Source: Bacillota bacterium
Lineage (GTDB): Bacteria > Bacillota > Ch66 > Ch109
Length of the DNA: 64,000 bases
Direction of reading: 5' to 3'
Assembly: GCA_050952625.1 (NCBI GenBank)
Contig: JBMNLH010000001.1
Location: forward strand, 96,001 to 160,000
The translations under genes were made by a program, and so were the position numbers. Positions within the stretch are counted from its first letter, which is position 1. Each line of letters starts with the position of its first letter. Below the pieces are notes generated by a model that saw only the letters and a list, made by a program, of their open reading frames with translations, was not told where the DNA came from and ran no database searches. Shown in pieces: positions 1-64,000 of the stretch.

Positions 1-706
1 CCGCAATATTTTCCCCGGCAGCGGTAAACTTAATCCCGAAACTCCGCATCATATCAAACGGAGAACCATAGGTCGGTGAGTTGTGATCAAAATAGTTTTT
101 ATCCCGCATATCTTGAGACTTGATCCGAGCAACTCGAGACAGTTCCGTGTTTAACTTCAGGGGAGCTAGACCAGCTTTCGCTCTTTCGGCATTAGTTAAA
201 TCCAGCACCTGTTGTTCAAAGGAACTGATGTTAGACTGTTCACCAGGCGTTGGTTCACTGGGTGCCGGTTCGCTAGGAGTCGGCTCGTTCGGAGTCGGTT
301 CACTGGGAGTCGGCTCACTAGGCGTCGGTTGACTTGGAGCCGGTTTATTCGGAACCCATTTATCCGTAGGTTGACTTGGCTTTGCTTTACCATTTGTCCA
401 TTGATTATTCGGAGTTAAACGGTATTTGAAGTTAAATTGACAGTTGGCCGAATCGTTTCCCGGCAGGCAGATAATTTGTCCGGCGCAAAGTTGGTCTGCG
501 TTCTTCAGTTGCGGATTGGCTTTTATTAGATCACTAATTTGCAGATTGCATTGATTGGCGATTTTCCACAGCGTATCACCCTGAGCTACTTGGCAGTTGT
601 TTGCTCCAAAGGCTAATGATCCCGGTAAGATCAATGCCAGACTGAGGAGCAGGGCAACTACGATTCTGGGAGGTCTTCTTTTTGGGAACAGGTGCTTTGG
701 CGACAA
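1..706 (-). CDS. LysM + Pro-rich linker + CAP domain protein (SafA/YkwD-like), 3' end runs out of the window
   Basis: Not in the ORF track because it lacks a stop in the window. Hand translation from TTG 706 (RBS GAGGAGGGG) gives a signal peptide, LysM (QGDTLWKIANQ...KANPQL), PTPSE repeats, then CAP (FEQQVLDLTNAERAKAGL...YFDHNSPTYGSPFDMM...GENIA). Confidence 0.9.
   Translation of the reverse strand, partial: MSPKHLFPKRRPPRIVVALLLSLALILPGSLAFGANNCQVAQGDTLWKIANQCNLQISDLIKANPQLKNADQLCAGQIICLPGNDSANCQFNFKYRLTPNNQWTNGKAKPSQPTDKWVPNKPAPSQPTPSEPTPSEPTPNEPTPSEPAPSEPTPGEQSNISSFEQQVLDLTNAERAKAGLAPLKLNTELSRVARIKSQDMRDKNYFDHNSPTYGSPFDMMRSFGIKFTAAGENIA
245..350 (-). repeat. Coding 15-bp tandem repeats (PTPSE-like linker)
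   Basis: Degenerate units such as cactgggagtcggct and cactaggcgtcggtt in frame within the LysM/CAP gene. Confidence 0.85.
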
Positions 707-994
707 GAGAACCCCTCCTCTAAAAAAATATGTTGATAGGCAAAGTCGCTTGTTTCTGACTGCTGCCTACCTGGAAGTTATTCTAAGGTTGTCGGTAAAA
801 AACGTCAATCGGATAAATATTGGTAATAGGGTAGGAATAAACTTGAATGCTTGTCTTTTAACGGTTGATAGGCTAGCAGGTAAATAGTGGCAGGGGCATG
901 GAGCTAACCCGAAGGTTAGCCAAAGATGGGGAATTCATTAAGCAAGAGCCAACAATTGTTGGTGATTATCTTTAACTTACGCTTGTGTTTTAAT

Positions 995-1103
995 TCGGTC
1001 AGCAGACTAAGCTGGGAACGAACCGAGACCGCTTCGAGCAGGCATCAAATCCGCCCAGCGAGCTTAGACATTGATGCCTGCTAATCCTCAGCCGTCTCCG
1101 TTC
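995..1103 (-). repeat. Structured intergenic repeat, copy 1
   Basis: The reverse complement aligns with 3448-3551 and contains the stem GCAGGCATCAA...TTGATGCCTGC and the end GTCTGCTGACCGA. Confidence 0.7.
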
Positions 1104-1117
1104 AGAGCTTATGACAT

Positions 1118-2443
1118 TTATTTTCCCAGCGGGTTGATCACCAGGCCGGTAATCAGCTTGGGATAAAAATAGGTTGATTTTTGCGGCATCTTATCCCCGG
1201 CTGCGGCGACCGCGGTAACCTCCTCCACTTGGGTAGGGTTTAGGAAAAAGGCTAACTGATCAACTCCTGAATTAACCAGATTTAAGGCCTCTTCCTCGCT
1301 TCGGGTATAGGTCAGGTGGTCCTGGTTTTTCCGCTGTTCACTGCCGATTCCGAGCATTTGGTCAAGGATTAAGTTGTCTAAAATTGCTACATCCAAGTTC
1401 CGCCAAGCTGCTGAGCGTTTAGGATCAAGCAGGTCTTGAGGGGAGCATTCTGGTCGCATGGTCAGCAGATACAATACCCGGTCCCGTGAATACATCCCAA
1501 AAGCGTGGCCGGACTTTCCTTTTTCTTCAAGCAGCTTAAAGAAGTCAGTGATGATTTGTTGATTTTCTTCCTTGCCGGCTGGTATCGGAAAGGCTTTTAA
1601 ATCAAAATAGGCATTAAGCTGTTCCTTGAGTCGGGGAAAATCTAGATTGCGGATGTTTTTCACCAGGCGGTGAGTGGGTAGGATCAACATACCGGGATCA
1701 TATAGGTTTACTAAGGTCATTAAAACAGTGTCATAACCGGTTAAACCTTGGGACTGCATTTCCTCGGCGTAGCTCAGAGCCGTTTCGTAACGATGGTGGC
1801 CATCCGCGATATAGACCGGCTTATTGGCCATATAATTGACTACTGTAGTTAGTGCCGTGGGATCGGTAATCACCCAGAGTCGATGGGTCTCTCCAGCCTC
1901 ATCGGTGAATTCCACATCAGCTGGCCTGTTTTGTCGCGCTTCGCTTAAGGTTTGATTAATTAAATTTTCAGCGTCTGCATACAGACCAAAGACTGGGCTG
2001 AAGTTTGCTTGACAGGCCCGCATTAGCTGTAATCGATCAGCCTTGGGTTTGGAGAGAGTTTCTTCATGCGGTAAAATATTTCCTTTGGAATAAGGTTCCA
2101 GATGAATTCCACAAATAAAACCGGTGCGAACCTTTTTTTCCCCACGCAGGTCAAATTCTTGTTCGTACAAGTATAAGGCCGGTTTTTCTTCTCGAACCAG
2201 GATTTCTTCTTCTTGCCAGCGGGTAAAATAGCTGGCAGCTCTAGTGTAACGGTTATTTTTTTCATCATCCTGCGCAAAAATTTGCCCTAATTCAAGGCGG
2301 ATAATGTTACTGGGATCGTTAGCATAATAGCGAGCTTGAGCAACACTGTCGATAATATCATACGGCGGGGTAACTACCTGAGAAAGGTCTCCAACCTTGG
2401 CTCGGTTGTAGCGGATTCCCCGAATGGGAATGACAGTAGCCAT
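1118..2443 (-). CDS. DUF1015 family protein
   Basis: Motifs TPPYDII, ILPHEET, IADGHHRYETA and KMPQKSTYFYPKL are typical of DUF1015. Confidence 0.9.
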   Translation of the reverse strand: MATVIPIRGIRYNRAKVGDLSQVVTPPYDIIDSVAQARYYANDPSNIIRLELGQIFAQDDEKNNRYTRAASYFTRWQEEEILVREEKPALYLYEQEFDLRGEKKVRTGFICGIHLEPYSKGNILPHEETLSKPKADRLQLMRACQANFSPVFGLYADAENLINQTLSEARQNRPADVEFTDEAGETHRLWVITDPTALTTVVNYMANKPVYIADGHHRYETALSYAEEMQSQGLTGYDTVLMTLVNLYDPGMLILPTHRLVKNIRNLDFPRLKEQLNAYFDLKAFPIPAGKEENQQIITDFFKLLEEKGKSGHAFGMYSRDRVLYLLTMRPECSPQDLLDPKRSAAWRNLDVAILDNLILDQMLGIGSEQRKNQDHLTYTRSEEEALNLVNSGVDQLAFFLNPTQVEEVTAVAAAGDKMPQKSTYFYPKLITGLVINPLGK

Positions 2444-2582
2444 AATATCCTCCTTATCCCTTGTCAGTACAAAGCCTAACCTATTTTAGTATAAGTTTAG
2501 CTGTAATTCAATGGGTTCGAAAATTAGCAAAACGAAAAGATTTTTGGTAAAATGCAAGAAGACTAAGTGGAATAAGGGTGGA

Positions 2583-3354
2583 ATGGGACAGGTGTTAGTT
2601 GATTACCATATTCATGGGATCGGCCATCGGACCAATAAACATACAGCTCCGGAACTAGCTAAGTATATTGAGCAGGGGATAGCCCAAAACTTGACCGAAA
2701 TTGGTTTTGCCGATCATGATGAATATCTGCTCGAACTAGATTTTTCAAGTTTTCTTTACCTGCAAAAGCGTTATTCGCAAATCAGGCTTCGCCTTGGCTT
2801 GGAAGTTGATTATCGACCGGGACAGGAAATACTGTTGAACCAGCGGCTAGCACCCTATCAATTCGACTACCTGATCGGGTCGATCCATTTTATCGGTGAT
2901 TGGCCTTTCGATCATCCAGCTTATACCGCCGGGTATGCTGCCTGGGACATTGATGAATTGTACAAGACATATTTTTCATTAGTCACCCAGATGGTGAGAT
3001 CCGGGCAGTTTGATATTGTGGGACACCTGGATCTGATCAAAGTTTTTGGCTACCGACCACGACGTTCGGTCCTCGACTTGGCCGGTTCGACCCTGTCAGC
3101 TATCCAAGAAAGCGGAATGACGGTAGAAATTAATACGGCTGGTTGGTACAAGCCGGTGGGTGAGGTCTACCCGACCCGGGAACTCCTGGAGGAATGCTTC
3201 CGTTTAGGAATTCCAATTACTTTGAGCTCGGACGCGCATGCGGCCCAAGATGTCGGACGAGATATTGCGTGGGGCCCGCGAAATGGCCTGGGCCGTCGGC
3301 TACCGGCAGGTCGCGGTATTTGAAAAGCGACAGAGGAGTCTGCTGCCTTTGTGA
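2583..3354 (+). CDS. HisJ-family PHP phosphatase (histidinol phosphatase-like); +1 frameshift near 3271
   Basis: Motifs DYHIH, FADH, GLEVD, GSIH, GHLD, EINT, SSDAH. Removing one G from the GGGG at 3271-3274 restores a typical end (AREMAWAVGYRQVAVFEKRQRSLLPL*, TGA 3352-3354). Confidence 0.85.
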
Positions 3355-3447
3355 GTAGACTCTCATATCACTAAGCAGCCACCAGAACAGGCAAAATTAA
3401 TCGCGCCGTGTTTTAACGCGGATCAGCGATTGATGGTCTGCATCAGC

Positions 3448-3551
3448 GAACAGCGGCGGAGGAGGATCTGCCGGCATCACTGGAGCCTGAAGGGCGAGCT
3501 TGATGCTGGCTCTAAGCGATAGGTCCGATCACAACCTGGTCTGCTGACCGA
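3448..3551 (+). repeat. Structured intergenic repeat, copy 2
   Basis: Homologous to the reverse complement of 995-1103; stem GCCGGCATCA...TGATGCTGGC. Confidence 0.7.
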
Positions 3552-3608
3552 GTGATAACACAAGAATTTCGAATACATAAAAATTACTATGAAAGGAGTA
3601 GACTGATT

Positions 3609-3962
3609 ATGTTGGCTTATGATACAGCTCATCGTTTAGCCCGGGAACTAACTGAAACCGAGGAGTATCAGGCACTGATTCAGGCTCGGGATAAGGTTTA
3701 TGAGTCAGAGGCCAATAAGACGATGCTGGAAGACTTTCAGAAAAAACAAACCGAATTAAACAAGGCGCACCTAGCTGGGGAACAAATCCCGCCGGAAAAG
3801 GTTGAGCAATTGCAAAAATTAATGGAAGTGATGATGATGAATCCGGTGATCAGGGATTATCGAATCGCCGAACTAAAAATAGTCCGGCTGATGGGAGACA
3901 TTGAAAAAATCCTCTGGGATGCGGTCAGGCCGGGTTTGATCTTCACCGAGGGAATGGAGTAG
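3609..3962 (+). CDS. YlbF/YmcA (RicA/RicF-like) family regulator
   Basis: YDTAHRLARELTETEEY...NPVIRDY pattern; RBS AAAGGAG upstream of ATG 3609. Confidence 0.85.
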   Translation: MLAYDTAHRLARELTETEEYQALIQARDKVYESEANKTMLEDFQKKQTELNKAHLAGEQIPPEKVEQLQKLMEVMMMNPVIRDYRIAELKIVRLMGDIEKILWDAVRPGLIFTEGME

Positions 3963-4042
3963 TCACGCTTTAGTAACCTCAGTTTCCTTAATTAGCCACC
4001 CACGTTCCAAGGACACAACTATCTATGAAAATAGCGGACATA

Positions 4043-4111
4043 TGTCATCCTGAGCGTTAGCGAGGGTCTTCCTTCTCAGCGTGACAGGATTCTTGTTTCA
4101 CCAGAATAACA
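4043..4111. repeat. Degenerate REP-like palindromic element (TGTCATCCTGAGCG...AGAATAACA)
   Basis: Resembles the widespread TGTCATCCTGAGCGAAGCGAAGGATCT...CAGAATGACA palindromic repeat type; the ends are imperfectly complementary. Confidence 0.55.
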
Positions 4112-4159
4112 CGATATTAAAACTATTTATCAAAACCATTTTCTTTTTAAAACCACTTA

Positions 4160-4195
4160 ACCTGGAGGCATACAATATATCTCCGGGTTTTTTGT
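4160..4195 (+). terminator. Intrinsic terminator
   Basis: CCTGGAG...CTCCGGG stem followed by a T-tract. Confidence 0.55.
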
Positions 4196-4260
4196 TTACG
4201 AATCGAAGAAAATCTTTATAATTATTGTTGTTTAAAGTCGCGAATAAGGGGGACAGAGGA

Positions 4261-5121
4261 TTGTATCAAATTGTCGGAAAAAAAGTACTGGCTCCAGGGA
4301 TCAAACGTTTTGAGGTGGCAGCCCCGTTAGTAGCCCGGAATGCCCAGGCCGGTCAGTTTATTATGCTGCGGTTAGACGAGTATGGGGAGAGGATTCCCTT
4401 AACCATTGCTGATTTGGACCCGGATCAAGGGACCGTTACGATAATTGTTCAAGAGATCGGAAAAAGCACTGAATTGCTCGGCCGACTGGAGGCGGGCGAC
4501 TTTATCCTTGACTTTGTCGGACCGCTGGGTAAACCCTCACATATTAAAAAATTTGGGCGAGTAGTCATGATTGGCGGAGGGGTAGGTATTGCGCCGATCC
4601 ATCCCATCGCTCGGGAAATGAAACGAGCCGGCAACGAGGTGATATCGGTTCTAGGGACGCGCAGCCGTGAGTTACTGATTATGGAAGAGGAAATGAAGCT
4701 GGCCAGCACAGAAGTGCTCATTACCACCGATGATGGGTCATATGGCCGTCAGGGTTTTGTCACTGATGTGCTCAAAGATCTGATTGCCAATCGAGGACCG
4801 CTAGACTTAGTAGTTGCGATTGGCCCAATGGTCATGATGGAAGCGGTCTGTCGGGTAACCCGGGGGCCGGGAATTCCGACCGTTGTTAGTCTTAACCCGA
4901 TTATGGTGGACGGGACCGGGATGTGCGGGGCGTGTCGGGTTCAGGTCGGGTCGGACACGAAGTTTGCCTGCGTTGACGGACCAGAATTTGACGGACACCT
5001 GGTCGATTGGGAACTGGCCAAACGTCGGGCCCGCCTGTTCATCCAAGAGGAAAAACGAGCCGTCGCCGAACACGCGGCCAAACGGGAGAGGGGGAGATGT
5101 GGATGCGGCTGCCATCAGTAG
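4261..5121 (+). CDS. nfnA: NfnA-like (PyrK/SudB-type) FAD/[2Fe-2S] subunit of electron-bifurcating transhydrogenase
   Basis: GERIPLTIAD, GGGVGIAP and MVDGTGMCGACRV...CVDGPEFD motifs; paired with the NfnB-like gene. Confidence 0.85.
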   Translation: MYQIVGKKVLAPGIKRFEVAAPLVARNAQAGQFIMLRLDEYGERIPLTIADLDPDQGTVTIIVQEIGKSTELLGRLEAGDFILDFVGPLGKPSHIKKFGRVVMIGGGVGIAPIHPIAREMKRAGNEVISVLGTRSRELLIMEEEMKLASTEVLITTDDGSYGRQGFVTDVLKDLIANRGPLDLVVAIGPMVMMEAVCRVTRGPGIPTVVSLNPIMVDGTGMCGACRVQVGSDTKFACVDGPEFDGHLVDWELAKRRARLFIQEEKRAVAEHAAKRERGRCGCGCHQ

Positions 5122-6542
5122 ATGAATTAAAGAAAGCGGCGAAAAGCACCACCAAACGGCCTATGCCCAGCCAGGACCCCCAATTGCGGGTGAAAAATTT
5201 TCGGGAGGTTGCCCTGGGGTATACTGAGGAGGATGCCCTCCTGGAAGCCAGCCGATGTCTCAATTGTAAAAAAGAATACTGCCGGGAGGGTTGTCCGGTT
5301 GAAATTGATATTCCGGCTTTTATTAAACGAATAAAAGAACAGGACTATTTGGGAGCGGCCCGGACAATTAAAGAAAAGAGCAGCCTGCCGGCAATCTGCG
5401 GTCGGGTTTGTCCCCAGGAAAGCCAGTGTGAAAAGTATTGCGTCCGCGGCCAAAAAGGTGAGCCAGTAGCCATTGGCCGGTTGGAACGGTTTGTGGCTGA
5501 TTACGAGTTAGCTCACGGCAGTTCAGCGGCCGGCAGTCTGGAAAAGCCGGTCAGCAACGGGCACCGGGTGGCCGTGGTGGGTTCGGGTCCAGCGGGTTTA
5601 ACGGTTGCCGGTGATCTGGCCCGCAAAGGTTATGCCGTAACCATATTTGAAGCCTTGCACGTGGCTGGCGGGGTGCTAATGTATGGGATTCCTGAGTTTC
5701 GACTTCCCAAAACAATCGTGCAGCGGGAGATTGAAGGGATCCGGCAGTTGGGAGTAGATATTCAAACCAATGTGGTCGTCGGCCGAACCATTACCGTGGA
5801 ACAGCTTTTAAGCGAAGGGTATGAGGCAGTCTTTGTGGGTACCGGGGCTGGCTTACCGTATTTTATGGGGATTCCGGGAGAGAACCTGAATGGCGTCTAT
5901 TCGGCCAATGAGTTTTTAACCCGGGTCAACTTAATGAAGGGCTATCTTTTCCCGCAGTACCTGACCCCGGTCAAAGTCGGCCGCCGGGTCGCGGTCCTGG
6001 GAGCCGGCAATGTGGCGATGGACGCAGCCCGCACTGCCTTACGGTTGGGGGCGGAAGAGGTTTATATTGTCTATCGCCGGTCCGAAGCGGAGATGCCGGC
6101 CCGGCACGAAGAGATCGAATGTGCCAAAGAAGAAGGGGTGCAATTCAGGCTGTTAACCAACCCAGTCGCCATCAATGGCGATCAGGAAGGTTGGGTTAAA
6201 AAACTGGTTTGCCTCCGTTATGAACTGGGCGAACCAGATGAATCCGGCCGACGTTCCCCCATCCCCATCCCTGGCTCCGAGCACAGTCTGGAAGTGGAGA
6301 CCGTGGTGGTAGCGATCGGCCAGGGGCCAAACCCATTAGTTGCTTCGACTACCGAAGGGCTGGCGGTTAACAAGCGGGGTAATATTGTGGCCGATGAAAA
6401 TGGTCAGACTTCACGGCCAAGGGTGTTTGCCGGGGGGGACATCGTGACCGGCTCGGCAACCGTTATTCTAGCCATGGGTGCCGGGAAAAAAGCAGCCGTC
6501 GCCATTGACCGGGCCTTACGCGAGGGGAGAGGAGAGTACTAA
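5103..6542 (+). CDS. nfnB: NfnB-like (GltD/SudA-type) flavo-Fe-S subunit
   Basis: EASRCLNC...C...GCP, CGRVCPQESQCE, GSGPAG, GAGNVAMD and FAGGDIVTG motifs. No glutamate synthase large subunit nearby. Confidence 0.85.
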   Translation: MRLPSVDELKKAAKSTTKRPMPSQDPQLRVKNFREVALGYTEEDALLEASRCLNCKKEYCREGCPVEIDIPAFIKRIKEQDYLGAARTIKEKSSLPAICGRVCPQESQCEKYCVRGQKGEPVAIGRLERFVADYELAHGSSAAGSLEKPVSNGHRVAVVGSGPAGLTVAGDLARKGYAVTIFEALHVAGGVLMYGIPEFRLPKTIVQREIEGIRQLGVDIQTNVVVGRTITVEQLLSEGYEAVFVGTGAGLPYFMGIPGENLNGVYSANEFLTRVNLMKGYLFPQYLTPVKVGRRVAVLGAGNVAMDAARTALRLGAEEVYIVYRRSEAEMPARHEEIECAKEEGVQFRLLTNPVAINGDQEGWVKKLVCLRYELGEPDESGRRSPIPIPGSEHSLEVETVVVAIGQGPNPLVASTTEGLAVNKRGNIVADENGQTSRPRVFAGGDIVTGSATVILAMGAGKKAAVAIDRALREGRGEY

Positions 6543-6594
6543 ATCCTGAATATATCATTTCGCAAGTAGCGTGAGAATTGAATTCCTTGCTAAA

Positions 6595-6640
6595 TGGGCC
6601 TGAGACGGGAGTTAACCGGCTTCAGGCTCATTTTTTTGTT
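6595..6640 (+). terminator. Intrinsic terminator after nfnAB
   Basis: TGGGCCTGA...TCAGGCTCA stem followed by TTTTTTT. Confidence 0.65.
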
Positions 6641-6780
6641 TATCATATAACCTGAAGTGTGGGTAAGATGGTAAACTATAACGAATGGTTATGTATCAGT
6701 TCACCTCAAACCAACACTTGTTTTCCGAAAAAGCGTATAATCAAGGGTAAACTATTTTATAATGGCTTAGCATTTTTCAA

Positions 6781-6810
6781 GAAGTGGGAGTCTTTTGATT
6801 CAGATCAAAA
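6781..6810 (+). repeat. Partial end of the dispersed palindromic element
   Basis: GAAGTGGGAGTCTTTTGATTCAGATCAAAA is identical to 57116-57145. Confidence 0.7.
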
Positions 6811-6859
6811 CAGTTTCGAAATTCAGCCAGTTGGTAAATCATTGACTGGGGGTATTAGT

Positions 6860-8014
6860 TTGATCTATTTAGATAATGCGGCTACCTCCTGGCCCAAGCC
6901 AGAGGTTGTCTATCAGGCGGCCGATCAGTGCCTGAGGGAATATGGAGCTAACCCCGGTCGGGGCGGTCATCGGTTATCCCTGCAGGCGGGACGGATGATT
7001 TTAGAGACCAGAGAACTGCTGGCGACTCTTTTTAATATTCCAGATTCATCCCGGATCATCTTTACCGGTAACGTTACCGAAGCCCTGAACTTAGCCATTA
7101 AAGGGTGGCTGCGGCCGGGTGATCATCTGGTCATGACCTCCATGGAACATAATGCTGTGGCTCGGCCGGTTTTCGGCCTTCAAGAACTGGGGGTTAGTCA
7201 TTCTGTGGTTCAGTGTTCACCGGAAGGTCGGTTAGCTGTGCGCGATCTGGAAAAAAGCCTGCGCCCAAACACCCGGTTAATCTGCATTAATCATGCTTCC
7301 AATGTAACGGGGACTATTCAGCCGCTTGAAGAAATTGGCGATCTGGCGGCGCGGAAAGGGATACCGTTGCTGGTAGATTGCGCTCAGACCGCCGGCGTGC
7401 TGCCGATAGATGTTGAAAAGTGTCAGATAAGTTTGTTGGCTTTTACTGGTCACAAAGGTTTGTTCGGCCCTCCGGGGACCGGCGGGTTGTATATTGCCGA
7501 GGGAATCAACCTGAGACCGCTTAAAGAAGGTGGGACCGGCAGCAAATCGGAACTGTTGTCACAGCCTGAAGACCTGCCCGAACGGTTTGAAAGCGGTACC
7601 CCTAATACCTCTGGTCTGGCCGGACTAGGAGCTGGAGTTAAGTTTATTCTCGATCAAGGAATAGACACAATCCGACGGCATGAACAGGAATTAACCCGAC
7701 AGCTTCTGGATGGGCTGCAGCGGCTAGAGGGAGTAACCATTTACGGGCCGAGAGATTATACAGAACAGACCGCGGTTATTTCTTTGAATATCGAGGGTCG
7801 GGATGCGGCGGAATTCAGTTTTTTATTAGACCATTTATTTGATATTGCAACGAGAGCTGGTTTGCACTGCGCCCCCTTAGCCCATCAAACCCTGGGTACC
7901 CTGGAAACCGGCACCCTGCGGCTCAGTCCGGGTTACTTTAATACCGCAGAAGAAATGAATGTTCTGCTAGAGGCCCTGCATTCAATTGTCAAGGATCAGT
8001 CGCCGGGGCGATAA
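6860..8014 (+). CDS. Cysteine desulfurase family (class V aminotransferase)
   Basis: IYLDNAATSWPKP, MEHNAV, DCAQTAG, FTGHKGL (PLP Lys) and RAGLHCAP (catalytic Cys). Confidence 0.9.
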   Translation: MIYLDNAATSWPKPEVVYQAADQCLREYGANPGRGGHRLSLQAGRMILETRELLATLFNIPDSSRIIFTGNVTEALNLAIKGWLRPGDHLVMTSMEHNAVARPVFGLQELGVSHSVVQCSPEGRLAVRDLEKSLRPNTRLICINHASNVTGTIQPLEEIGDLAARKGIPLLVDCAQTAGVLPIDVEKCQISLLAFTGHKGLFGPPGTGGLYIAEGINLRPLKEGGTGSKSELLSQPEDLPERFESGTPNTSGLAGLGAGVKFILDQGIDTIRRHEQELTRQLLDGLQRLEGVTIYGPRDYTEQTAVISLNIEGRDAAEFSFLLDHLFDIATRAGLHCAPLAHQTLGTLETGTLRLSPGYFNTAEEMNVLLEALHSIVKDQSPGR

Positions 8015-8098
8015 CCCGAGGCAACTAGATCCGGGGATAAGGATAAATCAAACGGTTCTCTTTTACCGTCTTACTCTTAAATAAACAGGTGATAAGAT

Positions 8099-8359
8099 AT
8101 GGCTAACGAAAACCTGGCTTATACAGTATTTACTTTCGTCTCCACCCACCATGCCTTGAAAGCCGAGCAGGTTCTGAAACAGGAACGCCTTCAAGGGACG
8201 ATTATGCCAGTGCCCCGCGAATTATCTTCCTTATGTGGACTAGCTATTCGTGTTGAGCCGGGCCTGCGCGAGCAAGTGGAATCCGTCTTACGCAACAAAG
8301 GGGTCGGAATAGATGAAATAGTCGAGTTGAAACCGCGCTTTAGACCGAAACATCAATGA
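8099..8359 (+). CDS. DUF3343-type putative Se/S carrier-like protein
   Basis: FTFVSTHHALKAE...PVPRELSSLCGLAIR motif; lies next to a desulfurase. Confidence 0.8.
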   Translation: MANENLAYTVFTFVSTHHALKAEQVLKQERLQGTIMPVPRELSSLCGLAIRVEPGLREQVESVLRNKGVGIDEIVELKPRFRPKHQ

Positions 8360-8504
8360 ACTCGTCAAGCTTCACGGAAAAGCTTTATTCACTGAAATTC
8401 TTGGATAGTGCCGAACATCGATCCGGTTTTCAACTCAGATAATCAATAACCTTGAGCTAGCCCGCGGATTATAGACTTATTCAGAGATTTGTGCTACTCT
8501 AAAA

Positions 8505-8616
8505 AGTGAACTATTCAGCTTCGCTGAACACCGAGGCTTCAGATGGAGACTTTACTTCACCTGAAGCTGTAACCAAAGCAACCCACTTACAGAAGCGGGA
8601 GTCTTGTGATTCCGAT
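8505..8616 (+). mobile_element. Dispersed ~110-135 bp palindromic element (IS200/IS605-end-like MITE), copy A
   Basis: AGTGAAC..TTCAGCTTCGCTGAA..CTTCAGATGGAG..CACCTGAAG..CCCACTTA..GGGAGTCTT; homologous to 10441-10579, 13703-13814 and 18626-18712. Confidence 0.65.
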
Positions 8617-8739
8617 GAATTATATAATTATTCGGCATGAATCGTTGAAACAGGAATATCTTTGAGGTATTCTTTCATAAGGAAAGGAACGAGGAAAGGA
8701 ACGGTCGATAATGCGTAATGGAAAGGAGACCGTGAGAAA

Positions 8740-9495
8740 ATGCTTGAATTACGCTCTGTTAGCCTGACTTTAGGCAACGGAAATGGCGGCAGCAAAGAGG
8801 TTTTGAGCCAAATAGACCTCACTTTGGAAGACGGCAAATTTTACGCGGTCACCGGGCCTAATGGCGGAGGGAAAACCTCTTTGGCTAAGGTCATTATGGG
8901 TATTTATCAACCGACAGCTGGTCGGATTTACTATAAAGGGGAAGATATTACGGATCTTAGTATTACGGAACGATCCCAGCGGGGGATCGCCTACGCTTTT
9001 CAACAGCCGCCTCGCTTTAAGGGAGTACGGGTTAGAGATTTATTGAGCATTGCCGCTAATAATTCGTTAAACGAGAAAGAATATCACTGTCTGATGCACG
9101 AAGTCGGTCTCTGTCCGGAAGACTACTTGAATCGAGAGATTGATTCGAGCCTGTCCGGTGGCGAAATGAAACGAATTGAGATTGCTTCCTTGTTGGCCCG
9201 TCCGGCAGAGGTCTGTATTTTTGATGAACCGGAGGCCGGGGTCGACTTGTGGACCCTCCGGCAGCTAGTCATGATGATTATTGAACGGCACCATCTGCGC
9301 AATATTACGACCCTAACGATTACCCATAATGAACGTTTCTTGTCAATGGCTGATGAAGTCCTGCTGCTGGCTGAAGGACAGATTAAAGAACGAGGCAAGA
9401 GAGATAAGGTTTGGCCGCTGATCAAGGACGATATCGCCTGTCAATGGAGACAGAAGTGTGGAGGCGAGGCTAGTGACCCTGACTGCTATCGATAA
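8740..9495 (+). CDS. sufC: SufC-like ABC ATPase (minimal Suf/SMS type)
   Basis: GPNGGGKT, FQQPPRFKG, LSGGEMKRIE, FDEPEAG; Cys-containing C-terminus; overlaps the SufB-like gene. Confidence 0.8.
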   Translation: MLELRSVSLTLGNGNGGSKEVLSQIDLTLEDGKFYAVTGPNGGGKTSLAKVIMGIYQPTAGRIYYKGEDITDLSITERSQRGIAYAFQQPPRFKGVRVRDLLSIAANNSLNEKEYHCLMHEVGLCPEDYLNREIDSSLSGGEMKRIEIASLLARPAEVCIFDEPEAGVDLWTLRQLVMMIIERHHLRNITTLTITHNERFLSMADEVLLLAEGQIKERGKRDKVWPLIKDDIACQWRQKCGGEASDPDCYR

Positions 9496-10402
9496 ACAAT
9501 TACTTGCATCTGTGGCGGATCTGCATGAGATTCCAACTGGTGCCTATAATATTCGGAAGGATGGCGAAGGGGTGGCCCGTCAGTCCACGGCGAATATTGA
9601 GATTTTACCGAAGACAGATCCTAAGCAGCCGGGGATTGATATTATCGTCAAACCGGGGACCAAAAACGAGTCGGTCCATATTCCGGTGATTATGACTCGA
9701 ACCGGAATGCATGATCTGGTCTATAATACTTTTGACATCGGGGAAAACGCTGATGTTTTGGTCGTGGCCGGCTGCGGAATTCACAACGCTGGGTGTGACT
9801 CATCCCAGCATGATGGAATCCACGAAATCTTGGTGCGCCGGGGTGCGCGGCTGCGTTATGTGGAGAAGCATTATGGCGAAGGACCAGGGGAAGGGCAGCG
9901 AATTCTTAATCCGCAGACGATTATCAAGATTGAAGAAGGAGCCGTTGCGGAACTGGAACTGGTGCAAATCAAAGGGGTGGATAGTACCCGCCGGATAACG
10001 CGGGCTGAAATACACAACCGGGGCAGCCTGCGCATGGTCGAGAAGCTGCTCACCCATGGTCAGCAAACAGCCGAGTCAGAGATGGAAATTTTCCTGATCG
10101 GTAAAGAGGCTAATGCCCAAATCATTGCCCGCTCCGTGGCCCAGGATGATTCCCGTCAGGATTTTCGGGCTAGTTTAATTGGACAAAACTACTGCCGCGG
10201 GCATGTGGAATGTGATTCGATCATTATGGATCAGGCCAAGATTGCGGCTTCGCCGCAGCTTCGAGCAGAACACATCGAGGCCGAATTAACCCATGAAGCG
10301 GCAATTGGCAAAATTGCCGGTGATCAATTGATTAAACTGATGACCCTAGGCCTGACGGAAAAGGAAGCAATTGACACCATTTTGAACGGTTTCCTTAGTT
10401 AG
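9473..10402 (+). CDS. sufB: SufB/SufD-family Fe-S scaffold protein (short form)
   Basis: Beta-helix-type sequence with GHVECDSII and LTHEAAIGKIA...LMTLGL motifs. Confidence 0.8.
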   Translation: MTLTAIDKQLLASVADLHEIPTGAYNIRKDGEGVARQSTANIEILPKTDPKQPGIDIIVKPGTKNESVHIPVIMTRTGMHDLVYNTFDIGENADVLVVAGCGIHNAGCDSSQHDGIHEILVRRGARLRYVEKHYGEGPGEGQRILNPQTIIKIEEGAVAELELVQIKGVDSTRRITRAEIHNRGSLRMVEKLLTHGQQTAESEMEIFLIGKEANAQIIARSVAQDDSRQDFRASLIGQNYCRGHVECDSIIMDQAKIAASPQLRAEHIEAELTHEAAIGKIAGDQLIKLMTLGLTEKEAIDTILNGFLS

Positions 10403-10440
10403 GACAGGTCTAGCAACTAAACCCTGTCCCGAAGGTTTAG

Positions 10441-10579
10441 CTGAATCAAAAGACGTCGACTTTTATATAAGTGGGCGTTAAGTGGGGATACCTTGTTTAG
10501 ACTTCAGGTAAAGTAGTGTTTCTAGGAGTAGTGTTTCTATCTGAAGCCTTGATGTTCAGCGAAGCTGAGCGAGATCACT
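10441..10579 (-). mobile_element. Dispersed palindromic element, copy B
   Basis: CTTCAGGT...CTGAAGCCTTGATGTTCAGCGAAGCTGAGCGAGATCACT is the reverse of copy A/D. Confidence 0.65.
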
Positions 10580-10582
10580 CCA

Positions 10583-10607
10583 AGCAGCGGTTTACGCCGC
10601 TGCTTTC
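10583..10607. terminator. Hairpin/terminator
   Basis: AGCAGCGG-TTTACG-CCGCTGCT followed by TT. Confidence 0.5.
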
Positions 10608-10631
10608 GCGTAGTTAAAGGGGGCAACACCA

Positions 10632-11531
10632 GTGAATCTTAATCTATTCATCACCTTTGTTCGGGTTATCGAAAAAAAGAGTTTGTCTGGGGCCGCCCGA
10701 GATCTTTTTTTAACGCAGCCAGCGGTAAGCAAGCAGATTCAGACACTGGAGGAACTGTATGGGGTTCAATTAATGGAGCGGGTCGGCCGGCGAATTCGCC
10801 TGACAGAAGCTGGTGAGATTTTTTACCAGCATGCCCTGGAAATCCTGGGTATTTTGGAAGAACTAAACGATGACTTAATCCGAACAACGGCAGGTGTGCG
10901 GGGCCGTCTGCTGATCGGAGCCAGTACTGTTCCCGGGCATTATATCCTCCCTTCATTTATTGGACGGTATAAACGCCAGTACCCGGAGGTTAAAGTGAGC
11001 CTGGAAATCGGCGATACCGGCAGTGTCGTTAATTCTTTGTTAGAACAGCGGGTTGACTTGGCCGTCGTCGGAGCAACAGTGAAGAACCATAAATTAGTAA
11101 GTACCTTATTTGCGGATGATCGGTTACGGTTGATTGTACCAGCGGCTCACCCGCTGGCCACCCGGACCTCAATCCAGATTGAGGAAATAGTTCAAGAAAA
11201 CCTGATCTGGCGCGAGAAAGGTTCCGGAACACGGCGCGTGCTGGAAGATCGGCTCGCTGATCAGGGAGTAAACCTGGATAAATTGAATATCTTACTCGAG
11301 TTAGGGAGTACCGAAGCAGTAATTACAGCTGTGGAAGAAGGTTTGGGGATTGCCCTGGTATCTCAGTGGGCGATCGGCAAAAGTACCGCCTTAGGCCGGA
11401 TCGCTAGTCCCGAATTGGAGGGGATTGATCTTAAACGGAATCTTTACCTGATTTACCGGCGTCAAAAGATTTATAGCCGGGCGATGCAGGCATTTCTAGA
11501 TCTAAGCAAACTTGATCTAAGCAAAAATTGA
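10632..11531 (+). CDS. LysR-family regulator (CysL / selenium-metabolism-associated type)
   Basis: HTH LFLTQPAVSKQI, GASTVPG, REKGSGTR and LGSTEAV motifs. Confidence 0.9.
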   Translation: MNLNLFITFVRVIEKKSLSGAARDLFLTQPAVSKQIQTLEELYGVQLMERVGRRIRLTEAGEIFYQHALEILGILEELNDDLIRTTAGVRGRLLIGASTVPGHYILPSFIGRYKRQYPEVKVSLEIGDTGSVVNSLLEQRVDLAVVGATVKNHKLVSTLFADDRLRLIVPAAHPLATRTSIQIEEIVQENLIWREKGSGTRRVLEDRLADQGVNLDKLNILLELGSTEAVITAVEEGLGIALVSQWAIGKSTALGRIASPELEGIDLKRNLYLIYRRQKIYSRAMQAFLDLSKLDLSKN

Positions 11532-11619
11532 GCCAGTCCTGGCCGGTTAATTTAGACCGAGCTCGGAGACAATAAGGCCAAGAAGCAGACTTTTTGAGTG
11601 ATTAGAGGGGGTTAAAGCT

Positions 11620-11895
11620 GTGGCAAAGCAAAATTGGCCGGTAGTCTCCAAAAGGGATTTTTTGGGACAAGGTGACTGGTCGCGAGAGTATTACGAAGGA
11701 TTGCTGGTAGTTAACCACGGTGAGCAAGGCTACGATTTAGGAGTAGAATTAGAGGGTGAGCAGGTTTTAAAGGTGGATAGAGCCTCAGCCGATGAGATTA
11801 AGGACCGGGTTCAGTATTGGGGAGCCCGCTTGGAGGATATTCGAAAAGAGTACGGGGTACGGGATAACCGCACCGCTGAGTTCTACAGGGGTTAA
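11620..11895 (+). CDS. Hypothetical protein
   Basis: 91-aa ORF with RBS GAGGGGG and protein-like composition. Confidence 0.7.
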   Translation: MAKQNWPVVSKRDFLGQGDWSREYYEGLLVVNHGEQGYDLGVELEGEQVLKVDRASADEIKDRVQYWGARLEDIRKEYGVRDNRTAEFYRG

Positions 11896-12193
11896 CAACT
11901 GCTACGATTTTATAGATTAATATAATCAACAGCTCTACAATATCTATATGAAACTAAGCGAATTTTTCGTGCTTCATCTGCTTAAATATACGAATCTTGG
12001 GTTATGACTCAGTCATCAAACTAGTTTGGGAACGAAAATTAAGGGAATGTAAACTTTTAAACGCTGACCTTTGATGGCGTCTCACCTTAGCTGGTTGGGA
12101 CTGCCATTTTTTTGTTTAGTGCTTGACCGAACTTCAGGTCTACGTTACATTATGATTAGATTACTGCAGAATGATAGATGGAGGTGTCGTTGT

Positions 12194-12478
12194 TTGCCTT
12201 TATCCGAAGGTTCAACCCTATCGACTATCTTGTGGTTTTTCGTTGTCCCGTTTGCCCTTTTAATCGGGATAATTGTATTGCCGCAACGAAATCGCCAAAA
12301 GAAACAAAAAGAGTTTATCGAAAGTTTAAAGGTGAAGGATAAAGTCGTCACCTATAGTGGCATTATTGGAGTCATTGAAAAGATCGGTCAAAGAACAGTT
12401 ATTCTTCGGGTCGATGAGAAAACACGGATGGAGTTCCTCAAAGAAGCAATTACCAAATTGGCTAAGGATTTGGATTAG
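12194..12478 (+). CDS. yajC: Preprotein translocase subunit YajC
   Basis: One TM helix, then PQRNRQKKQ...LKVKDKVVTYSGIIG; RBS GGAGGTG before TTG 12194. Confidence 0.85.
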   Translation: MPLSEGSTLSTILWFFVVPFALLIGIIVLPQRNRQKKQKEFIESLKVKDKVVTYSGIIGVIEKIGQRTVILRVDEKTRMEFLKEAITKLAKDLD

Positions 12479-12670
12479 ACTTGAATTAGATTTAAATTGG
12501 CATTAAGCGATAATTATCGGATAAAATGTTTATGTTTGGTTTATTATTCTCACTGCGGGCCGAAAGCCCGCTTTTCATTGTTTAACCTCGTGCGGCAAGA
12601 AGTCTCCAGCTTGACAAACGGGTTAGTTTGGTATTACCATCTATTTTGTTGCTTTATGAAGAATACTCGG

Positions 12671-12687
12671 TTAGAATATGCTCATAA
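12671..12687. promoter_or_regulatory. Possible FapR-type operator
   Basis: The 17-bp imperfect palindrome TTAGAATATGCTCATAA lies upstream of a FabK-like gene. Assignment is by resemblance only. Confidence 0.35.
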
Positions 12688-12746
12688 ACATTATTGCTAT
12701 TATTTAGGCTCTTAATAAATTGAATAATGGGGGATTATAATCAGGT

Positions 12747-13697
12747 ATGAAACTGCCAGAATTGCAGATTGGCAATCTGATAGCCCGGCTCCCAATTATC
12801 CAGGGAGGGATGGCTGTTCGCATCTCTACTTCTCGCTTGGCGGCAGCCGTGGCTAATGAAGGTGGCATAGGGATTATCGCTATAACCGGGATGAGTGTTG
12901 AGGAACTAAAGGCTGAGATTCGGAAAGCGCGAGAATTGACCAAGGGAATTATCGGGATAAACTGCCTTTTCGCCGTGCGTGATTTTGCTACCTTAGTAAA
13001 AGCAGCGATTCAGGAAGGAATAGATTTGGTCGTCTCCGGAGCCGGATTCTCCCGAGACATGTTTCAGTGGGGGAAGGAATCAAACACACCCATTGTCCCG
13101 ATTGTTTCTTCAGCGCGACTAGCCAAAATCGCCGAGAAGTTAGGCGCAGCCGCGGTCGTAGTTGAAGGTAAAGAGGCCGGGGGACACCTGGGAACTACTG
13201 AACCAATGAAAAAAATCCTGCCCGAGGTCAGGGCCGCGGTCAGCATTCCGGTTATTGCGGCCGGTGGAATTATTGATGGAAGGGATATTGTTGAGGCCTT
13301 CAAACTGGGAGCCAATGGGGTTCAAATGGGCACCCGCTTTGCGGCCAGTGAAGAATCTGGAGCTTCACGTGAGTTCAAGGAGCTTTATTTGCGCGCTGCC
13401 TTAGAAGATGTTGTTTTAGTCAAAAGCCCGGTCGGTCTCCCTGGGAGAGCCTTGAAAAACCGGTTCTGGGAAAGAATTAATCAGGGTGAAGATCTAAGTC
13501 CGGAAACTTGTCGCGCCTGCTTAAAACACTGTTCTGGTGATTATTGTATTATGGAAGCTTTAGAGAAAGCCCAACAGGGAGACATGGAGAACGGCCTCGT
13601 CTTTTCCGGGGAGCTAGTTCAAAGAATCAAAGAGATATTGCCAGTCAAGAAAATATTTCAAAACTTGCTGCAGGAGATTGAGACTTCTCCGGGATAA
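12747..13697 (+). CDS. Nitronate monooxygenase / FabK-like FMN oxidoreductase
   Basis: PIIQGGMAV, EAGGHLG, VIAAGGI, GVQMGTRF and a CxxCxxxC cluster. Confidence 0.85.
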   Translation: MKLPELQIGNLIARLPIIQGGMAVRISTSRLAAAVANEGGIGIIAITGMSVEELKAEIRKARELTKGIIGINCLFAVRDFATLVKAAIQEGIDLVVSGAGFSRDMFQWGKESNTPIVPIVSSARLAKIAEKLGAAAVVVEGKEAGGHLGTTEPMKKILPEVRAAVSIPVIAAGGIIDGRDIVEAFKLGANGVQMGTRFAASEESGASREFKELYLRAALEDVVLVKSPVGLPGRALKNRFWERINQGEDLSPETCRACLKHCSGDYCIMEALEKAQQGDMENGLVFSGELVQRIKEILPVKKIFQNLLQEIETSPG

Positions 13698-13702
13698 GTT
13701 TA

Positions 13703-13814
13703 TCTGCATCAAAAGACTTATCCTTCTATAAGCAGGGTTACCTTGTTTAAATTTCAGGGTGAGGCAGAGTCTCGTCCGAAGCCTCGCTGCTCAGCGAAGC
13801 TGAACGAGTTCACT
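13703..13814 (-). mobile_element. Dispersed palindromic element, copy C
   Basis: ATCAAAAGAC...CCTTGTTTAAATTTCAGG...TCAGCGAAGCTGAACGAGTTCACT. Confidence 0.65.
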
Positions 13815-13897
13815 AAAATACGAAGAATTACAAGTTGAGCAATCTGTTATTGGGAACCAATAGTTCCCATTTTTGTTTTTGTTGATTGTTTATTTAT

Positions 13898-13915
13898 GTG
13901 TGCAATTTAGCACAA
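13898..13915. promoter_or_regulatory. Possible Rex operator
   Basis: GTGTGCAATTTAGCACAA resembles TTGTGAA-N4-TTCACAA and lies just upstream of a SigH-like promoter. Confidence 0.4.
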
Positions 13916-13944
13916 TTTTGTTGCCAAGAGAGTTTTTTTCTAGA

Positions 13945-13969
13945 AGGATAAAGCTCATTAATGTCGAAG
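13945..13969 (+). promoter_or_regulatory. SigH-type promoter of the moxR-vwa operon
   Basis: AGGA-N17-GAAG with TGTC immediately before the -10. Confidence 0.55.
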
Positions 13970-14056
13970 TATTAATTTAGAAACTTGTTAGGATTAGAAT
14001 CAATTTTCAAATTAGTCAAAAAATTATAACCCTTAAAAACTAAGCTTACATAAGGA

Positions 14057-15067
14057 GTGGGTAAAAAGTTGCAGCAAGACATTACTCAAATTAGAAATGG
14101 GATGTATCAGGCAGGGTATATCTGTGATGACAAAACTGCGACAACCTTATTTTTAGCAGAAGCCCTGCATAAGCCGATCTTGGTGGAGGGTCCGGCCGGG
14201 GTCGGGAAAACCGCGATCGCCCAAGCTTTTAGCCGCATGAAAGGTCTGCCCTTGATTAGACTTCAGTGTTACGAAGGAATTGATGAATCCAAAGCTCTAT
14301 ACGAATGGGATTACAAACGACAATTACTCCATATTCAGGCGGTAGCCAATCAAACAATTGATGTAAAAGAAGTCGAAAAGGATATTTTCTCAGACCATTT
14401 TCTACTGCGTCGGCCTTTGCTGACCGCCATCAGTTGTCCCACTCCCACCGTTCTGTTGATTGATGAGATTGATAAGGTGGATTTTGAGTTCGAAGCAATG
14501 TTGCTAGAACTCCTCTCGGAATTTCAGGTAACCATCCCGGAATTTGGCACTGTTAAGGCGGAACACCTACCTTTTGTTTTTCTGACATCCAACGCCACCC
14601 GCGAGTTATCTGAAGCTCTTAAACGACGCTGTCTGTATTTGTATTTAGATTTCCCGGTCCAAGAACTGGAGGAACAGATCCTGCTGTTGAAAATCCCGGA
14701 AATCCCGCAACAGTTAGCCGGGCAGATTGCCTCTGTTGTCCGCAAGATCCGGCAGGTTCAGCTGAAAAAATTGCCGAGTATCGCTGAAAGCATTGACTGG
14801 GGACGTTCGCTGATTAGCCTGGGTAAAGATGACCTGGATGTGGAAACTACTTTACGCACCTTGAATATACTAGCTAAATACAAAGATGATTTGCATAAAT
14901 TAGACCAGATGGTACAAACCCAGAAAAACTTAAACTTTCAGCCCGTACTAGGATCTTCGCTGTCAACTGGTTCAACCCCGGTGCCGGAAGCCAAAAGTAG
15001 TGAGGCCCCAAGTAAACCTGCCCTGACAATGAAGACAATCGAAAAATACTACAAGAATAAAAAGTAA
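14057..15067 (+). CDS. MoxR-family AAA+ ATPase (CoxD-like)
   Basis: EGPAGVGKT, RLQCYEG, ALYEWDY, LLIDEIDK and LSEALKRRCL. Confidence 0.9.
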   Translation: MGKKLQQDITQIRNGMYQAGYICDDKTATTLFLAEALHKPILVEGPAGVGKTAIAQAFSRMKGLPLIRLQCYEGIDESKALYEWDYKRQLLHIQAVANQTIDVKEVEKDIFSDHFLLRRPLLTAISCPTPTVLLIDEIDKVDFEFEAMLLELLSEFQVTIPEFGTVKAEHLPFVFLTSNATRELSEALKRRCLYLYLDFPVQELEEQILLLKIPEIPQQLAGQIASVVRKIRQVQLKKLPSIAESIDWGRSLISLGKDDLDVETTLRTLNILAKYKDDLHKLDQMVQTQKNLNFQPVLGSSLSTGSTPVPEAKSSEAPSKPALTMKTIEKYYKNKK

Positions 15068-15078
15068 ATAGCGAGGTT

Positions 15079-16203
15079 TTGGGTATGGCCTTTTTCCATG
15101 TGATGCAGCGGTTTTGTGAAGATTTACGTCGGGAGGGAATCCCAGTTACGCCCAGCCATTCTGAGGACTGTTTTCGGGCTCTCTCTTTAATTGACTGGTC
15201 CGTTGAGGATTTTTTCTATTCCTCTTTGTTTGCCACGCTGATTAAAGATTATAACTATAAGCCTCTCTTTGACAATGTCTATAAACGTTATTTTAAATCT
15301 TGTATCAATCTGGAGAGTCTTAAGCAGCAGTTACTTAAAAAAGGCGAACTGTCAGACCCAGAGAGAGAAGCACCGGAGGACAGCGTAGCACTAGAGGAAG
15401 TAAACGCTCAGGCGGCGGAAAATCAAGGGTCCTTTAAAAACAAGAGTACCACAACTCCAGATGGCCGGAAGAATCCTTTGGCGCAGGATTTTCGTCTGGA
15501 TAGCTTAGAGGATATCCGACGAATGGAGGCCCTCTTCCCCCTAATGGCCAAAAGACTCGCTTCGAAAATGATCATCAAAAACAAGCGAAACGATCAGAAC
15601 TTTATTAACTTCCGTCGGACCATGCGCAAGAGCATGTCTACCGGTGGGGTACCGGTGGATCTGATTACCCGGCGGAAGCAAAAAGAGAAACCGGTGTTGT
15701 TCTGTTTGTGCGACGTTTCCGTTTCAGTACTGCAGTTCAGTTGCTTTGCCTTGGCCTTGTTAGCTTCGTTGGAAAAGTTCTTTCAACATGTCCGCAGTTT
15801 TGGCTTTGTGGATGAGATTGACGAAATCACTCACATGTTAAAGCATGCTGATCCGAAAACCCTGCGGGCTAATGTGTTGAAGAATGCCAAAGTGATTGGG
15901 ATTCGGGGGTACAGCAACTACGGCATATCCTTTAAGCACTTTTTCGAGCGGTATGGCGGGCAGTTGTCGCAAAAGACAACGGTGCTTATTTTTGGGGATG
16001 GCCGAAACAACTGGTATGATGATGAGGCCTGGGTCCTAAAAGAGATGCGGAGTCGATCGAAAAAGATCTACTGGTTTAACCCGGAAGAAGAAGAAAACTG
16101 GTTTACCGGCGACAGCCGGATGAAGGAATACCTGAAGTACTGTGATCGCTCCTTTGAGGTAACCAATCTGCTGCAGATGGAAGATGCATTTTGTCAGTTG
16201 TAA
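15079..16203 (+). CDS. VWA domain protein (CoxE-like)
   Basis: INFRRTMRKSMSTGG, CDVSVS (degenerate MIDAS), IFGDGRNN, WFNPE; directly follows MoxR. Confidence 0.85.
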   Translation: MGMAFFHVMQRFCEDLRREGIPVTPSHSEDCFRALSLIDWSVEDFFYSSLFATLIKDYNYKPLFDNVYKRYFKSCINLESLKQQLLKKGELSDPEREAPEDSVALEEVNAQAAENQGSFKNKSTTTPDGRKNPLAQDFRLDSLEDIRRMEALFPLMAKRLASKMIIKNKRNDQNFINFRRTMRKSMSTGGVPVDLITRRKQKEKPVLFCLCDVSVSVLQFSCFALALLASLEKFFQHVRSFGFVDEIDEITHMLKHADPKTLRANVLKNAKVIGIRGYSNYGISFKHFFERYGGQLSQKTTVLIFGDGRNNWYDDEAWVLKEMRSRSKKIYWFNPEEEENWFTGDSRMKEYLKYCDRSFEVTNLLQMEDAFCQL

Positions 16204-16204
16204 C

Positions 16205-16372
16205 TGCCACGGGGACGGTTCTTGTGGCTGGTAAACGGGCGTGAGGGGTGAGAGGTGAAGAGAAAGACGCGGTCGCGGCGGGGTCGGTTCTTATGGCTGG
16301 AAACAGGCGTGAGAAGAAAGACGTAAGGCGTAAAATATAAGGCGTAAACGTAAAACGTAAGACGCAAAGACA
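16205..16372 (+). repeat. GGGACGGTTC-type repeats plus ~7-nt periodic repeats
   Basis: ggggacggttcttgtggctgg and ggggtcggttcttatggctgg, interleaved with gtgaggg/gtgagag/acgtaag heptamers. Confidence 0.65.
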
Positions 16373-16512
16373 TTAAACCTAGAAAACGCTACGTAGCTAT
16401 GAAACCGTAAGTCTTAAATAGTAAGCGACGGTTAAAGAACGTTTGTGCGAGATTATTTTATAGAATGAGTTATGTTATTAGAACGACATATAGAAAGAAC
16501 GGGAGTGATCGC

Positions 16513-16986
16513 GTGAGTCCAGTTGTGGGGGATCGGTTGCCGGCGAATATCTATGAGTATTTTCGGCCCAAGATCATGCGGACCGGCGTTGTTTCCACTG
16601 TTGATGAGGACGGCTACCCGCGGGGGGCCCCGATGTCTTTGTTTTATGCGCTGGATGATCAGACCTTGCTCATGGGGGCGCAAAACCGTTCGCAAACTTT
16701 TAAAAATGTTGAGCGGACCGGGAAAATAGCCCTGACTTTCCTGGGTGGGGGAGATGTCGCTTTCACGGTTCGGGGTAAGTGCCGGGTCTTCAAAACCACC
16801 ATGGAAACCAGTAAATACCTGGGCGTCCTGGTGGTCGAGGTGGAAGCCGTGAAGAGTGATGTGGCGATAGACGTTGAGGTTACCGATGGAATTCAGTACA
16901 CCTACCGGTCCCAGAAGTGGGAAGATTTTGTTAACCGGGTGTTGGACGAACTGCGGGGGTATACGTTGGCGGACGTTAAAGGCTAA
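16513..16986 (+). CDS. Pyridoxamine 5'-phosphate oxidase family (FMN-binding split barrel) protein
   Basis: VVSTVDEDGYPRGAPMS...SQTFKNV motif; RBS GGGAG. Confidence 0.8.
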   Translation: MSPVVGDRLPANIYEYFRPKIMRTGVVSTVDEDGYPRGAPMSLFYALDDQTLLMGAQNRSQTFKNVERTGKIALTFLGGGDVAFTVRGKCRVFKTTMETSKYLGVLVVEVEAVKSDVAIDVEVTDGIQYTYRSQKWEDFVNRVLDELRGYTLADVKG

Positions 16987-17482
16987 AACTGGCTAAAACG
17001 TCAATTATTGACCTTCTTAAAAAACACTATGATCGATTTCCAGGTACTTCAGATACTGATAGTGCTGTTTTGCAATTTTCCTTGTAATGACAGTGCTGCT
17101 AGCCTCTGCGCTGAAGGGATACGGTTTCGTCCTTCTCTCGTTTTCCCTGTATTGATAGTGCAGCTAGCGACAAAGGTCTAGTTGCATAGTAATAACCATG
17201 ACTAGGTTGTTATGTCCATCAAAAGTTAAATCGTCTAGTTGCCTAGTAATAACTCGGCAGAAGAAACTTAGCCCAGCCTAAGCAGGGCGTTGTCCATGTT
17301 TGGCCGTAACCACACATCCTGCGCTGTAACCTACATAGATTGCTATATGTCGGTGGGCACGGTTAAAGCCATAATCATACGTCCTGCGCTATTTAACCAA
17401 CAGCTGTAACCTATTAGAAGCAATCAATTAGTCAGTCAAGAAGCTCCTTTTTCTTCCATTGTATACAGAGAGAGCGGGAAAA

Positions 17483-18584
17483 TTACAGAACCCTGGTCGT
17501 TGCCTGCCGGCTGTACCACCGGCCCAGCCTTTGCAATGCTTCCAGCTGCTCCCGTTGGCCGGCTTTGGTCCGTTTAAGGGCTTTTTGCAAAATGCGGGCA
17601 GAGTGTTCCATGTCCTCACGGTTTACTGGGTACGGGTGGCCGTCTTTCCCGCCGTGGGCAAAGGAGTAGCGCGCCGGGTCCCGGTAGCTGGGCTGAATCC
17701 CATAGGTCAGCTCTGCAACTAAGGCTAAAGCCCGCAGGGTACCGGCCCCGATCCCGGCAATGCCTAACAGGGCTTCAAAACTGCGGGGTCGTTGGTCGTG
17801 AGCAATGGACAAGGCCTTGTTTAAATAGGTCGAAGAGGGAATGGAGTGCCGGGCGGGCAGCGTCAGACTGGGAACTGTTTTCTTGAACAACTCCAATTCC
17901 CGGATCACACTGGCCGGGGGATAGGACACCAAATCAGTCGCGATCTGCCGGATATCTTTGTTTTCTCCGGCGACCAGGTTTAAGGTCCGGGCAGTCGCAT
18001 CACAGCAGATAGCTGAGTGCGGCTCGCACACAAAATCCTCCACCCCTCGGCTGAGCCAGTGGTAACGCCGGGCCTGCCGGTTATCCTCATTCATCCCTTG
18101 TTGAATTACGGTCCAATCGCCGCCCGGAGTAAAGACAAAAAAGTGATGATAGATTTGGTAGCCGTCCTGGACCGCTGAGCTGTCTACCTTAGCTGCCATG
18201 CGGCTGGCATACTGAAAATCCGCCACCTGGTTAGCGAAGCTAAACCGGTCACCTCAGCCGGGCAATCTCGTTTGGCGTGTTACGAGATACTCGGCCTTTG
18301 CCGCCGGCCAGGAAGATCCCCAGGTCAGCCTGCGCCTCTTTCAAACCTTCCTTAAGGGCCCCGCACACTGTCGTCGTTACTCCTGACGAATGCCAGTCAA
18401 AACCCAGCACACAGCCCAGGCTTTGAAACCAGTAAGGATCGGCTAGCCGTTTCAGAACCTCAAACGGACCGTACTCTTCTACGATAACCTCAATAATAGC
18501 TGCTCCCAAAGTCTTCATTTTAGTGAATAGCCAAGCCGGACATTTTCCGCCATGCAGCGGCAGGTTGGCAATCCCGGTTCGCAT
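17483..18584 (-). CDS. DUF763 family protein, split by a 1-nt frameshift near 18254
   Basis: The N-part has MRTGIANLPLHGGKCPAWLF and GFDWHSSGVTT. The C-part has KVDSSAVQDGY, QQGMN and FAHGGKDGHPYPV. Removing one base after ...IARL gives a continuous GDRFSFANQVADF. Confidence 0.85.
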
Positions 18585-18625
18585 ATCTTATCCCGTTCCT
18601 TTCTTTACAGGAAAATATGGTTTCA

Positions 18626-18712
18626 AGTGAACACGTTCAGCTTCGCTGAACATCAAGGCTTCAAATGGAGACTCTACTCCACCTGAAGTTTAAACAAGGT
18701 AACTCCCACTTA
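18626..18712 (+). mobile_element. Dispersed palindromic element, copy D
   Basis: AGTGAACACGTTCAGCTTCGCTGAACATCAAGGCTTCAAATGGAG...CACCTGAAG...ACTCCCACTTA. Confidence 0.65.
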
Positions 18713-18777
18713 CTCAAGAACATATGCTTGACGTCACATATACAGTTTTCCGCCGCGCCTCTATGATTTCTTAATTG

Positions 18778-18813
18778 ATTATAACACTATTTAATCCCGC
18801 GAACAAATGTTTG
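18778..18813 (-). promoter_or_regulatory. SigA promoter of DUF763 overlapped by a LexA (Cheo) box
   Basis: Minus strand reads TTGTTC-N17-TATAAT with extended TG. CGAACAAATGTTTG at 18800-18813 is one mismatch from GAAC-N4-GTTC and covers the -35. Confidence 0.65.
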
Positions 18814-18862
18814 TTTGAGCAATTGGAAAAATTAAGTTAGAATTTGGAGTAACCAAGCATTA

Positions 18863-20335
18863 GTGAGAACAAAGACAAAACGGTCTTCAAGGCGAGGTAT
18901 CCTATGGCGAGTCAGGATGGAGGTACAGGAAAGAAGATACCGAATCTGGCGGTGGATTTTTCAGCAGCCAGACCACAGTACATCATATAAATGTTTAGCT
19001 GAACATTTTAAAGTCTCCGAGAAAACGGCGAAACTAGATTGTCTTGAACTGGTTAAAGAAGGCTATTTAAAACGTCATTGGGGCGGGGTAACCTTGACAG
19101 AAAAGGGACTTAAGGCCCTGTCCCAGGCAGGGTCGCTGGGACTTGATAGCACTATAAAACGAAAACATCTACGCCAGTTAGTGATCTTACGGGTTTTAGC
19201 CAGGAGACGAGCTAGCCGAAAGAAAAGTGAACGCACCCTAACCCTAAAAGACATTTCGCGGTTAGCTGGGTGGGACATAGATTGCCCTGAAGAAAAAGCT
19301 TATCCCAGTTTAGATAGTTTGAGTAATGATCTGGCCGAGTTAACCTCAATTGGTCTGGTTGAACGAACCGAACAGGGCTGGCAGTTGGGCAGCAGTTTAA
19401 TGCCGCCGCTTTATTTGAACGATGACCAAATGCTTCAGCTGCACCATTACTTAAATACTTTGCCGGCGTTTCTGCCGCTGGATGCGGTCCAGATGACCAG
19501 AATTAAGGATAAATTGCAAACAATCTTGCTGACAAAAGAAAATATGCTCCCAATTGATCAACTTAAACTGGCGACTAGGGAAGTGGTCCATGGTTATTCT
19601 TCACCACCACCGGCTGATGCTAACATTGTCCGATTGGTCGAGGAAGCTGTCGCCAAAGGGTTGGTCCTGGAACTGCTCTATCAAGGCAGAAAGATCAAGA
19701 TTAACCCAATCGGTTTAGTCTATCATTGGCGGCGGGGGTTCTGGTATATCATCTCCACCCCCAAAAAGCGGCAGCGAACCAACTTACAGATACTACGCCT
19801 GGATCGGGTGACTACCGCCTATAAAACTGAACAACAATTTACTCGTTTGCCGGCGCATAAAAGCAGGATATCGAACTTCCTGGCGGAATACTGGGGCGTT
19901 AGCAATGATCGAAGGTTCGAGGTGGAGATTCGTTTTTTTAATACCAAATGGAATGTTAACGCAGTCGAAAATATGTTGGGTGAAATTGCCCAACGGCAGT
20001 ACTGGGCCAAAACCTGCCGGACCGTACCGCAGCCCGATGGCTCGGTTGTCTTAAAGGATACCATTACTGGGCTGTCTGAGTTTACAGCCTGGTTAAGAAC
20101 CTACGGCGATGCAATCGAGATAATCTCCCCGGCTTGGCTGCGGGAAACACAAAAAGAAACCGCCCAAAAAATGCTAGCTGTCTATAAGAAGAAGACCGGC
20201 CAAATAAATAATCAGGCGGAAAAGCTATTTGACCAAGACATGATCAATAAAGCTGATAGGCCTGAGCCAAGAGATACGACTGAGCAGAGGGGAGCCGAAC
20301 AGAGAGACCGGAGCCGAGCAGAGAGATGGAGGTGA
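18863..20335 (+). CDS. WYL-domain transcriptional regulator 1 (HTH-wHTH-WYL-WCX; PafB/C-like)
   Basis: N-terminal DeoR-like HTH (LAEHFKVSEKTAKLD), INPIGLVY..GFWYII, ILRLDRV, and WCX-like FTAWLRTYGDAIEIISPAWLRE. Confidence 0.85.
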   Translation: MRTKTKRSSRRGILWRVRMEVQERRYRIWRWIFQQPDHSTSYKCLAEHFKVSEKTAKLDCLELVKEGYLKRHWGGVTLTEKGLKALSQAGSLGLDSTIKRKHLRQLVILRVLARRRASRKKSERTLTLKDISRLAGWDIDCPEEKAYPSLDSLSNDLAELTSIGLVERTEQGWQLGSSLMPPLYLNDDQMLQLHHYLNTLPAFLPLDAVQMTRIKDKLQTILLTKENMLPIDQLKLATREVVHGYSSPPPADANIVRLVEEAVAKGLVLELLYQGRKIKINPIGLVYHWRRGFWYIISTPKKRQRTNLQILRLDRVTTAYKTEQQFTRLPAHKSRISNFLAEYWGVSNDRRFEVEIRFFNTKWNVNAVENMLGEIAQRQYWAKTCRTVPQPDGSVVLKDTITGLSEFTAWLRTYGDAIEIISPAWLRETQKETAQKMLAVYKKKTGQINNQAEKLFDQDMINKADRPEPRDTTEQRGAEQRDRSRAERWR

Positions 20336-20362
20336 GCCGAACGGCACCGAGCAGGAACGGAG

Positions 20363-21511
20363 TTGGCGAGACAGACAGATAAGGCACTAACCAGGTTGAT
20401 TAGTTTGATCAAGATTCTCGAAAAACATCCAAAAGGCTTATCCGCTAATCAATTGGCCGACTTAACCGGATACCCGGCAGCGGTGATCCTGGATGACCTA
20501 AACTGGATCGTGCTGCAATCGGAATTTGCCGCGCACTACACTCTGTACGTTGATGATTTCCCGGAAGAAGAATTAGACATAGAGACAGGAAGCGAAGCTT
20601 TACCTGAAGCCTTACATATTGAAACAGACAGTATCAAGGCAATCAATAACAGTGTAAAACATAGTGAGCTAATACAAGCTGAGACAGATAATAGCGACGA
20701 AGCAGATTATTCAGTGACTGACCCGGATCTTAAGTGGCTGCTTGTGCAAAGGCAGACCTATACCCCCGGTTTAAATCTGTCTCTTGAGGAAGCGGTCCCT
20801 CTGTTATGGGCTTTAATGGAACACCCTCCAGGCCAAGAGCTGGCCTTATTCCAAAAAGAACTCAGGCGGCGAATTTTACCAGATCATATGGCTGAGCCAG
20901 CGGAAAACTGGATTCAGTTTATGGGAACCAAAGCGGGGATGGAAACACCCGACTGCCGTTACCTTGACCAATTGCGGGCGGCAATCTACCGGGAGCAGCT
21001 AATAGAGGTTAGATATTATGCTAAACAGTACCGGCAAACCAAACGGGCCCGCCTGCAACCGCTGGGGCTGGTGCTCTATAACGTAACCGGCACCTGGTAC
21101 CTGGTCGCCCGAGAATACCCCGGGAAAGATATGACGGCCCGGGAAATAATCTTGCATCTGGGGAGGCTTGAATCACTTCGGGTATTAGATCAAACGGCTA
21201 GCTACCCGGCTGATTTTTCGCTAACCGATTTTCTTAGAACTAGATGGGGAATGGATATGTCAGATCCAGTCAAGGTCAAGGCCAGAATCTATCCGCAGGC
21301 CAATGTTCTGGAGAAGATCAACCGGGAAATGATAAAGCGCGGCCTGCCGGCCCCTGCGGAACAGGCTGACGGAACCTATCTATGGGAAGGCGAAGTGCGG
21401 GGAATTAATAATTTTACCCGGTGGATTCTTGGCTTTGGCTCAGCCGTTGAAATCTTAGCCCCGGCCAAGGTCCGGCGCGAAGTTATTTCGATAATCCGCA
21501 ATATATGTTAA
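20363..21511 (+). CDS. WYL-domain transcriptional regulator 2 (PafB/C-like)
   Basis: HTH (RLISLIKIL..GLSANQLA..DDL), LQPLGLV..GTWYLVA, LHLGRL, WILGFGSAVEILAP. Confidence 0.9.
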   Translation: MARQTDKALTRLISLIKILEKHPKGLSANQLADLTGYPAAVILDDLNWIVLQSEFAAHYTLYVDDFPEEELDIETGSEALPEALHIETDSIKAINNSVKHSELIQAETDNSDEADYSVTDPDLKWLLVQRQTYTPGLNLSLEEAVPLLWALMEHPPGQELALFQKELRRRILPDHMAEPAENWIQFMGTKAGMETPDCRYLDQLRAAIYREQLIEVRYYAKQYRQTKRARLQPLGLVLYNVTGTWYLVAREYPGKDMTAREIILHLGRLESLRVLDQTASYPADFSLTDFLRTRWGMDMSDPVKVKARIYPQANVLEKINREMIKRGLPAPAEQADGTYLWEGEVRGINNFTRWILGFGSAVEILAPAKVRREVISIIRNIC

Positions 21512-21570
21512 GTCAACCCCTACTTAATTGAAGTGGGGGTATTTAGTTTGAAAGGCAAACATCGCTTTGT

Positions 21571-21689
21571 CCTCCCCTTCACCGCCTCACGTCTCAAATC
21601 TGACATCTCACTCCTTACTCCTCACTTATCACTTCTTACACCTTATACATCACCCCTTGCCTCGCTCCTCGCACCTCATCCCTCACCCC
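21571..21689. repeat. Degenerate heptamer tandem repeat (YCTCACN)n
   Basis: cctcacg tctcaaa tctgaca tctcact ccttact cctcact... show 7-nt periodicity. Confidence 0.7.
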
Positions 21690-21700
21690 GGTCGAATTTA

Positions 21701-21733
21701 GGAAACTTTTTTTCGGCTGAGTGAGTTTATAAT
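21701..21733 (+). promoter_or_regulatory. Conserved motif/promoter copy 1: GGAAACTTTTTTTCGG-N11-TATAAT
   Basis: The first 18 bp are identical to 31334-31351, with the same spacing to TATAAT and no TTGACA-like -35. Confidence 0.75.
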
Positions 21734-21794
21734 CAGGTTTAAACTGCAAGCCTGATTATATTAGGCTAGAGATTTTAGCGAGGTGAGGTTTTAA

Positions 21795-21977
21795 TTGGTG
21801 CGTAAAACTTGTCCTTATTGCGGCAAAGACTCTTTTAGTGCCTGCAGTACTGGCGAGTGGATCTGCCCGCATTGCTTTCGGGATATATCTAAGGTAGAAC
21901 CCAAACCAATCAATTACCCGATCCTGCAGGTAGTTCAGAACAATCATTGCGACAAGGACCGCGAAGTAGTTGATTAA
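21795..21977 (+). CDS. Small zinc-ribbon protein
   Basis: CPYC...WICPHC; RBS GAGGTGAGG; promoter directly upstream. Confidence 0.8.
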   Translation: MVRKTCPYCGKDSFSACSTGEWICPHCFRDISKVEPKPINYPILQVVQNNHCDKDREVVD

Positions 21978-22037
21978 AGCAGCGTAATTTGAAAAACAGA
22001 ATTAACCATTAGTTAAAATAATTCGTTGATAGTTGGA

Positions 22038-22062
22038 AGGAAAATGGATGATCGTGTCGAAA
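22038..22062 (+). promoter_or_regulatory. SigH-type promoter of the csm operon
   Basis: AGGA-aaatggatgatcgtgtc(17)-GAAA. Confidence 0.65.
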
Positions 22063-22102
22063 TTTCCATATAAATGCAGAACGGAGACGTTCAAATCCTA
22101 GT

Positions 22103-24517
22103 ATGTTAACCGTTAACCGTCAGGAGGTGAGAAAAATAGATTGGTTGTCTGACAATAATGAAACTAATTTTAAAAACCTATTATACGGGGCCCTTTTTCA
22201 TGATATCGGCAAGTTTTATCAGCGCACCCGTGATAAACAGGCGGAGAAGGAGATTTTCCAGGCTTATCAATGGTATGTAGAGAGCCTGGGTCGGGAATAC
22301 CTCTCCCACGAACAATGGAGTGCCTACTTCATCCGCACTGTTTTAAAAATGGAAGCAGCCGCAACCCTGGCTTTAAAGCACCACCACCCGGAAACTGACC
22401 TGGAATACCTGATCGCAATTGCCGACAAGTTGTCCGCAATGGAACGGGATGAAGAAGGCCCGGCCAGTAACGGTAAAGCCAATGTGGCAGCGGAACCCCT
22501 GTGTTCTGTTTTATCTTCTATCCGGCACATTAGAGATGATAGCGAGCCGGCCATTAGTTTTAAACGCTTGAAATTCGAACCCTTGGTTGATCCTTACCCG
22601 GTTTCCGATAAAAATGCAGCCCTTAGCCCGGGGGACTATCAGGCCTGGTGGGAGTGTTTCGCAACGGAAACCAAGGAGACTGTGAAGCAGCCGGTCGGTG
22701 CTGGCAAACAGTTTCACCGTCTATATCAGTTGCTTTACCAGTACACCCAGACAGTGCCTTCAGCCGCCTATTATTCCAAACCAACTATCTCCTTGTTTGA
22801 CCATTCCCGGACCACTGCAGCGATAGCCACGGCCCTTTACCGGCAGGGGCTTAGCCAGAATGACCTGGAAAGGTTGCACCGTCTTTTGGTGTATGGAGGC
22901 AAGAAGCGGGGAGCGGAAGAGCCGGTCCTGCTCTTGGTTGGCGGCGATATTTCGGGCATTCAGGACTTTGTGTTTGATGTGTCAGCCAAAGGAGCAGCCA
23001 AAGGCCTGCGGGGCCGGTCCTATTATCTGGCCACTCTTGGCGAGGCGATTGCTCAGTTTATCTTGACTCACGAGGGTCTTACCCCCTGTAACATTTTATA
23101 TTCCGGGGGCGGCCATTTCTATTTGATTCTGCCGGTTCGGGCCATGTCACGCTTAGCCGATTACCAAAAACAGATCGACCAGATCCTGTTTGCGGCCCAT
23201 CAAGGGAAGTTGTCGGTCATTCTAACCGGGATTCCCTTGACCCAGACTGATTTTTACCCGGAGAATTTCGGCGAAAAGTGGCAGCAGATCGGTCTAGCAG
23301 CCCAAAAAGCCAAGCAGCAGAAATTCCTCGAATTGATCCGGCAAAACCCGGAACAAGTGCTGGGTCCGAGTTATGAAGGCCAGCAGGTTTGCGTCATTTG
23401 CGGCAGTTCAATGCCAGTGGGAGAAGAAAAATGCTCTTTCTGCGAAAGCTTTGAACAGCTAGGCGATAACCTGGCGCGGGAGCGGACGTATCTTTTGGAG
23501 TACTACTTTAAGCCCCGTCCGGTAGACCAGATGTCCACAGTGGAAGATGTCTGGGCTGGTCTGGGATATCGGCTGGAGTTTTCCAACAAACCAGATGCCC
23601 AGGCCATTGTTTCGGTAATCAATCAACCAGCCTTGGCCGATAAAGCAGTTGATCGTGTGGTTTGGCTGGCGAATACTGCTCCGCATAACCCGGATGGCAG
23701 TCTGCTGACTTTTGAGGAGATCGCGGCGCAAAGTACCGGGGATCACATGTGGGGAGTCCTGCGCGGTGATGTGGATAATCTGGGCAGGGTTTTTCGGGAA
23801 GGCCTGGGCCAGGATCGCTCAATTTCCAAGATTGCCGCCCTCAGTCGAGAGATGTCCTTTTTCTTTAGCTTTATTTTTAATCAGGTCTGTCTGCGGTACC
23901 GGCAGTCGGTTTATGTCATTTATGCCGGGGGAGACGATTTCTTTTTGGTAGGTGCCTGGAGTGATTTGCCAACGATCGCGGCGGAAATCAACCGGGAATT
24001 TCACCGATACAGCTCCGGGAACCCTAACCTCACCCTATCTTGTGCGATCAGTATCGCATCGGGGATGACCTATCCTTTGTTTAAGGTGGCCCATACCGCC
24101 GGGGAACAACTGGACGAACAGGCCAAAACCACCCGAATGGTTAAAGGGGTTCTCCATCATAAAGATAGTGTATGTTTTCTAGGCCAGCCCTTTACCTGGG
24201 GAGAATTGGAGGAAGTCAGACAAGTCAAGAACTTGATCAAAAAAGCAATCCAAAATGAAGGGGTGGCTAAATCGCTCATCTTCTTGATTAATACAGCTTA
24301 CGCTGAGCAGCGGCAATACCAGCAGGGCAGATACCCGATCAATCGAATTTGGCGGCTGGTCTACGCCCTGACCAGACTGGCTGCGCGACATGGGCAAGCC
24401 GCTAACACCCTGAAAGAATTGGAAAGCCGGCTGTTAACCAGCCAGACAATGCTGTATGCCAACAGCCTTTACGCGGCCCGCTGGGCCGAAAAAGAATTGA
24501 GAACAAGGGGGGACTAA
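22103..24517 (+). CDS. cas10: Type III-A Cas10/Csm1 (HD nuclease + Palm cyclase)
   Basis: LFHDIGKF (HD), ISLFDHS, GDISGIQDF, LRGRSYY, CxxC..CxxC, RGDVDNLG, YAGGDDF. Confidence 0.97.
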   Translation: MLTVNRQEVRKIDWLSDNNETNFKNLLYGALFHDIGKFYQRTRDKQAEKEIFQAYQWYVESLGREYLSHEQWSAYFIRTVLKMEAAATLALKHHHPETDLEYLIAIADKLSAMERDEEGPASNGKANVAAEPLCSVLSSIRHIRDDSEPAISFKRLKFEPLVDPYPVSDKNAALSPGDYQAWWECFATETKETVKQPVGAGKQFHRLYQLLYQYTQTVPSAAYYSKPTISLFDHSRTTAAIATALYRQGLSQNDLERLHRLLVYGGKKRGAEEPVLLLVGGDISGIQDFVFDVSAKGAAKGLRGRSYYLATLGEAIAQFILTHEGLTPCNILYSGGGHFYLILPVRAMSRLADYQKQIDQILFAAHQGKLSVILTGIPLTQTDFYPENFGEKWQQIGLAAQKAKQQKFLELIRQNPEQVLGPSYEGQQVCVICGSSMPVGEEKCSFCESFEQLGDNLARERTYLLEYYFKPRPVDQMSTVEDVWAGLGYRLEFSNKPDAQAIVSVINQPALADKAVDRVVWLANTAPHNPDGSLLTFEEIAAQSTGDHMWGVLRGDVDNLGRVFREGLGQDRSISKIAALSREMSFFFSFIFNQVCLRYRQSVYVIYAGGDDFFLVGAWSDLPTIAAEINREFHRYSSGNPNLTLSCAISIASGMTYPLFKVAHTAGEQLDEQAKTTRMVKGVLHHKDSVCFLGQPFTWGELEEVRQVKNLIKKAIQNEGVAKSLIFLINTAYAEQRQYQQGRYPINRIWRLVYALTRLAARHGQAANTLKELESRLLTSQTMLYANSLYAARWAEKELRTRGD

Positions 24518-24518
24518 G

Positions 24519-24980
24519 GTGGGCATGAATCGACCACCCATTCCGGGGGGACCCGGGGGCAGACCAAGAAATACAAGCGGAGGTCGAAGTAACCTTGACA
24601 ATTCCGCGGTCCGGGATGCCCTGCAAAACGTCAGGCAACTGCTGGATAAAGACCAGGACCCGTACGGAGAGTTATTAATCCAAACAGCCGAGGCAATGGG
24701 CCGGCACCTAGCCAATAACCGGATGACCACGGCCCAGATCCGGAAACTCTTCTCCGAAGTGCGGAAACTTAATTTTAAAGACGACGGGCCTTACAAGACC
24801 AATATGATGCGGGCCAAACTGGCCTATACTGCCGGCCGTCACCGCGAAGTTGGTGACCTCCAGCAGGTATTAGACAAAGCCTTAATCGAAGTGGGGACCA
24901 GCGAAGAAAAATTTAACCGTTTTGAAAACTTTTTTGAAGCCATTGTGGCCTACCATAAGAAATACGGCGGTAAAGATTAA
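24519..24980 (+). CDS. csm2: Csm2 small subunit
   Basis: TTAQIRKLF, KLAYTAGR and FFEAIVAYHK motifs. Confidence 0.95.
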   Translation: MGMNRPPIPGGPGGRPRNTSGGRSNLDNSAVRDALQNVRQLLDKDQDPYGELLIQTAEAMGRHLANNRMTTAQIRKLFSEVRKLNFKDDGPYKTNMMRAKLAYTAGRHREVGDLQQVLDKALIEVGTSEEKFNRFENFFEAIVAYHKKYGGKD

Positions 24981-25025
24981 GAACGAAGAATTAGGGGTTA
25001 AGAAGACAGGGAGGAGGCTTAAGCG

Positions 25026-25859
25026 GTGACTGAACTAATAATGGAAGGCAAATTAGTCATGACTGGCCTGATTAAGGCCTGCACCGGACTGCATATCGGC
25101 GGGTCCCCGACTGGTTTAGATATTGGCGGCGTGGATAAGTCTGTCATTAAGGACCCAGGAGGTAAGCCCTATATCCCCGGCAGTTCGCTCAAGGGGAAAA
25201 TGCGCAGTCTGCTGGAAAAAAGTGAAGGACTGGTTACTTCGTCCAGCCTGGTAGTTACTAAAAAAGGCGGGATCCACGACACCATTCGGATGCACATGTG
25301 CAATTCGCCAACTTGTGCTGTTTGCAATATTTTCGGCCGGACCAACGGGCGAAAAAAATTAGCTGACGAATCAGATCTAAATATTGAGAACGGGACCCTG
25401 CCGCGTTTGATAGTGCGGGATGCGTATCTGGTTGAGGACAGTATCCCGCGGGAGATGAAAGAACACTTGGATTTGGAATGGACCGAGGTCAAGTTTGAAA
25501 ACTCAATTGACCGTATTACATCTGCCGCTAACCCCCGACAGACTGAACGGGTGCCGCGGGGAGCAGAGTTTAGTTTTCAAATGGTCTATACGGTTTATAC
25601 TCCGGCAGACCGAGATGACTTCAGCAAGGTGACCAAGGCCTTACGGCTGTTGGAGGATGACTACCTGGGCGGGGCCGGCAGCCGGGGTTACGGACAAATC
25701 CTTTTTCATAACCTGAAGCTATATTGGAATTCAGTCAATGACTATGAAACCGGGAATATTAATCTAGCGACCAAAGAGCCCTGGCTAGCGGCGGATACCC
25801 TCAGCCAGTTGATGGAACAAATGGTTGAGGCCGGGGGCGTGGCCGGGCTTAAAGAATAG
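25026..25859 (+). CDS. csm3: Csm3 (Cas7) backbone RNase
   Basis: TGLHIGG, GGVD (catalytic Asp), YIPGSSLKGKMRSLLE, ANPRQTERVP, YLGGAGSRGYG. Confidence 0.95.
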   Translation: MTELIMEGKLVMTGLIKACTGLHIGGSPTGLDIGGVDKSVIKDPGGKPYIPGSSLKGKMRSLLEKSEGLVTSSSLVVTKKGGIHDTIRMHMCNSPTCAVCNIFGRTNGRKKLADESDLNIENGTLPRLIVRDAYLVEDSIPREMKEHLDLEWTEVKFENSIDRITSAANPRQTERVPRGAEFSFQMVYTVYTPADRDDFSKVTKALRLLEDDYLGGAGSRGYGQILFHNLKLYWNSVNDYETGNINLATKEPWLAADTLSQLMEQMVEAGGVAGLKE

Positions 25860-25871
25860 CGGGGCGATAGC

Positions 25872-26864
25872 ATGAAAGCACACATCGTGAAAATGCATTT
25901 TACAGCGCCCCTGCACTTAGGCAGCAAGGAAGCAATGCTGGAGAACACCCTGCAGCATATCCCATCCGATGTTGTTTTTTCCGCGCTGTGCAACGTGTAT
26001 CGCCACCTCTACGGCAAACAAGCTTTAGAGTCGCTGCTGGCGGAACAAGCACAGTCGGCCGGCTTCCTATTGTCATCAGCCTTTCCTTATTACCGGGATG
26101 CCTATTTTTTGCCCCGGCCTTTAAACTTTGACTTAACCCGCTATGGCTTTGAACCGAAAAAGGCCAAACGGGTGAAATATCTGGAATATAACCTGATGCA
26201 CCGGGTGTTGGCGGGTAAGTTTCAAGCCGCGGATTTGGAGAATTATGTCGCTGAGGCGGTGCAGGGCCTGCTTTTGCCCCGGGAGTATCAGGGTCTGAAA
26301 ATCTGCCGCGAGGTTGAAATACCGCGGGTCGCCCTGGACAGCCTGACTGCTGCGTCAAATATCTATTACTTTAACCAGGTGACCTTTACCCGGGAGGCCG
26401 GTCTTTACTGTCTGGTCCGGTGTGCGCCGGAATTATGGGGCCGGCTCAGGACCTGTTTTCGTGTCTTGGGCGATGAAGGAATCGGCGGGGACCGGACTTC
26501 CGGCAAGGGAGGATTTACCGTCGAATTTCCAGGCGAACTGGCTTTTCCGCAACTGGGTCAGCCGGCCAGCCATGTCTTATTGTCCCTGTATTATCCCAGT
26601 TCTGATGAGGCGGGAAGCCTGGAGGCTGAGTATTCGTTAATCAAACGTTCTGGTTATGTCTACTCTTCAGAGGAAACCGGCCTGAGAAGGAAAAGCGTCA
26701 CCATGCTGGCCGAAGGGGCAGTAGTCTACGCTGATTCTCCTCCAGTTGGGAAGCTCGTGGACCTGACACCGCCCGGGTTTGACAAGCACAAAGTCTGGCG
26801 CAATGGCCTGGCCTTCACGGTGGCGTCAGCCCTGGGGAAAGGAGGAGGGGAAGATGCCGGGTAA
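25872..26864 (+). CDS. csm4: Csm4 (Cas5)
   Basis: PLHLG, PSDVVFSAL, LSSAFPY, GIGGDRTSGKG, MLAEGAV. Confidence 0.95.
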   Translation: MKAHIVKMHFTAPLHLGSKEAMLENTLQHIPSDVVFSALCNVYRHLYGKQALESLLAEQAQSAGFLLSSAFPYYRDAYFLPRPLNFDLTRYGFEPKKAKRVKYLEYNLMHRVLAGKFQAADLENYVAEAVQGLLLPREYQGLKICREVEIPRVALDSLTAASNIYYFNQVTFTREAGLYCLVRCAPELWGRLRTCFRVLGDEGIGGDRTSGKGGFTVEFPGELAFPQLGQPASHVLLSLYYPSSDEAGSLEAEYSLIKRSGYVYSSEETGLRRKSVTMLAEGAVVYADSPPVGKLVDLTPPGFDKHKVWRNGLAFTVASALGKGGGEDAG

Positions 26865-28005
26865 ACTCAAGTATCGCCTGGAGGTCTTGACCCCGGTGCA
26901 TATTGGCAGCGGGCAAAAACTGCTGCCGGCGGATTATATTCTTGATCCCGAGACGCAGGAGGTTATTCGGGTCGACCTAAATGCCCTGTTTAGTGACCGC
27001 TCTTTTCCGGTCGGACGTTTTATCGCGGCGATTAAAGAGCCTGGCTTTAGTCTGCAGCGGAAATTTTATCAGTCAGGGCGCATGTATCCCCTGTACCGGC
27101 TGGCAGCAGCCGATACGCTAAACGAGCTTAACCAGCACATTGGCCGCCCGGCCGGGGCCATTCTCGAACACATAAAGGAGGCCGGCCAGCCCTATCTCCC
27201 GGGGAGTTCGCTGAAAGGAGCCTTGCGTAGTCTGGTCGTTCGCTGCTTGATTGCGCAAAACCCTGATTCTTACGAAGAAAGGCTCAGACAAAACATGCAA
27301 GGAGACAGGAGAAGCCGAAAGGAGTTTTTCTCCACTTCCGCTGAAGAACGCGTAGTCGGCAACCCCAATTTTAGTCTATTTAAGTCCCTGCAGGTTAGCG
27401 ACAGCTCAACGTTAAACCCACAGCAGCTTCAATTGGGCTGTACGCGGGTCCTTTCCTTAACCCGACGTGGGTTCCGCTGGAAGGACCTGGGTCAGAACAC
27501 GAACGTGGATCGTCCAGAGATGGCAACGCCGATTTTTTTTGAAGCCATTCCGGCTGGGACCACCCTAACCGGCACCTTAAAGGTAGATGAGACCTTGCTC
27601 AAAGGAGAAATGGCGCAATTGCTCAGGTACCCGCCGGCCAGCAGAACCGCCCTGCTGGAACTAACGCGGATCTGCCGGGAAGGCAGCCGGGAACTGTTGC
27701 GCAATGAAGAGGAGTTTTTCACGAAAATTTCCTTTGCCCCGGGTGTTCAGGCGGTCAAAGGTATACTGTCGATTGAGCAGGACTGCAACGCTAATCAGAT
27801 GATTATCCCCTTGGCCTGGGGGACTGGTTATCTGGCCAAAGCGATGGGCTGGAAGATTGATCCCGATTTGTTTCGGGAGGTGCGAGACCGATTCAGACTG
27901 GGCCGGCCGGGGTTTGAATTTCCAAAATCTCGAAAGATTATTTTCACGCAGGGTAAACCGTCTGGTTTAATGGGCTGGGTTAAGATCACCCTGGGAGAGG
28001 AATAA
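26854..28005 (+). CDS. csm5: Csm5 (Cas7)
   Basis: LTPVHIGSG, PYLPGSSLKGALR, LQVSDS, FPKSR...MGWV. Confidence 0.95.
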   Translation: MPGKLKYRLEVLTPVHIGSGQKLLPADYILDPETQEVIRVDLNALFSDRSFPVGRFIAAIKEPGFSLQRKFYQSGRMYPLYRLAAADTLNELNQHIGRPAGAILEHIKEAGQPYLPGSSLKGALRSLVVRCLIAQNPDSYEERLRQNMQGDRRSRKEFFSTSAEERVVGNPNFSLFKSLQVSDSSTLNPQQLQLGCTRVLSLTRRGFRWKDLGQNTNVDRPEMATPIFFEAIPAGTTLTGTLKVDETLLKGEMAQLLRYPPASRTALLELTRICREGSRELLRNEEEFFTKISFAPGVQAVKGILSIEQDCNANQMIIPLAWGTGYLAKAMGWKIDPDLFREVRDRFRLGRPGFEFPKSRKIIFTQGKPSGLMGWVKITLGEE

Positions 28006-28008
28006 CTG

Positions 28009-28937
28009 ATGCTCAAGGTAATTAAAGTTAATATCGAACTCAAACCCGTCGAACCTATTGAACTGCCAGTTTATAAAGGTTCCACCTTTCGGGGGGATTG
28101 GGCCAGGTACTTAAAGAGATGGTCTGTATCCGGCGGGACCGGCAGTGCCGTCGGTGTTCCATAAGTAATAAATGCAGCTATACCTTCGTCTTTGAAACCG
28201 CAACTTATTATGCCGGGCAGCCTCGGGATTCCGGGGGTGTGCCGCAGCCGTTTGTCTTGGAACCACCTCTGGAGGAAGAAACCAGATACGAAGTTGGCCA
28301 AACAATCAATTTCAGTTTAGTTTTGATGGGGCGGGGGGTAGATTATCTGCCCTACTTCCTGTCCGCCTTTGATTTTATGGGGGAGCGGGGAATCGGACGC
28401 CGGCGGGGTCGGTTTGAGTTGTTCCGCGTGACTGACAGCTATTCGGGAGAGGTAGTCTACGACCGGGAAAGCGGTGAGGTTAACTCGCTGTTGACCCCCC
28501 GAAACCTTTCAGACCTGCTTCTGAAAAGCGAGGCGTGCCAAAGCTGTTGCCTGACTCTGCTCACCCCGCTTCGTTTAAAACAAGGGGGCAGCCTGACCGA
28601 ACAATTCAACTTTGAATTACTCATTCGAGCTATTCTAAGGAGAATAACCTATCTCAACCAGTATTTCGGTGATCAAGAGATAGAACTGGATTATAAACAG
28701 CTTATCGATCAGGCCAAAGAGATCAAAACCAGGGCCAGAAATATAGCCTGGCGGGACTGGGAAAGGTATTCAAGCCGGCAGGATACCCGGATGAAACTGG
28801 GCGGAATAGTTGGCGACATAGAGTTCGCCGGAGAAATTACCCCTTTTTGGCCTTTTCTGTTAATGGGGCAGGAAATCCACATTGGCAAGAATACTACCTT
28901 TGGCCTGGGAAAATATTTAGTGGAACGATCAGGCTGA
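28009..28937 (+). CDS. cas6: Cas6 crRNA processing endoribonuclease; -1 frameshift in the G6 run at 28091-28096
   Basis: ATG 28009 gives MLKVIKVNIELKPVEPIELPVYKGSTFRG. One more G joins it to GLGQVLK...CRRC...PQPFV...HIGKNTTFGLG (Cas6 G-rich loop). Confidence 0.9.
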
Positions 28938-28966
28938 GAGATTGAGAATGTTGAGTAGATGTTGGA

Positions 28967-28991
28967 AGGATAAGTAATATTTATGTCGAAT
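28967..28991 (+). promoter_or_regulatory. SigH-type promoter upstream of the array 1 leader
   Basis: AGGA-taagtaatatttatgtc(17)-GAAT. Confidence 0.6.
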
Positions 28992-29188
28992 TCTAATATT
29001 ATCTATTTTATTTTACCAGTTTCATATTCGATAGGTTTTGCCTATCGTAATTGATAGATAAGTAAGTGAGCCTTTTGGCCTGATTTTATAACGTTGCCCT
29101 GCACGAACGAATAGTAATCAAAATTGCAAATTCGACTCCATATAATATAAGCAATTTATATTTATTGAAGTAATGCACTTATTATTAT

Positions 29189-29398
29189 CGCTAACCTGTT
29201 TAAGGCTAAAAATCTCTGGGAGGTTAGCGATAATGAGTAATTCAAAGAAATATGCTGAAATAAAGAGCAAGGAGGCAATAATTTTATTTGGGATGAACTG
29301 GAAAAGAGGTGATTTTCAAGTCTTTGTAGCAGGTTTTTTTGCGGTTAGCGGAATGGCACCTCGCAGCCCAGTATTATCAAGGCCTCCGGACAGCCGCT
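29189..29398 (+). promoter_or_regulatory. CRISPR leader 1
   Basis: CGCTAACCT, AGGTTAGCG and GGTTAGCG motifs at -210, -178 and -56; the proximal ~55 bp is nearly identical to leader 2. Confidence 0.85.
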
Positions 29399-31225
29399 GT
29401 GAGAATGATTGACCCGCTCAGAGGGGATTGCGACGATGTACTTCTCGAAATTATCATCGGCTCGCTTGTGCCAGTGGTGAGAATGATTGACCCGCTCAGA
29501 GGGGATTGCGACGGCATTAACCTCCTCCTCCTCCTCTTCTAATTCAGTTAATCTGTGAGAATGATTGACCCGCTCAGAGGGGATTGCGACCTGTCCCCGT
29601 AAATACGAGGACTTCTCTCAGATACCTGAGGTGAGAATGATTGACCCGCTCAGAGGGGATTGCGACAATTCCTCCTTGTTTTTTTTCGGTTGGTTTAGAG
29701 ATTTCGTGAGAATGATTGACCCGCTCAGAGGGGATTGCGACTGTCACCTTTGTCAGCGTCCCCGCCATCATTGCCGGAGCCGCGTGAGAATGATTGACCC
29801 GCTCAGAGGGGATTGCGACACCAGATGCGGCCAGCATGGATCCACCGCTTGCTAAAACGTGAGAATGATTGACCCGCTCAGAGGGGATTGCGACTTTTCC
29901 TGTAATTCTGGCAATGATAAGATGTATCCAACTGTGAGAATCATTGACCCGATCAGAGGGGATTGCGACAAATAGCAATTAGAATTATTACCATGAAATT
30001 TCGGATCTGGGTGAGAATCATTGACCCGATCAGAGGGGATTGCGACTTACTAGAATAAACACTTCTCCGCGCGATTTTTTTCCTGGTGAGAATCATTGAC
30101 CCGATCAGAGGGGATTGCGACACTGGAGAGGAAGAAATAATGCTCATAATGGCATTGACTTGTGAGAATCATTGACCCGATCAGAGGGGATTGCGACCCA
30201 CTGCCGACCGGCAGCAAGCAGATTTTCATCCCCGTGAGAATCATTGACCCGATCAGAGGGGATTGCGACAAGGATTAAAGAATATAGCTCCTACAACTTT
30301 GTTGTGTGTGAGAATCATTGACCCGATCAGAGGGGATTGCGACGATATTTTTACGATTAGTCCTATCCCCTGCAGCATCGGTGAGAATCATTGACCCGAT
30401 CAGAGGGGATTGCGACGACTGCCCGCCGACCGCACTCGATGGCCGAAACCATTTTGTGAGAATCATTGACCCGATCAGAGGGGATTGCGACTTCTCCTTC
30501 TTTTTTGGTTTCGTTTCGTTTTCGACGGCTGGGTGAGAATCATTGACCCGATCAGAGGGGATTGCGACCAAAAGCAAGCTTACGACGGGATATGTTTTAG
30601 CTAGTGTGAGAATCATTGACCCGATCAGAGGGGATTGCGACAACTGAAGGTTTACGTTTTTCTTGTTATCCCAGCTAATTGTGAGAATCATTGACCCGAT
30701 CAGAGGGGATTGCGACCTATTGTTGCAGCACCACCACAACGCTCACAAATAAAAAGTGAGAATCATTGACCCGATCAGAGGGGATTGCGACCTAATGCCA
30801 TAACTTCTCAACTCATCAATTGATTTCGGTGAGAATCATTGACCCGATCAGAGGGGATTGCGACATATTTTTCCTCCCATGGCTGGAACGGGTCAGAACG
30901 GTGTGAGAATCATTGACCCGATCAGAGGGGATTGCGACACACAAACTCTGGAACCCTCTCCCCGTCCTGCCTCTTTGCGTGAGAATCATTGACCCGATCA
31001 GAGGGGATTGCGACCTTGAAACTCATCGCACATCGCTCACTTTCTCTTATTTGTGAGAATCATTGACCCGATCAGAGGGGATTGCGACTTTTAGAGCAGG
31101 TCGCTTAGCAGGATTTTTCTCCTTTTTTGTGAGAATCATTGACCCGATCAGAGGGGATTGCGACACTCACTGTTCCCTTTTTATGCCCCATGATGATATC
31201 CCAAGGGGAGAATCATTGACCAGAT
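29399..31225 (+). CRISPR. CRISPR array 1: 24 full 36-bp repeats plus a degenerate terminal repeat; spacers 36-42 bp
   Basis: Repeats 1-7 are GTGAGAATGATTGACCCGCTCAGAGGGGATTGCGAC; repeats 8-24 are GTGAGAATCATTGACCCGATCAGAGGGGATTGCGAC. Orientation is from the leader and the ATTGCGAC 3' handle. Confidence 0.98.
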
Positions 31226-31293
31226 TCGCCGAATTATTTACTTTACCCAAAACAACTAGGTGGGTTAGATGGCAAGCTAATTCAGGTTAATGG

Positions 31294-31320
31294 CAGCCTC
31301 AGTTATTGGGGCTTTTTTTA
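31294..31320 (+). terminator. Intrinsic terminator after array 1
   Basis: AGCCTCAG-TTA-TTGGGGCT followed by a T-tract. Confidence 0.6.
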
Positions 31321-31333
31321 TTGCCCCCTATCT

Positions 31334-31366
31334 GGAAACTTTTTTTCGGCTAGTTGAATTTATAAT
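31334..31366 (+). promoter_or_regulatory. Conserved motif/promoter copy 2: GGAAACTTTTTTTCGG-N11-TATAAT
   Basis: Matches 21701-21733. Confidence 0.75.
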
Positions 31367-31423
31367 TTATTAGGGTGATCGGTTAACTTGTCATTGCAAC
31401 TTCTATCAAGGAGGTTAAAAGAA

Positions 31424-32284
31424 ATGGGTTTTCTAAAGGATTTAGGCAGTCTCACCGGCAGCATTGCAGGGGTGGTTTTGTCTACTCCAGTGACTTTGGC
31501 TGGTGGTTTTTTTGATAGTGATACCTTAAAGGAGGCGGCTCGCGGGATACACTATGTTACCGCCAGTACTGGTTCCTTAATCGGTCAAACCGTCAGTGGC
31601 GGTCTGGATGTGGTGGAAGGAGTTTTAACTAGGAATGACAGGATAAGTCAGCAGGGTCTTGATGAGGTTGGTGATTCTTTTAAAACTGTTATCAATGGGG
31701 TAATTGGTGGTACCGCTAGTCTCTTGGATAATAGTGGTAAAGTAATTACTGGGGTATTTGAGGGTGATACGGCCACCGCAATGCAAGGAGCTAAAAATCT
31801 TGCTAAATTTGGCATAATTACGGCCATCGGAATTGGGCTGGCTGATGCGATTGGGATTGTTGATGTAAATGGGAATGAGACGGTAGCCCACGCTCAAGTA
31901 CCTAGTAGTTTTAGTTATGATCAAGATGATGCTGTTTTGGATTATTCAGATATTGGTGAACCGCATGGGCTAGTACCGGACGTTCCGGTTGATGACATTC
32001 CTGGAGTTGATAATGGTATGGCTCATCCATCCGCTACGGAGGTATTAATTGATCTGGGTTGCCAGGATGGAACGGAGCATGTCGTGGATCCGCCCCGGGA
32101 TCCGGGGATGGTCCAGGCATTTTTAACGGAGCATGGATATACTGAGACTCCTGATGGTTACGAGGTCCATCACATTATTCCTCTGTCCGAAGGTGGAGCC
32201 GACCATCCGGCTAACATGGTATTAGTTTTGGAAGAAGAACATGATCAGATTACGGCGGCCCACCAGAGGTTTTATCAATGGTAA
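31424..32284 (+). CDS. HNH endonuclease with Gly-rich amphipathic/TM N-terminus
   Basis: C-terminal YEVHHIIPLSEGGADHPANMV....EEH; hydrophobic FGIITAIGIGLADAIGIV segment; RBS AAGGAGG before ATG 31424. Confidence 0.85.
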   Translation: MGFLKDLGSLTGSIAGVVLSTPVTLAGGFFDSDTLKEAARGIHYVTASTGSLIGQTVSGGLDVVEGVLTRNDRISQQGLDEVGDSFKTVINGVIGGTASLLDNSGKVITGVFEGDTATAMQGAKNLAKFGIITAIGIGLADAIGIVDVNGNETVAHAQVPSSFSYDQDDAVLDYSDIGEPHGLVPDVPVDDIPGVDNGMAHPSATEVLIDLGCQDGTEHVVDPPRDPGMVQAFLTEHGYTETPDGYEVHHIIPLSEGGADHPANMVLVLEEEHDQITAAHQRFYQW

Positions 32285-32379
32285 TTAAGGTTTAACTTGA
32301 GATGGTTTCTAGTTATATTTAAAGCATACTAGTTAAGTCGGTTTAAAAAGTTAACCATTGATATTCTTTAAAAATTAGA

Positions 32380-32404
32380 AGGGAAATGGATGAATATGTC
32401 GAAT
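32380..32404 (+). promoter_or_regulatory. SigH-type promoter of the csx1 genes
   Basis: AGGG-aaatggatgaatatgtc(17)-GAAT; paralogous to the cas10 promoter. Confidence 0.65.
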
Positions 32405-32493
32405 TTCCAGTATACAGTATTGATATGGTCGAATAACTAGTAGGTATTGCGAAACAACTTAATTATTGGGATTTAGCGTAGAACGGAGGCCTA

Positions 32494-34206
32494 ATGATAA
32501 TGGAGAAAAAACCGTGGAAGCTAATTACCTTTATCGGGATGGGTTATTATCAGCCGACGAATTATAAGATTAAAGGAGTAGAATATCCTGACACCAAATA
32601 TTTTCCCTTAGCTGCGGCTAAATGGTTGATTGAGCAAAGGGGAGATCAAGGAAAAATTGTAGTACTGGTCACTAAAGAAGTTATTGAAGATACAAAAAAC
32701 CAGAATTTACAGGGATTTAAGGAAGCCTTATTACTTGACCCACAATTTAAACATCTAAATGTGCAGCAAGAAATATTTCCTTGGAAAGAAGAAAGCGAGC
32801 TCTGGGAAATATTTAAGATAATCGTTAATTCGGTAGAGAATGGCGAAACCGTATATTTTGATATTACTCATTCCTTTAGATTTATCCCGTCCATCGTTTT
32901 GTTGGCTTTGATTTATTTAAAAGAGGTTAAAAGGATAGACCTTCAGTCGGTGTTCTACGGAAACTTTGAGGCAACGAAATCAGGCTTTGACTATGCACCC
33001 GTATTTGATATTCTCCCTTTTGTCGATCTCGCGGAATGGCTGTTTGGGGCGCGAGTATTTAAAGAATTTGGGTTAGGCAGTATTTTAGGTGACAAAATTA
33101 AGACGGTGCAGGCTGAAATACGGAGAAAAAGCAAAGAAGGGCCGGAGAAGTTAATTAAGCTGGGGACCCGCTTGAATAATCTTTCAAGTGCTTTAGCTGT
33201 GGGTAATGCCATAGGTGTGGGTGAAAACGCCCTGAAATTGACTAATTTTATAAATCAAAATAAAGATAAAATAGAAACGGAAGTAAGGGAGTATGTCCCG
33301 CCATTGGTGCCGTTAATAGAGGGTATTGTGGATGAATATGCTCAATTTGGGCTTGAGGATATTCAGTTAAATATGAAGGAATTAGAGAGAGAAGAAAGTT
33401 TAATTCGCTGGTATCTAGAAAAAAAAGATATCGGAAAAGCCCTGCAACTGTTTAGGGAATTTATAGTAAATACTGTTTTATATATTAATGCTGGGTCGAC
33501 TCGTGAGTGGCTAAAACTGGATAATAGATTGCCCGTAGAACGGCAATTACATAATTTAAAGGTCGCTAATACAGAGGTTGGTCGCCTCTGGGATGAAATT
33601 GCATTCGAAAGAAATTCAATTGCCCATTGTGGTTTTAATAATCAAGACAAATTTAATCCGAATAAAGAGTATCGAAATTTACAGTTGGTTACCAGGCCTG
33701 ACCATAATCTTGAGGAATGGATTTCTAGAATTGCTTCAGAGGTACAAGCTTTAGCCTTCGATGAAGGATCGGTCCTGCTAACACCATTGGGGCTGTCGAA
33801 AGGGTTATTATTTACCTTATGGCAGAGATATCCTGATATTGAGCGGACCATAATTCTCACATCGGCAGAGACGGTCAACAGTATCGAAGAAGTGAAAAAG
33901 ATAACCGGATACTCAGGGGAGATCAAGATCTGCCTAGTTCAAGATCCATTTACTGCTTTTGACCAGATTGAAAATAAGTGGAAGGAAATAAAAGATTTTC
34001 TTAAAAGTAATATTATTGTTAATATCACTGGCGGTACCACAGCACTTCAATATTTGGTGGAAAAAATACAACAAAGGCTTATTAACCAGGATGTGAGAAT
34101 AACTACGGTTGCGGCTATTGATCGAAGGCCCGTGCAGGAACAAAAAGAAAACCCATGGGTAGCCGGACAGATAATTAAATTAAAGGAAGACCATCAGGAA
34201 GATTAG
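32494..34206 (+). CDS. csx1: Csx1-like CARF-HEPN ribonuclease with an additional C-terminal CARF-like domain
   Basis: LITFIG..Y..TNY, FDITHSFRFIP (DxTHG/S motif), HEPN RNSIAH, then TPLGLSKG...VNITGG. Confidence 0.88.
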   Translation: MIMEKKPWKLITFIGMGYYQPTNYKIKGVEYPDTKYFPLAAAKWLIEQRGDQGKIVVLVTKEVIEDTKNQNLQGFKEALLLDPQFKHLNVQQEIFPWKEESELWEIFKIIVNSVENGETVYFDITHSFRFIPSIVLLALIYLKEVKRIDLQSVFYGNFEATKSGFDYAPVFDILPFVDLAEWLFGARVFKEFGLGSILGDKIKTVQAEIRRKSKEGPEKLIKLGTRLNNLSSALAVGNAIGVGENALKLTNFINQNKDKIETEVREYVPPLVPLIEGIVDEYAQFGLEDIQLNMKELEREESLIRWYLEKKDIGKALQLFREFIVNTVLYINAGSTREWLKLDNRLPVERQLHNLKVANTEVGRLWDEIAFERNSIAHCGFNNQDKFNPNKEYRNLQLVTRPDHNLEEWISRIASEVQALAFDEGSVLLTPLGLSKGLLFTLWQRYPDIERTIILTSAETVNSIEEVKKITGYSGEIKICLVQDPFTAFDQIENKWKEIKDFLKSNIIVNITGGTTALQYLVEKIQQRLINQDVRITTVAAIDRRPVQEQKENPWVAGQIIKLKEDHQED

Positions 34207-34272
34207 GTGACCTGAAATTCTAAAAGTGATCAAAGCAGGCAAAATTTTTTTGTCTAGATTATGAGGTGGAAT

Positions 34273-35547
34273 GTGGCTAGAGTTCTCATTTCAGGCATAG
34301 GTACTGGCCAGCTTAATGGTCAGGATGATTATGGGCTTGAACACCGAAGAAAATACCGAACAGCAACTTATCTTATTGATCAGAAAAAATATGAAACAGA
34401 GTTTATAGCCAGTGCATTAATAGAACATTACCAAATTGAAAAGGTGTTTCTTGTTGGTACCGTAAAATCAATGTGGGAAAATGTATATGAGTATTTTGCT
34501 GGTGCTAACCTGGATGAAGAATATTATTTCCATTTGGTTGAAGCAATTGAAAAATCAAATTATTTAGATCAATGCTTTGACATGGACTATCTTGGCAACG
34601 TGAACGAAGCAATGAACTGTTTTCTTAAGTCGAGTGACTCACGTTGTTTTTTAATTAAGTACGGCTTGAATGAAGAGGAAATTATCTATAATTTCGGGAT
34701 ATTTCAGGATATCGCGGAGTTGTTGGAAAGTGGAGACGAGGTGTTTCTGGACATAACTCATTCTTTTCGGTCATTGGCTCTATTTCAATACACAATGGTC
34801 AATTACATAGACAATTTGTCACACAAAAACATTGAGGTTAAGGGCGTGTTTTACGGCATGCTCGAAACTGCTCGGGAGATGCAGGGCATTACACCGGTGG
34901 TTAATCTTAAAACAGTGTATGAATTAAGCAATTGGGTAAAAGCCATTCATGAGTTAAAGAGTTACGGAAATGGTTATATAGTATCGGATTTATTAAGAGA
35001 TTATGATAAACGACTAGCTAACAAGATCAAAATGTTTTCGGACCTGGTTAATTTAAACTACCTGGCTGGGGTAAAAAACCAAGTGGACAATCTGTCGAGA
35101 TTAAACTTTGAACACATAAATGGGCCGGGCAGTATGGTGGCAGAGTATCTAAATCGTTATGTTAACCGGTTCGCGTCAATCAGAAATGAGTGGGAGTTCC
35201 AGTTTGAAATGGCAAAGTGGTATTTTGAAAATAAACGGTATGCTACGGGTTATATTGCTTTGATAGAATCGATATTAACTCGAATTTGCGAATTGTTAGC
35301 TTTAGATCCTAAAATTAAAAACAATAGAGATGAAGCGAAAAATATTCTCTATAATAACCGATCAGGTGCTAATTTGAGAGAGGTCAGGTATAAGTTCGAT
35401 GCGATTAATAGAATCCGTAAGAATGTGGCGCATGTCCTTGATGATCGGGACGAAAGGAATTATTTGACGGATGTGCGGCAGTCAGCTTATTACATCCGGA
35501 GTTTAGAAGGATTATTAAAGCGTCTGTCGGCTGATGATTTAAGGTGA
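34273..35547 (+). CDS. csx1: Second Csx1-like CARF-HEPN ribonuclease (TM1812 type)
   Basis: VLISGIG, YRTATY, GTVKSMW, LDITHSFRSL, YGMLE, HEPN RKNVAH. Confidence 0.88.
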   Translation: MARVLISGIGTGQLNGQDDYGLEHRRKYRTATYLIDQKKYETEFIASALIEHYQIEKVFLVGTVKSMWENVYEYFAGANLDEEYYFHLVEAIEKSNYLDQCFDMDYLGNVNEAMNCFLKSSDSRCFLIKYGLNEEEIIYNFGIFQDIAELLESGDEVFLDITHSFRSLALFQYTMVNYIDNLSHKNIEVKGVFYGMLETAREMQGITPVVNLKTVYELSNWVKAIHELKSYGNGYIVSDLLRDYDKRLANKIKMFSDLVNLNYLAGVKNQVDNLSRLNFEHINGPGSMVAEYLNRYVNRFASIRNEWEFQFEMAKWYFENKRYATGYIALIESILTRICELLALDPKIKNNRDEAKNILYNNRSGANLREVRYKFDAINRIRKNVAHVLDDRDERNYLTDVRQSAYYIRSLEGLLKRLSADDLR

Positions 35548-35879
35548 GCCTTTATGATCTGATTCAAGCTAGATCCAAAACAGGTGGCTTTTCTGACCTT
35601 ACCCGGTAAGGTTGTATTGCATGGCAACCTAACGGGGTTATTTTTTGAAAAAGGAGTGGCTTAAATTTTTTCATTCATTGAAGCTTTCCTTTTGCCCGTT
35701 TGTAGACTTTTCTGCTAGTTGAACTATATCTACTTGTTTGCTCTTTATAAATGTTAATAAATCTTGACGAATGATGTCGAATTGTTTTTTTGAAATAGAA
35801 TCTGCTATAAATTAAATCCTAGTAATATAGTCTACTTTAAATTAGCGAGATATTGATTATGTTAATAGACTATTAAAAG

Positions 35880-35905
35880 AGGAAAATCAATAAATAATGT
35901 CGAAA
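35880..35905 (+). promoter_or_regulatory. SigH-type promoter of the cmr operon
   Basis: AGGA-N18-GAAA with TGTC before the -10. Confidence 0.55.
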
Positions 35906-35982
35906 TACCATAATGTAGTATGCAATTCTGCGGTATTACGTAATTTTTTTTTCTCGGTAAAGGAGTACAAAGGGGTGTTGGC

Positions 35983-36972
35983 ATGCCGGATCTTAACCAA
36001 TTAATAGAGGCATCGGCGATTCAGTGTAAAACATTTAATTGTACTGTGCTAACTCCGCTGTTCCTGCATGGTTGGCAGGAGACAGTGGTGACTGGCCACG
36101 GGAGACCAGTAAATAGGCCGGTCAGCGCAGAGTTCCGAATCCCCTCAATGAAAGGGGTATTGCGTTACTGGTGGCGGACCTTACAACCACTTAAACTTCA
36201 AGCTTTGCAGCAAAAGGAACAAGAATTGTTTGGCGGAACTAGCGGTGATAAAGGACAAAGATCCCCTTTATTGCTGAAAGTCAGCATATTGGATAGAGGT
36301 CCAAGCTCAGAAAATATGAACACATCATCCCTGTGTCCGCATAAAGGTGGCATGCCATCACTGGCCCTGCCTGCGGACCGAGAGTTTGCTTTTGAGCTTG
36401 CAGTGCATCAGCGCAATGCCGCGAGATTATCTGAATACGAAGCAATATGTCAATTCATGTTTCTCTTGGCTGGTTTCGGACAAAGGTCTCGTCGGGGAGC
36501 GGGGTCGCTTCAGGTTGAAGGGCTATGTTGGCAAAACATTAAGGAGTATCAAAACTCTTTGCGGGAAACTTTGCAATCCCTAAATTGCGCGAATGATTTT
36601 GAGTTTCCAAATGGTAATACGGGCGGATGTTTGCTACAACGCAAACGACGGGAGTCAACGGAGGCGAGGGGGGCTTTTCACCCGATTTTGCAGCGGGTCT
36701 GGGTTGGATCCGATTCTCGGACTGCAGAAGAGGCTAGACGCCAAATCAGTAATGCCGGCCATCTAGCTAATCCTAGTGGAAAAGCCCAGTATTTAGGCAA
36801 TGTAGGGGGCAAAGGGATTGCTCGTTTAGCTTCGCCTCTTTTGTGTACGGTTAGAAAAATCGGAGAAGCCTACTGCCCCATTGTGAGTGAAGTCAGCAGC
36901 CCGCATCTAGGGAAAAACGTATACATACAACGACGAAACGAGTTTTTAGAGGCTCTGGGGGTGAAGGTGTGA
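35983..36972 (+). CDS. cmr1: Cmr1
   Basis: LTPLFLHG, FRIPSMKGVLRYWWR, LFGG, GFGQRSRRGAGS, RLASPL. Confidence 0.93.
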   Translation: MPDLNQLIEASAIQCKTFNCTVLTPLFLHGWQETVVTGHGRPVNRPVSAEFRIPSMKGVLRYWWRTLQPLKLQALQQKEQELFGGTSGDKGQRSPLLLKVSILDRGPSSENMNTSSLCPHKGGMPSLALPADREFAFELAVHQRNAARLSEYEAICQFMFLLAGFGQRSRRGAGSLQVEGLCWQNIKEYQNSLRETLQSLNCANDFEFPNGNTGGCLLQRKRRESTEARGAFHPILQRVWVGSDSRTAEEARRQISNAGHLANPSGKAQYLGNVGGKGIARLASPLLCTVRKIGEAYCPIVSEVSSPHLGKNVYIQRRNEFLEALGVKV

Positions 36973-38714
36973 GTGAGGTCGGCAATTTGCTGGTTTTTAG
37001 CGTAGGCCCAGTTCAGAGTTTTATTGCCTCGGCCAGGAAGATTGAGGATTTATGGAGCGGGAGTTACATTCTTTCCCATCTAGCTGAACAAGCCATGAGC
37101 GTTATCTTGGAACAGGCGGAAGCTAAACAAGTTAAGGCAGAAATGATTTATCCTCCGATGAAATCATCAACCGGTCCGCAGCATCAGCAAGCTGGAAACC
37201 GGGTAGCTCATATTGAAGTAGCGTCACAGCCTAACCGGTTTATTTGTTGGTTGGAAGCAGACAGTCAAACGGTATCAGTAATAGCTCGACAGGCAGAAAA
37301 AAAGGTCCGGGACAGTCTGGTTGACCTGGGCGAATACGCCTTGCGCCGCGTTTTCCCTAAAGATGCTAATCGGGATTATATGTTGGACCTGCACCGGCAG
37401 CAGGTGGATAACCTGCTGGAAGTTTACTGGGCCACGGAGCCGTTTGCTCTGACTGATGACTATAATCAAGCTCGAAACCAGGTGGAAAAGCGGTTGGCGG
37501 CGGTAAAAAACGCCCGTCCCTATCATCCCTATCGGCAGCAGGGATTGGTGTGTACCCTCTGCGGGGAACAGCAGGCCTTAATTTCCCGATGTTTGCCTGA
37601 TCAAGAATGGATTACGTACGCTCTCATGAAAGAAACATTGGCCGGTACTTGGAATAAACGGCATGATCAGTTTAAAGCCCCGCTGGAGTTAGATGCGGAT
37701 GACCAGAAGGTGGGGCGGATAAAAGACAACGAGGGTTTGTGCGGCATTTGTCTGAGCAAACGGCTAGCTCGGGATTACTTTAAAGATAAGTACCAGGCCC
37801 CCAATGCCTTTGCGCCTTTCCCTTCGACCCAGGATATCACCGGTGGCAGCAAGTATTACGCCATTTTAATGATGGACGGGGACGACATGGGTAAGTGGGT
37901 TTCCGGGCAAAAGAAAAACCCGCCAGTAAAAGTAGATATGCAGTATCAGCAGGATTTGAGCAAAAAATTGGAGGAGTTTGCCCTCACCTCAGTTCCTAAA
38001 TTGGTGAATGAGTTTGAAGGTAAACTCATTTATGCCGGGGGAGACGATGTCTTGGCTTTTGTCCCGGTCCGACACGCCCTGAACTTAGCCCGTTCACTGC
38101 GCCTGGCTTTCAGCGATCCCCAAAAAGGGTTAGACCCGGAGGCCACTGCTTCGATCGGGGTGGTGGTGGTTCACGCCAAAGCTCCGCTGGCAATGGCCTT
38201 GGAGTATGCCCGGCAAATGGAAAGCAAGGCCAAAGCCTATCGGCACGCTAATGGTCGGGCCAAAGACGCACTGGGATTAGCGGTGATCACCCATAGCGGC
38301 GAGATTCGGGAAGCTATATTACCTTGGGCAATGGATGGCCAGCGATATACTGGGGAAAAAGCCCAATGTTCAATTGGTTATTTGCTGGCTTTGTTTCAGT
38401 TGGTAGAGACTGATCTCTCGGTCAGCTTCATTGAGCATTTTGCCCAGGCTTTTTTACCGCTGCTCGGGGCGGATTTGAAAGGCCAGCGCAAGTTTAAAGT
38501 CTTAGACGAACCAGAGTTAAACCAAAAACTGCTGTGTAGTGAGATGCACCGGGTATTGGAGCGGTCAAAAAAAGAAGACTCACGGCGGCAGGATTTGGCT
38601 AAGCAGGCGCAAATCATGATTCAACTCCATGAGCTAATGCCTTCTGGCCTGCAATTCATCCATCTGTTAGAAATGGCGCGGTTCTTTAAGCGTACCGGAG
38701 GTGATAAGTCATGA
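36969..38714 (+). CDS. cmr2: Type III-B Cas10/Cmr2 (HD-less, Palm cyclase intact)
   Basis: GPVQSFIASARK..DLWSGSY, CTLCG, YYAILMMDGDDMG, IYAGGDDVLA; no N-terminal HD domain. Confidence 0.95.
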   Translation: MSEVGNLLVFSVGPVQSFIASARKIEDLWSGSYILSHLAEQAMSVILEQAEAKQVKAEMIYPPMKSSTGPQHQQAGNRVAHIEVASQPNRFICWLEADSQTVSVIARQAEKKVRDSLVDLGEYALRRVFPKDANRDYMLDLHRQQVDNLLEVYWATEPFALTDDYNQARNQVEKRLAAVKNARPYHPYRQQGLVCTLCGEQQALISRCLPDQEWITYALMKETLAGTWNKRHDQFKAPLELDADDQKVGRIKDNEGLCGICLSKRLARDYFKDKYQAPNAFAPFPSTQDITGGSKYYAILMMDGDDMGKWVSGQKKNPPVKVDMQYQQDLSKKLEEFALTSVPKLVNEFEGKLIYAGGDDVLAFVPVRHALNLARSLRLAFSDPQKGLDPEATASIGVVVVHAKAPLAMALEYARQMESKAKAYRHANGRAKDALGLAVITHSGEIREAILPWAMDGQRYTGEKAQCSIGYLLALFQLVETDLSVSFIEHFAQAFLPLLGADLKGQRKFKVLDEPELNQKLLCSEMHRVLERSKKEDSRRQDLAKQAQIMIQLHELMPSGLQFIHLLEMARFFKRTGGDKS

Positions 38715-39850
38715 AACAGCTTTTTATGCAACCAGTAGATACCTTCTTTTTCCGTAATCAAAAGGATTTTACCCCCGGGGTGAATTCGATGGCTGCTTCA
38801 GTTTTTCCGCCCCGCCCGGGAACGGTCTACGGAGCTTTGCGCAGTGCTTATATCAACCAATACAGCACTTTCGAGCAGTTTCGTACCGGGTGTGAGGGCC
38901 AGGTTAAAGAGTGGATGGGAACCCCGGTCGAACCGGGTCGGTTTCGGCTGCGCGGGTGTTTTCTTCACGATCAACAGCAGCCGATCTTACCGTTGCCTCT
39001 GGATTACCAAGTTGTCGAAACTGAGCATACGGGCGAAGCAGCCGAAATAGCCTATCCGCTGAAACTGACCTTAGACGTTGTTCCCGCTTCTGATGGACGT
39101 CAGTACCGACTCTACGGGGTTCGGGATGAAAAAAGCGGCTCCAGCGCAGGAGCTTATCTCCCGTTGTCAGACTGGAAAAAAGCATTGCTTGAGCCGTCAA
39201 GCGTACATATTTATCGAAGCAGCCACTGGATGATCCAAGAGGACAAGCTCGGAATCGCCCGGGATTGGGCCACCCGAACCGCTAGAGAGGGCATGCTCTA
39301 TCAAATTAAAACAAACCGTTTTATTGAAGCGAAAGAACCGGCCCGAAGCCCGGGCTTGTTAGCGGTCTGTACGGATGCTCCGGATTTTTCCGAGATTTCC
39401 TTGGTCCGGCTGGGGGGACGGAATCGTCCCTGGGCACTTAAATCCATACCGGACGAGTTTGGGATGTTTAAAGCCAAAGAGGAACGGTTAATTGAAGAAC
39501 GGATTGCCAGCAGCCAAATTGCCCGTTTGATACTGTTGACCCCAGCCATTTGGCGGGAAGATTCGTCGTTCTATCAACAGCAAGCTGGAGTTTTTCAACT
39601 GCGGCCGGGCCTCTCCTTCCCTGTTTTGGCCGAAGCAATCGGCCGGCCAGTATTGGTCGGGGGATGGGACATTGTCCGGAATGCGCCGAAACCAAGGATT
39701 CAGGCGGTCCCAGCCGGCACGGTTCTCTATCTGCGAGTATCGAAAGAACAGGCCTCAGCTTTGGTCCAAGGCTTGAAAGAAACGATGGTTAGTGATGAGT
39801 TGGCTTACGAAGGTTATGGCTGGGCAGTTTGCGGACCAGTCAAATTATAA
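38711..39850 (+). CDS. cmr3: Cmr3
   Basis: PVDTFFFR, PPRPGTVYGALR, RLGG, GGWD, AVPAGTV, GYG. Confidence 0.95.
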   Translation: MKQLFMQPVDTFFFRNQKDFTPGVNSMAASVFPPRPGTVYGALRSAYINQYSTFEQFRTGCEGQVKEWMGTPVEPGRFRLRGCFLHDQQQPILPLPLDYQVVETEHTGEAAEIAYPLKLTLDVVPASDGRQYRLYGVRDEKSGSSAGAYLPLSDWKKALLEPSSVHIYRSSHWMIQEDKLGIARDWATRTAREGMLYQIKTNRFIEAKEPARSPGLLAVCTDAPDFSEISLVRLGGRNRPWALKSIPDEFGMFKAKEERLIEERIASSQIARLILLTPAIWREDSSFYQQQAGVFQLRPGLSFPVLAEAIGRPVLVGGWDIVRNAPKPRIQAVPAGTVLYLRVSKEQASALVQGLKETMVSDELAYEGYGWAVCGPVKL

Positions 39851-39862
39851 GGGGGTAGGAAT

Positions 39863-40765
39863 ATGTTTAACCTTAAGAAAATGCTATTTTTGCACGCTAT
39901 TACTTCAGTTCATGCCGGCAGCGGAAGTGAACTGGGTTTAGTGGATTTGCCGATCCAGCGGGAAAAACACACCGGTTATCCGAAAATTGAAAGCTCTTCC
40001 CTGAAAGGGGCGGTCAGAGCCACGGTTAGTGCGGTTGTCAACAGCGATGTTAAATCCCCTGAGGATAAAGAGATGATTGAGGTGGTCTTTGGTAAAGAGG
40101 GCGATGAGAAGAAGAACAATGCGCAGGCCGGAGCAATTTCCCTGTCGGATGCGCGGCTTCTGCTTTTCCCCGTGCGTTCGCTACGCGGCGTGTTTGCCTG
40201 GGTTACTTGTCCGCTGGTGCTTAAACGGTACAATCAAGAACTAAAACTATACTGCCCTGACCAACCGCTGTTGCCGATTCCAGAAACAAAAACCGCGGCC
40301 GGAGAGGCGATTATCGTTAATCCTCGAGAAACTCAGAAACAGGTGGTGCTTGAGGAATACACGTATGAAGTAAAGGTGGATGACGCCTGCCGGAAATTGG
40401 CAGAATACTTACAAGAAAAGGTTTTTCCTGGATTAGATAATGGAATTAGGGAACGGCTGTTAGTCCTGCCAGATGATGATTTTACGGATTTTGTGACCTT
40501 ATCGACCGAGGTTAATGCCCGCATTCGGATAGACCCCGAGACCGGTACCGTTAAAGATGGGGCCCTCTGGTATGAGGAGAATGTTCCCCCAGAGAGCGTT
40601 TTTTACAGCTTCTGTTTTATTGGCCAGGGCCGCTTAACCGGCCAGGAGAAAAAAGCAGAAGAAATCTGGCAGTACCTCAAGCGGGATGATATATTTCCAG
40701 AGGTCTTCCAACTGGGAGGCAACAGCACCCTGGGCAAAGGCATTTTGCGTCGAATCTGGCGTTAA
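39863..40765 (+). CDS. cmr4: Cmr4
   Basis: VHAGSG, VDLPIQRE (catalytic Asp), LLFPVRS, LWYEE, QLGGNSTLGKG. Confidence 0.96.
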   Translation: MFNLKKMLFLHAITSVHAGSGSELGLVDLPIQREKHTGYPKIESSSLKGAVRATVSAVVNSDVKSPEDKEMIEVVFGKEGDEKKNNAQAGAISLSDARLLLFPVRSLRGVFAWVTCPLVLKRYNQELKLYCPDQPLLPIPETKTAAGEAIIVNPRETQKQVVLEEYTYEVKVDDACRKLAEYLQEKVFPGLDNGIRERLLVLPDDDFTDFVTLSTEVNARIRIDPETGTVKDGALWYEENVPPESVFYSFCFIGQGRLTGQEKKAEEIWQYLKRDDIFPEVFQLGGNSTLGKGILRRIWR

Positions 40766-40789
40766 TTTACGGAATTAGGGGGGCGGACA

Positions 40790-41251
40790 ATGAGCAAGGA
40801 AAAAGCAAAGGCAAAAGCAAAAGAAAAAGCTGCCGCTACGCGGGTGGGCATTGAAAACGGCCGGGCTGCTTATGCCTTTCAAAAGATTAACGATTACGTG
40901 CAGGATAATATTAATAATGAAAAGGGGCTGAAGGAGTACCGTTCCTATCTGAAAAAACTTCCGGCCATGATCCAGGTAAATGGGTTAGGCCAAACCCTGG
41001 CCTTCTGTTTTGCCAAAGGAGGACAATATCAAGTTATTTACGGTCAGCTTGAGGAGTGGATTCGGCAGCAGCAATCGACCTTGATCAAGCAGTATGATAA
41101 TAAACCAGCCAAGAAGTTTGTGGAACTAGTCGTGATGATGGATAGCCGCGATTACCGAATCATAACCAATGAGGTTATTGCGGTGCTTGATTGGATGCGG
41201 CGTTTCGCTGACGGGCTGATTCGCCCGCTGGTTAACGAGCAGGAGGGTTAA
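40790..41251 (+). CDS. cmr5: Cmr5
   Basis: RAAYA, LPAMIQVNGLGQTLAF, WMRRFA. Confidence 0.95.
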   Translation: MSKEKAKAKAKEKAAATRVGIENGRAAYAFQKINDYVQDNINNEKGLKEYRSYLKKLPAMIQVNGLGQTLAFCFAKGGQYQVIYGQLEEWIRQQQSTLIKQYDNKPAKKFVELVVMMDSRDYRIITNEVIAVLDWMRRFADGLIRPLVNEQEG

Positions 41252-41266
41252 GGGGGTGGAGGATTC

Positions 41267-42493
41267 GTGTACTATCATCCCAAAGATACGCAAGACATCT
41301 TTGAAAAGAAAATTAGTAATTTGAACGAGAGCGTAGATAATTTATGGTACCGAGTGCATTATTTTCAACAGAACTCGTTGCATGATAAAAGTCAAAATAG
41401 ATTGGTTAAACTGCCGAAGAATTTGCGTTTAAATCGGCCCACCCAGTCGTTTCTTAACCAGCGATTGCAGCAACGGGCCCAGTTGTTAAGCCATCTGCAG
41501 GCCAGTTGTGAGTTGGCCGGGCTGAAGGGATTTTTACAAGGAAGACTAATCCACGGACTGGGCGGGGCGCATGTCCGGGAAACCTCGCTGACGCTGCATC
41601 CCCTCTACGGTCTGCCTTATATCCCGGGTTCGAGTCTGAAGGGAGCGGTCCGCAACTGGGTTTTACAGGCTTTTTTTCAGGGTGACGAAGATTCCTTGAA
41701 GAAGGAAACTCATTTAGATCAAACGAAGGCTGAAATACGGACAATCTTTTTTGACTTGTTTGGAAGCGAGGAACAAGCCGGATTGGTTGAGTTTTTTGAT
41801 GCCTTTGTTGAGTCTGATTTTTCTCTGCAACCGGATATTTTGACTGTTCATTTTCCTAAGTATTACAGTGGCGAGAAATCGCCGACCGATGATCAGAATC
41901 CCAATCCGGTCGATTTCTATACCATAAATTGTTCTTATCTACAGTTTTTCTTGGCGGTTAAGAAGGGGCGATCAACCCGGTCCAGCTTAAATAGTGCTCA
42001 ATTGATGGAATTAGCCGTAGCTTGGACGCAAAAAGCTTTGAGCGAGTTGGGGATTGGCTCCAAGACTTCAGCGGGCTATGGCTATTTTTCCAAGTTTGAG
42101 CAAATTAAGGTTAATAACCTTCGCTCAATTACTGCTGTCAATCAGTCTAGTCGAAAAAACACTGACAACAAGTCAGCGGATAGTTCAGTAAAAGGCCCGG
42201 CCCCGGCCAAGGACAAAAATAGTCCGGTTGGTCAAGTGGAAAGTCAACCAATGGATCTAGGACCCGGGCTAATATTGGTCCGGCTAATTAACCAGTTGGC
42301 TGAGAAAAGTGAGCAGGACCGCAACCGCAGCAAGGGAGAAGTCTACCAACAGGTACTGGCTTTGGCTGAGCAAGGGGAACTGGAACCAGCCCGATCGCTT
42401 AAAGCGTATTGGGAAAGGTCCGGTGATTGGAAAAAACCGAATAAAAAGCAGCAGCAGAAGATAGATGCGATAAGAAAGATATTAGGAGAATAA
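41267..42493 (+). CDS. cmr6: Cmr6 with C-terminal extension
   Basis: RLIHGLG, YGLPYIPGSSLKG, DILTVHF..YY, GIGSKTSAGYG. Confidence 0.95.
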   Translation: MYYHPKDTQDIFEKKISNLNESVDNLWYRVHYFQQNSLHDKSQNRLVKLPKNLRLNRPTQSFLNQRLQQRAQLLSHLQASCELAGLKGFLQGRLIHGLGGAHVRETSLTLHPLYGLPYIPGSSLKGAVRNWVLQAFFQGDEDSLKKETHLDQTKAEIRTIFFDLFGSEEQAGLVEFFDAFVESDFSLQPDILTVHFPKYYSGEKSPTDDQNPNPVDFYTINCSYLQFFLAVKKGRSTRSSLNSAQLMELAVAWTQKALSELGIGSKTSAGYGYFSKFEQIKVNNLRSITAVNQSSRKNTDNKSADSSVKGPAPAKDKNSPVGQVESQPMDLGPGLILVRLINQLAEKSEQDRNRSKGEVYQQVLALAEQGELEPARSLKAYWERSGDWKKPNKKQQQKIDAIRKILGE

Positions 42494-43464
42494 TGATAAC
42501 AACAAAGCCTTATTCTATTACCTATTCCCGTTTTCGCTTCACCCTTCGGGCAGAAGAAGATGCTCGCTTACCGGCTTATTTGGGCTCAACCTTGAGGGGA
42601 GCTATGGGCCGGGCTTTCAGGCGAGGGAGTTGTCTAAGTTTGCGCAGCCACTGTTCAGACTGTATGTTCTCCTCACGCTGCGCCTACGCCTATATTTTTG
42701 AAACCTCACAGGCTTCAACGATAAACAAAGGAGCCGGGGTTGAGCATTTTTATATTCCTCACCCCTTTGTTATCGAGCCGCCCCTGGACGGAAAGACCAT
42801 TTTCAAAGCAGGAGAGGAACTGACATTCGATCTGCTGCTGATCGGCAGCGGATTACACTTTTTCCCTTTTTTCATTGCCGCCTTTGCCCAGGCAGCGGCG
42901 GAGGGTCTGGGGGCAGGACGTCATCGTTTCCGCTTGGAAAACGTGGCCCAATGGTTGGATGATGAGTTGGTTTTACTTTGGAATGGGGGTAATAGGCTGC
43001 TTGGAAATCCAGTCGCTCAGGTCTTAACCAATGATCTTGAGGCTGGAATTGACTGTAGGGAAATTACCCTGCACCTGCAAACCCCGCTGCGGATAAAAGA
43101 ACGCGGTCACCTGGTGAATGAAATAAGCTTTCCTTTGTTAATCCGCAGTATTTTTCGCCGCCTGGATTTATTGGGTCGCGTTCATGGCGATGGTCCGCTA
43201 ATTCTGCCGTATACCGATTATCTTCAACAGGCGGCGGCAGTTAGTGCGGTGCCAGAAGCTAATTCATTATACTGGACAGAATGGCGGCGTTATTCCAATC
43301 GCCAAAAGGTTCACATGAATATGGGAGGATACTGTGGCAGTATCCGGTATCAGGGTGATCTCGGCCCTTTTCTTCCTTACCTTAAAATGGCAGCCGTCCT
43401 GCACCTGGGCAAAGGAACAGTGTATGGCCTGGGCAAAATCGCCATTGAGGTTACCGAGAGGTGA
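42493..43464 (+). CDS. cas6: Second Cas6 (intact)
   Basis: GSTLRGAMG, C..C....C, PHPFV, RYSNRQ, HLGKGTVYGLG. Confidence 0.92.
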   Translation: MITTKPYSITYSRFRFTLRAEEDARLPAYLGSTLRGAMGRAFRRGSCLSLRSHCSDCMFSSRCAYAYIFETSQASTINKGAGVEHFYIPHPFVIEPPLDGKTIFKAGEELTFDLLLIGSGLHFFPFFIAAFAQAAAEGLGAGRHRFRLENVAQWLDDELVLLWNGGNRLLGNPVAQVLTNDLEAGIDCREITLHLQTPLRIKERGHLVNEISFPLLIRSIFRRLDLLGRVHGDGPLILPYTDYLQQAAAVSAVPEANSLYWTEWRRYSNRQKVHMNMGGYCGSIRYQGDLGPFLPYLKMAAVLHLGKGTVYGLGKIAIEVTER

Positions 43465-43645
43465 TTTCAGCCAGATGAGGATAGTCTGCGAATGTATATT
43501 CTGTGTAAGTCGTGCCGAAAAGATATTACCACAGCCGGCAAAGAGAAACTTTATGAACTGGATGAACGATACTATATTGTGTGAAATTGTTAATTCATAA
43601 CCTCTGGTTTGATCCAAAACAGATGGTGGTTATAAAAAGTGAGAA

Positions 43646-43981
43646 ATGGCTAATTTGAGGGGGATGTCTTGTCACGCGTCCATCACTTCTGTCCACGGCG
43701 GCCAACCGGGCAAAAATTTTGGGGTTCGGATTAAAGTGCTTATCCCAGAAGGATTAGTCAAGGAACCAAGTCGGTCCCCAACCCACCACCTTGGAAATTG
43801 TGCTGATGAATCAATTACCCCTTCCCATACCACTTTCCTAAATAAAAGCGATGGCAGCCAGAAAAACAGTTTTCCAGCGGCCAATAATATAAGGGGTTAT
43901 GGGCAAGAACATTTGGATGATCTTGACTATGATGATAACGATGATGACGTGTTATTTTCTGATTACATTAAGAATATCTAG
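43646..43981 (+). CDS. Hypothetical protein with acidic C-terminus (doubtful)
   Basis: ORF is co-oriented between cas6 and the membrane genes; no clear RBS or motif. Confidence 0.35.
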   Translation: MANLRGMSCHASITSVHGGQPGKNFGVRIKVLIPEGLVKEPSRSPTHHLGNCADESITPSHTTFLNKSDGSQKNSFPAANNIRGYGQEHLDDLDYDDNDDDVLFSDYIKNI

Positions 43982-44068
43982 CAAGGACCCAAGCAGGCCC
44001 TAAATGCTATAAAAACTAATTAAAAGCCAATTAAAATAGATTATCTTTGAATTAAGGAGATCGTTTAT

Positions 44069-44758
44069 ATGGTAGATCAAAACCTTTCACGGGTAGTTCA
44101 ACAGCATTATCTTGCCCAGCGGTTGGCTCGACAAAGTACCGAGAAGATAGCACGTGTGCTTGATGATTTAATGGATAATTCCACCAGCGGTCAAAGTATG
44201 CTTAGCTGGGATTTTTTAGCAAAAGCCAAACAGCAGGTAGAGGACTGTTTACATAACGGCCAACAGGCAGTAAAAATAGCAGTGCTGGTTCCAGTGGGTT
44301 TGTTTGGATTAACCCAGGGGTTTGATATGCCAGACCTGGACATATCTTTGCTCGGGATCGGAAACCACCGATTTTTTCTTTGTCATAGTGCTATCGGCTT
44401 GGCGGTTTTACGCTACTTCTATCGACGGTGGGTTGAATCGGAGGATGGGCGATTTTCTTCTCGCCTGGGACACAAGGTGGCCGGGGTAGCACTTGGCAGT
44501 TGTGCCTTGGGTGTAGGTTTGCATTTAGCGATTGATGTTTTTCAGCCGAAATCAGTCGTCTTCCCGTTTTTTGGCTCTTTAATCAATGGAACGTTAGTTG
44601 ACGATAATATTTGGCTGTTAGGCAATTCTTTGTGGGCCTTTAAAATAAGTCATGATGTTTTTGCCTTGTCCCTGGCGGATGAGTTAACTCAGGCCAGGGA
44701 ATGGGTGCAGAATCATTTTGAAGGGTGGAATGTCCGTGCAGTTTTTAATCGGGATTGA
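44069..44758 (+). CDS. Membrane-embedded putative metal-dependent hydrolase (YdjM/DUF457-like)
   Basis: PDLD...HRFFLCHS...HLAID motif series within hydrophobic helices; RBS AAGGAG. Confidence 0.65.
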   Translation: MVDQNLSRVVQQHYLAQRLARQSTEKIARVLDDLMDNSTSGQSMLSWDFLAKAKQQVEDCLHNGQQAVKIAVLVPVGLFGLTQGFDMPDLDISLLGIGNHRFFLCHSAIGLAVLRYFYRRWVESEDGRFSSRLGHKVAGVALGSCALGVGLHLAIDVFQPKSVVFPFFGSLINGTLVDDNIWLLGNSLWAFKISHDVFALSLADELTQAREWVQNHFEGWNVRAVFNRD

Positions 44759-45689
44759 CCTGATGTCCCGCGAAGAAAAGATTGCCCTACTGGCCCAGTT
44801 AAAAGCAATTACTGGGTTTAATCTAATCAAGCAAGGGTCCAGCGAGTTCGTGTTGAAAGCAAAAAACGGACTGTTTTGGGCCGGAAAAAAATTGGCCGAT
44901 CTGACCGGTCAAGTTGAAGCGGTTGAAAAACTGGAAAAATGGAATAGCCAAAGCAATTGGAACCCAAATTTGCTCCAGAAGGAGATGGCCTGTCAGCAGA
45001 AAGAACTGGAATTATTAAGTGATCGGGGAGTCGAGGTCCGCCTCCGGCAAGAATTAGCCCGGTTGGCCGGAGTTGCTCCGGAGGCTGATCTAGAAACGAT
45101 TGCCCAACATTTGGTGAAGCGTCTGGCTGAGCTGTATCAGTTGGACGAATGGCACTTTCAAAATGATACGGCCCTGGAGGAAAAAGTCTATTCTGCCTGC
45201 CTGGAAGAACAAATAAATATTTTGAAACAGAAACTCAATTCGCTGGATCGGGAAGAAGAAATTCAGATGCAAGAAGCCCTTGAACAACAAATCAACCAAT
45301 TGAGCCGGGCGGAACAGGAGGCGATAAAGCAGGCCATGGGATTGGATGAGCTTTCCGCGGCGTCAATGATGACTCTGTTGAAAACCACTTCGGGAGTGGC
45401 CTTAGCTCAAGTCATTTTATCCGGGACCGGGTTTGGCGTCTATCTTTTTCTAACGACCATGATCAAAGCCCTATCGTTAATGTTGGGAGTTACTTTTTCT
45501 TTTGGCACTTATACGGCAGCCACGACCGCGATGGCCTTTTTATTGTCTTTTCCTTTTCTTCTCCTGGTGGTTGCCTTATCCGGCGGCTTTATCTGGCATA
45601 AAACGTCAGTTAAAATAGATGAGCAATTGACGAAAATCGTCTTTCTGGCGGGTCGGGCAAAAGTGGCTTATATTGAGACGGCAGGTTAA
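44730..45689 (+). CDS. Coiled-coil protein with C-terminal TM helices (YaaW/UPF0174-like architecture)
   Basis: Charged helical N-terminus and 2-3 hydrophobic segments (GFGVYLFLTT..., AFLLSFPFLLLVVAL); overlaps the previous gene. Confidence 0.7.
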   Translation: MSVQFLIGIDLMSREEKIALLAQLKAITGFNLIKQGSSEFVLKAKNGLFWAGKKLADLTGQVEAVEKLEKWNSQSNWNPNLLQKEMACQQKELELLSDRGVEVRLRQELARLAGVAPEADLETIAQHLVKRLAELYQLDEWHFQNDTALEEKVYSACLEEQINILKQKLNSLDREEEIQMQEALEQQINQLSRAEQEAIKQAMGLDELSAASMMTLLKTTSGVALAQVILSGTGFGVYLFLTTMIKALSLMLGVTFSFGTYTAATTAMAFLLSFPFLLLVVALSGGFIWHKTSVKIDEQLTKIVFLAGRAKVAYIETAG

Positions 45690-45880
45690 TCATATCTGGC
45701 GAATTAATATGTTTGAAGGTATTTAGGGATTAGGCTATAATTTTATTGTAAATTATTTAATGCTCTAAAATTGAGACTGCAAGTATATCAAGAACATTTA
45801 TATTATAGGATATTATACATATTATATATAGAGTAATAGTTGAGGTGTTTTGTATAAGTGTGACTTGCATTTAAATCTAC

Positions 45881-46090
45881 CGCTAACCTGTTTGGACTGT
45901 CAAAAACGCGGGAGGTTAGCGATATTGAGAAATAATGAGTATTTGGAAGAAAAAAGGGGGTATAAGCAGTTATTTTTGTTTTGAATAAAATGGTAATAGG
46001 TGTTTTTAAGTTTGATTTATGATGGTTTTTTGGAGGTTAGCGGAACGCTACCTCGCAGCCCAGAATTATCAAGGCCTCTGGACAGCCGCT
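45881..46090 (+). promoter_or_regulatory. CRISPR leader 2
   Basis: Same three motifs at -210, -178 and -56 as in leader 1. Confidence 0.85.
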
Positions 46091-47501
46091 GTGAGAATCA
46101 TTGACCCGATTAGAGGGGATTGCGACCTGATGTACCAATCGACAGTCGTTCATGCGCATGTGAGAATCATTGACCCGATTAGAGGGGATTGCGACCTTAA
46201 TACACAGGTGATTCAGTCCGCAATGTCATGTGAGAATCATTGACCCGATTAGAGGGGATTGCGACCATTTATGAGCGCCTTCAGGATCACTAATCTTCCT
46301 CAATGTGTGAGAATCATTGACCCGATTAGAGGGGATTGCGACCTTTAATAATCCTTATTTACTCACTATTTACTGTTTCAGTGAGAATCATTGACCCGAT
46401 TAGAGGGGATTGCGACTTTCCTGACAGCAAGTACTCCCAATACATTATCAGTCGTGAGAATCATTGACCCGATTAGAGGGGATTGCGACTAATCCGCCTG
46501 TAAGGCCCTAAGTTATTCCCACGTGAGAATCATTGACCCGATTAGAGGGGATTGCGACTCTTCGATTCTTGTCCCTGCTTAATCCTTGTTGTACAGTGAG
46601 AATCATTGACCCGATTAGAGGGGATTGCGACATCTTATCCACCGCTTCGCATCGAGCATTCTACTGCGTGAGAATCATTGACCCGATTAGAGGGGATTGC
46701 GACACATTCTGTCACTGAGCAACCGAGTCCATTAATTACGTGAGAATCATTGACCCGATTAGAGGGGATTGCGACCTTTACTTTGATCTGACTCGCTCCG
46801 GCACTATCTTCGTGAGAATCATTGACCCGATTAGAGGGGATTGCGACCTGTCATCCAGCTCCGGCAATCGTACACTGAGTGAGAATCATTGACCCGATTA
46901 GAGGGGATTGCGACAAAACACGTCTTCCTCGTGATCTCAATCAGTGAGAATCATTGACCCGATTAGAGGGGATTGCGACTTAAGACATCTGTCTATAGAT
47001 ATACATTGCCTTATGTGAGAATCATTGACCCGATTAGAGGGGATTGCGACTTTCAGCTTTTGTTCAAGGTTTTGGATTGTATCTTTTAAGTGAGAATCAT
47101 TGACCCGATTAGAGGGGATTGCGACCTTGGATAATAAAGGAGCCGTAATCCGTAACTACTGTAAGTGAGAATCATTGACCCGATTAGAGGGGATTGCGAC
47201 TTCCAGGCCCCGAGAGGGGCTATTTTTTGCGCGCTTTGTGAGAATCATTGACCCGATTAGAGGGGATTGCGACTTCAGTAGTTTGTTTCCACGCTCCCTC
47301 ATACCATTTTTGTAAGAATTATTGACCCGATCAGAGGGGATTGCGACGTCATTTGTTCGGTCTACCCCTTTCTATTTCATCCTCTAAGTGAGAATGATTG
47401 ACCCGACCAGAGGGGATTGCGACTATCCTGTGCCGCCGATGATAGCAGCTTCTACAGGCTTCTCCGTGAGAATTATTGACCCGACCAGAGGGGATTGCGA
47501 C
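46091..47501 (+). CRISPR. CRISPR array 2: 20 repeats, 19 spacers of 29-42 bp
   Basis: Repeats 1-17 are GTGAGAATCATTGACCCGATTAGAGGGGATTGCGAC; the last three are divergent variants. Confidence 0.98.
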
Positions 47502-47879
47502 TAGGGAAGCTGAAAAGAAGGGGACAGGATGATGGCCAAAACGGAATGCTTCGGGAATCATTTGACGCTACAGCTGCCGCTTATGTCCAAGCTTTACCAA
47601 TAGAGTTTGGTATTGAAGCGACATATCTGGTCATATCTTCCTGATCATGTTACAATATTCATATGTTACAATATTTTTATAGTCGAATTGTAATATTTTT
47701 AAATGTTGTAAGATGCAGTGTATTATTTAGCGTATTACCCGGGTTAATTTCTAATCGAATTTCCAATCGGTCGGGAATCAAGCGGAGCCCCAACAAGGTC
47801 CGCTTTTTTAGCCGAGCCACATCATAGTTAAAGGGGGGAAGAATAAATAGGAGTAAATAACCGGCTGCAGAAAGGGAGG

Positions 47880-49191
47880 TTGTTTTTGGTGAGGAAACTC
47901 AGATTAGGTCTTGTATTAGCGTTGGTCATTAGTCTAGTATGTTGTCTCCCGGCATTGGCCGATGAGGGAATGAATCTGAAAATTAATGAACGGGATATTT
48001 TTGTACCAAATGCCTATGTAGACAATGGAACCACCATGATTCCGCTTGATATTCTTTCTAAGATTGCCGGCACCAGTGATCAATGGATTGACGACAATAA
48101 GGTTGCCATAACCGGCAATAACAAAACAATTACATTGACTATTGGGAGTACACAAGCAGTTAGTGGAGATGAGACTCTAACTATTACCCAGGCTCCGGTC
48201 AAGACGGACACTGATGTCTTTGTTCCCTTGCGTTTCTTAGCTAGTGAATTCGGTTTTACTGTCAACTGGGATCAAGAGAATCAAAAGGCCTTGCTAGACC
48301 GCGTGCAAACCCGCGATGGCATGACTGCGATGGAGTTATTGATCAAGTCCAATCAAGCGAGTCAAGCTGTTAACACCTTTGCCATGGACGGGACAATGCA
48401 AATTAGTCTCAAGGCAGTAGCAGATGGAGAATCAATGCTAGATCCATCGATGAATATGACAACTTACTTAGAGGGTTCGGTACAAAATGAGCCGCTGCAG
48501 GCTTACATTAAACAAAAAGTGGCTATTAGCGGCCAGCAACCAATTGAAGATATGGAAGATATGGTCGTGGAAACCTATATGACCGAGGATAAGATGTACA
48601 TGAAAGCCCCCGGACAGGGATGGATGGCAATGGATCTGCCTTTCCCCAGCGACTATATTAAAGAACAGCAGGAGCTTCAATCTAATCCGCTAATAGCAGC
48701 AGAACAGATGCAAGAGATGGGGCTGGTCTTTAGTTTTGGCGATGACGTAAGTATTGATGGAAAAGATTATTATGTGGTCAACACCATAATTGATCAGGAA
48801 AAGTTTCAGGATGTCTATCAGCAAACCTTAACAGAAGTTCTGGGCACGATGGAACCGGAATCAGTTGAAGATGCGGCCGTTTTTGAGCAAATGAATAAGA
48901 TATTTGACGGGGCGGATATCAATTATTTCTACACAGTTTATATTGATAAAACAAACCTTATCAGTAGTATAGTTGATTTTGATTGCCAACTAAACCTGAA
49001 CATCAACCCAAAGGAATTTGCAACGGATGAGGAAGCAGCCAGTGAGGATATTCCAGAAAAAGTTGCCATTAATATGCTAATGAAGGGGACCTTTAACATT
49101 AAAGACCTGGATCAGCCCTTTGTGGCCCCCGGATGTTAGCGAGGCTACTGAATTTAATCCATACGATCCCGCAATGGAAAGTGTAGAATAA
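47880..49191 (+). CDS. Secreted protein with copper amine oxidase N-terminal-like domain; +1 frameshift near 49126
   Basis: Signal peptide, TMIPL and VFVPLRFLASEFGFTVNWD motifs. Removing one C from CCCCC gives VAPDVSEATEFNPYDPAMESVE* (TAA 49189-49191). Confidence 0.8.
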
Positions 49192-49427
49192 TCTTTTGAG
49201 TGAAGTTTAATAGTCGAGTATAGTAAAAATGATAATCAACAAGTTAACCCCTACTTAAAGAAGTAGGGGTTTTTTGAACTCAGATATACTCTAAAGGGGG
49301 CGTTTTGCCCCCTTGGGAATTAAAATAAAGAAGGCTCATCTCGGGAAGAAAAGGATTGGGATTAGGTTTTAAATTGAGAAGAGCCAAAATATCATTAAAG
49401 CACAGACAGTTAAAAAAACTAAACAAA

Positions 49428-49464
49428 TAAGGCTAAGCTTATTGGAATAGCAAAGCTTAGCCTT
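49428..49464 (-). terminator. Terminator downstream of the Moco-like riboswitch
   Basis: AAGGCTAAGCTT...AAGCTTAGCCTT, followed by a T-rich tract on the minus strand. Confidence 0.7.
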
Positions 49465-49487
49465 TTAAGACAAGTTAAAAGACACCT

Positions 49488-49605
49488 CAAGCTCTACTTT
49501 CCAAAAGGGAGGCGCAACCGTTTCCCGTTACACCCTATCGGCCTATTAACCATACTTCAAAGCATGTAACTTCAAAGCTACAGGTGAATAGGCTCGTAGA
49601 GAACA
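49488..49605 (-). ncRNA. Moco/Tuco-type riboswitch-like RNA (orphan)
   Basis: Minus strand reads CTCTACGAGCCTATTCACC...TATGGTTAATAGGC..AGGGT..GGGAAAC..GCCTCCCTTTTGGAAAGTAGAG. It matches Moco motif blocks and has a P1 CTCTAC/GTAGAG stem. Confidence 0.7.
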
Positions 49606-49630
49606 TAGCATAATTCAGGTTGTCTATATT

Positions 49631-49659
49631 ATTCTAAACCAAAACGTTGATTTCTTCAA
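49631..49659 (-). promoter_or_regulatory. SigA promoter of the riboswitch RNA
   Basis: Minus strand TTGAAG-N17-TAGAAT. Confidence 0.6.
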
Positions 49660-49767
49660 CTAGTAATATTAAGAACATGGCTCACGAACTAAACGATGAT
49701 AAAGTATGTAAGCATGAAAATCAAGGTGTTTTTAACGGATTTTTTGAACTAAGCGATTAGAAATTAT

Positions 49768-50613
49768 TTAGTCTGCAAAAAGCTGGTCCGCTGGCAATTG
49801 ATTGTTTTTTGCTTCCAGGTAAAGCCCGAGCAGAACAAAGCCGATGGTGCATAGGGCAATGCATATTCCCGGCGGCAGGTACCAGTACCACATGCCATTA
49901 AAAAACCCGCCCCGTTTGAAAGCGTAGTGGATCATGCCCCCCCAGCTGATTCTGGCTGGATCACCCAGGCCGAGAAAGCTTAAAGAAGCTTCGCTGAGCA
50001 TCGCCCCGGCGACACTGAGGACAAACTTGGCGGCTACCACTTCCGTAACGTTCGGAAAGATATGGTGAAGAATGATTGAGCGGTTGGGAAGGCCAACTGC
50101 TTTGGCCGCTTCAATAAACGGCATTTCTCGCAATTGCAGTACTTTGGCGCGGACCACCCGGGCGGTTGAACACCAGCCCAACAGGCCAACGACCAGGACG
50201 ATATTCCAAATGCTCGGCCCCAGGTAGGCCGCGAGAATGACCATTAGCGGCAGGAAAGGGATGAGCAGAAAAATATCAATAATTCCGGTCGTCAGATCGC
50301 CGATTGCTCCTCGGTAGTACCCGGAGAGCAGGCCAACTCCGGTCCCAATGAACACAGAAATCAGGGCCGCCACCAATCCCACCAGCAGAGAGATGCGGCT
50401 GGCGAACAAGAGTTCAGAAAAAATATCGTAGCCCATGTCATTGGTGCCAAGCACGTGCGTCCCAGAAGGCGGTAAAAAGACCGGAAAACTGGTGCTGGTT
50501 GAATGCGGGGCCAGGAATTCGGCTAGCAAGGCGGCCCCTCCGAAGGTCAACAAGATCAAGCAACCGACTAGGCCGAATAAATTGTTCTTTGTTTGTTCCA
50601 TGGGTTCTAACAA
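49768..50613 (-). CDS. ABC permease (DppC/NikC type)
   Basis: HVLGTNDMGYDIFS, FIEAAKAVG (EAA loop), SLSFLGLG. Confidence 0.92.
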   Translation of the reverse strand: MLEPMEQTKNNLFGLVGCLILLTFGGAALLAEFLAPHSTSTSFPVFLPPSGTHVLGTNDMGYDIFSELLFASRISLLVGLVAALISVFIGTGVGLLSGYYRGAIGDLTTGIIDIFLLIPFLPLMVILAAYLGPSIWNIVLVVGLLGWCSTARVVRAKVLQLREMPFIEAAKAVGLPNRSIILHHIFPNVTEVVAAKFVLSVAGAMLSEASLSFLGLGDPARISWGGMIHYAFKRGGFFNGMWYWYLPPGICIALCTIGFVLLGLYLEAKNNQLPADQLFAD

Positions 50614-50902
50614 AGGTGGTTGCCTCCGTCATTGGTGATTTCGTCATATTCCTAGATGACGTCATATTCCTAGCTGCCATAGCAAAAAGGACACTGCAGA
50701 AAAGCAGCTTCCTGGGTTTTTGCTTTTTTTATGAATCTGAAAGCCAACTTTAAGGCTTGTCTGCAGCCGTCTTCGGGGTTTTTGCATTTATTTTATGAAT
50801 TCGAAAGCCTCGATACCGGCGGTTGCAAATAATGATGATGTCTAATGCGGGTCAGATAATTATCGGTTTTTTGTGTTGTTTTGTATGACCACTGCCGCAT
50901 AC

Positions 50903-51865
50903 CTAAGCCCTGACCCGGGGATCCAAGACTCCGTAAAGCAGGTCGACCATCAGATTGGCCCCGATCACCACCAGGGTTAGCACCAGAAAACAGGCCTGCA
51001 GGACCGGATAATCTCGGTACAGGGCGGCTTCATAGATCAGCAAGCCCATGCCGTTTATCGAAAAAACGATCTCGACCAGCAACGCCCCGGACACCATAAA
51101 GCCCAAATTCAAGGCAATCAGGCTGAGCAAGGGTAAACAGGCATTGCGCAGCACATGCACGAACAAGATCCTTTTTTCGTCAATTCCTTTGGCCAGGGCG
51201 TACCGGACATAATCATCCTGCCGGATTCGGGCCACTGAATTGCGCATCACCAGAAATTTCGTCGATGTCGCAGCGAGAGTCAAGACCGTAACCGGCAAAA
51301 CCAGGTGCCTGACGGTATCCAGCACGGCCCCGAGGAAGGTATGGCTGGTGCCTGACTGGATGCTGCCCAAAGGGAACCAGCCTAGATAAAAGCCAAAGAG
51401 GCTCAGCAAGATCATGGCCAGCAGAAACTGAGGCATGGCGTAGGTTAATAAAGAACCCAGGGTTAAGGTCAGGTCCAGGCGTGATCCCGGCCGCCAGCCG
51501 GCCAGACAGCCCAGCCAGAGGGACAGGAGGGTGGACAAGATTAATGCCGGCCCTAATAACAGCAGGGTCCAACCCAAATGCTTTTGGATTAACTGGGCCA
51601 CCGGTTGGTGGTAATGAAAGGAATAACCGAGATCGCCGCTTAACAGCGAATGCCAGTAGTGCCGGTACTGGACCAGCAGGGGTTGATCCAGTCCGTATTC
51701 CCGTGCCAATTGGGCATAGTCCTGCTGGCTAAGGGCGGCCGCGTCCGGCCCTAGCATCATCACGACCGGATTGCCGGGCATCAGGCGGGGGATCAAAAAA
51801 TTCAGGGTAATTATAATTAACATGCAGGCCAATAGCCGCAGGGTTTTGCTAATAAAGTACCGCAT
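50903..51865 (-). CDS. ABC permease (DppB/NikB type)
   Basis: MPGNPV, GLDQPL..QY, GDLGYS, RDYPVLQ, DLLYGVLDPR. Confidence 0.92.
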   Translation of the reverse strand: MRYFISKTLRLLACMLIIITLNFLIPRLMPGNPVVMMLGPDAAALSQQDYAQLAREYGLDQPLLVQYRHYWHSLLSGDLGYSFHYHQPVAQLIQKHLGWTLLLLGPALILSTLLSLWLGCLAGWRPGSRLDLTLTLGSLLTYAMPQFLLAMILLSLFGFYLGWFPLGSIQSGTSHTFLGAVLDTVRHLVLPVTVLTLAATSTKFLVMRNSVARIRQDDYVRYALAKGIDEKRILFVHVLRNACLPLLSLIALNLGFMVSGALLVEIVFSINGMGLLIYEAALYRDYPVLQACFLVLTLVVIGANLMVDLLYGVLDPRVRA

Positions 51866-51986
51866 TTATTCAGCTCGTCTCAATCCTGTTTTCACCACAT
51901 ACAACATCTCTTCAAAATTTTAAAACCACCTGATCAAAGCTATCAGGGTTTGTACTAACCGCCCATGTCAGCTTACACTTGTTTCC

Positions 51987-52823
51987 TTAATCGGCTTTCC
52001 ACCACATTACCGCGATGGTTTCGTCCATGAAATCATCACAATAGCCGTCTTGCGCTCGGTCCATGAGGAAGTCCTGGATCTTGGTTTCCACTTCCTTTCC
52101 TTCCTGGCCGAAGATTTTAAAATAGCAAGTGTAGTGTTTGAGCAGATAGGCCAAAGGTTCCCGGTACTGGTGGCGATGGCTAAAAAATTTCAGATTGGGC
52201 AGATACCCCGCTTGATAAAGGATATTAAAAGGGTACTGCACATCAAAGGCCCGGCTTTGAATTGCTTGTCCCATGATGTGTTCCCATAGTTGGTTGCGCA
52301 AGGCAAAGTTATAAGGGCCCGCAAAAGTGACCAAACAGCAGAAGCGTCGCGCGACCTGGTTCATTTTCATCAGACTCGGGTAATCATGGATGGCCGGGGT
52401 TTTGGCGGCAAACACCAAATCATAAGTTGGTTCACTCGGAAATTCGCGCCAATCAATCGGCGCAATCTCTAGACGATCCTCAACGCCGCAGTGCCGCGCT
52501 TCTTTTTGTAGTATCTCCAGCATCGGCTCAGATAGATCCAAGCCGGTAACCTGCTTGGCCTGCGCCGCTAAAGCCAGCGTGTAGGTCCCCGGGCCGCACC
52601 CGATATCCAGGACCCGGCTTTCTGGATTAACAACCCCTTCATTAAACAGGTACTTGACCACGGCATCCGCTGCCGGCCGGGACTGCCGATTTCTCAGGGC
52701 ATAGTGTTCGGCAAAAAGGTCCCAAAAATCCCGCCAGCCCTGCTCATTGTGGTAACCTGACCCCAGGGAGGAAGTGCGCCGCGCTTCCTGCCAGGTTTTG
52801 GCCCAAAACTGTGCGTCATACAC
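51987..52823 (-). CDS. Class I SAM-dependent methyltransferase
   Basis: VLDIGCGPG, GLDLSEPML, YDLVFA. Confidence 0.9.
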   Translation of the reverse strand: MYDAQFWAKTWQEARRTSSLGSGYHNEQGWRDFWDLFAEHYALRNRQSRPAADAVVKYLFNEGVVNPESRVLDIGCGPGTYTLALAAQAKQVTGLDLSEPMLEILQKEARHCGVEDRLEIAPIDWREFPSEPTYDLVFAAKTPAIHDYPSLMKMNQVARRFCCLVTFAGPYNFALRNQLWEHIMGQAIQSRAFDVQYPFNILYQAGYLPNLKFFSHRHQYREPLAYLLKHYTCYFKIFGQEGKEVETKIQDFLMDRAQDGYCDDFMDETIAVMWWKAD

Positions 52824-52826
52824 TGT

Positions 52827-54461
52827 TTACTGCACCTGCCTTAAACTAAACCAGGTTCCCTCGTTCAAAAAACCATACATTGGATCAACCTGCCAGCCTT
52901 CAAACCGGGTATTGTACGGCTGAATCAAGGTGTTCCAGTACAAGGGGATGACCGGAAGCCGCTCCGCTATATATCGCTGGTAAGCGGCGGCTTCTTTTTT
53001 GTATTGTTCTTGATCCAGGGTTAGGATCATTTTATCCACCAAGGCCTGGAAAGCCGGATCCGTCACCATGCACCAGCCGATATTCCGGGCATCTAGATAA
53101 CCGGAGCCATAACCGCCCCACATCATCATGCCCCAGGCGGTAGTTCGGGTCAGCAGGCTGACGTGTGATCGCTCCACGTCGCTGATCGTTCGGAACACGG
53201 TGGTGTCAACCACTTTGACGTTTAACTTAACCCCGACTGCTGCCAGGTTCTGCTTTAATAAGTCGGCAATTCGCGCATTCTCCGCGATATCATTCCGGAC
53301 CACAATCTCCAGTTCAAGTGGCTGTCCGTCTTTTTCCCGGACACCATCCTGGTTGCGGTCCTGGTAACCCAGTTCATCCAGGATTTGCTTCGCTTGGTCC
53401 GGCGCGTACGTTAATTGGCGGGTTTCGATGAAACCGGGCGTCCCCTGGGGCACAAAACCAGCCTGAGGAATCGAGCCATAGCCAGCCCCAAACAGGCGGA
53501 GCATTTCTGGATAATCAATGGCGTAGCTCAGGGCTTCTCTAAACCGGGGGCTATCGACCGGTGGTTTCTGAGTATTAAAAAAAAGCGCATTGGGAATCCC
53601 CTGGTTTTCTATTAGGTGCAGCTTTATATCCTGACTCTGGGTCAGATTAGCCGCGTATAACGGGTCGGTCCCGGCCGCGTAGAAGTAGGGCAGATCGATT
53701 TCTCCTTTTTGCAAGGCCAGGTACATCGTATCCGGGTTTTTGAATAAACGGAATTTTATTTGTTGAATATTAGGGGTCCCGCGGTAGTAGTTTTCGTTGG
53801 CCCGAAAAGTGAGAACCCCGGCTGCTTCGTCAAAACTTTCGAAAATATAGGGTCCGCAGCCAATGGTTGCTTGTTTGTCGTTAAACTCCTTTGGTTTATC
53901 AATGCTGGCAAAGATATGTTTGGGGAGGGTCCGCAGGACCACCAGGTTGGCCAGGATCCGCGCATTTGGCTCGCTAAGTTTCACAATTACCGTTTGGTCA
54001 TCAGGGGCCTCCACGGTCTCAATCTGCTGAAAGTGACTCTGGTAAACCGGTATTTTGGCCGGCAGGTACTCTAAACTAAACGCCACGTCCGCCGCGGTTA
54101 CCGGCTGACCATCGTGCCAGGTAATCCCCGGCTTCAGCTTAAAGGTCCAGATTTGGGCATCCTGGCTTTCCCAGGATTCCGCCAGAGCCCCGGTATAATT
54201 GCCCGGCTCATCAAAGGCCACCAATCCCAGGTGAGTCAGGGCCCCCCGCATAATCCCAAAATAGTAATCATCAATATTTATCCCTTTTACATCCATGGTG
54301 GTGCCAATGGTTAAAGTTGAGACTGAGTTCGCGTTTGGTTCTTGATCGGCCCGAAACAAACTGTAGCCGGGCAGAACCAGGATCAGGCCGAGCAACAAAG
54401 AAAAAACAACCACCCGGCACAAATGTTTAACGTTACGTATCTGGTTGATGAACAGTTGCAT
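52827..54461 (-). CDS. ABC substrate-binding protein, family 5 (NikA/DppA/OppA)
   Basis: LAESW, FKLKPGITWHDGQPVTAADV, IGCGPY, FREALSYAID. Confidence 0.92.
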   Translation of the reverse strand: MQLFINQIRNVKHLCRVVVFSLLLGLILVLPGYSLFRADQEPNANSVSTLTIGTTMDVKGINIDDYYFGIMRGALTHLGLVAFDEPGNYTGALAESWESQDAQIWTFKLKPGITWHDGQPVTAADVAFSLEYLPAKIPVYQSHFQQIETVEAPDDQTVIVKLSEPNARILANLVVLRTLPKHIFASIDKPKEFNDKQATIGCGPYIFESFDEAAGVLTFRANENYYRGTPNIQQIKFRLFKNPDTMYLALQKGEIDLPYFYAAGTDPLYAANLTQSQDIKLHLIENQGIPNALFFNTQKPPVDSPRFREALSYAIDYPEMLRLFGAGYGSIPQAGFVPQGTPGFIETRQLTYAPDQAKQILDELGYQDRNQDGVREKDGQPLELEIVVRNDIAENARIADLLKQNLAAVGVKLNVKVVDTTVFRTISDVERSHVSLLTRTTAWGMMMWGGYGSGYLDARNIGWCMVTDPAFQALVDKMILTLDQEQYKKEAAAYQRYIAERLPVIPLYWNTLIQPYNTRFEGWQVDPMYGFLNEGTWFSLRQVQ

Positions 54462-54492
54462 GGAATTCCTCCTTCATTACCACGCTGCCACA

Positions 54493-54645
54493 ACCACAGG
54501 GACGGTTCTTATGGCTGGCAAACAAAATGCTGCCCCGGCTGCCGCGGGGACGGTTCCTGTGGTTGGCAAACAACGATTTTTGTGACTGACAAACAACGAT
54601 TCTTATGGTAGACAAACAACAATTCCTATGGCCTGAAAATAAGAA
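54493..54645. repeat. GGGACGGTTC-type tandem repeats (~23-bp units)
   Basis: gacggttcttatggctggcaaacaa, gacggttcctgtggttggcaaacaa, cgatttttgtgactgacaaacaa and cgattcttatggtagacaaacaa; related to 16205-16300. Confidence 0.7.
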
Positions 54646-54812
54646 CATATCATTAAAGTAATTTAAAAAAGAAGAGGATGTGAAAAAAGGTTAAAAAACG
54701 GATTCAGATCAACTAATTATCTGGGTTAACGAGTTTATTTGGGGTTAACTAATCTATCTGGCGCACTAGTCTGTTTGCTCATTTATGTATTGATAATGTT
54801 TTACGTATTGGA

Positions 54813-55610
54813 TTAACTAATTGTCTGGGGCACTAAGCTGGGCCGTGGCTGAATTAAACCAGGTCCCGGTGAAAGCTGCCACTGTTTATTGGATTTAGCC
54901 AAAACTGTGGACGGTTCACCAACTGCCACAATTTGTCCGGCCTGGATCAAGGCAACTCGGTCGCAGCAAGACTTGATTACGGAAGGGTCATGCGAGATTA
55001 ACAAAATACTGATGCCCCGTTCTTGCTGCAATACTTTTAACAGCCTCAGTATTTGTGCTTGAACCGAGACATCCAGCATAGACGTGGGTTCATCAGCAAT
55101 AATGATTTCCGGTTCCATGCCTAATGACCGAGCAATTATTACCCTTTGAGCTTGACCGCCGGATATTTGGCGGGGATAACGTTCTAACACCTCCTCGGAT
55201 AAATTAGTCAAAGCCATTAAATCGGCCGCTTTTGCTCTGGCTTGCTCACGTGTTTTCACTAAGCCGTGCCTAAACCACGGCTCGGTCAGGGATTCCCAGA
55301 CCGTTCGGCGCGGATTAAGGGCTAAGGTTGGCTGCTGGAAGATCAACTGTATTTTCTGCCGGTAGGGTTGAAAACGGTTAAGCGGCAGGGCCGTTAAATC
55401 AGTGCCTTGATAAATAACCCGGCCGGCCGATGGTTCCAGCAATCGAACCAAGAGCCGGGCAAGCGTCGATTTGCCGCTACCGCTGTTCCCAATAAGGCCA
55501 AAGGCTTCACCCGGCCTGAGCGTAAAACTCACATCGTTAACTGCTTGAACCGTCGTTGTTTTAAACAAGCCGCTTTTAAACTTTTTGGTCAGATTCTCCA
55601 CGACCAGCAC
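54813..55610 (-). CDS. ABC ATP-binding protein (DppF/NikE type)
   Basis: GNSGSGKST, ISGGQAQR, ADEPTSMLD. Confidence 0.92.
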   Translation of the reverse strand: MLVVENLTKKFKSGLFKTTTVQAVNDVSFTLRPGEAFGLIGNSGSGKSTLARLLVRLLEPSAGRVIYQGTDLTALPLNRFQPYRQKIQLIFQQPTLALNPRRTVWESLTEPWFRHGLVKTREQARAKAADLMALTNLSEEVLERYPRQISGGQAQRVIIARSLGMEPEIIIADEPTSMLDVSVQAQILRLLKVLQQERGISILLISHDPSVIKSCCDRVALIQAGQIVAVGEPSTVLAKSNKQWQLSPGPGLIQPRPSLVPQTIS

Positions 55611-56568
55611 AAAAACACCTCACCATAGATTGGTTATTAATAGACTGGTTTTTTATAGTCTGGTTTTTCCTGATTAATTCAGGATGTTCCTGTTGACAGA
55701 TAGCTTGAGCTAGACTACATCTAGGATGAAAACGGCAGCCGCGCAGATCCTCGGTAAGACTGGGCGACAAGCCAGGGATGGGGGTCATCCCCTGATCTGG
55801 ATGTGCCGCCAGCAGACCGGCTGTATAGGGGTGCCGCGGTGTATTTAAGATGCTGGCCTGCGGGCCAGTCTCCACAATCTCACCGGCGTACATGACCATC
55901 ACTTCATCGCAGCGCGCCGCCACATCCAGGTCGTGAGTTATCAGCAGCAGGGCGCAGTCCCGGTAAAGCGAAGTGATCAGGTCCAGATACTTATTCCGTA
56001 ACGCCACATCCAGTCCCCGTGTTGGTTCATCCGCTACCACCAGCCGAGGGTTGCCGGCTAAACCGATGGCTAGCAGCACTCGTTGGGCCATCCCCCCGGA
56101 GAGTTCATGGGGGTACCGGTGAATAAGCGTTGACGGCTCTGGCAAGCCGACTTTTTCCAACAACTCAAGGACTCGCGCCTTCCTGAGTTTTTTTTCCGCT
56201 AAACCACACCGGCGGACCGCTTCGTCTACTTGGTATCCAATGCTCAACACCGGGTTCAGGCAATCCAGCGGATTCTGAGGAATCAGGACCAGGTCCTGCC
56301 CCCGTAAACCAGCCATTTCTTTATTGGATAAGCGGAGCAAATCAGCACCGGCATAAAAGATTTTTCCCTGAACTAGCGCGCCCGGAGGCAATAGACGAAA
56401 AATAGCCAGCGACAGAACGGATTTGCCACTGCCGCTCTCGCCCAGAATGGCCACCTTGCTGTTCGCTTTTAGATCAAAGCTTACGGTGTTTAATGCTTTA
56501 ACTGGTTGGCTTGGGGCTGGAAATACAATTTGCAATTCTTGGACCTTTAATAGCTGCTGCTCAATCAT
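55576..56568 (-). CDS. ABC ATP-binding protein (DppD/NikD type)
   Basis: GESGSGKS, YPHELSGGMAQR, HPYT, GCRFHPRC. Confidence 0.92.
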   Translation of the reverse strand: MIEQQLLKVQELQIVFPAPSQPVKALNTVSFDLKANSKVAILGESGSGKSVLSLAIFRLLPPGALVQGKIFYAGADLLRLSNKEMAGLRGQDLVLIPQNPLDCLNPVLSIGYQVDEAVRRCGLAEKKLRKARVLELLEKVGLPEPSTLIHRYPHELSGGMAQRVLLAIGLAGNPRLVVADEPTRGLDVALRNKYLDLITSLYRDCALLLITHDLDVAARCDEVMVMYAGEIVETGPQASILNTPRHPYTAGLLAAHPDQGMTPIPGLSPSLTEDLRGCRFHPRCSLAQAICQQEHPELIRKNQTIKNQSINNQSMVRCFCAGRGESDQKV

Positions 56569-56681
56569 AAATTTAACAATGCTTTGAGTTTAGATTTGAA
56601 TCGCTCTGCAGAATACAATTAGGTACGCAGAATTAAATTAGGTACGTTGAAATAAAGGCGTTTAAAAAGGCGCGTTGACGC

Positions 56682-56709
56682 GTAACACGAAATTTCATTT
56701 TTGTGATAC
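56682..56709. promoter_or_regulatory. NikR-type operator
   Basis: GTAACA-N16-TGATAC within CGTAACAC...GTGATACG, the same geometry as NikR GTATGA-N16-TCATAC; upstream of the ABC operon. Confidence 0.6.
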
Positions 56710-57097
56710 GCGGTCTGTCATTAATGATTCGTTACCGGATAATAAAATCCTGCTTGCCTTAAGCAATTTAGTTAAAAAATTTTTTCAGCCTTTCTGTTGT
56801 GACCGCGCTGGAGGACAAAAAATCCTACTTCGGTGGCTTTGTGCCGGTTCTTTGCGTCTTAACAGGTCGAATCATGAGAGAAATTTTCGGCAGGGGCGAC
56901 AGACCTTGTGCCGGTTCTTTGCGTTCCAGCAAGTGCTGGACAAAAGATATTAAGTCGGTGGTCTTGCTACACCCTTTATGGCGCGGGTTTCGATCACAGG
57001 GAAAATTTGCGAGTAAGCTATTGGACAGGAGAACACCTTTCACAGCATGGGTTCCGATCACCATAATCGACTGTTAAATGCTCTATAGGCTTAAACA

Positions 57098-57146
57098 AAG
57101 AAGCCCCCACCTATAGAAGTGGGAGTCTTTTGATTCAGATCAAAAA
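57098..57146 (+). repeat. Partial palindromic element (IS605-like end hairpin)
   Basis: AAGAAGCCCCCACCTATAGAAGTGGGAGTCTTTTGATTCAGATC. Confidence 0.65.
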
Positions 57147-57158
57147 TCTCTAAATTAT

Positions 57159-57264
57159 AACCTTGCGGATCTAAACCTTACGGATTTAAACCTTACGAAT
57201 TTAAACCTTACGGATTTAAACCTTACGGATCTAAAACCTCGCAGATCTAAAGCTTTACGGATCT
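57159..57264. repeat. 15-bp tandem repeat (~7 units, AAACCTTACGGATYT)
   Basis: Units start at 57159, 57173, 57188, 57203, 57218, 57233 and 57249; the last overlaps the stop of the deacetylase gene. Confidence 0.9.
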
Positions 57265-58358
57265 ATAACCTCACTAACTGTGCCAAACTGATAACCGCGT
57301 CGGGTAATTTCTTCGATTAAGCCGGGCAAAGCCTGAGGCGTATCCGGCGCGGCATTGTGCATTAAGATAATAGCCCCATTTTTCAAGTTGTCGAGCACTC
57401 TTCGGGTAACCGCCTCCGGTCCCGGGTTTTGCCAATCGAGGGAATCGACGGTCCACATAATTGTCGAGTACCCCAGTTCAGACGCAACATTGAGTAAGGT
57501 CTGATTGTACTCACCGAAAGGCGGCCTGAAGAGTTTAGCCGAGCTCCCGGTTACTGCATTGATGGCTTGTTCTGCCTCGGTTATCTGCTGCCGCATCTCA
57601 GCGGCGGTCAGTTCGGTCATGTGCGCATGAGTCTGGGCATGGTTGCCGATTTCATGCCCGGCGTTATTGATGGCCCTTAATAAGTCAGGGTAATTCTGGG
57701 CCCAGATGCCAGAGATAAACCAGGTTGCTCTAATCCCGTTCTGACGCAGAATATTTAAGAGTGCTTCAGTCTGGTTATCGCCATAGGTAGCATCAAAAGT
57801 AAAAGCAATCATCGCTTTATCAGCATTGCCCTGAAAGATTGCGGTGGCTGGCGGGGCCGTTGGAATGATGATCTGTTGGCCGACGCGCAGGTTGTTGGGG
57901 TCGATACCCGGATTTGCTCTGAGAATTGCCTCGACGCTGGTGCCGTAACGCCGGGCAAGAGCGTACAGGGTATCACCAGCTCTGATGGTATAGCGAATTT
58001 CTCCTGGGGGCACCTCCGGAACGGTCGCACTGGCTGGCAGCAGCAATTGCTGGCCGGGGTAGATCAGGTTAGGATTCGATATTCTATTTAATTGGACAAT
58101 CTCATTCACCGTCACCCCAGTTCTTCTGGCAATGGCGTACAGAGTATCCCCTGGCTGCACGATGTAGGTCTTTAGTCCCGGCGGTGTCGGTGGCGGCTCG
58201 GTTTCTCTGACGGTTATCAGAAGCCTTTGTCCGGGGTAGATTAAATCGGGGTTAGTTAGTCTATTCTGGCTAATTATGGACTGGGGCGTTACCCCATAAC
58301 GCCGGGCAATATCATAAACCGTGTCTCCGGGCTGGACAAAATAGACAATAATAGGCAT
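57255..58358 (-). CDS. 3x LysM + NodB polysaccharide/peptidoglycan deacetylase
   Basis: Three VQPGDT..IARRYG-type LysM repeats; FTFDA, HEIGNH..H, FRPPFG, DSLDW, IILMH. Confidence 0.93.
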   Translation of the reverse strand: MPIIVYFVQPGDTVYDIARRYGVTPQSIISQNRLTNPDLIYPGQRLLITVRETEPPPTPPGLKTYIVQPGDTLYAIARRTGVTVNEIVQLNRISNPNLIYPGQQLLLPASATVPEVPPGEIRYTIRAGDTLYALARRYGTSVEAILRANPGIDPNNLRVGQQIIIPTAPPATAIFQGNADKAMIAFTFDATYGDNQTEALLNILRQNGIRATWFISGIWAQNYPDLLRAINNAGHEIGNHAQTHAHMTELTAAEMRQQITEAEQAINAVTGSSAKLFRPPFGEYNQTLLNVASELGYSTIMWTVDSLDWQNPGPEAVTRRVLDNLKNGAIILMHNAAPDTPQALPGLIEEITRRGYQFGTVSEVIDP

Positions 58359-58488
58359 GGGAAATCCACCCTTCTTTTGGTGATCTTAGGTCATTATATG
58401 TGTAAGAAACCTCGGGGGTGTTTTAATTTGGTTCTTTAATAGAATAGCTTTCGGTGCAGAGCGGGAAATGCTGCTGGCGGGGAGGGAT

Positions 58489-58773
58489 TTAGGAGTATTT
58501 TAAACCTAGCTGTTTATTAATCATATCCACTCCTTTTTTTAAATGCTGGATTTGTTGATAAATAGTCAAATCGTCATCAGCTTTTCTTTTTTCCTTTTTA
58601 GCTTGCAGGTTTTGTTCTTGGGCAGCAATGGTCAACATGATGCCTCCTATGGCGACAATGAAGTTTCCGATAACATTAAGATCATCAGCGTCCTCTCCTT
58701 TAGATATTAACAGTGCAATGATTAAGCTAAGTATGGCTAATTTTTCCGGACTCAGGCAAGTTAGGGATAACAT
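58489..58773 (-). CDS. Small hydrophobic hypothetical protein
   Basis: Two hydrophobic segments, DDLNVIGNF...IAAQ; RBS AGGAG. Confidence 0.7.
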   Translation of the reverse strand: MLSLTCLSPEKLAILSLIIALLISKGEDADDLNVIGNFIVAIGGIMLTIAAQEQNLQAKKEKRKADDDLTIYQQIQHLKKGVDMINKQLGLKYS

Positions 58774-59070
58774 TTATACCAACTCCTATAAAGGAATATG
58801 TTTTTTAGCGGATATGCCTAAAGCAATATATTCAACGGTTCTTTTTATTGTTCCGGCTACAACATCGGGTAACAGTCAGTTAGACCCGGCTCAGATGAAA
58901 ATTGATACACTTTCAACATGGGTGAACCACCTAGGTGATTATGGAGCTTGTTAATTAGTCAAAAAAACCAATGAGGCAGAAAAGCGCGGTGAAAGTAGCC
59001 ATGGATGTCGTAATCGAACAGACTAAGCTAATGTGTCCAGAACGATTTACGGTTATAATACCACGATAAA

Positions 59071-59436
59071 ATGGAAAACCAAATCATCCAGATCATTAGC
59101 TACAATCTTTTGGCCGTCCTGATTCCGGCCTTGGTCGCTCTAGCTGTCGAGTACCTGCGCCGGAAGCTGGGTGTTGAAAAGCTAAAGCAGATTCAGGAGG
59201 AGTTGGCGGCAAAGCAGGAGTTGGCCTTATTGGCAGTCCGCTTTGTGGAGCAAGTTTACGTCGATCTGCGTGGACCGGCCAAATATCAAGCCGCAGCGGA
59301 GTGGATGGAAGCTAGAGCCAGGGAAAGGGGATTAAAACTTACGGCTGATGAGGTTAAGGGTTTGGTGGAAGCAGCCCTCCGGCAACTGAAGGATAGTTTC
59401 GGTGCGGAGTGGTCAAATGCGGCTAGTAGGAGGTAA
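59071..59436 (+). CDS. Phage holin, LL-H family-like (orphan)
   Basis: Single N-terminal TM, AVRFVEQ..G..KY..A..W and LVEAAL pattern; no other phage genes. Confidence 0.75.
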   Translation: MENQIIQIISYNLLAVLIPALVALAVEYLRRKLGVEKLKQIQEELAAKQELALLAVRFVEQVYVDLRGPAKYQAAAEWMEARARERGLKLTADEVKGLVEAALRQLKDSFGAEWSNAASRR

Positions 59437-59595
59437 TCCTTTGGGTTATGATGATAGGGATAATTTTCTAAACACTGGGGTGTAAAGTAGGTTACATGAC
59501 CGCTTACTATTGGATTTCCGAAAAATGGATGGCACAAAATGGGCACCAGTTCAAACAAAACAGCCTCCGGGCAAACTCCGGAGGCCTTGATATTC

Positions 59596-59630
59596 GTGGA
59601 GCTGATGGGGGGATTCGAACCCCCGACCTG
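59596..59630 (-). mobile_element. att-site duplication of the tRNA-Thr 3' half
   Basis: The 35 bp GTGGAGCTGATGGGGGGATTCGAACCCCCGACCTG is identical to 61255-61289. Confidence 0.9.
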
Positions 59631-59776
59631 TTGCACGAAGAGATGCTTTTATATTGCAAGAAAATTCTTGTGAATATCTTTTTATAGTAATATCTTCTAT
59701 GTTAATTGTAAGTATGCTGGTTTTGCTTTGATCAAGTACCGTTTTGGATGAATCGTCGGCCGAATTCGGATATAGT

Positions 59777-60502
59777 CTACAACAAGCCTTTTTCACGAGC
59801 AAGCTTAAGCCATACTGGGAATTCATTTAGTAATCTCTCGTATAATATTTCTTCAGAGATTTGATCTAAGTCGTTAAGGTGGAAAAAATTTGCGTTATCA
59901 ATAAATCTTCCTGTTAATTCATCTAACCTTTGTAGAAAGGGAAACTCCTCATTTCCAATTCCAACAAATTGCCAGAATATAGGCAACTTAGATGCCTCTT
60001 TAATTACGTTTGTAGCATTTCGCCGGTCAGAGTTGTTCCCGTCTGTAATAAAAATAACAAAGACAGGCTCGGTTGCAAAAACTGGTTTTTCAACTTTTAC
60101 TTCATTGTTGATAATCGATGAGGGGAAATATTTATGTACAATTCTTTTCATTACTCCCGCATATTCAGTGCGACCAAATTTGTATTTTTGGTAAATCTCC
60201 TTATCAATGTAATCATAAAAATTATTTTCGTCAATACAGCCAATCTCATGGTCTTCGTGACTAAAAAGGAAGACTTCGATGCTTCCATCGTCATCAAACT
60301 GAGAAGCTAGAGCAAGTAAGCGGTCGCTGGTTCTTTGAACTACTCCGTTTTTGTATAGGTTTCTCATTGAACCGGAATAATCCAATGCTAATGCTACCTT
60401 AGCTTTTTGACCACCAAGTTTGGCTTTTTTTACAGACAGAGAGGCTTTTTTCTTGAGGTTAATTAAGTTTTGCTTGGCTTGTTTTTCTAAGTTTATGCTC
60501 AT
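59777..60502 (-). CDS. vWA domain protein (TerF-associated type)
   Basis: ALDYSGSM (MIDAS), FDDDG, FITDG, PIFWQFVGIG, RFIDNANFF. Confidence 0.85.
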   Translation of the reverse strand: MSINLEKQAKQNLINLKKKASLSVKKAKLGGQKAKVALALDYSGSMRNLYKNGVVQRTSDRLLALASQFDDDGSIEVFLFSHEDHEIGCIDENNFYDYIDKEIYQKYKFGRTEYAGVMKRIVHKYFPSSIINNEVKVEKPVFATEPVFVIFITDGNNSDRRNATNVIKEASKLPIFWQFVGIGNEEFPFLQRLDELTGRFIDNANFFHLNDLDQISEEILYERLLNEFPVWLKLAREKGLL

Positions 60503-60628
60503 TCAAATACCACCTTTCATATAAGCATAAATACATATCCAACAAATTGACTTATTTTGTTTCCATCCCTTATCTTTCATACCGGAATATAAATTAAAAC
60601 CATCTATGTAAGCTATCAATCTTTGCAT
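60503..60628 (-). pseudogene. NYN (LabA/DUF88-like) domain N-terminal remnant
   Basis: MQRLIAYIDGFNLY..KGWK is a typical NYN start; the ORF ends after ~41 codons. Confidence 0.6.
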
Positions 60629-61255
60629 GAATTTTCTAATCCCTTTTCCTTGACAATATGTAGACTGATGAATAAAATAAAAAGAGAACAGCACCAGCAA
60701 TAGCATTGCTGGTTTGACGCTCCTTTTTTATGGAAGGGGCGTTTCATCTTTTAATCATGATTAATATGATAAATATGCTTGTTTTGATCATTTCCAAGTG
60801 TAGTAGGAGTGAGGGGAGCCCAAACTTTTATTAAGTAAATCCGCAGATTCTGCACCTAATCTTTATTATATTACATTATATTTCAATTATCGAGTACTTT
60901 TAAGATTCGTGCCACAGATTCAGGTTTATTCATTTGCCCCTATAAAGCCTTTTCAATAAAAAAGGGCATAGAAAAAGCCCTGAGAACAAATGTCTCAAGG
61001 CTGAGAATAATTCAAATTTAGCAATAACCAAGGTTTAAGACCTTCACTATATATTCCATATAATTCCCTTTGCATTTTATTCTCAAATCAGTTTTGAAAG
61101 CAAGAATTTAATATCGGGCACAATATGGGCACAAAAAACAATTTAGCTCAGGTCAAACTAGGCCTCCGGTCAAGCTTCCAGATGTTACCTTTTAAATTAT
61201 AATCACTAATGGCAAGGAATTCCAATCCTGGAACCCTTGCCATTTCTAACTAAAG

Positions 61256-61330
61256 TGGAGCTGATGGGGGGATTCGAACCCCCGACCTGCTCATTACGAG
61301 TGAGCTGCTCTACCCCTGAGCCACATCAGC
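61256..61330 (-). tRNA. tRNA-Thr(CGT)
   Basis: GCTGATGTGGCTCAGGGGTAGAGCAGCTCACTCGTAATGAGCAGGTCGGGGGTTCGAATCCCCCCATCAGCTCCA forms a cloverleaf with anticodon CGT and encoded CCA. Confidence 0.97.
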
Positions 61331-61502
61331 AGATAATCCATTTTGATTTGCTTCGTATCAGACGTACTATATTATAATGCATAGATAAGCTAGTTGGCAA
61401 GTACTCTGAAGACAACCCAGGGCTGGAGCATCAAAATTAAATTGGACCAGAGAAAAGGTGGTTACCCGGAGGTACCACCTCGATAAGGCTTAGATTCGTC
61501 GC

Positions 61503-61742
61503 TTATCTTTCTTCCCTTGTTGTTGTTTCTCTTGTCTCAACCCGATTATCTCTAAACAGCGGGATCAGAGAATAAAGTCCAGCCAGACCTACCAAAGTAT
61601 AGATGATCCGACTGGCCATGGCAGATTGACTGCCAAAAAGGGCGGCTATTAAATCGTATTGGAAAAGACCAACAAGCCCCCAGTTAAGAGCACCAATAAT
61701 TACGAGAATGAGTGCCGTTTTATCAATGGCAGAATTATTCAT
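61503..61742 (-). CDS. DUF378 family membrane protein
   Basis: LVIIGALNWGLVGLF..DL and IIYTLVGLAGLY; RBS AGGAGG before ATG 61742. Confidence 0.9.
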   Translation of the reverse strand: MNNSAIDKTALILVIIGALNWGLVGLFQYDLIAALFGSQSAMASRIIYTLVGLAGLYSLIPLFRDNRVETRETTTREER

Positions 61743-61841
61743 GATTCCACCTCCTTTCATTTTTTCTATTATTACCAGCAAGAGGCGGTGGAATACATGA
61801 AATATAAGCATCCGGCTTTAGACTGTTGCTATTAGACGGTT

Positions 61842-61958
61842 CTAAGGTTTCTGTTTAGTACCAAAAATACTCATGGCCACATTATCGTAAACAACATAAA
61901 GCAGGGTTCCGCCAATGAGTAAAATGAGACCGAGGGCAATTAGCTTGGTTATTGCCAT
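61842..61958 (-). CDS. 38-aa single-TM small protein
   Basis: Below the ORF-track cutoff: MAITKLIALGLILLIGGTLLYVVYDNVAMSIFGTKQKP with RBS GGGGG. Confidence 0.55.
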   Translation of the reverse strand: MAITKLIALGLILLIGGTLLYVVYDNVAMSIFGTKQKP

Positions 61959-62108
61959 ACGGTTCCCCCCAAAATATAAGAGTAATAAGCTACCTTATTA
62001 AGCAACGATATATATCCCTTTTTTTAATTTATTATCTACTAAAAATAATATCTTTAATCATCACCCAAGCGAATCAGGTTTTCGACTCAGAATTAGCAAG
62101 ATTTAGAA

Positions 62109-62561
62109 CTAACTCAGTTTTCCCTGAATCCTGAATGATGAAGCAAATCCATAATCTGAGGCCACGGTCCGACTGTTTTTGTGTTTCTTCTCTAGGTTAT
62201 AAGCTTGCCGGATGGTATTAACTAGTTCATCACTGGTAAAGGGCTTAGTTAGAAATTCACGGGCACCGGCCATCATCGCTCGTTTGAAGTATTCCGGTTC
62301 CCCCTGAACCGAAAGCATAATGATACTGATCGAAGGAAACCCAAGGGTAATCGCTTCACTCGCGCAAAGACCGTCCATCACCGGCATGTTAATATCCATT
62401 AATACTACATCCGGGCGCAGAACTTCTGCCTGACGGATGGCTTCTTTACCGTTGGTCGCTTCACCGATCACCTTGATGTCGGGTTCCAATTGCAACAGCC
62501 GCTTCAGGTTAGCGCGAGTCTCTGTCACATCGTCAACAATCAACACTTTTATGAAGGACAT
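62109..62561 (-). CDS. Stand-alone response regulator receiver protein
   Basis: VLIVDD, DVVLMDINMP and FLTKP motifs; no output domain. Confidence 0.88.
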   Translation of the reverse strand: MSFIKVLIVDDVTETRANLKRLLQLEPDIKVIGEATNGKEAIRQAEVLRPDVVLMDINMPVMDGLCASEAITLGFPSISIIMLSVQGEPEYFKRAMMAGAREFLTKPFTSDELVNTIRQAYNLEKKHKNSRTVASDYGFASSFRIQGKLS

Positions 62562-62646
62562 TAGACCATACCCTCCTTTTTGGTTAAAACGTTGCTTAGT
62601 ATACTTTGGATGGCCGCGTTCTCCTCCATCGCCGGTAAACTGTTTG

Positions 62647-62677
62647 AAGCCCCACTCAGGTAACTGAATGGGGCTTG
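62647..62677. terminator. Hairpin upstream of the receiver gene
   Basis: AAGCCCCACTCAG...CTGAATGGGGCTT. Confidence 0.5.
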
Positions 62678-63120
62678 TTTACCCAGGTAATCAGGGCAGG
62701 GCTTCATTTAGATATTGGGTTGGGACGGAATTAGAATTGCTTGTATTTGGGGTATATGATTTTAATTGCAATTTTAATATAGCTATAAAATTATTTTATA
62801 TAAAATTCCCCCTTTCGTTAATCTTTCATTAATTATTAACCAGATTATTAGACGCCCACTTCTATATGTGGGGGTCACCAGTCATTAAAGGGTTTGGTGA
62901 TTACTACGACCTCCCGCTTGAGATATTATATGACCTTAGTCTACCAGGGGGGGAAACAATTGGGAATCAGGCGGGAGTCTTAATCGTGGAGGGACCCGAG
63001 AAACAAAAAAGGACCCAATAGGGTCCTACAAAAAATGTCAGAATTCCAGGTGGTCCTGTAGGAATTCGGGACTATTCATCACTTTTAATTGGATAAAGTC
63101 CTGTGTTTTATATTACATAA

Positions 63121-64000
63121 TTAACCGACTGTTGAAGCCATCCTTTTGTTAAAGGGTATCCGCGCTAGCACCTCGGTTCCCCGCCCGGGCAGGGTATTGA
63201 TGCTAAATTCACCGTCGATCAATTCCACGCGTTCCCGCATGTGGATTAATCCATAACTGTCGTGGGCTCTATTCTGAACAGTTTCTAGATCAAAGCCCCG
63301 GCCATTGTCCTTAATCTGAGCGGTGACGAAATCTCGAGATATTTCAATTTTTACGCTAACATCAGTGGCCTGGGCGTGTTTACGAATGTTGGTTAAGGCT
63401 TCTTGAATCAGACGAAAGAGAGCTACTTCCAGGTATGATTCTAACCGTCTCTCCGGACCCAGAGTAATCAGTCGAACTGGCAGGTGATATCTTTCTTCAT
63501 AATCAGTGATGTAGCGCTTTAAGGTAGGAATAAGACCAAGGTCATCTAAGGCCTGAGGACGAAGATCGAAGATAATCTTACGCAGGTCCTGCAAGTTTTC
63601 CCGAACTACATCTTTTAGCTCAATTAATTCCTGGCGCACTCGATCCACATTTAGTTCCCACATTTTCTCGCAAAATTCTAACCGCAAAAAGATATTGGTC
63701 AGTGACTGAGCGGTCCCATCATGAATTTCCCGGGCCACTCGCTTGCGTTCGTCTTCCTGAGCCTGAATAACCCACCAGCCTAACTGTTGCCGTTTCTGAA
63801 ATTCATTCAATTTAACGCTAACATCATGAAGGTTGCCACTGATAAACTTTAGCATCATGCCAACTTGAGACATCAAGGCCTCTGCTTTCTTGACAATTTC
63901 CTCAAGGCTTTTTATTCTTCTTTCTAATTCATCACGGCGCTGTCTCAGGTTGGTTTCTTTTTCTCGGAGAACTGATAGCTGGATTTGAATGTTTTTGGCG
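63121..64000 (-). CDS. degS: DegS-like histidine kinase (HisKA_3), 5' end outside the window
   Basis: AQEDERKRVAREIHD, LRPQALDDLGL, QEALTN..KHA, DNGRGF, YGLIHMRER; upstream coiled coil continues to the window edge. Confidence 0.85.
   Translation of the reverse strand, partial: AKNIQIQLSVLREKETNLRQRRDELERRIKSLEEIVKKAEALMSQVGMMLKFISGNLHDVSVKLNEFQKRQQLGWWVIQAQEDERKRVAREIHDGTAQSLTNIFLRLEFCEKMWELNVDRVRQELIELKDVVRENLQDLRKIIFDLRPQALDDLGLIPTLKRYITDYEERYHLPVRLITLGPERRLESYLEVALFRLIQEALTNIRKHAQATDVSVKIEISRDFVTAQIKDNGRGFDLETVQNRAHDSYGLIHMRERVELIDGEFSINTLPGRGTEVLARIPFNKRMASTVG

Follow-up and report, generated by a model that had tools for sequence, protein, structure and literature searches.

Little is known about what switches on type III CRISPR islands and the accessory nucleases they carry. 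The question is raised by a stretch of 64,000 nucleotides from a Bacillota bacterium (contig JBMNLH010000001.1, positions 96,001 to 160,000; the whole stretch is called the window below), in which two WYL-domain genes head a CRISPR island and an 18-bp sequence recurs in front of two accessory genes. A preliminary description had proposed that a nucleic-acid-sensing WYL pair activates the promoters bearing this sequence upon infection or DNA damage. Here we ask what these promoters are, what might read them, and how the rest of the island is transcribed.

The island and its WYL pair

The genes of the island that bear on this question are as follows.

18863..20335, + strand: WYL gene 1 (HTH_DeoR, WYL, WCX and a 45-aa tail; Pfam, DriD and ortholog alignments)
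20333..20335, + strand: TGA dividing the two WYL modules, which lie in the same frame
20363..21511, + strand: WYL gene 2 (HTH, acidic insert, WYL, WCX; Pfam and DriD alignment)
21795..21977, + strand: small Zn-ribbon ORF of 60 codons (CPYC...CPHC), after motif A copy 1 and upstream of cas10
22103..28937, + strand: type III-A genes cas10 (HD), csm2, csm3-like RAMP, csm4, csm5-like RAMP and cas6 (Pfam)
29399..31240, + strand: CRISPR array 1, with 24 listed repeats and a final degenerate one
31424..32284, + strand: HNH-domain protein of 286 aa (Pfam HNH), with a Gly-rich N-terminal part and two hydrophobic segments
32494..35547, + strand: two CARF proteins of the TIGR02221 (cas_TM1812) family, with a DxTHG motif and an R-x4-H stretch in each
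35983..43464, + strand: type III-B genes cmr1 to cmr6 and cas6 (Pfam)

Pfam bears out the dual type III CRISPR locus, with matches to Cas10 with an HD domain, Csm2, Csm4_C, RAMPs and Cas6 on the III-A side and to Cmr2_N, Cmr3, Cmr5, RAMPs and Cas6 on the III-B side; the island holds two CRISPR arrays. The R-x4-H stretches of the two CARF proteins may be HEPN motifs. The Zn-ribbon ORF probably starts at GTG 21798, and the HNH start was placed at ATG 31424, a 286-aa protein-collection record covering 96% of the ORF. This HNH protein had been described as a membrane-associated nuclease: the HNH domain is upheld by Pfam, while membrane association would depend on two moderately hydrophobic segments.

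The two tandem wHTH-WYL-WCX genes at the head of the island were confirmed by Pfam (HTH_DeoR and WCX in gene 1; HTH, WYL and WCX in gene 2) and by alignment to DriD, and comparison of start regions with a same-genus genome, G001, indicates that gene 1 probably begins at ATG 18917. In G001, whose nucleotide sequence is 94.8% identical to that of the window over 2836 nt, the frame is open across the TGA point and a single 871-codon frame holds both modules, the 45-aa tail of WYL gene 1 being the linker of the fused form; the G001-type linker also occurs on contigs from an RNA-library study. The pair thus consists of two paralogous HTH-WYL-WCX chains, tandem in one genome and fused in another. 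A structural model of WYL1 with WYL2 reached a pairing score of 0.75 against 0.00 for the best of 3 controls, although this may reflect likeness to solved WYL dimers; of solved complexes, 58 of 80 reached that mark, as did 2 of 110 mismatched pairs. Runs agreed in 85% or more of their contacts, partner pLDDT was at least 83, and contacts lay mainly in the WCX parts. Within that reservation, the model supports pairing of the modules through their WYL-WCX parts. Shared frame, fusion in the sister genome and pairing model together support treating the two genes as one two-module unit, and the island holds no other DNA-binding regulator.

The best solved relative of both proteins is DriD of Caulobacter, a homodimeric WYL activator switched on by ssDNA, to whose structures they align across WYL-WCX (E 1e-8 and 5e-5). 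The PafBC structure 6sj9 is matched at a non-significant E 0.07 over the HTH only, and DriD-type chains score better; by sequence, the window proteins are nearer DriD (E 1e-8) than PafBC (E 0.07), and orthology with actinobacterial PafB and PafC was rejected on the same values. Of 7 ssDNA-contact positions of DriD taken from PMC9186387, 4 are conserved in WYL1 and 3 in WYL2, which has Lys in place of Arg at one more.

A rare element at two promoter-like sites without a -35

Around the recurring sequence, hereafter motif A, the following features were located.

21516..21540, + strand: terminator-like hairpin after WYL gene 2 and before copy 1
21701..21733, + strand: motif A copy 1, GGAAAC-T7-CGGCT-N7-TTTATAAT, promoter-like, without a -35
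21728..21760, no strand: perfect 10-bp inverted repeat TATAATCAGG / CCTGATTATA, overlapping the copy 1 -10
31295..31313, + strand: terminator-like hairpin after array 1 and before copy 2
31334..31366, + strand: motif A copy 2, 18-mer match within a 33-bp block
35704..35735, + strand: degenerate third copy, without TCGG (3-nt gap) and without TATAAT

Exact copies of the 18-mer GGAAACTTTTTTTCGGCT lie on the + strand at 21701-21718 and at 31334-31351, and in each copy TTTCGG lies 11 nt before TATAAT, as first described. Allowing up to 3 mismatches added no further match in the window (expected 0.16; 2 of 100 shuffles gave at least 2). These are also the only exact copies in the whole genome (2,909,876 bases), where up to 3 mismatches gave 7 matches, five of them with 3 mismatches each, against 8 for a reversed control pattern. 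The genome scan proposed earlier therefore finds a motif that is not common genome-wide, with 2 exact copies in 2.9 Mb. TTTCGG-N11-TATAAT is found three times in the genome, the third time at C3:120169 on the minus strand, with no ORF of at least 70 aa downstream on its own strand in the stretch examined. The likeness between the copies spans a 33-bp block (29/33 identical, 3' end TTTATAAT) with unrelated flanks; its upstream 18 bp are identical, while all 4 differences fall in the 15 bp nearer the -10, which points to selection on the upstream part. The suspected third copy near 35704 is a real resemblance; it lies on the + strand and has the 10-mer GCTAGTTGAA exactly in common with copy 2 (expected number in the window 0.10, observed 2), although TCGG and TATAAT are missing.

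The absence of a canonical -35 at either copy was verified: a sigma-70 scan missed both sites, and hexamers spaced 16-18 nt ahead of TATAAT share, by manual count, 0-1 of 6 positions with TTGACA. The gene assignments likewise hold, copy 1 preceding the Zn-ribbon gene upstream of cas10 and copy 2 the HNH gene, at 65 and 58 nt before start codons that have a GAGG or AGGAGG ribosome-binding site. With a terminator-like hairpin ahead of each, the motif A sites look like separately started promoters lacking a -35. Setting TATAAT at -12 to -7 puts the invariant CGG at -26 to -24 and the 18-bp element at about -39 to -22. The sequence would fit a target-promoter pattern of perfect -10, no -35 and an element near -26, at two sites in a single genome.

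The element that the two copies share is not palindromic. The perfect 10-bp inverted repeat over the copy 1 -10 (fold z-score -2.58 when the -10 is included) could suggest that the WYL pair or another factor represses these promoters, with either the 18-bp element or the repeat as operator, and the CRISPR-linked WYL proteins Sll7009, Sll7062 and Sll7078 are described as repressors in the available portion of PMC6789036. However, promoters without a -35 should be weak unaided, copy 2 has no inverted repeat, and a non-palindromic element argues against repression, which we consider quite improbable.

Core operons on SigH-type promoters

A different promoter class is found in front of the core genes of the island.

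22032..22072, + strand: SigH-type promoter before cas10, GAAGGAAAA-N11-GTCGAAATT
28961..28995, + strand: SigH-type promoter in the array 1 leader
32374..32414, + strand: SigH-type promoter before the 570-aa CARF gene, in a region conserved in G001
35880..35915, + strand: SigH-type promoter before cmr1

The genome encodes a SigH ortholog (TIGR02859, 374 bits; cut-off 294.8), and AGGAwww-N11-RnnGAAT occurs 75 times in it, against 7-17 for a reversed control at any spacer; five promoters in the island follow the AGGAwww / RnnGAAT pattern. Because the csm and cmr operons, the CARF gene and the array leader have SigH-type promoters of their own, induction of Csm/Csx1 by read-through from motif A, as previously suggested, is unnecessary.

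Such heavy use of the class also raises the question of whether motif A is itself an alternative-sigma promoter, either a SigH-type variant or one read by a GGAAAC-reading factor, independent of WYL proteins, with TATAAT as the A/T-rich tail of a GAAT-type -10. Copy 2 can be read as TGGAAAC-N13-GTTGAATTT and copy 1 as AGGAAAC-N13-AGTGAGTTT, and a mapped C. difficile SigH promoter ends in GCGAATTTATAATA, according to the part of PMC7438776 available. Nevertheless, the motif A spacer is 13 where the enriched spacers are 11 or 12, and N13 sites (n = 22) resemble coding sequence, with a gene start downstream of 3/22 compared with 24/75 for N11 sites. One base of the SigH core is also missing from each copy (copy 1 has GAGT, copy 2 TGGA), and a sigma factor alone would need no spacer identity over 12 nt (T7CGGCT). 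Motif A was rejected as a SigH-type promoter proper (AGGAwww, spacer 11-12, RnnGAAT) for its spacer and the core mismatch in each copy, and we regard the broader alternative-sigma explanation as unlikely.

A LexA-type box at the WYL promoter

Two features lie immediately upstream of the WYL genes.

18800..18813, no strand: LexA-type (Cheo-like) box CGAACAAATGTTTG, directly adjoining the WYL promoter -35
18815..18843, + strand: sigma-70-like promoter of the WYL genes, TTGAGC-17-TAGAAT, 9/12 positions matching

The 12-mer GAACAAATGTT[TC] occurs five times in the genome: upstream of lexA, of recA and of the WYL gene, once in an intergenic region (C5) and once within a gene. The copy in the WYL promoter is kept in G001. 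The predicted WYL-promoter box therefore resembles the genome's own lexA and recA operators and lies in a promoter, as expected of a Gram-positive LexA box, and is an independent hint of a link to DNA damage. A WYL regulator carrying an SOS-type operator would mean that the island may have a DNA-damage-linked layer of control. The DriD-type palindrome CGAC-N7-GTCG, which often lies in the promoter of the regulator itself, was seen neither at the WYL promoter nor within motif A.

Related loci

Two other Bacillota, genome G284 and a Desulfoscipio MAG, have the same gene order, in which a WYL pair is followed by a Zn-ribbon homolog and then by type III genes. Among 24 tandem-WYL loci, 9 have a window-like CARF or Cas gene, or the unnamed ORF o323, within the fetched stretch, and HTH-WYL genes lie beside cas genes in the window, G284, the Desulfoscipio MAG, a metagenome contig, G098 and others. 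The co-occurrence of motif and WYL-pair homologs expected from the preliminary description was not found: in 10 related WYL-pair loci, the best matches to motif A reached 19-22/33, no better than the 19-23 in shuffles. Because identity between the regulators of those loci and the window WYL proteins is only about 25-35%, the absence of the motif is weak evidence against a link. The Zn-ribbon upstream regions of G284 and Desulfoscipio differ from that of the window, the former having an ordinary TTGACA. G001 (78% complete) showed neither a motif copy at up to 2 mismatches nor any resemblance to either of the stretches that bear the motif, but its contigs are interrupted at the places that matter, the WYL contig ending about 100 nt after the WYL stop.

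This lack of conservation outside the lineage, together with the confinement of all copies to 14 kb of one island and the visible decay of the third, would also be expected if the copies were relics of a promoter cassette duplicated within the island, weakly constitutive and with no dedicated regulator. Yet the likeness ends sharply at the 33-bp block with no flanking homology, and the upstream 18 bp are perfect while 4 of the 15 bp nearer the -10 differ; relics of this kind seem to us distinctly unlikely.

A tentative circuit

The reading we favour, tentatively and with somewhat less than even confidence, is that motif A marks two promoters driven by the two-module WYL regulator of the island, probably as an activator. 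With a perfect -10 and no -35, these promoters would be used poorly by the housekeeping RNA polymerase alone, and would start two small units, the Zn-ribbon gene and the HNH nuclease gene. Their likeliest controller would be the WYL pair, as the island's only transcription factor; its modules would pair via their WCX domains, act asymmetrically on the non-palindromic element, which fits a heterodimer better than a DriD-type homodimer, and most likely replace the -35 contact, as PafBC does. Control may be two-tiered, DNA damage lifting LexA repression to yield more WYL regulator, and a nucleic-acid ligand at the WYL domains then switching it on. The core csm and cmr operons, the CARF gene and the array leader would be served separately by the SigH-type promoters. 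The promoter anatomy, the position of CGG, the two-module unit and the LexA-type hint lend support to the nucleic-acid-sensing activator first proposed, while the tie between motif and regulator is one of proximity only, seen at two sites in one genome.

The PafBC consensus has its CGG 2 nt nearer the -10 than the CGG of motif A. PafB contacts -23 to -28 at promoters without a -35, in the portion of PMC8635444 available, and the motif A CGG at -26 to -24 lies inside this zone. Like PafBC, which occurs in tandem or naturally fused (PMC6789036, in part), the window pair has paralogous HTH-WYL-WCX modules; its candidate target promoters would likewise resemble those of PafBC in having a canonical -10 without a -35 and an element around -26 (PMC8635444), and both may be linked to DNA damage. 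Unlike PafBC, it lies in a CRISPR island of a Bacillota host with no proteasome (paf) context, and its putative element is GGAAAC-T7-CGGCT. The window pair is apparently under LexA; in the case of PafBC, canonical SOS-response genes belong to the regulon (PMC8635444). DriD acts as a homodimer on the palindrome CGAC-N7-GTCG (PMC10853764, accessible part); in the window, by contrast, the two modules are unlike each other and the element is no palindrome.

A WYL protein that activates CRISPR upon DNA damage has already been published. DdaA of Moraxellaceae, whose motif occurs in CRISPR-Cas and restriction-modification promoters, raises immunity after DNA damage, and the available part of the same report (PMC12392091) presents it as a global regulator that replaces the SOS system and acts on type I-F. 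Unlike the DdaA host, the window genome keeps lexA and a LexA-type box at the recA, lexA and WYL promoters, and the candidate regulon consists of two type III accessory genes, the core operons being on SigH-type promoters. HTH-WYL genes encoded beside type III genes have also been reported (Shah et al. 2018, cluster 36; Makarova et al. 2014; PMC6546367); what the accessible parts of these reports give are single HTH-WYL or CARF-WYL genes, catalogued by neighbourhood alone. Tandem or fused pairs, target motifs and LexA boxes do not appear in those parts, and neither "tandem" nor "two WYL" occurs in the text of PMC4012209.

Implications

It is a doubtful but specific proposition that the pair is a heterodimeric Bacillota counterpart of PafBC, split or fused and under LexA, which, once loaded with a nucleic-acid ligand, adapts sigma-A polymerase to promoters of the HNH and Zn-ribbon accessory genes lacking a -35, with Csm and Cmr left to SigH. 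If true, actinobacteria would not be the only bacteria with sigma adaptation by a two-module WYL factor, and a defence island would be wired to both the SOS repressor and a transition-phase sigma factor, in a two-tier circuit that couples SOS and growth phase to CRISPR immunity. The system, made up of two promoters with two regulator genes and a single operator, is of a size that can be tested, and the split-versus-fused WYL polymorphism within one genus offers a natural experiment on why regulators of this type exist as one chain or two.

A promoter-like element present in two copies

The 18-mer GGAAACTTTTTTTCGGCT lies on the forward strand at 21701 and 31334, as the preliminary description had reported, and has no further match in the window even with three mismatches (expected 0.16). 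Scanning the whole 2.9-Mb genome for the motif returned just these two exact copies; a near-copy with three mismatches at C1:196006, elsewhere on the same contig, lacks TATAAT, is followed by a GTCGAAT-type box, and was taken as unrelated. The two copies are alike over 33 bp (29/33 identical, 3' end TTTATAAT) between unrelated flanks, and we refer to this element as motif A. Both place TTTCGG 11 nt before TATAAT and have no -35 hexamer, in agreement with the architecture first proposed. TTTCGG-N11-TATAAT occurs three times genome-wide, the third site having no evident gene behind it. The degenerate third copy proposed at 35704 also stands, its resemblance consisting of the 10-mer GCTAGTTGAA common to copy 2 (expected 0.10 per window), with TCGG and TATAAT both lost.

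Each full copy is located just downstream of a terminator-like hairpin, namely 21516-21540 following WYL gene 2 for copy 1, and 31295-31313 following CRISPR array 1 for copy 2. Start codons with good ribosome-binding sites occur 65 nt and 58 nt downstream, respectively, bearing out the assignment of copy 1 to the Zn-ribbon gene (60 codons) and of copy 2 to the HNH gene, which encodes a protein of 286 aa whose HNH domain is C-terminal and whose Gly-rich N-terminal part contains two moderately hydrophobic segments. In all likelihood, the two full sites are genuine promoters that require assistance. Copy 1 is separated from the WYL terminator by a 131-nt tract (21560-21690) with 61 C versus only 9 G on the forward strand. 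Rfam gave no match in the island region, and its matches elsewhere in the window were only a tRNA (61259-61330, minus strand) and a Moco/tungsten riboswitch (49478-49611, minus strand).

A two-module WYL regulator

Two tandem genes with HTH-WYL-WCX modules head the island, as originally described. Gene 1 (18863-20335) has Pfam matches to HTH_DeoR and WCX, and gene 2 (20363-21511) to HTH, WYL, and WCX; DriD structures align across the WYL-WCX parts of both proteins (E 5e-5 and 1e-8), and PafBC (6sj9) only at E 0.07. Both genes are in one frame, with a single TGA (20333-20335) between them inside a repetitive linker. The homologous DNA of a same-genus MAG (G001, locus L027 on contig C50) is 94.8% identical, and there one open 871-codon frame spans both modules. 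This fused-type linker was also found in contigs of one RNA-library study, among fragmentary contigs from four runs and three studies that were compared with 18400-29300 and in which DNA may be present; these contigs define no transcript starts. In more distant genomes, the WYL genes are separate, and gene 1 ends where the 45-aa tail of the window's gene 1 begins.

When the WYL-WCX parts were modelled together, the pairing score was 0.75, compared with 0.00 for the best of three controls, and the runs showed at least 85% contact agreement and a partner pLDDT of at least 83; 58 of 80 solved complexes attain the mark used for this score, as do 2 of 110 mismatched pairs. The model supports pairing of the two proteins, or at least likeness to WYL dimers, since solved examples exist, and would also be compatible with homodimers. 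A PafBC-like pair is plausible as regards pairing, with which the fold model, the single frame, and the G001 fusion agree; in sequence, the proteins are nearer to DriD than to PafBC. Seven DriD residues are described as important for ssDNA binding (PMC9186387), of which gene 1 keeps four and gene 2 three, plus one Lys for Arg. On the minus strand (17483-18584), a DUF763 gene appears as two ORFs of 111 aa (profile positions 1-106) and 247 aa (117-319), which from the sequence may represent a frameshift or a broken gene.

A LexA-type box at the WYL promoter

The WYL promoter (TTGAGC-17-TAGAAT) has CGAACAAATGTTTG (18800-18813) adjoining its -35. The core of this box is identical to the 12-mer GAACAAATGTT[TC] of the genome's own lexA and recA operators, which has five copies genome-wide: one each ahead of lexA and of recA, one at the WYL promoter, one within a gene, and one belonging to a repeated intergenic element of contig C5. 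G001 retains the 12-mer. A Gram-positive LexA consensus exists, and the LexA-type reading is based on the genome's own lexA and recA sites rather than on that general consensus. Other GAAC-N4-GTTC sites, on contigs C3 and C5, were rejected as support because no repair genes adjoin them and those on C5 belong to the repeated intergenic element. The latter (C5:48887 and 60395) carries the palindrome CAGAACAWATGTTCTG in similar flanks near YvrJ, glycosyltransferase, and AbiE genes; the palindrome is LexA-box-like, yet without adjacent repair genes.

Related loci and the search for motif A

Close relatives are few: gene 2 homologs numbered one by word-based search and nine by exhaustive search at E 1e-30 or better, several of the nine (700-900 aa) possibly being fused forms, judging by length. 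Twenty-four tandem-WYL loci were examined, 20 of them the best adjacent-hit pairs from a set with at least six further pairs or fusions. In the stretch fetched, 9 of the 24 have a gene resembling a CARF or Cas gene of the window, or its 323-aa ORF; the other 15 showed none with the queries used. Two genomes, a Desulfoscipio MAG and G284, share with the window the gene order WYL pair, Zn-ribbon gene, type III genes; in G284, cmr genes, an array, and a homolog of the 570-aa CARF protein accompany it. An extra 144-aa ORF without NCBIfam match lies between the G284 WYL pair and Zn-ribbon gene (L128, 10338-10772). On one metagenome contig, the WYL pair has a CARF gene on one side and an array with type I genes on the other. 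The homologous pair of Desulfotruncus arcticus (L061, 9402-11573) is apparently broken into four ORFs; a fragment resembling the 570-aa CARF protein adjoins it, and no cas genes were detected in the 21.5 kb fetched. The Zn-ribbon family is common, with members in 99 of the 401 phylum genomes sampled and upstream regions that vary, which rules out a CRISPR-specific gene.

At 10 related loci, motif A was not detectable. Nor was any true motif A found at up to two mismatches in five same-family genomes (G001-G005): the search gave four matches in G002 and G005 and none in G001, and the four were rejected, as none has a -10 after it and all are in GC-rich, apparently coding context. In G001, contig breaks fall about 100 nt past the WYL stop and shortly before the HNH gene. 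In viral contigs, the full 31-position pattern had no match, and a single 18-mer match was dismissed since no TATAAT follows and the context is seemingly coding.

Promoters of the type III operons and proposed control of motif A

The island contains a type III-A set (Cas10 with HD, Csm2, RAMP, Csm4, RAMP, and Cas6), then array 1, the HNH gene, and two CARF proteins of the TIGR02221 family, and is completed by a type III-B set (Cmr1 to Cmr6 and Cas6) and array 2; the Pfam matches for both sets confirm a dual type III CRISPR locus. The repeats of array 1 (29399-31165) come in two variants, ...AATGATTGACCCGCTC... for the first seven and ...AATCATTGACCCGATC... for the remainder, and array 2 has a third, ...CCGATTAG.... 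Downstream of the cmr genes (44069-45689) are ORFs of 229 and 323 aa without family matches, homologs of which flank a double-WYL fusion gene of 943 aa in G340 (L147, G340:C20; see also L137, G374:C12), the 229-aa ORF being 51% identical to its G340 homolog.

GA(A/G)GGA-N13-TGTCGAA occurs in fixed register upstream of cas10, the array-1 leader, the 570-aa CARF gene, and cmr1.

SigH-type promoters assigned by the GAAGGA-N13-TGTCGAA register
13962: AAA/VWA operon
22032-22072: cas10
28961-28995: array-1 leader
32374-32414: CARF gene
35880-35915: cmr1

TGTCGAA had been considered as a PafBC-like box ("motif B"), a reading rejected in favor of a SigH-type promoter because the sequence keeps a fixed register with GAAGGA and is abundant across the genome. 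Over the whole genome, AGGAwww-Nx-RnnGAAT shows sharp maxima at spacers of 11 (75 sites) and 12 (32 sites), with 10-22 sites at other spacers and 7-17 in a reversed control. The genome encodes a SigH ortholog, and mapped SigH promoters of C. difficile are given in a form matching the island's class (PMC7438776, Table 3). With SigH-type promoters of their own, the core type III operons need no read-through from motif A, and the suggested induction of Csm/Csx1 by this route is superfluous.

Motif A is itself readable as (A/T)GGAAAC-N13-(GTTGAATTT / AGTGAGTTT), so that an alternative sigma factor promoter of SigH type is the main rival to control by the WYL pair. It is nonetheless unlikely: the spacer would be 13, a class that looks coding (a gene start follows 3 of 22 sites, versus 24 of 75 for N11), each copy has one core mismatch, and the spacer is perfectly conserved. 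Control by the WYL pair is the best single explanation, since the pair is the island's only transcription factor and the asymmetric upstream element is placed where PafBC touches DNA, the PafB contact zone being described as -23 to -28 at promoters without a -35 and with a canonical -10 (PMC8635444). From proximity and geometry only, we tentatively favor this control, most likely as activation. A perfect 10-bp inverted repeat spans the -10 of copy 1 and copy 2 has none. Repression at these promoters appears improbable. We consider it similarly doubtful that the 33-bp copies represent a copied cassette without dedicated control.

DNA-damage-linked WYL activators are already known (PafBC, DriD), and HTH-WYL genes have been listed among type III accessories (PMC6546367). 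DdaA is a further known WYL activator, reported to raise the expression of CRISPR-Cas and restriction-modification systems after damage (PMC12392091). In PMC6789036, natural fusions are mentioned only for actinobacterial PafB and PafC. Our literature search turned up no earlier account of a WYL pair, tandem or fused, within a CRISPR island, nor of a target motif for one or of control by LexA of a regulator of this kind. With five SigH-type promoters in place, the type III systems may here be coupled to the transition-phase sigma factor.

Follow-up and report, generated by a model that had tools for sequence, protein, structure and literature searches.

A conserved pair of predicted membrane proteins in a type III-B CRISPR-Cas locus of Bacillota, probably an accessory of bacterial immunity

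Within the type III-B CRISPR-Cas locus of a Bacillota bacterium, two overlapping genes for predicted membrane proteins, hereafter A and B, are placed between cas6 and the leader of a second CRISPR array. The question raised by this arrangement is whether the pair takes part in the type III response, as an effector or as an enzyme removing its signal, or else resides there as a module of its own. We have approached it with the 64,000-nt stretch of DNA that contains the locus (hereafter the window) and with the relatives of both genes.

The gene pair and its locus

Gene A (44069-44758, plus strand) encodes a protein of 229 residues from an ATG start, with an AAGGAG ribosome-binding site (44054-44059, plus strand) that is read from the sequence nine nucleotides 5' of this codon. 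Gene B follows on the same strand (44736-45689); its longest frame begins with TTG at 44718 and has 323 residues, and the GTG at 44736, on which the database gene call and the alignment of homologues agree, defines a protein of 317 residues and an overlap of 23 nt with A. With the 317-residue gene call, 13 relatives of B were found. The upstream neighbour of A is the cas6 gene of the III-B module (42493-43464, plus strand; PF10040, E 3.5e-16), preceded on the same strand by the type III-B genes cmr1-cmr6 (35983-42493; Pfam and NCBIfam), among which Cmr2 (36969-38714) shows a GGDD motif at residue 357 and, by motif check, no HD domain. Directly 3' of B lies a leader-like copy (45866-46090, plus strand) and then CRISPR array 2 on the plus strand, which starts at 46091 and has repeat matches up to 47501; both are recognised by the direct-repeat families D1-D4, D6 and D12. 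The leader of array 1 (29332-29434) is 90% identical to the copy at 46024-46126, with further copies at 45866-45893 and 45932-45965. Reading frames and leader copy thus agree with the earlier note on this DNA, which had described A and B as co-oriented, overlapping genes between cas6 and leader 2.

Further upstream on the plus strand are two genes for Csx1-type CARF-HEPN effectors (32494-34206 and 34261-35547), both of which match the PADLOC models CARF2-CARF_HEPN(_CARF) (E 1e-106 and 1e-126) as well as TIGR02221; the locus already having two such effectors speaks against reading the pair as a further effector. The window also contains, on the plus strand, a WYL/WCX regulator pair (18863-20335 and 20363-21511; Pfam and PADLOC WYL), the csm genes of a type III-A system (22103-28005), whose Cas10 has HD and GGDD motifs, and a second cas6 (28098-28937; Pfam), after which comes CRISPR array 1 (29399-31226), recognised by its repeats.

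The spacer between cas6 and A (43465-44068, plus strand) contains an orphan frame (43646-43981) of 111 residues with an acidic tail, which matches no family in Pfam, NCBIfam or PADLOC. A promoter and terminator scan found neither a sigma-70-like promoter nor a terminator-like site on the plus strand of this spacer, and no sigma-54-like GG-N10-GC element scored above threshold upstream of A in the window, in a scan that also covered the regions upstream of A in five related loci (L002, L010, L012, L033 and L088). This lack of promoter-like sites in the window counts against the effector role proposed below. Metatranscriptome contigs with at least 99% identity and a depth of 2-3, from four runs of three studies, cover 43912-44132, 44174-44513, 44492-44708 and 44886-45102; because DNA can be present in such libraries, these short contigs provide a weak hint of A-B transcription only. 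None of them extends over cas6 or the end of B, to which we attach no meaning.

Features and pairing of the two proteins

Protein A contains three motifs, P88-D89-L90-D91, H100-R101-x4-H106-S107 and H152-L-A-I-D156. The first and the last correspond to the PDLD and HLxxD signatures described in the earlier note, while the HRxxxHS given there needs correction, since four residues, not three, separate Arg from the second His. A search found 171 homologues of A, and in an alignment of 35 sequences (40-58% identity to the query) all residues of the three motifs are invariant, far above chance; the invariant positions are D89, D91, H100, R101, H106, S107, H152, D156, P160, K161, D178 and D179. The protein has a variable N-terminal helical domain (residues 1-66) followed by four hydrophobic helices; its C-terminal block, QPK..FPFFGS...GT..DD..W, is distinct and strongly conserved.

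The motifs recall the YdjM/DUF457 family (PF04307), which the A of the window matches with 12.8 bits (E 0.085), below the gathering cut-off of 29 bits. Its relatives strengthen this connection, as 29 of the 35 aligned sequences match PF04307 at E<=1 (best E 1.1e-6) and one of the relatives (P0060) has a precomputed match to the same family. Moreover, comparison of the A alignment with 23 canonical YdjM frames of the same phylum by hhalign gave an E of 9.1e-5 and a probability of 59% over 75 columns (residues 77-161), with PDxD, HR..HS and H..D in register, and the Atlas look-alikes of A, whether found by features or by structure, are YdjM/DUF5942 clusters. Protein A is, on the grounds of its sequence, a divergent and distant member of the YdjM/DUF457 superfamily and a predicted membrane metal-dependent hydrolase, so that its earlier description as YdjM-like stands in the sense of distant superfamily membership. 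It shares with the family the ordered PDxD, HR..HS and H..D block on a multi-helix hydrophobic core, but differs in having its own N-terminal helical domain and C-terminal block, in being paired with B and in its setting, which is a defence locus and not an SOS operon.

What is known of canonical YdjM gives a first indication of possible function. The relevant passages of one study (PMC8557891) report HHsearch relationships of YdjM with alpha-toxin phospholipase C, HET-C and S1-P1 nuclease, and mention RHS toxins that carry a YdjM module C-terminally; those of another (PMC11442139) describe YdjM as induced via LexA in Escherichia coli and Staphylococcus aureus, which would make it a stress-induced membrane hydrolase. 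In both sources (PMC11442139; PMC8557891), as far as these passages go, the hydrolase or phospholipase role is itself predicted, not demonstrated. For the zinc-dependent phospholipase C family (PF00882) we found an E of 0.21 with the A of the window and of 0.0012 with a relative (P0182). The AlphaFold2 model of A (pLDDT 68.8) returned no Foldseek match against the PDB at E<=0.001 and only generic helical bundles in the wide VIA-align search (best Z 8.5), with no phospholipase C-like fold among them; profile searches against PDB sequences gave nothing relevant.

The membrane character of both proteins is deduced from hydropathy. In A, the four segments of the membrane core have a mean Kyte-Doolittle hydropathy of 1.0-1.7 across the 35 sequences and are modelled as helices by AlphaFold2. 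The loop 119-136 has on average 4.5 Lys and Arg residues, against 1.4-1.7 in the two loops bearing the invariant Asp and His residues; according to the positive-inside rule, this cluster of Asp and His is probably located at the outer face of the membrane.

In protein B, an N-terminal motif is conserved and three hydrophobic segments lie in the C-terminal part (residues 221-286); the AlphaFold2 model of B is entirely helical (pLDDT 74.7), including the N-terminal 215 residues. The C-terminal part alone matches the PADLOC model LeoBC (E 8.8e-5, model positions 323-492 of 601); B thus shares the helical, membrane-anchoring part of LeoBC and bacterial dynamin-like proteins but does not have their GTPase domain, for neither Dynamin_N nor MMR_HSR1 was matched. 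An Atlas cluster of 619-residue Bacillota proteins aligns with B over its full length (TM 0.68, normalised by query). Foldseek found no match for B, the wide VIA-align search reached a best Z of 7.2 with helical hairpins only, and profile searches against PDB sequences produced nothing meaningful. B is therefore a helical protein of no known family, predicted to be anchored in the membrane and translationally coupled to A.

The pairing of the two genes is strongly conserved. A B-like gene adjoins A in 57 of 69 non-redundant loci, and of the remaining 12, eight lie at contig edges or are fragments, one is cut upstream (L123) and three truly have no B (L102, L113 and L114). In all 41 loci measured, B starts between -20 and +96 nt relative to the end of the A alignment, and the pair is spread over at least six phyla, as judged from record titles. 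From the gene overlap and this conserved pairing we infer that A and B bind each other physically.

Neither protein appears to have a domain for sensing nucleotides. No CARF, SAVED or CorA match was found in A or B with Pfam, NCBIfam and PADLOC, in line with the earlier remark that the pair was not recognised as any of CorA, Cam1 and Csx23. Fused forms of A were absent among the proteins of 402-2000 residues searched, which is weak evidence. An exhaustive profile search gave 210 cluster representatives, and of the 150 best of these none exceeded 402 residues except a weakly matching repeat protein of 637 residues; the 19 longest relatives showed no sensor domain, only sub-threshold YdjM matches in 10 of the 19. 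The N-terminal 215 residues of B could nevertheless hide a sensor of a novel kind.

An enzyme that degrades the signal constitutively would need no sensor domain, and A might accordingly be a membrane-bound phosphodiesterase of cyclic oligoadenylates (cOA), a ring nuclease of the P1-nuclease type that resets the type III signal, with B as its anchor or regulator. That profile comparison (in the passages of PMC8557891 mentioned above) ties the YdjM superfamily not only to phospholipase C but also to S1-P1 nucleases is consistent with such an activity. So is the frequent position of A-B, which is most often found beside CARF-HEPN RNases that need removal of the signal. A membrane-associated DHH-DHHA1 ring nuclease constitutes a precedent for degradation of cOA at the membrane. 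However, the invariant Asp and His residues, in their Lys- and Arg-poor loops, would face away from the cytoplasm in which cOA is found; a Cas10 or CARF gene to make or read the signal is missing from about half of the informative loci described below and from three of the ten A-containing genomes; and neither A nor B matches any known ring-nuclease family (Crn1-3, Csx3, DHH-type) in Pfam, NCBIfam or PADLOC. We regard a role of A in signal degradation as highly improbable.

Genomic neighbourhoods and co-occurrence with Cas10

To be informative, a locus had to have at least 6 kb of flank, as is the case for 32 loci; the survey of neighbours is uneven, metagenome loci having been scanned with PADLOC only. 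Type III cas, CARF or adaptation (cas1/cas4) genes are present in the flanks of 15 of these loci. Examples of nesting are A-B next to csm6 and cas10 (L012), directly after csm6 (L001), directly before cas10-csm3-csx10 (L088) or in the order WYL, A, csx1, cmr (L036, L050 and L123). The associated systems include III-A, III-B and III-D, and in a quick tree of A the type III contexts fall on at least 10 scattered branches, while one clade of 11 rows has none and so weighs against a link with type III. WYL genes occur in six of the 32 loci and adjoin A-B in seven loci overall, which gives indirect support to the suggestion that the pair is part of a WYL regulon. In two further loci (L116 and L124) a gene for an RtcR-type CARF-AAA+-HTH protein is followed by a GG-N10-GC element, a DUF4258 gene and A-B. 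Type III, CARF and WYL surroundings of the pair are thus met with in many lineages, in support of the earlier interpretation. Its proposed tie to an HD-less Cmr2 does not hold, given the III-A and III-D loci and the lack of any type III gene in about half of the informative ones.

In a phylum sample of 401 genomes, in which Cas10 was scored by PF22335, seven of the 10 genomes that contain A have Cas10, as opposed to 86 of the 391 without A (odds ratio 8.3, Fisher p 0.002), an enrichment of the kind that the earlier note had proposed to look for. The three genomes with A that have no Cas10 (G007, G280 and G307, the last being 84% complete) count against a link with type III. Type III systems are, besides, common in the phylum (93 of 401 genomes) and defence genes cluster in islands, so that proximity alone is no proof of joint function.

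This clustering underlies another explanation, by which A-B would be a self-contained membrane module of defence islands, acting in abortive infection or stress, that lies near type III systems through clustering only and neither receives nor modulates their signal. The flanks of 17 of the 32 informative loci contain no type III, CARF or cas gene, which favours independence and weighs against a type III link, and the neighbours are varied, including Wadjet (L005/L092), a BrxC/D-like gene (L023), McrB-like and helicase genes (L035), PsyrTA/Shosta-like genes (L131 and L135), PDC-M03B/HIRAN (L020, L082 and L093), GajB-like helicases, DrmD and a ThsA-like SIR2 gene. The genomes with A but no Cas10 and the lack of a sensor domain in both proteins fit equally well. 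Mere clustering is harder to reconcile with the nesting of A-B inside type III operons, between cas6 and the array leader in the window, between WYL and csx1 in the three loci of shared gene order and directly before cas10 in another. It also does not readily account for two close relatives in which A-B lies beside type III accessories despite differing neighbour genes; the A gene of the sister species (L001) has 97.6% DNA identity to that of the window from 62 nt inside the gene onward, and is preceded by other type III accessories. In addition, the share of loci with such genes within about 10 kb (15 of 32) greatly exceeds the rough 1% that we would estimate, rather than compute, for any gene picked at random from a genome with Cas10, and Cas10 is enriched in genomes with A. 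On balance, a module independent of type III signalling seems somewhat unlikely.

A further line of evidence comes from dynamin-like GTPase pairs, which adjoin A-B in seven loci (L010, L026, L029, L036, L050, L081 and L099). Together with the LeoBC match of the C-terminal part of B and the Atlas cluster aligning with all of B, they suggest that A-B could serve membrane maintenance or repair, such as lipid turnover or remodelling, with bacterial dynamin-like proteins, protecting the envelope during infection or stress instead of killing the cell. Canonical YdjM is, in fact, a common chromosomal gene (24 of 61 genomes of the phylum sample and seven of 14 control genomes), and six of the 32 informative loci have no defence-type neighbour and housekeeping-like surroundings. 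Unlike canonical YdjM, A has a sparse and scattered distribution (10 of 401 genomes, nine of 278 genera), a pattern of accessory, horizontally moving genes and not of maintenance genes. Dynamins, moreover, are found in only four of the 32 informative loci, and such pairs are themselves classed as a defence system (the LeoA and LeoBC models of PADLOC), so that the maintenance reading overlaps with a role in defence. Predominantly housekeeping contexts, which would have spoken against the earlier interpretation, are confined to those six loci; the other 26 have a defence-type neighbour, a number to be taken as an upper bound because this category includes candidate PADLOC families and weak matches. 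We deem a maintenance function decidedly unlikely.

Comparison with known systems and possible function

Among the described membrane proteins close to A is Cam3 (Hoikkala et al. 2024). The pertinent section of that work (PMC11229360) links it to type III-B systems and describes a small helical soluble domain of low conservation at the N-terminus, which precedes a bundle of membrane helices. Cam3 is regarded there as an accessory and not as an effector that binds nucleotides; it has six transmembrane helices and is always encoded immediately downstream of Cami1 (CARF-RelE). A resembles Cam3, as described there, in its N-terminal helical domain, helical membrane part, link to type III-B and accessory character, but has four hydrophobic helices instead of six and is immediately downstream of a CARF7/Cami1-like gene in none of the 69 loci, CARF7 genes being nearby in three (L001, L010 and L034). 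These differences are a matter of description only, and A could conceivably be identical to Cam3.

Other type III-locus membrane proteins, Cam1, Csx23 and Cap1, are thought to stop infection at the membrane, according to the passages on them in two sources (PMC11229360; 10.1101/2025.11.13.688252). Each of them is a single protein that forms pores and itself contains the domain that binds cA4 (CARF, CARF-like or, in Csx23, the soluble domain), whereas A-B consists of two genes, has no such domain and presents a predicted catalytic metal site in place of a pore. CorA with NrN or SAM-lyase is outlined in the first of these sources (PMC11229360) as a SAM-AMP-activated membrane effector of type III-B working with accessory enzymes. 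It is, like A-B, a III-B-associated membrane protein, but A and B have no CorA family match, only a weak generic helical overlap in fold searches. The analogy with CapV, the patatin-like phospholipase of CBASS for which the relevant text (PMC12480259) reports that lipid hydrolysis disrupts the membrane after a nucleotide signal, is functional only, for CapV is a soluble serine hydrolase of patatin fold that is directly activated by the cyclic nucleotide.

Literature searches retrieved no paper naming the A-B pair, and none combining CRISPR with 'DUF457' as a whole word or with 'membrane-bound metal-dependent hydrolase'; one supplementary file of Shah et al. (2018) contains no DUF457, YdjM, PF04307 or COG1988. 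An apparent lead on DUF457 and type III was rejected, since the Cap1 preprint in question concerns DUF4579. The pair may overlap with a family of Shmakov et al. (2018). With Cam3 compared by description only, the claim that the pair is undescribed agrees with these searches.

The repeated occurrence of this conserved cassette within type III CRISPR loci, and in defence islands of other kinds, makes it probable that A-B is an accessory of bacterial immunity which acts on the membrane and has not been described before. As to its mode of action, we tentatively favour a membrane effector module which is switched on indirectly and accompanies defence loci with nucleotide signalling, type III CRISPR-Cas being the commonest of them; we consider this reading possible rather than probable. 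A-B would then be a conserved two-protein module of the inner membrane, in which A, a four-helix metal-dependent hydrolase of the YdjM superfamily, would expose its Asp/His cluster outward, and B would be a cytoplasmic helical protein, anchored by its three C-terminal hydrophobic helices and translationally coupled to A. Having no nucleotide sensor of its own, this accessory effector might be switched on indirectly in the type III response, either by transcription induced via neighbouring WYL or CARF-AAA+ regulators or via the cytoplasmic domain of B. Active A may hydrolyse a membrane phospholipid or a lipid-linked substrate in the manner of phospholipase C, and the resulting damage or remodelling of the membrane would arrest the infected cell.

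A bolder form of this effector reading, which we consider unlikely, would see in A-B a third kind of type III output, namely a sensor-less two-protein membrane enzyme with its catalytic centre outside, switched on by WYL or CARF-AAA+ factors that read cOA or the RNA damage caused by Csx1/Csm6. Type III immunity would in this case end in an enzymatic attack on envelope lipids and not in a nucleotide-gated pore or nuclease. Other defence systems, for instance the dynamin-like pairs, would make use of this cassette too, as a common executioner at the membrane.

Accessories that act on the membrane are becoming more and more prominent in the biology of type III CRISPR systems. To our knowledge, those that have been characterised (CorA, Cam1, Csx23 and Cap1) are all channel-like and directly bind the second messenger. 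A-B is distinct from them as a conserved cassette of enzyme plus partner, sensor-less and recurring beside CARF-HEPN RNases and WYL or CARF-AAA+ regulators, a pattern that suggests another wiring, transcriptional or relayed by a partner, and another biochemistry, hydrolysis at the membrane. The residues D89, D91, H100, H106, H152, D156 and D178/179 of A make this proposition testable. Should A-B turn out to be an independent module of defence islands, it would still be a new two-gene candidate system; if the proposed effector role is true, it would provide the first defined biological setting for the large and uncharacterised YdjM/DUF457 superfamily.

The pair in a composite type III locus

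Genes A and B overlap on the forward strand of the window. Gene A (44069-44758, 229 amino acids) starts with an ATG that has AAGGAG nine nt upstream, and gene B (44736-45689, 317 amino acids) with a GTG lying 23 nt inside A, a start based on the public gene call of 317 amino acids and on alignment with relatives (the longest frame begins at TTG 44718). Both ORFs, read from the sequence, are present as the earlier note had claimed, and its placement of the pair between cas6 and leader 2 is correct, since the order here is cas6, a 111-aa ORF, A-B, a leader copy and array 2. The composite locus opens with a WYL/WCX pair (18863-21511), followed by the csm genes of subtype III-A (22103-28005), whose Cas10 has both HD and GGDD, their cas6 (28098-28937) and array 1 (29399-31226). 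Behind an HNH-like ORF come two Csx1 CARF-HEPN genes (32494-35547), cmr1-6 (35983-42493; Cmr2 with GGDD and no HD domain), the second cas6 (42493-43464), the orphan 111-aa ORF and the A-B pair, then a second version of the array-1 leader (45866-46090) and array 2 (46091 to about 47501). Besides A-B, the locus encodes two Cas10 proteins competent as cyclases and a pair of CARF-HEPN effectors.

With a cas6 and a WYL/WCX-HTH regulator pair of its own, the III-A csm set (18863-31226) makes up a second type III system that is complete. Its CRISPR repeat is common to the III-B module; in array 1 the first seven repeats deviate at two positions from the others, and the repeats of array 2 deviate at one. 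As the array-1 leader (29174-29434) is present again ahead of array 2 (45866-46126; 90% identical over 103 nt, with two shorter blocks in addition), array 2 and its leader look like a duplication set right behind gene B. The ORF between array 1 and csx1 (31388-32284, 298 amino acids) gives a weak C-terminal match to PF01844 (E 1e-4), an IscB-like HNH match (E 7e-4) and no PADLOC match at E<=1e-6. The orphan ORF between cas6 and A (43646-43981) has a very acidic C-terminal tail, matches no family, is missing from the sister-species locus L001 and may not be a gene. On the minus strand, a DUF763 gene (17483-18584) lies in two adjacent ORFs covering profile positions 1-106 and 117-319, and is probably frameshifted or interrupted.

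Neither a sigma-54-like element nor a sigma-70-like promoter or terminator was found between cas6 and A in the window, so that A-B may be transcribed by read-through from the cmr-cas6 operon. Short metatranscriptome contigs (identity >=99%, depth 2-3) that partly cover the two genes and the spacer 5' of A give a weak hint of expression.

Conservation and nature of the two proteins

We gathered 37 loci with A homologues from species-representative genomes, two via further genomes and 60 from metagenomes; their 99 A hits fell into 67 clusters at 95% identity or more, which, together with the window and L012 (kept separate from L011, as one MAG carries the two copies in differing contexts), gave 69 loci, for the most part MAGs and short contigs. 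HMMs of A and B detected a B-like gene beside A in 57 of the 69. Among the other 12, eight are fragments or break off at the contig end right behind A, and L123 has lost to a cut the side on which its relatives have B, leaving true absence only in L102 (= L022), L113 and L114. Where B lies downstream, its start falls between -20 and +96 nt relative to where the A alignment ends in 41/41 loci measured; it is upstream of A in one subfamily (L036, L049, L050, L118), and hhalign identifies the 296-aa neighbour of A in each of L128, L130 and L131 as homologous to B (probability 99.7-99.8%). A-B is a conserved cassette, whose hosts, going by record titles, include Bacillota (Syntrophomonadaceae, Peptococcaceae, Limnochordia, Thermoanaerobacteraceae), Ignavibacteriota, Bacteroidota, Thermotogota, Acidobacteriota and Armatimonadota.

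A word-indexed search (888 candidates of 125-401 aa) returned 171 A homologues at E<=0.001, all unnamed or 'hypothetical', and an exhaustive profile search delineated a small family, with 210, 125 and 46 cluster representatives at E<=0.001, E<=1e-10 and E<=1e-30, respectively. An alignment of 35 sequences with 40-58% identity to the query has 26 invariant columns, including P88, D89, D91, H100, R101, H106, S107, H152, D156, P160, K161, D178 and D179; these cover all three motifs listed in the earlier note, the middle one having four intervening residues, not three. The YdjM family PF04307 scores 12.8 bits with the window protein, below its cut-off of 29, and the Pfam model of Zn-dependent phospholipase C matches it weakly (E 0.21); PF04307 is matched at E<=1 by 29/35 relatives (best 1.1e-6). 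Compared by hhalign with 23 canonical YdjM ORFs (from 25 same-phylum loci, two without a suitable ORF), A aligns over 75 columns (E 9.1e-5, probability 59%) with all three motifs in register, and its nearest named Atlas clusters by features and predicted structure are YdjM/DUF5942 'membrane-bound metal-dependent hydrolase'. Sequence comparison therefore places A in a divergent branch of the YdjM superfamily, outside the curated Pfam family; the YdjM-like label first given to it holds for the former and not for the latter.

Hydropathy indicates four hydrophobic helices in A across the alignment. The loop 119-136 is rich in K/R (mean 4.5), whereas the two that contain the invariant Asp/His residues are acidic and have few K/R (1.7 and 1.4); read with the positive-inside rule, this distribution suggests an N-in, C-in topology with a putative metal site on the outer face. 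An AlphaFold2 model of A, of moderate confidence (pLDDT 68.8), gave no informative fold match.

At least 13 relatives of B, besides the window's own gene call, were found at 34-52% identity among 8000 candidates scored. Their conserved parts, in a 22-sequence alignment, are an N-terminal motif and, at the C-terminus, a highly conserved hydrophobic region rich in glycine and aromatic residues, the middle being helical and variable; hydropathy places three segments within residues 221-286. The AlphaFold2 model is all helical (pLDDT 74.7), with least confidence in the membrane region. B has no Pfam or NCBIfam family at E<=0.01, no match in fold or PDB searches and only unnamed Atlas clusters; B matches the PADLOC LeoBC (dynamin-like) model over the C-terminal part of the model only (E 8.8e-5).

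No CARF, SAVED or other nucleotide-binding family was matched in A or B with Pfam, NCBIfam or PADLOC. A search limited to 402-2000 aa found no A relatives, and the longest among the best 150 of 210 in the exhaustive search have 402 aa, save for a weakly matching repeat protein of 637 aa. The 19 longest yield nothing beyond YdjM matches below threshold, in 10/19, except that one carries a GTPase fragment, probably a fused gene call.

Type III and other defence contexts

Neighbours were classed by our own assignment, on a scan that was uneven between locus sets: Pfam for 258 ORFs >=80 aa within about 7 kb in the first 37 loci (L027 omitted as a duplicate of L025) and for L049, L050, L054 and the rest of the window; PADLOC for a further 37 + 55 selected ORFs (including Pfam-negative ORFs, L049/L050/L054 ORFs and some window ORFs); and PADLOC only for 117 ORFs >=110 aa from new metagenome loci and a few from L049 and L050, leaving out L114 and any sequence already represented identically in earlier loci. 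Type III cas, CARF or cas1/cas4 genes occur in 17/69 loci and in 15 of the 32 with flanks >=6 kb, against a background of type III genes within 10 kb of about 1% or less, which is our estimate and not a computed control. Their arrangements vary: A-B directly before cas10-csm3-csx10 (L088); A-B, csm6-like CARF-HEPN, cas10-csm2-4 (L012); cmr2-6, csx1, csx15, A (L022/L102); A-B, CARF7, csx1, cas1, cas2 (L010); CARF7, csm6, A (L001); A-B beside CARF7-MBL and Card1 (L034); and (B), WYL-WCX, A, CARF-HEPN-CARF, cmr (L036, L050, L123). This last variant (L036:3413-9832, L050:6072-12278, L123:133-6024) places the gene of a large WYL-WCX protein (600-932 aa) between the B-like and the A-like gene; the A-like product differs at its N-terminus, and the CARF-HEPN-CARF protein is a Csx1.

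L001 (contig of G005:C198) matches the window at 97.6% DNA identity from 62 nt inside A onward, yet the genes upstream of A are different type III accessories, so the cassette has kept its type III address through the exchange of its neighbours. A quick maximum-likelihood tree built from 66 sequences of A shows type III contexts on at least ten scattered branches, and one 11-row clade has none.

Within 401 genomes sampled evenly across the phylum, A is present in 10 (9/278 genera) and Cas10 (PF22335) in 93. Cas10 occurs in 7/10 genomes with A vs 86/391 without (odds ratio 8.3, Fisher p 0.002, related genomes not being independent); p becomes 0.006 without the same-genus genome G005, and 0.03 if G340, whose Cas10 match is the weakest (41.7 bits, above cut-off), is additionally scored as negative. 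WYL genes occur in 6/32 of the well-flanked loci. Three A-positive genomes (G007, G280 and G307, the last of 84% completeness) have no Cas10; together with the putative outward-facing site of A, this speaks against A being a membrane ring nuclease, which we consider highly improbable.

Some defence-type neighbour is seen in 26/32 loci, an upper bound because candidate PADLOC families and weak matches are counted in, and none in six (L009, L015, L019, L024, L027, L032). That A-B is an independent defence-island module seems rather unlikely. Dynamin-like pairs are found in 4/32; a role of A-B as membrane maintenance or repair partner of dynamin-like proteins appears still less likely. In the whole set, dynamin-like GTPase gene pairs (Dynamin_N; PADLOC LeoA/LeoBC) adjoin A-B in L010 (also with a ZorA-like/OmpA pair), L026, L029, L036, L050, L081 and L099. 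Three unrelated loci (L028:3618-4670, L034:95-1381, L135:3604-4992) have an IetA/TRIP13-like AAA+ ATPase gene immediately upstream of A and in divergent orientation, and an E2-like ubiquitin-conjugating ORF (UQ_con; L049:13684-14430, genome G099) lies just downstream of the A-like gene, behind two WCX-domain regulators within a CRISPR-cas neighbourhood.

WYL/WCX regulators are adjacent in seven loci (L036, L049, L050, L098, L118, L123, L130), and a 320-aa CARF protein gene is directly upstream of A in L002. Loci L116 and L124 share a conserved order of a gene for an RtcR-type CARF-AAA+-HTH activator, a GG-N10-GC element (sigma-54 type), a DUF4258 small gene and A-B, which suggests CARF-dependent transcriptional control of the cassette there; the operon-like arrangement spans L116:4699-8678 and L124:454-4362.

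Relation to known effectors and possible role

CorA, Cam1, Csx23 and Cap1 are rejected as the identity of A-B, which has neither a sensor domain nor a family match, in agreement with the first reading of the pair as none of CorA, Cam1 and Csx23. The closest described entity may be Cam3, compared by description only: a membrane protein of III-B systems, seen as accessory, whose N-terminal helical domain is poorly conserved (PMC11229360). That article reports six TM helices and a position always directly after Cami1, a description that fits 0/69 loci with A. We found no description linking YdjM, DUF457 or the hydrolase name with CRISPR; the papers listed for type III CRISPR with phospholipase concern unrelated systems only, the text and one supplement of Shah et al. 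2018 do not mention the family of A, and the Shmakov et al. 2018 preprint mentions an uncharacterised membrane family in one figure. Given this literature and the lack of a match to the four known effectors, we rate the pair as a probably new type III-linked membrane accessory that differs from Cam3 as described.

The idea of a lipid hydrolase is based on the superfamily membership of A, on profile comparisons that tie YdjM to alpha-toxin phospholipase C, HET-C and S1-P1 nuclease, and on the occurrence of YdjM modules in RHS toxins (the last two from PMC8557891, as excerpted); that of induction by stress is based on the LexA control of canonical YdjM (PMC11442139, as excerpted). Our preferred, still tentative, reading makes A-B an accessory module of nucleotide-signalling defence with a membrane effector role. 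In it, A would act at the outer face by hydrolysing a lipid of the membrane or a lipid-linked substrate, B would act from the cytoplasm as its scaffold or gate, and activation would be indirect, by transcription or via a partner.
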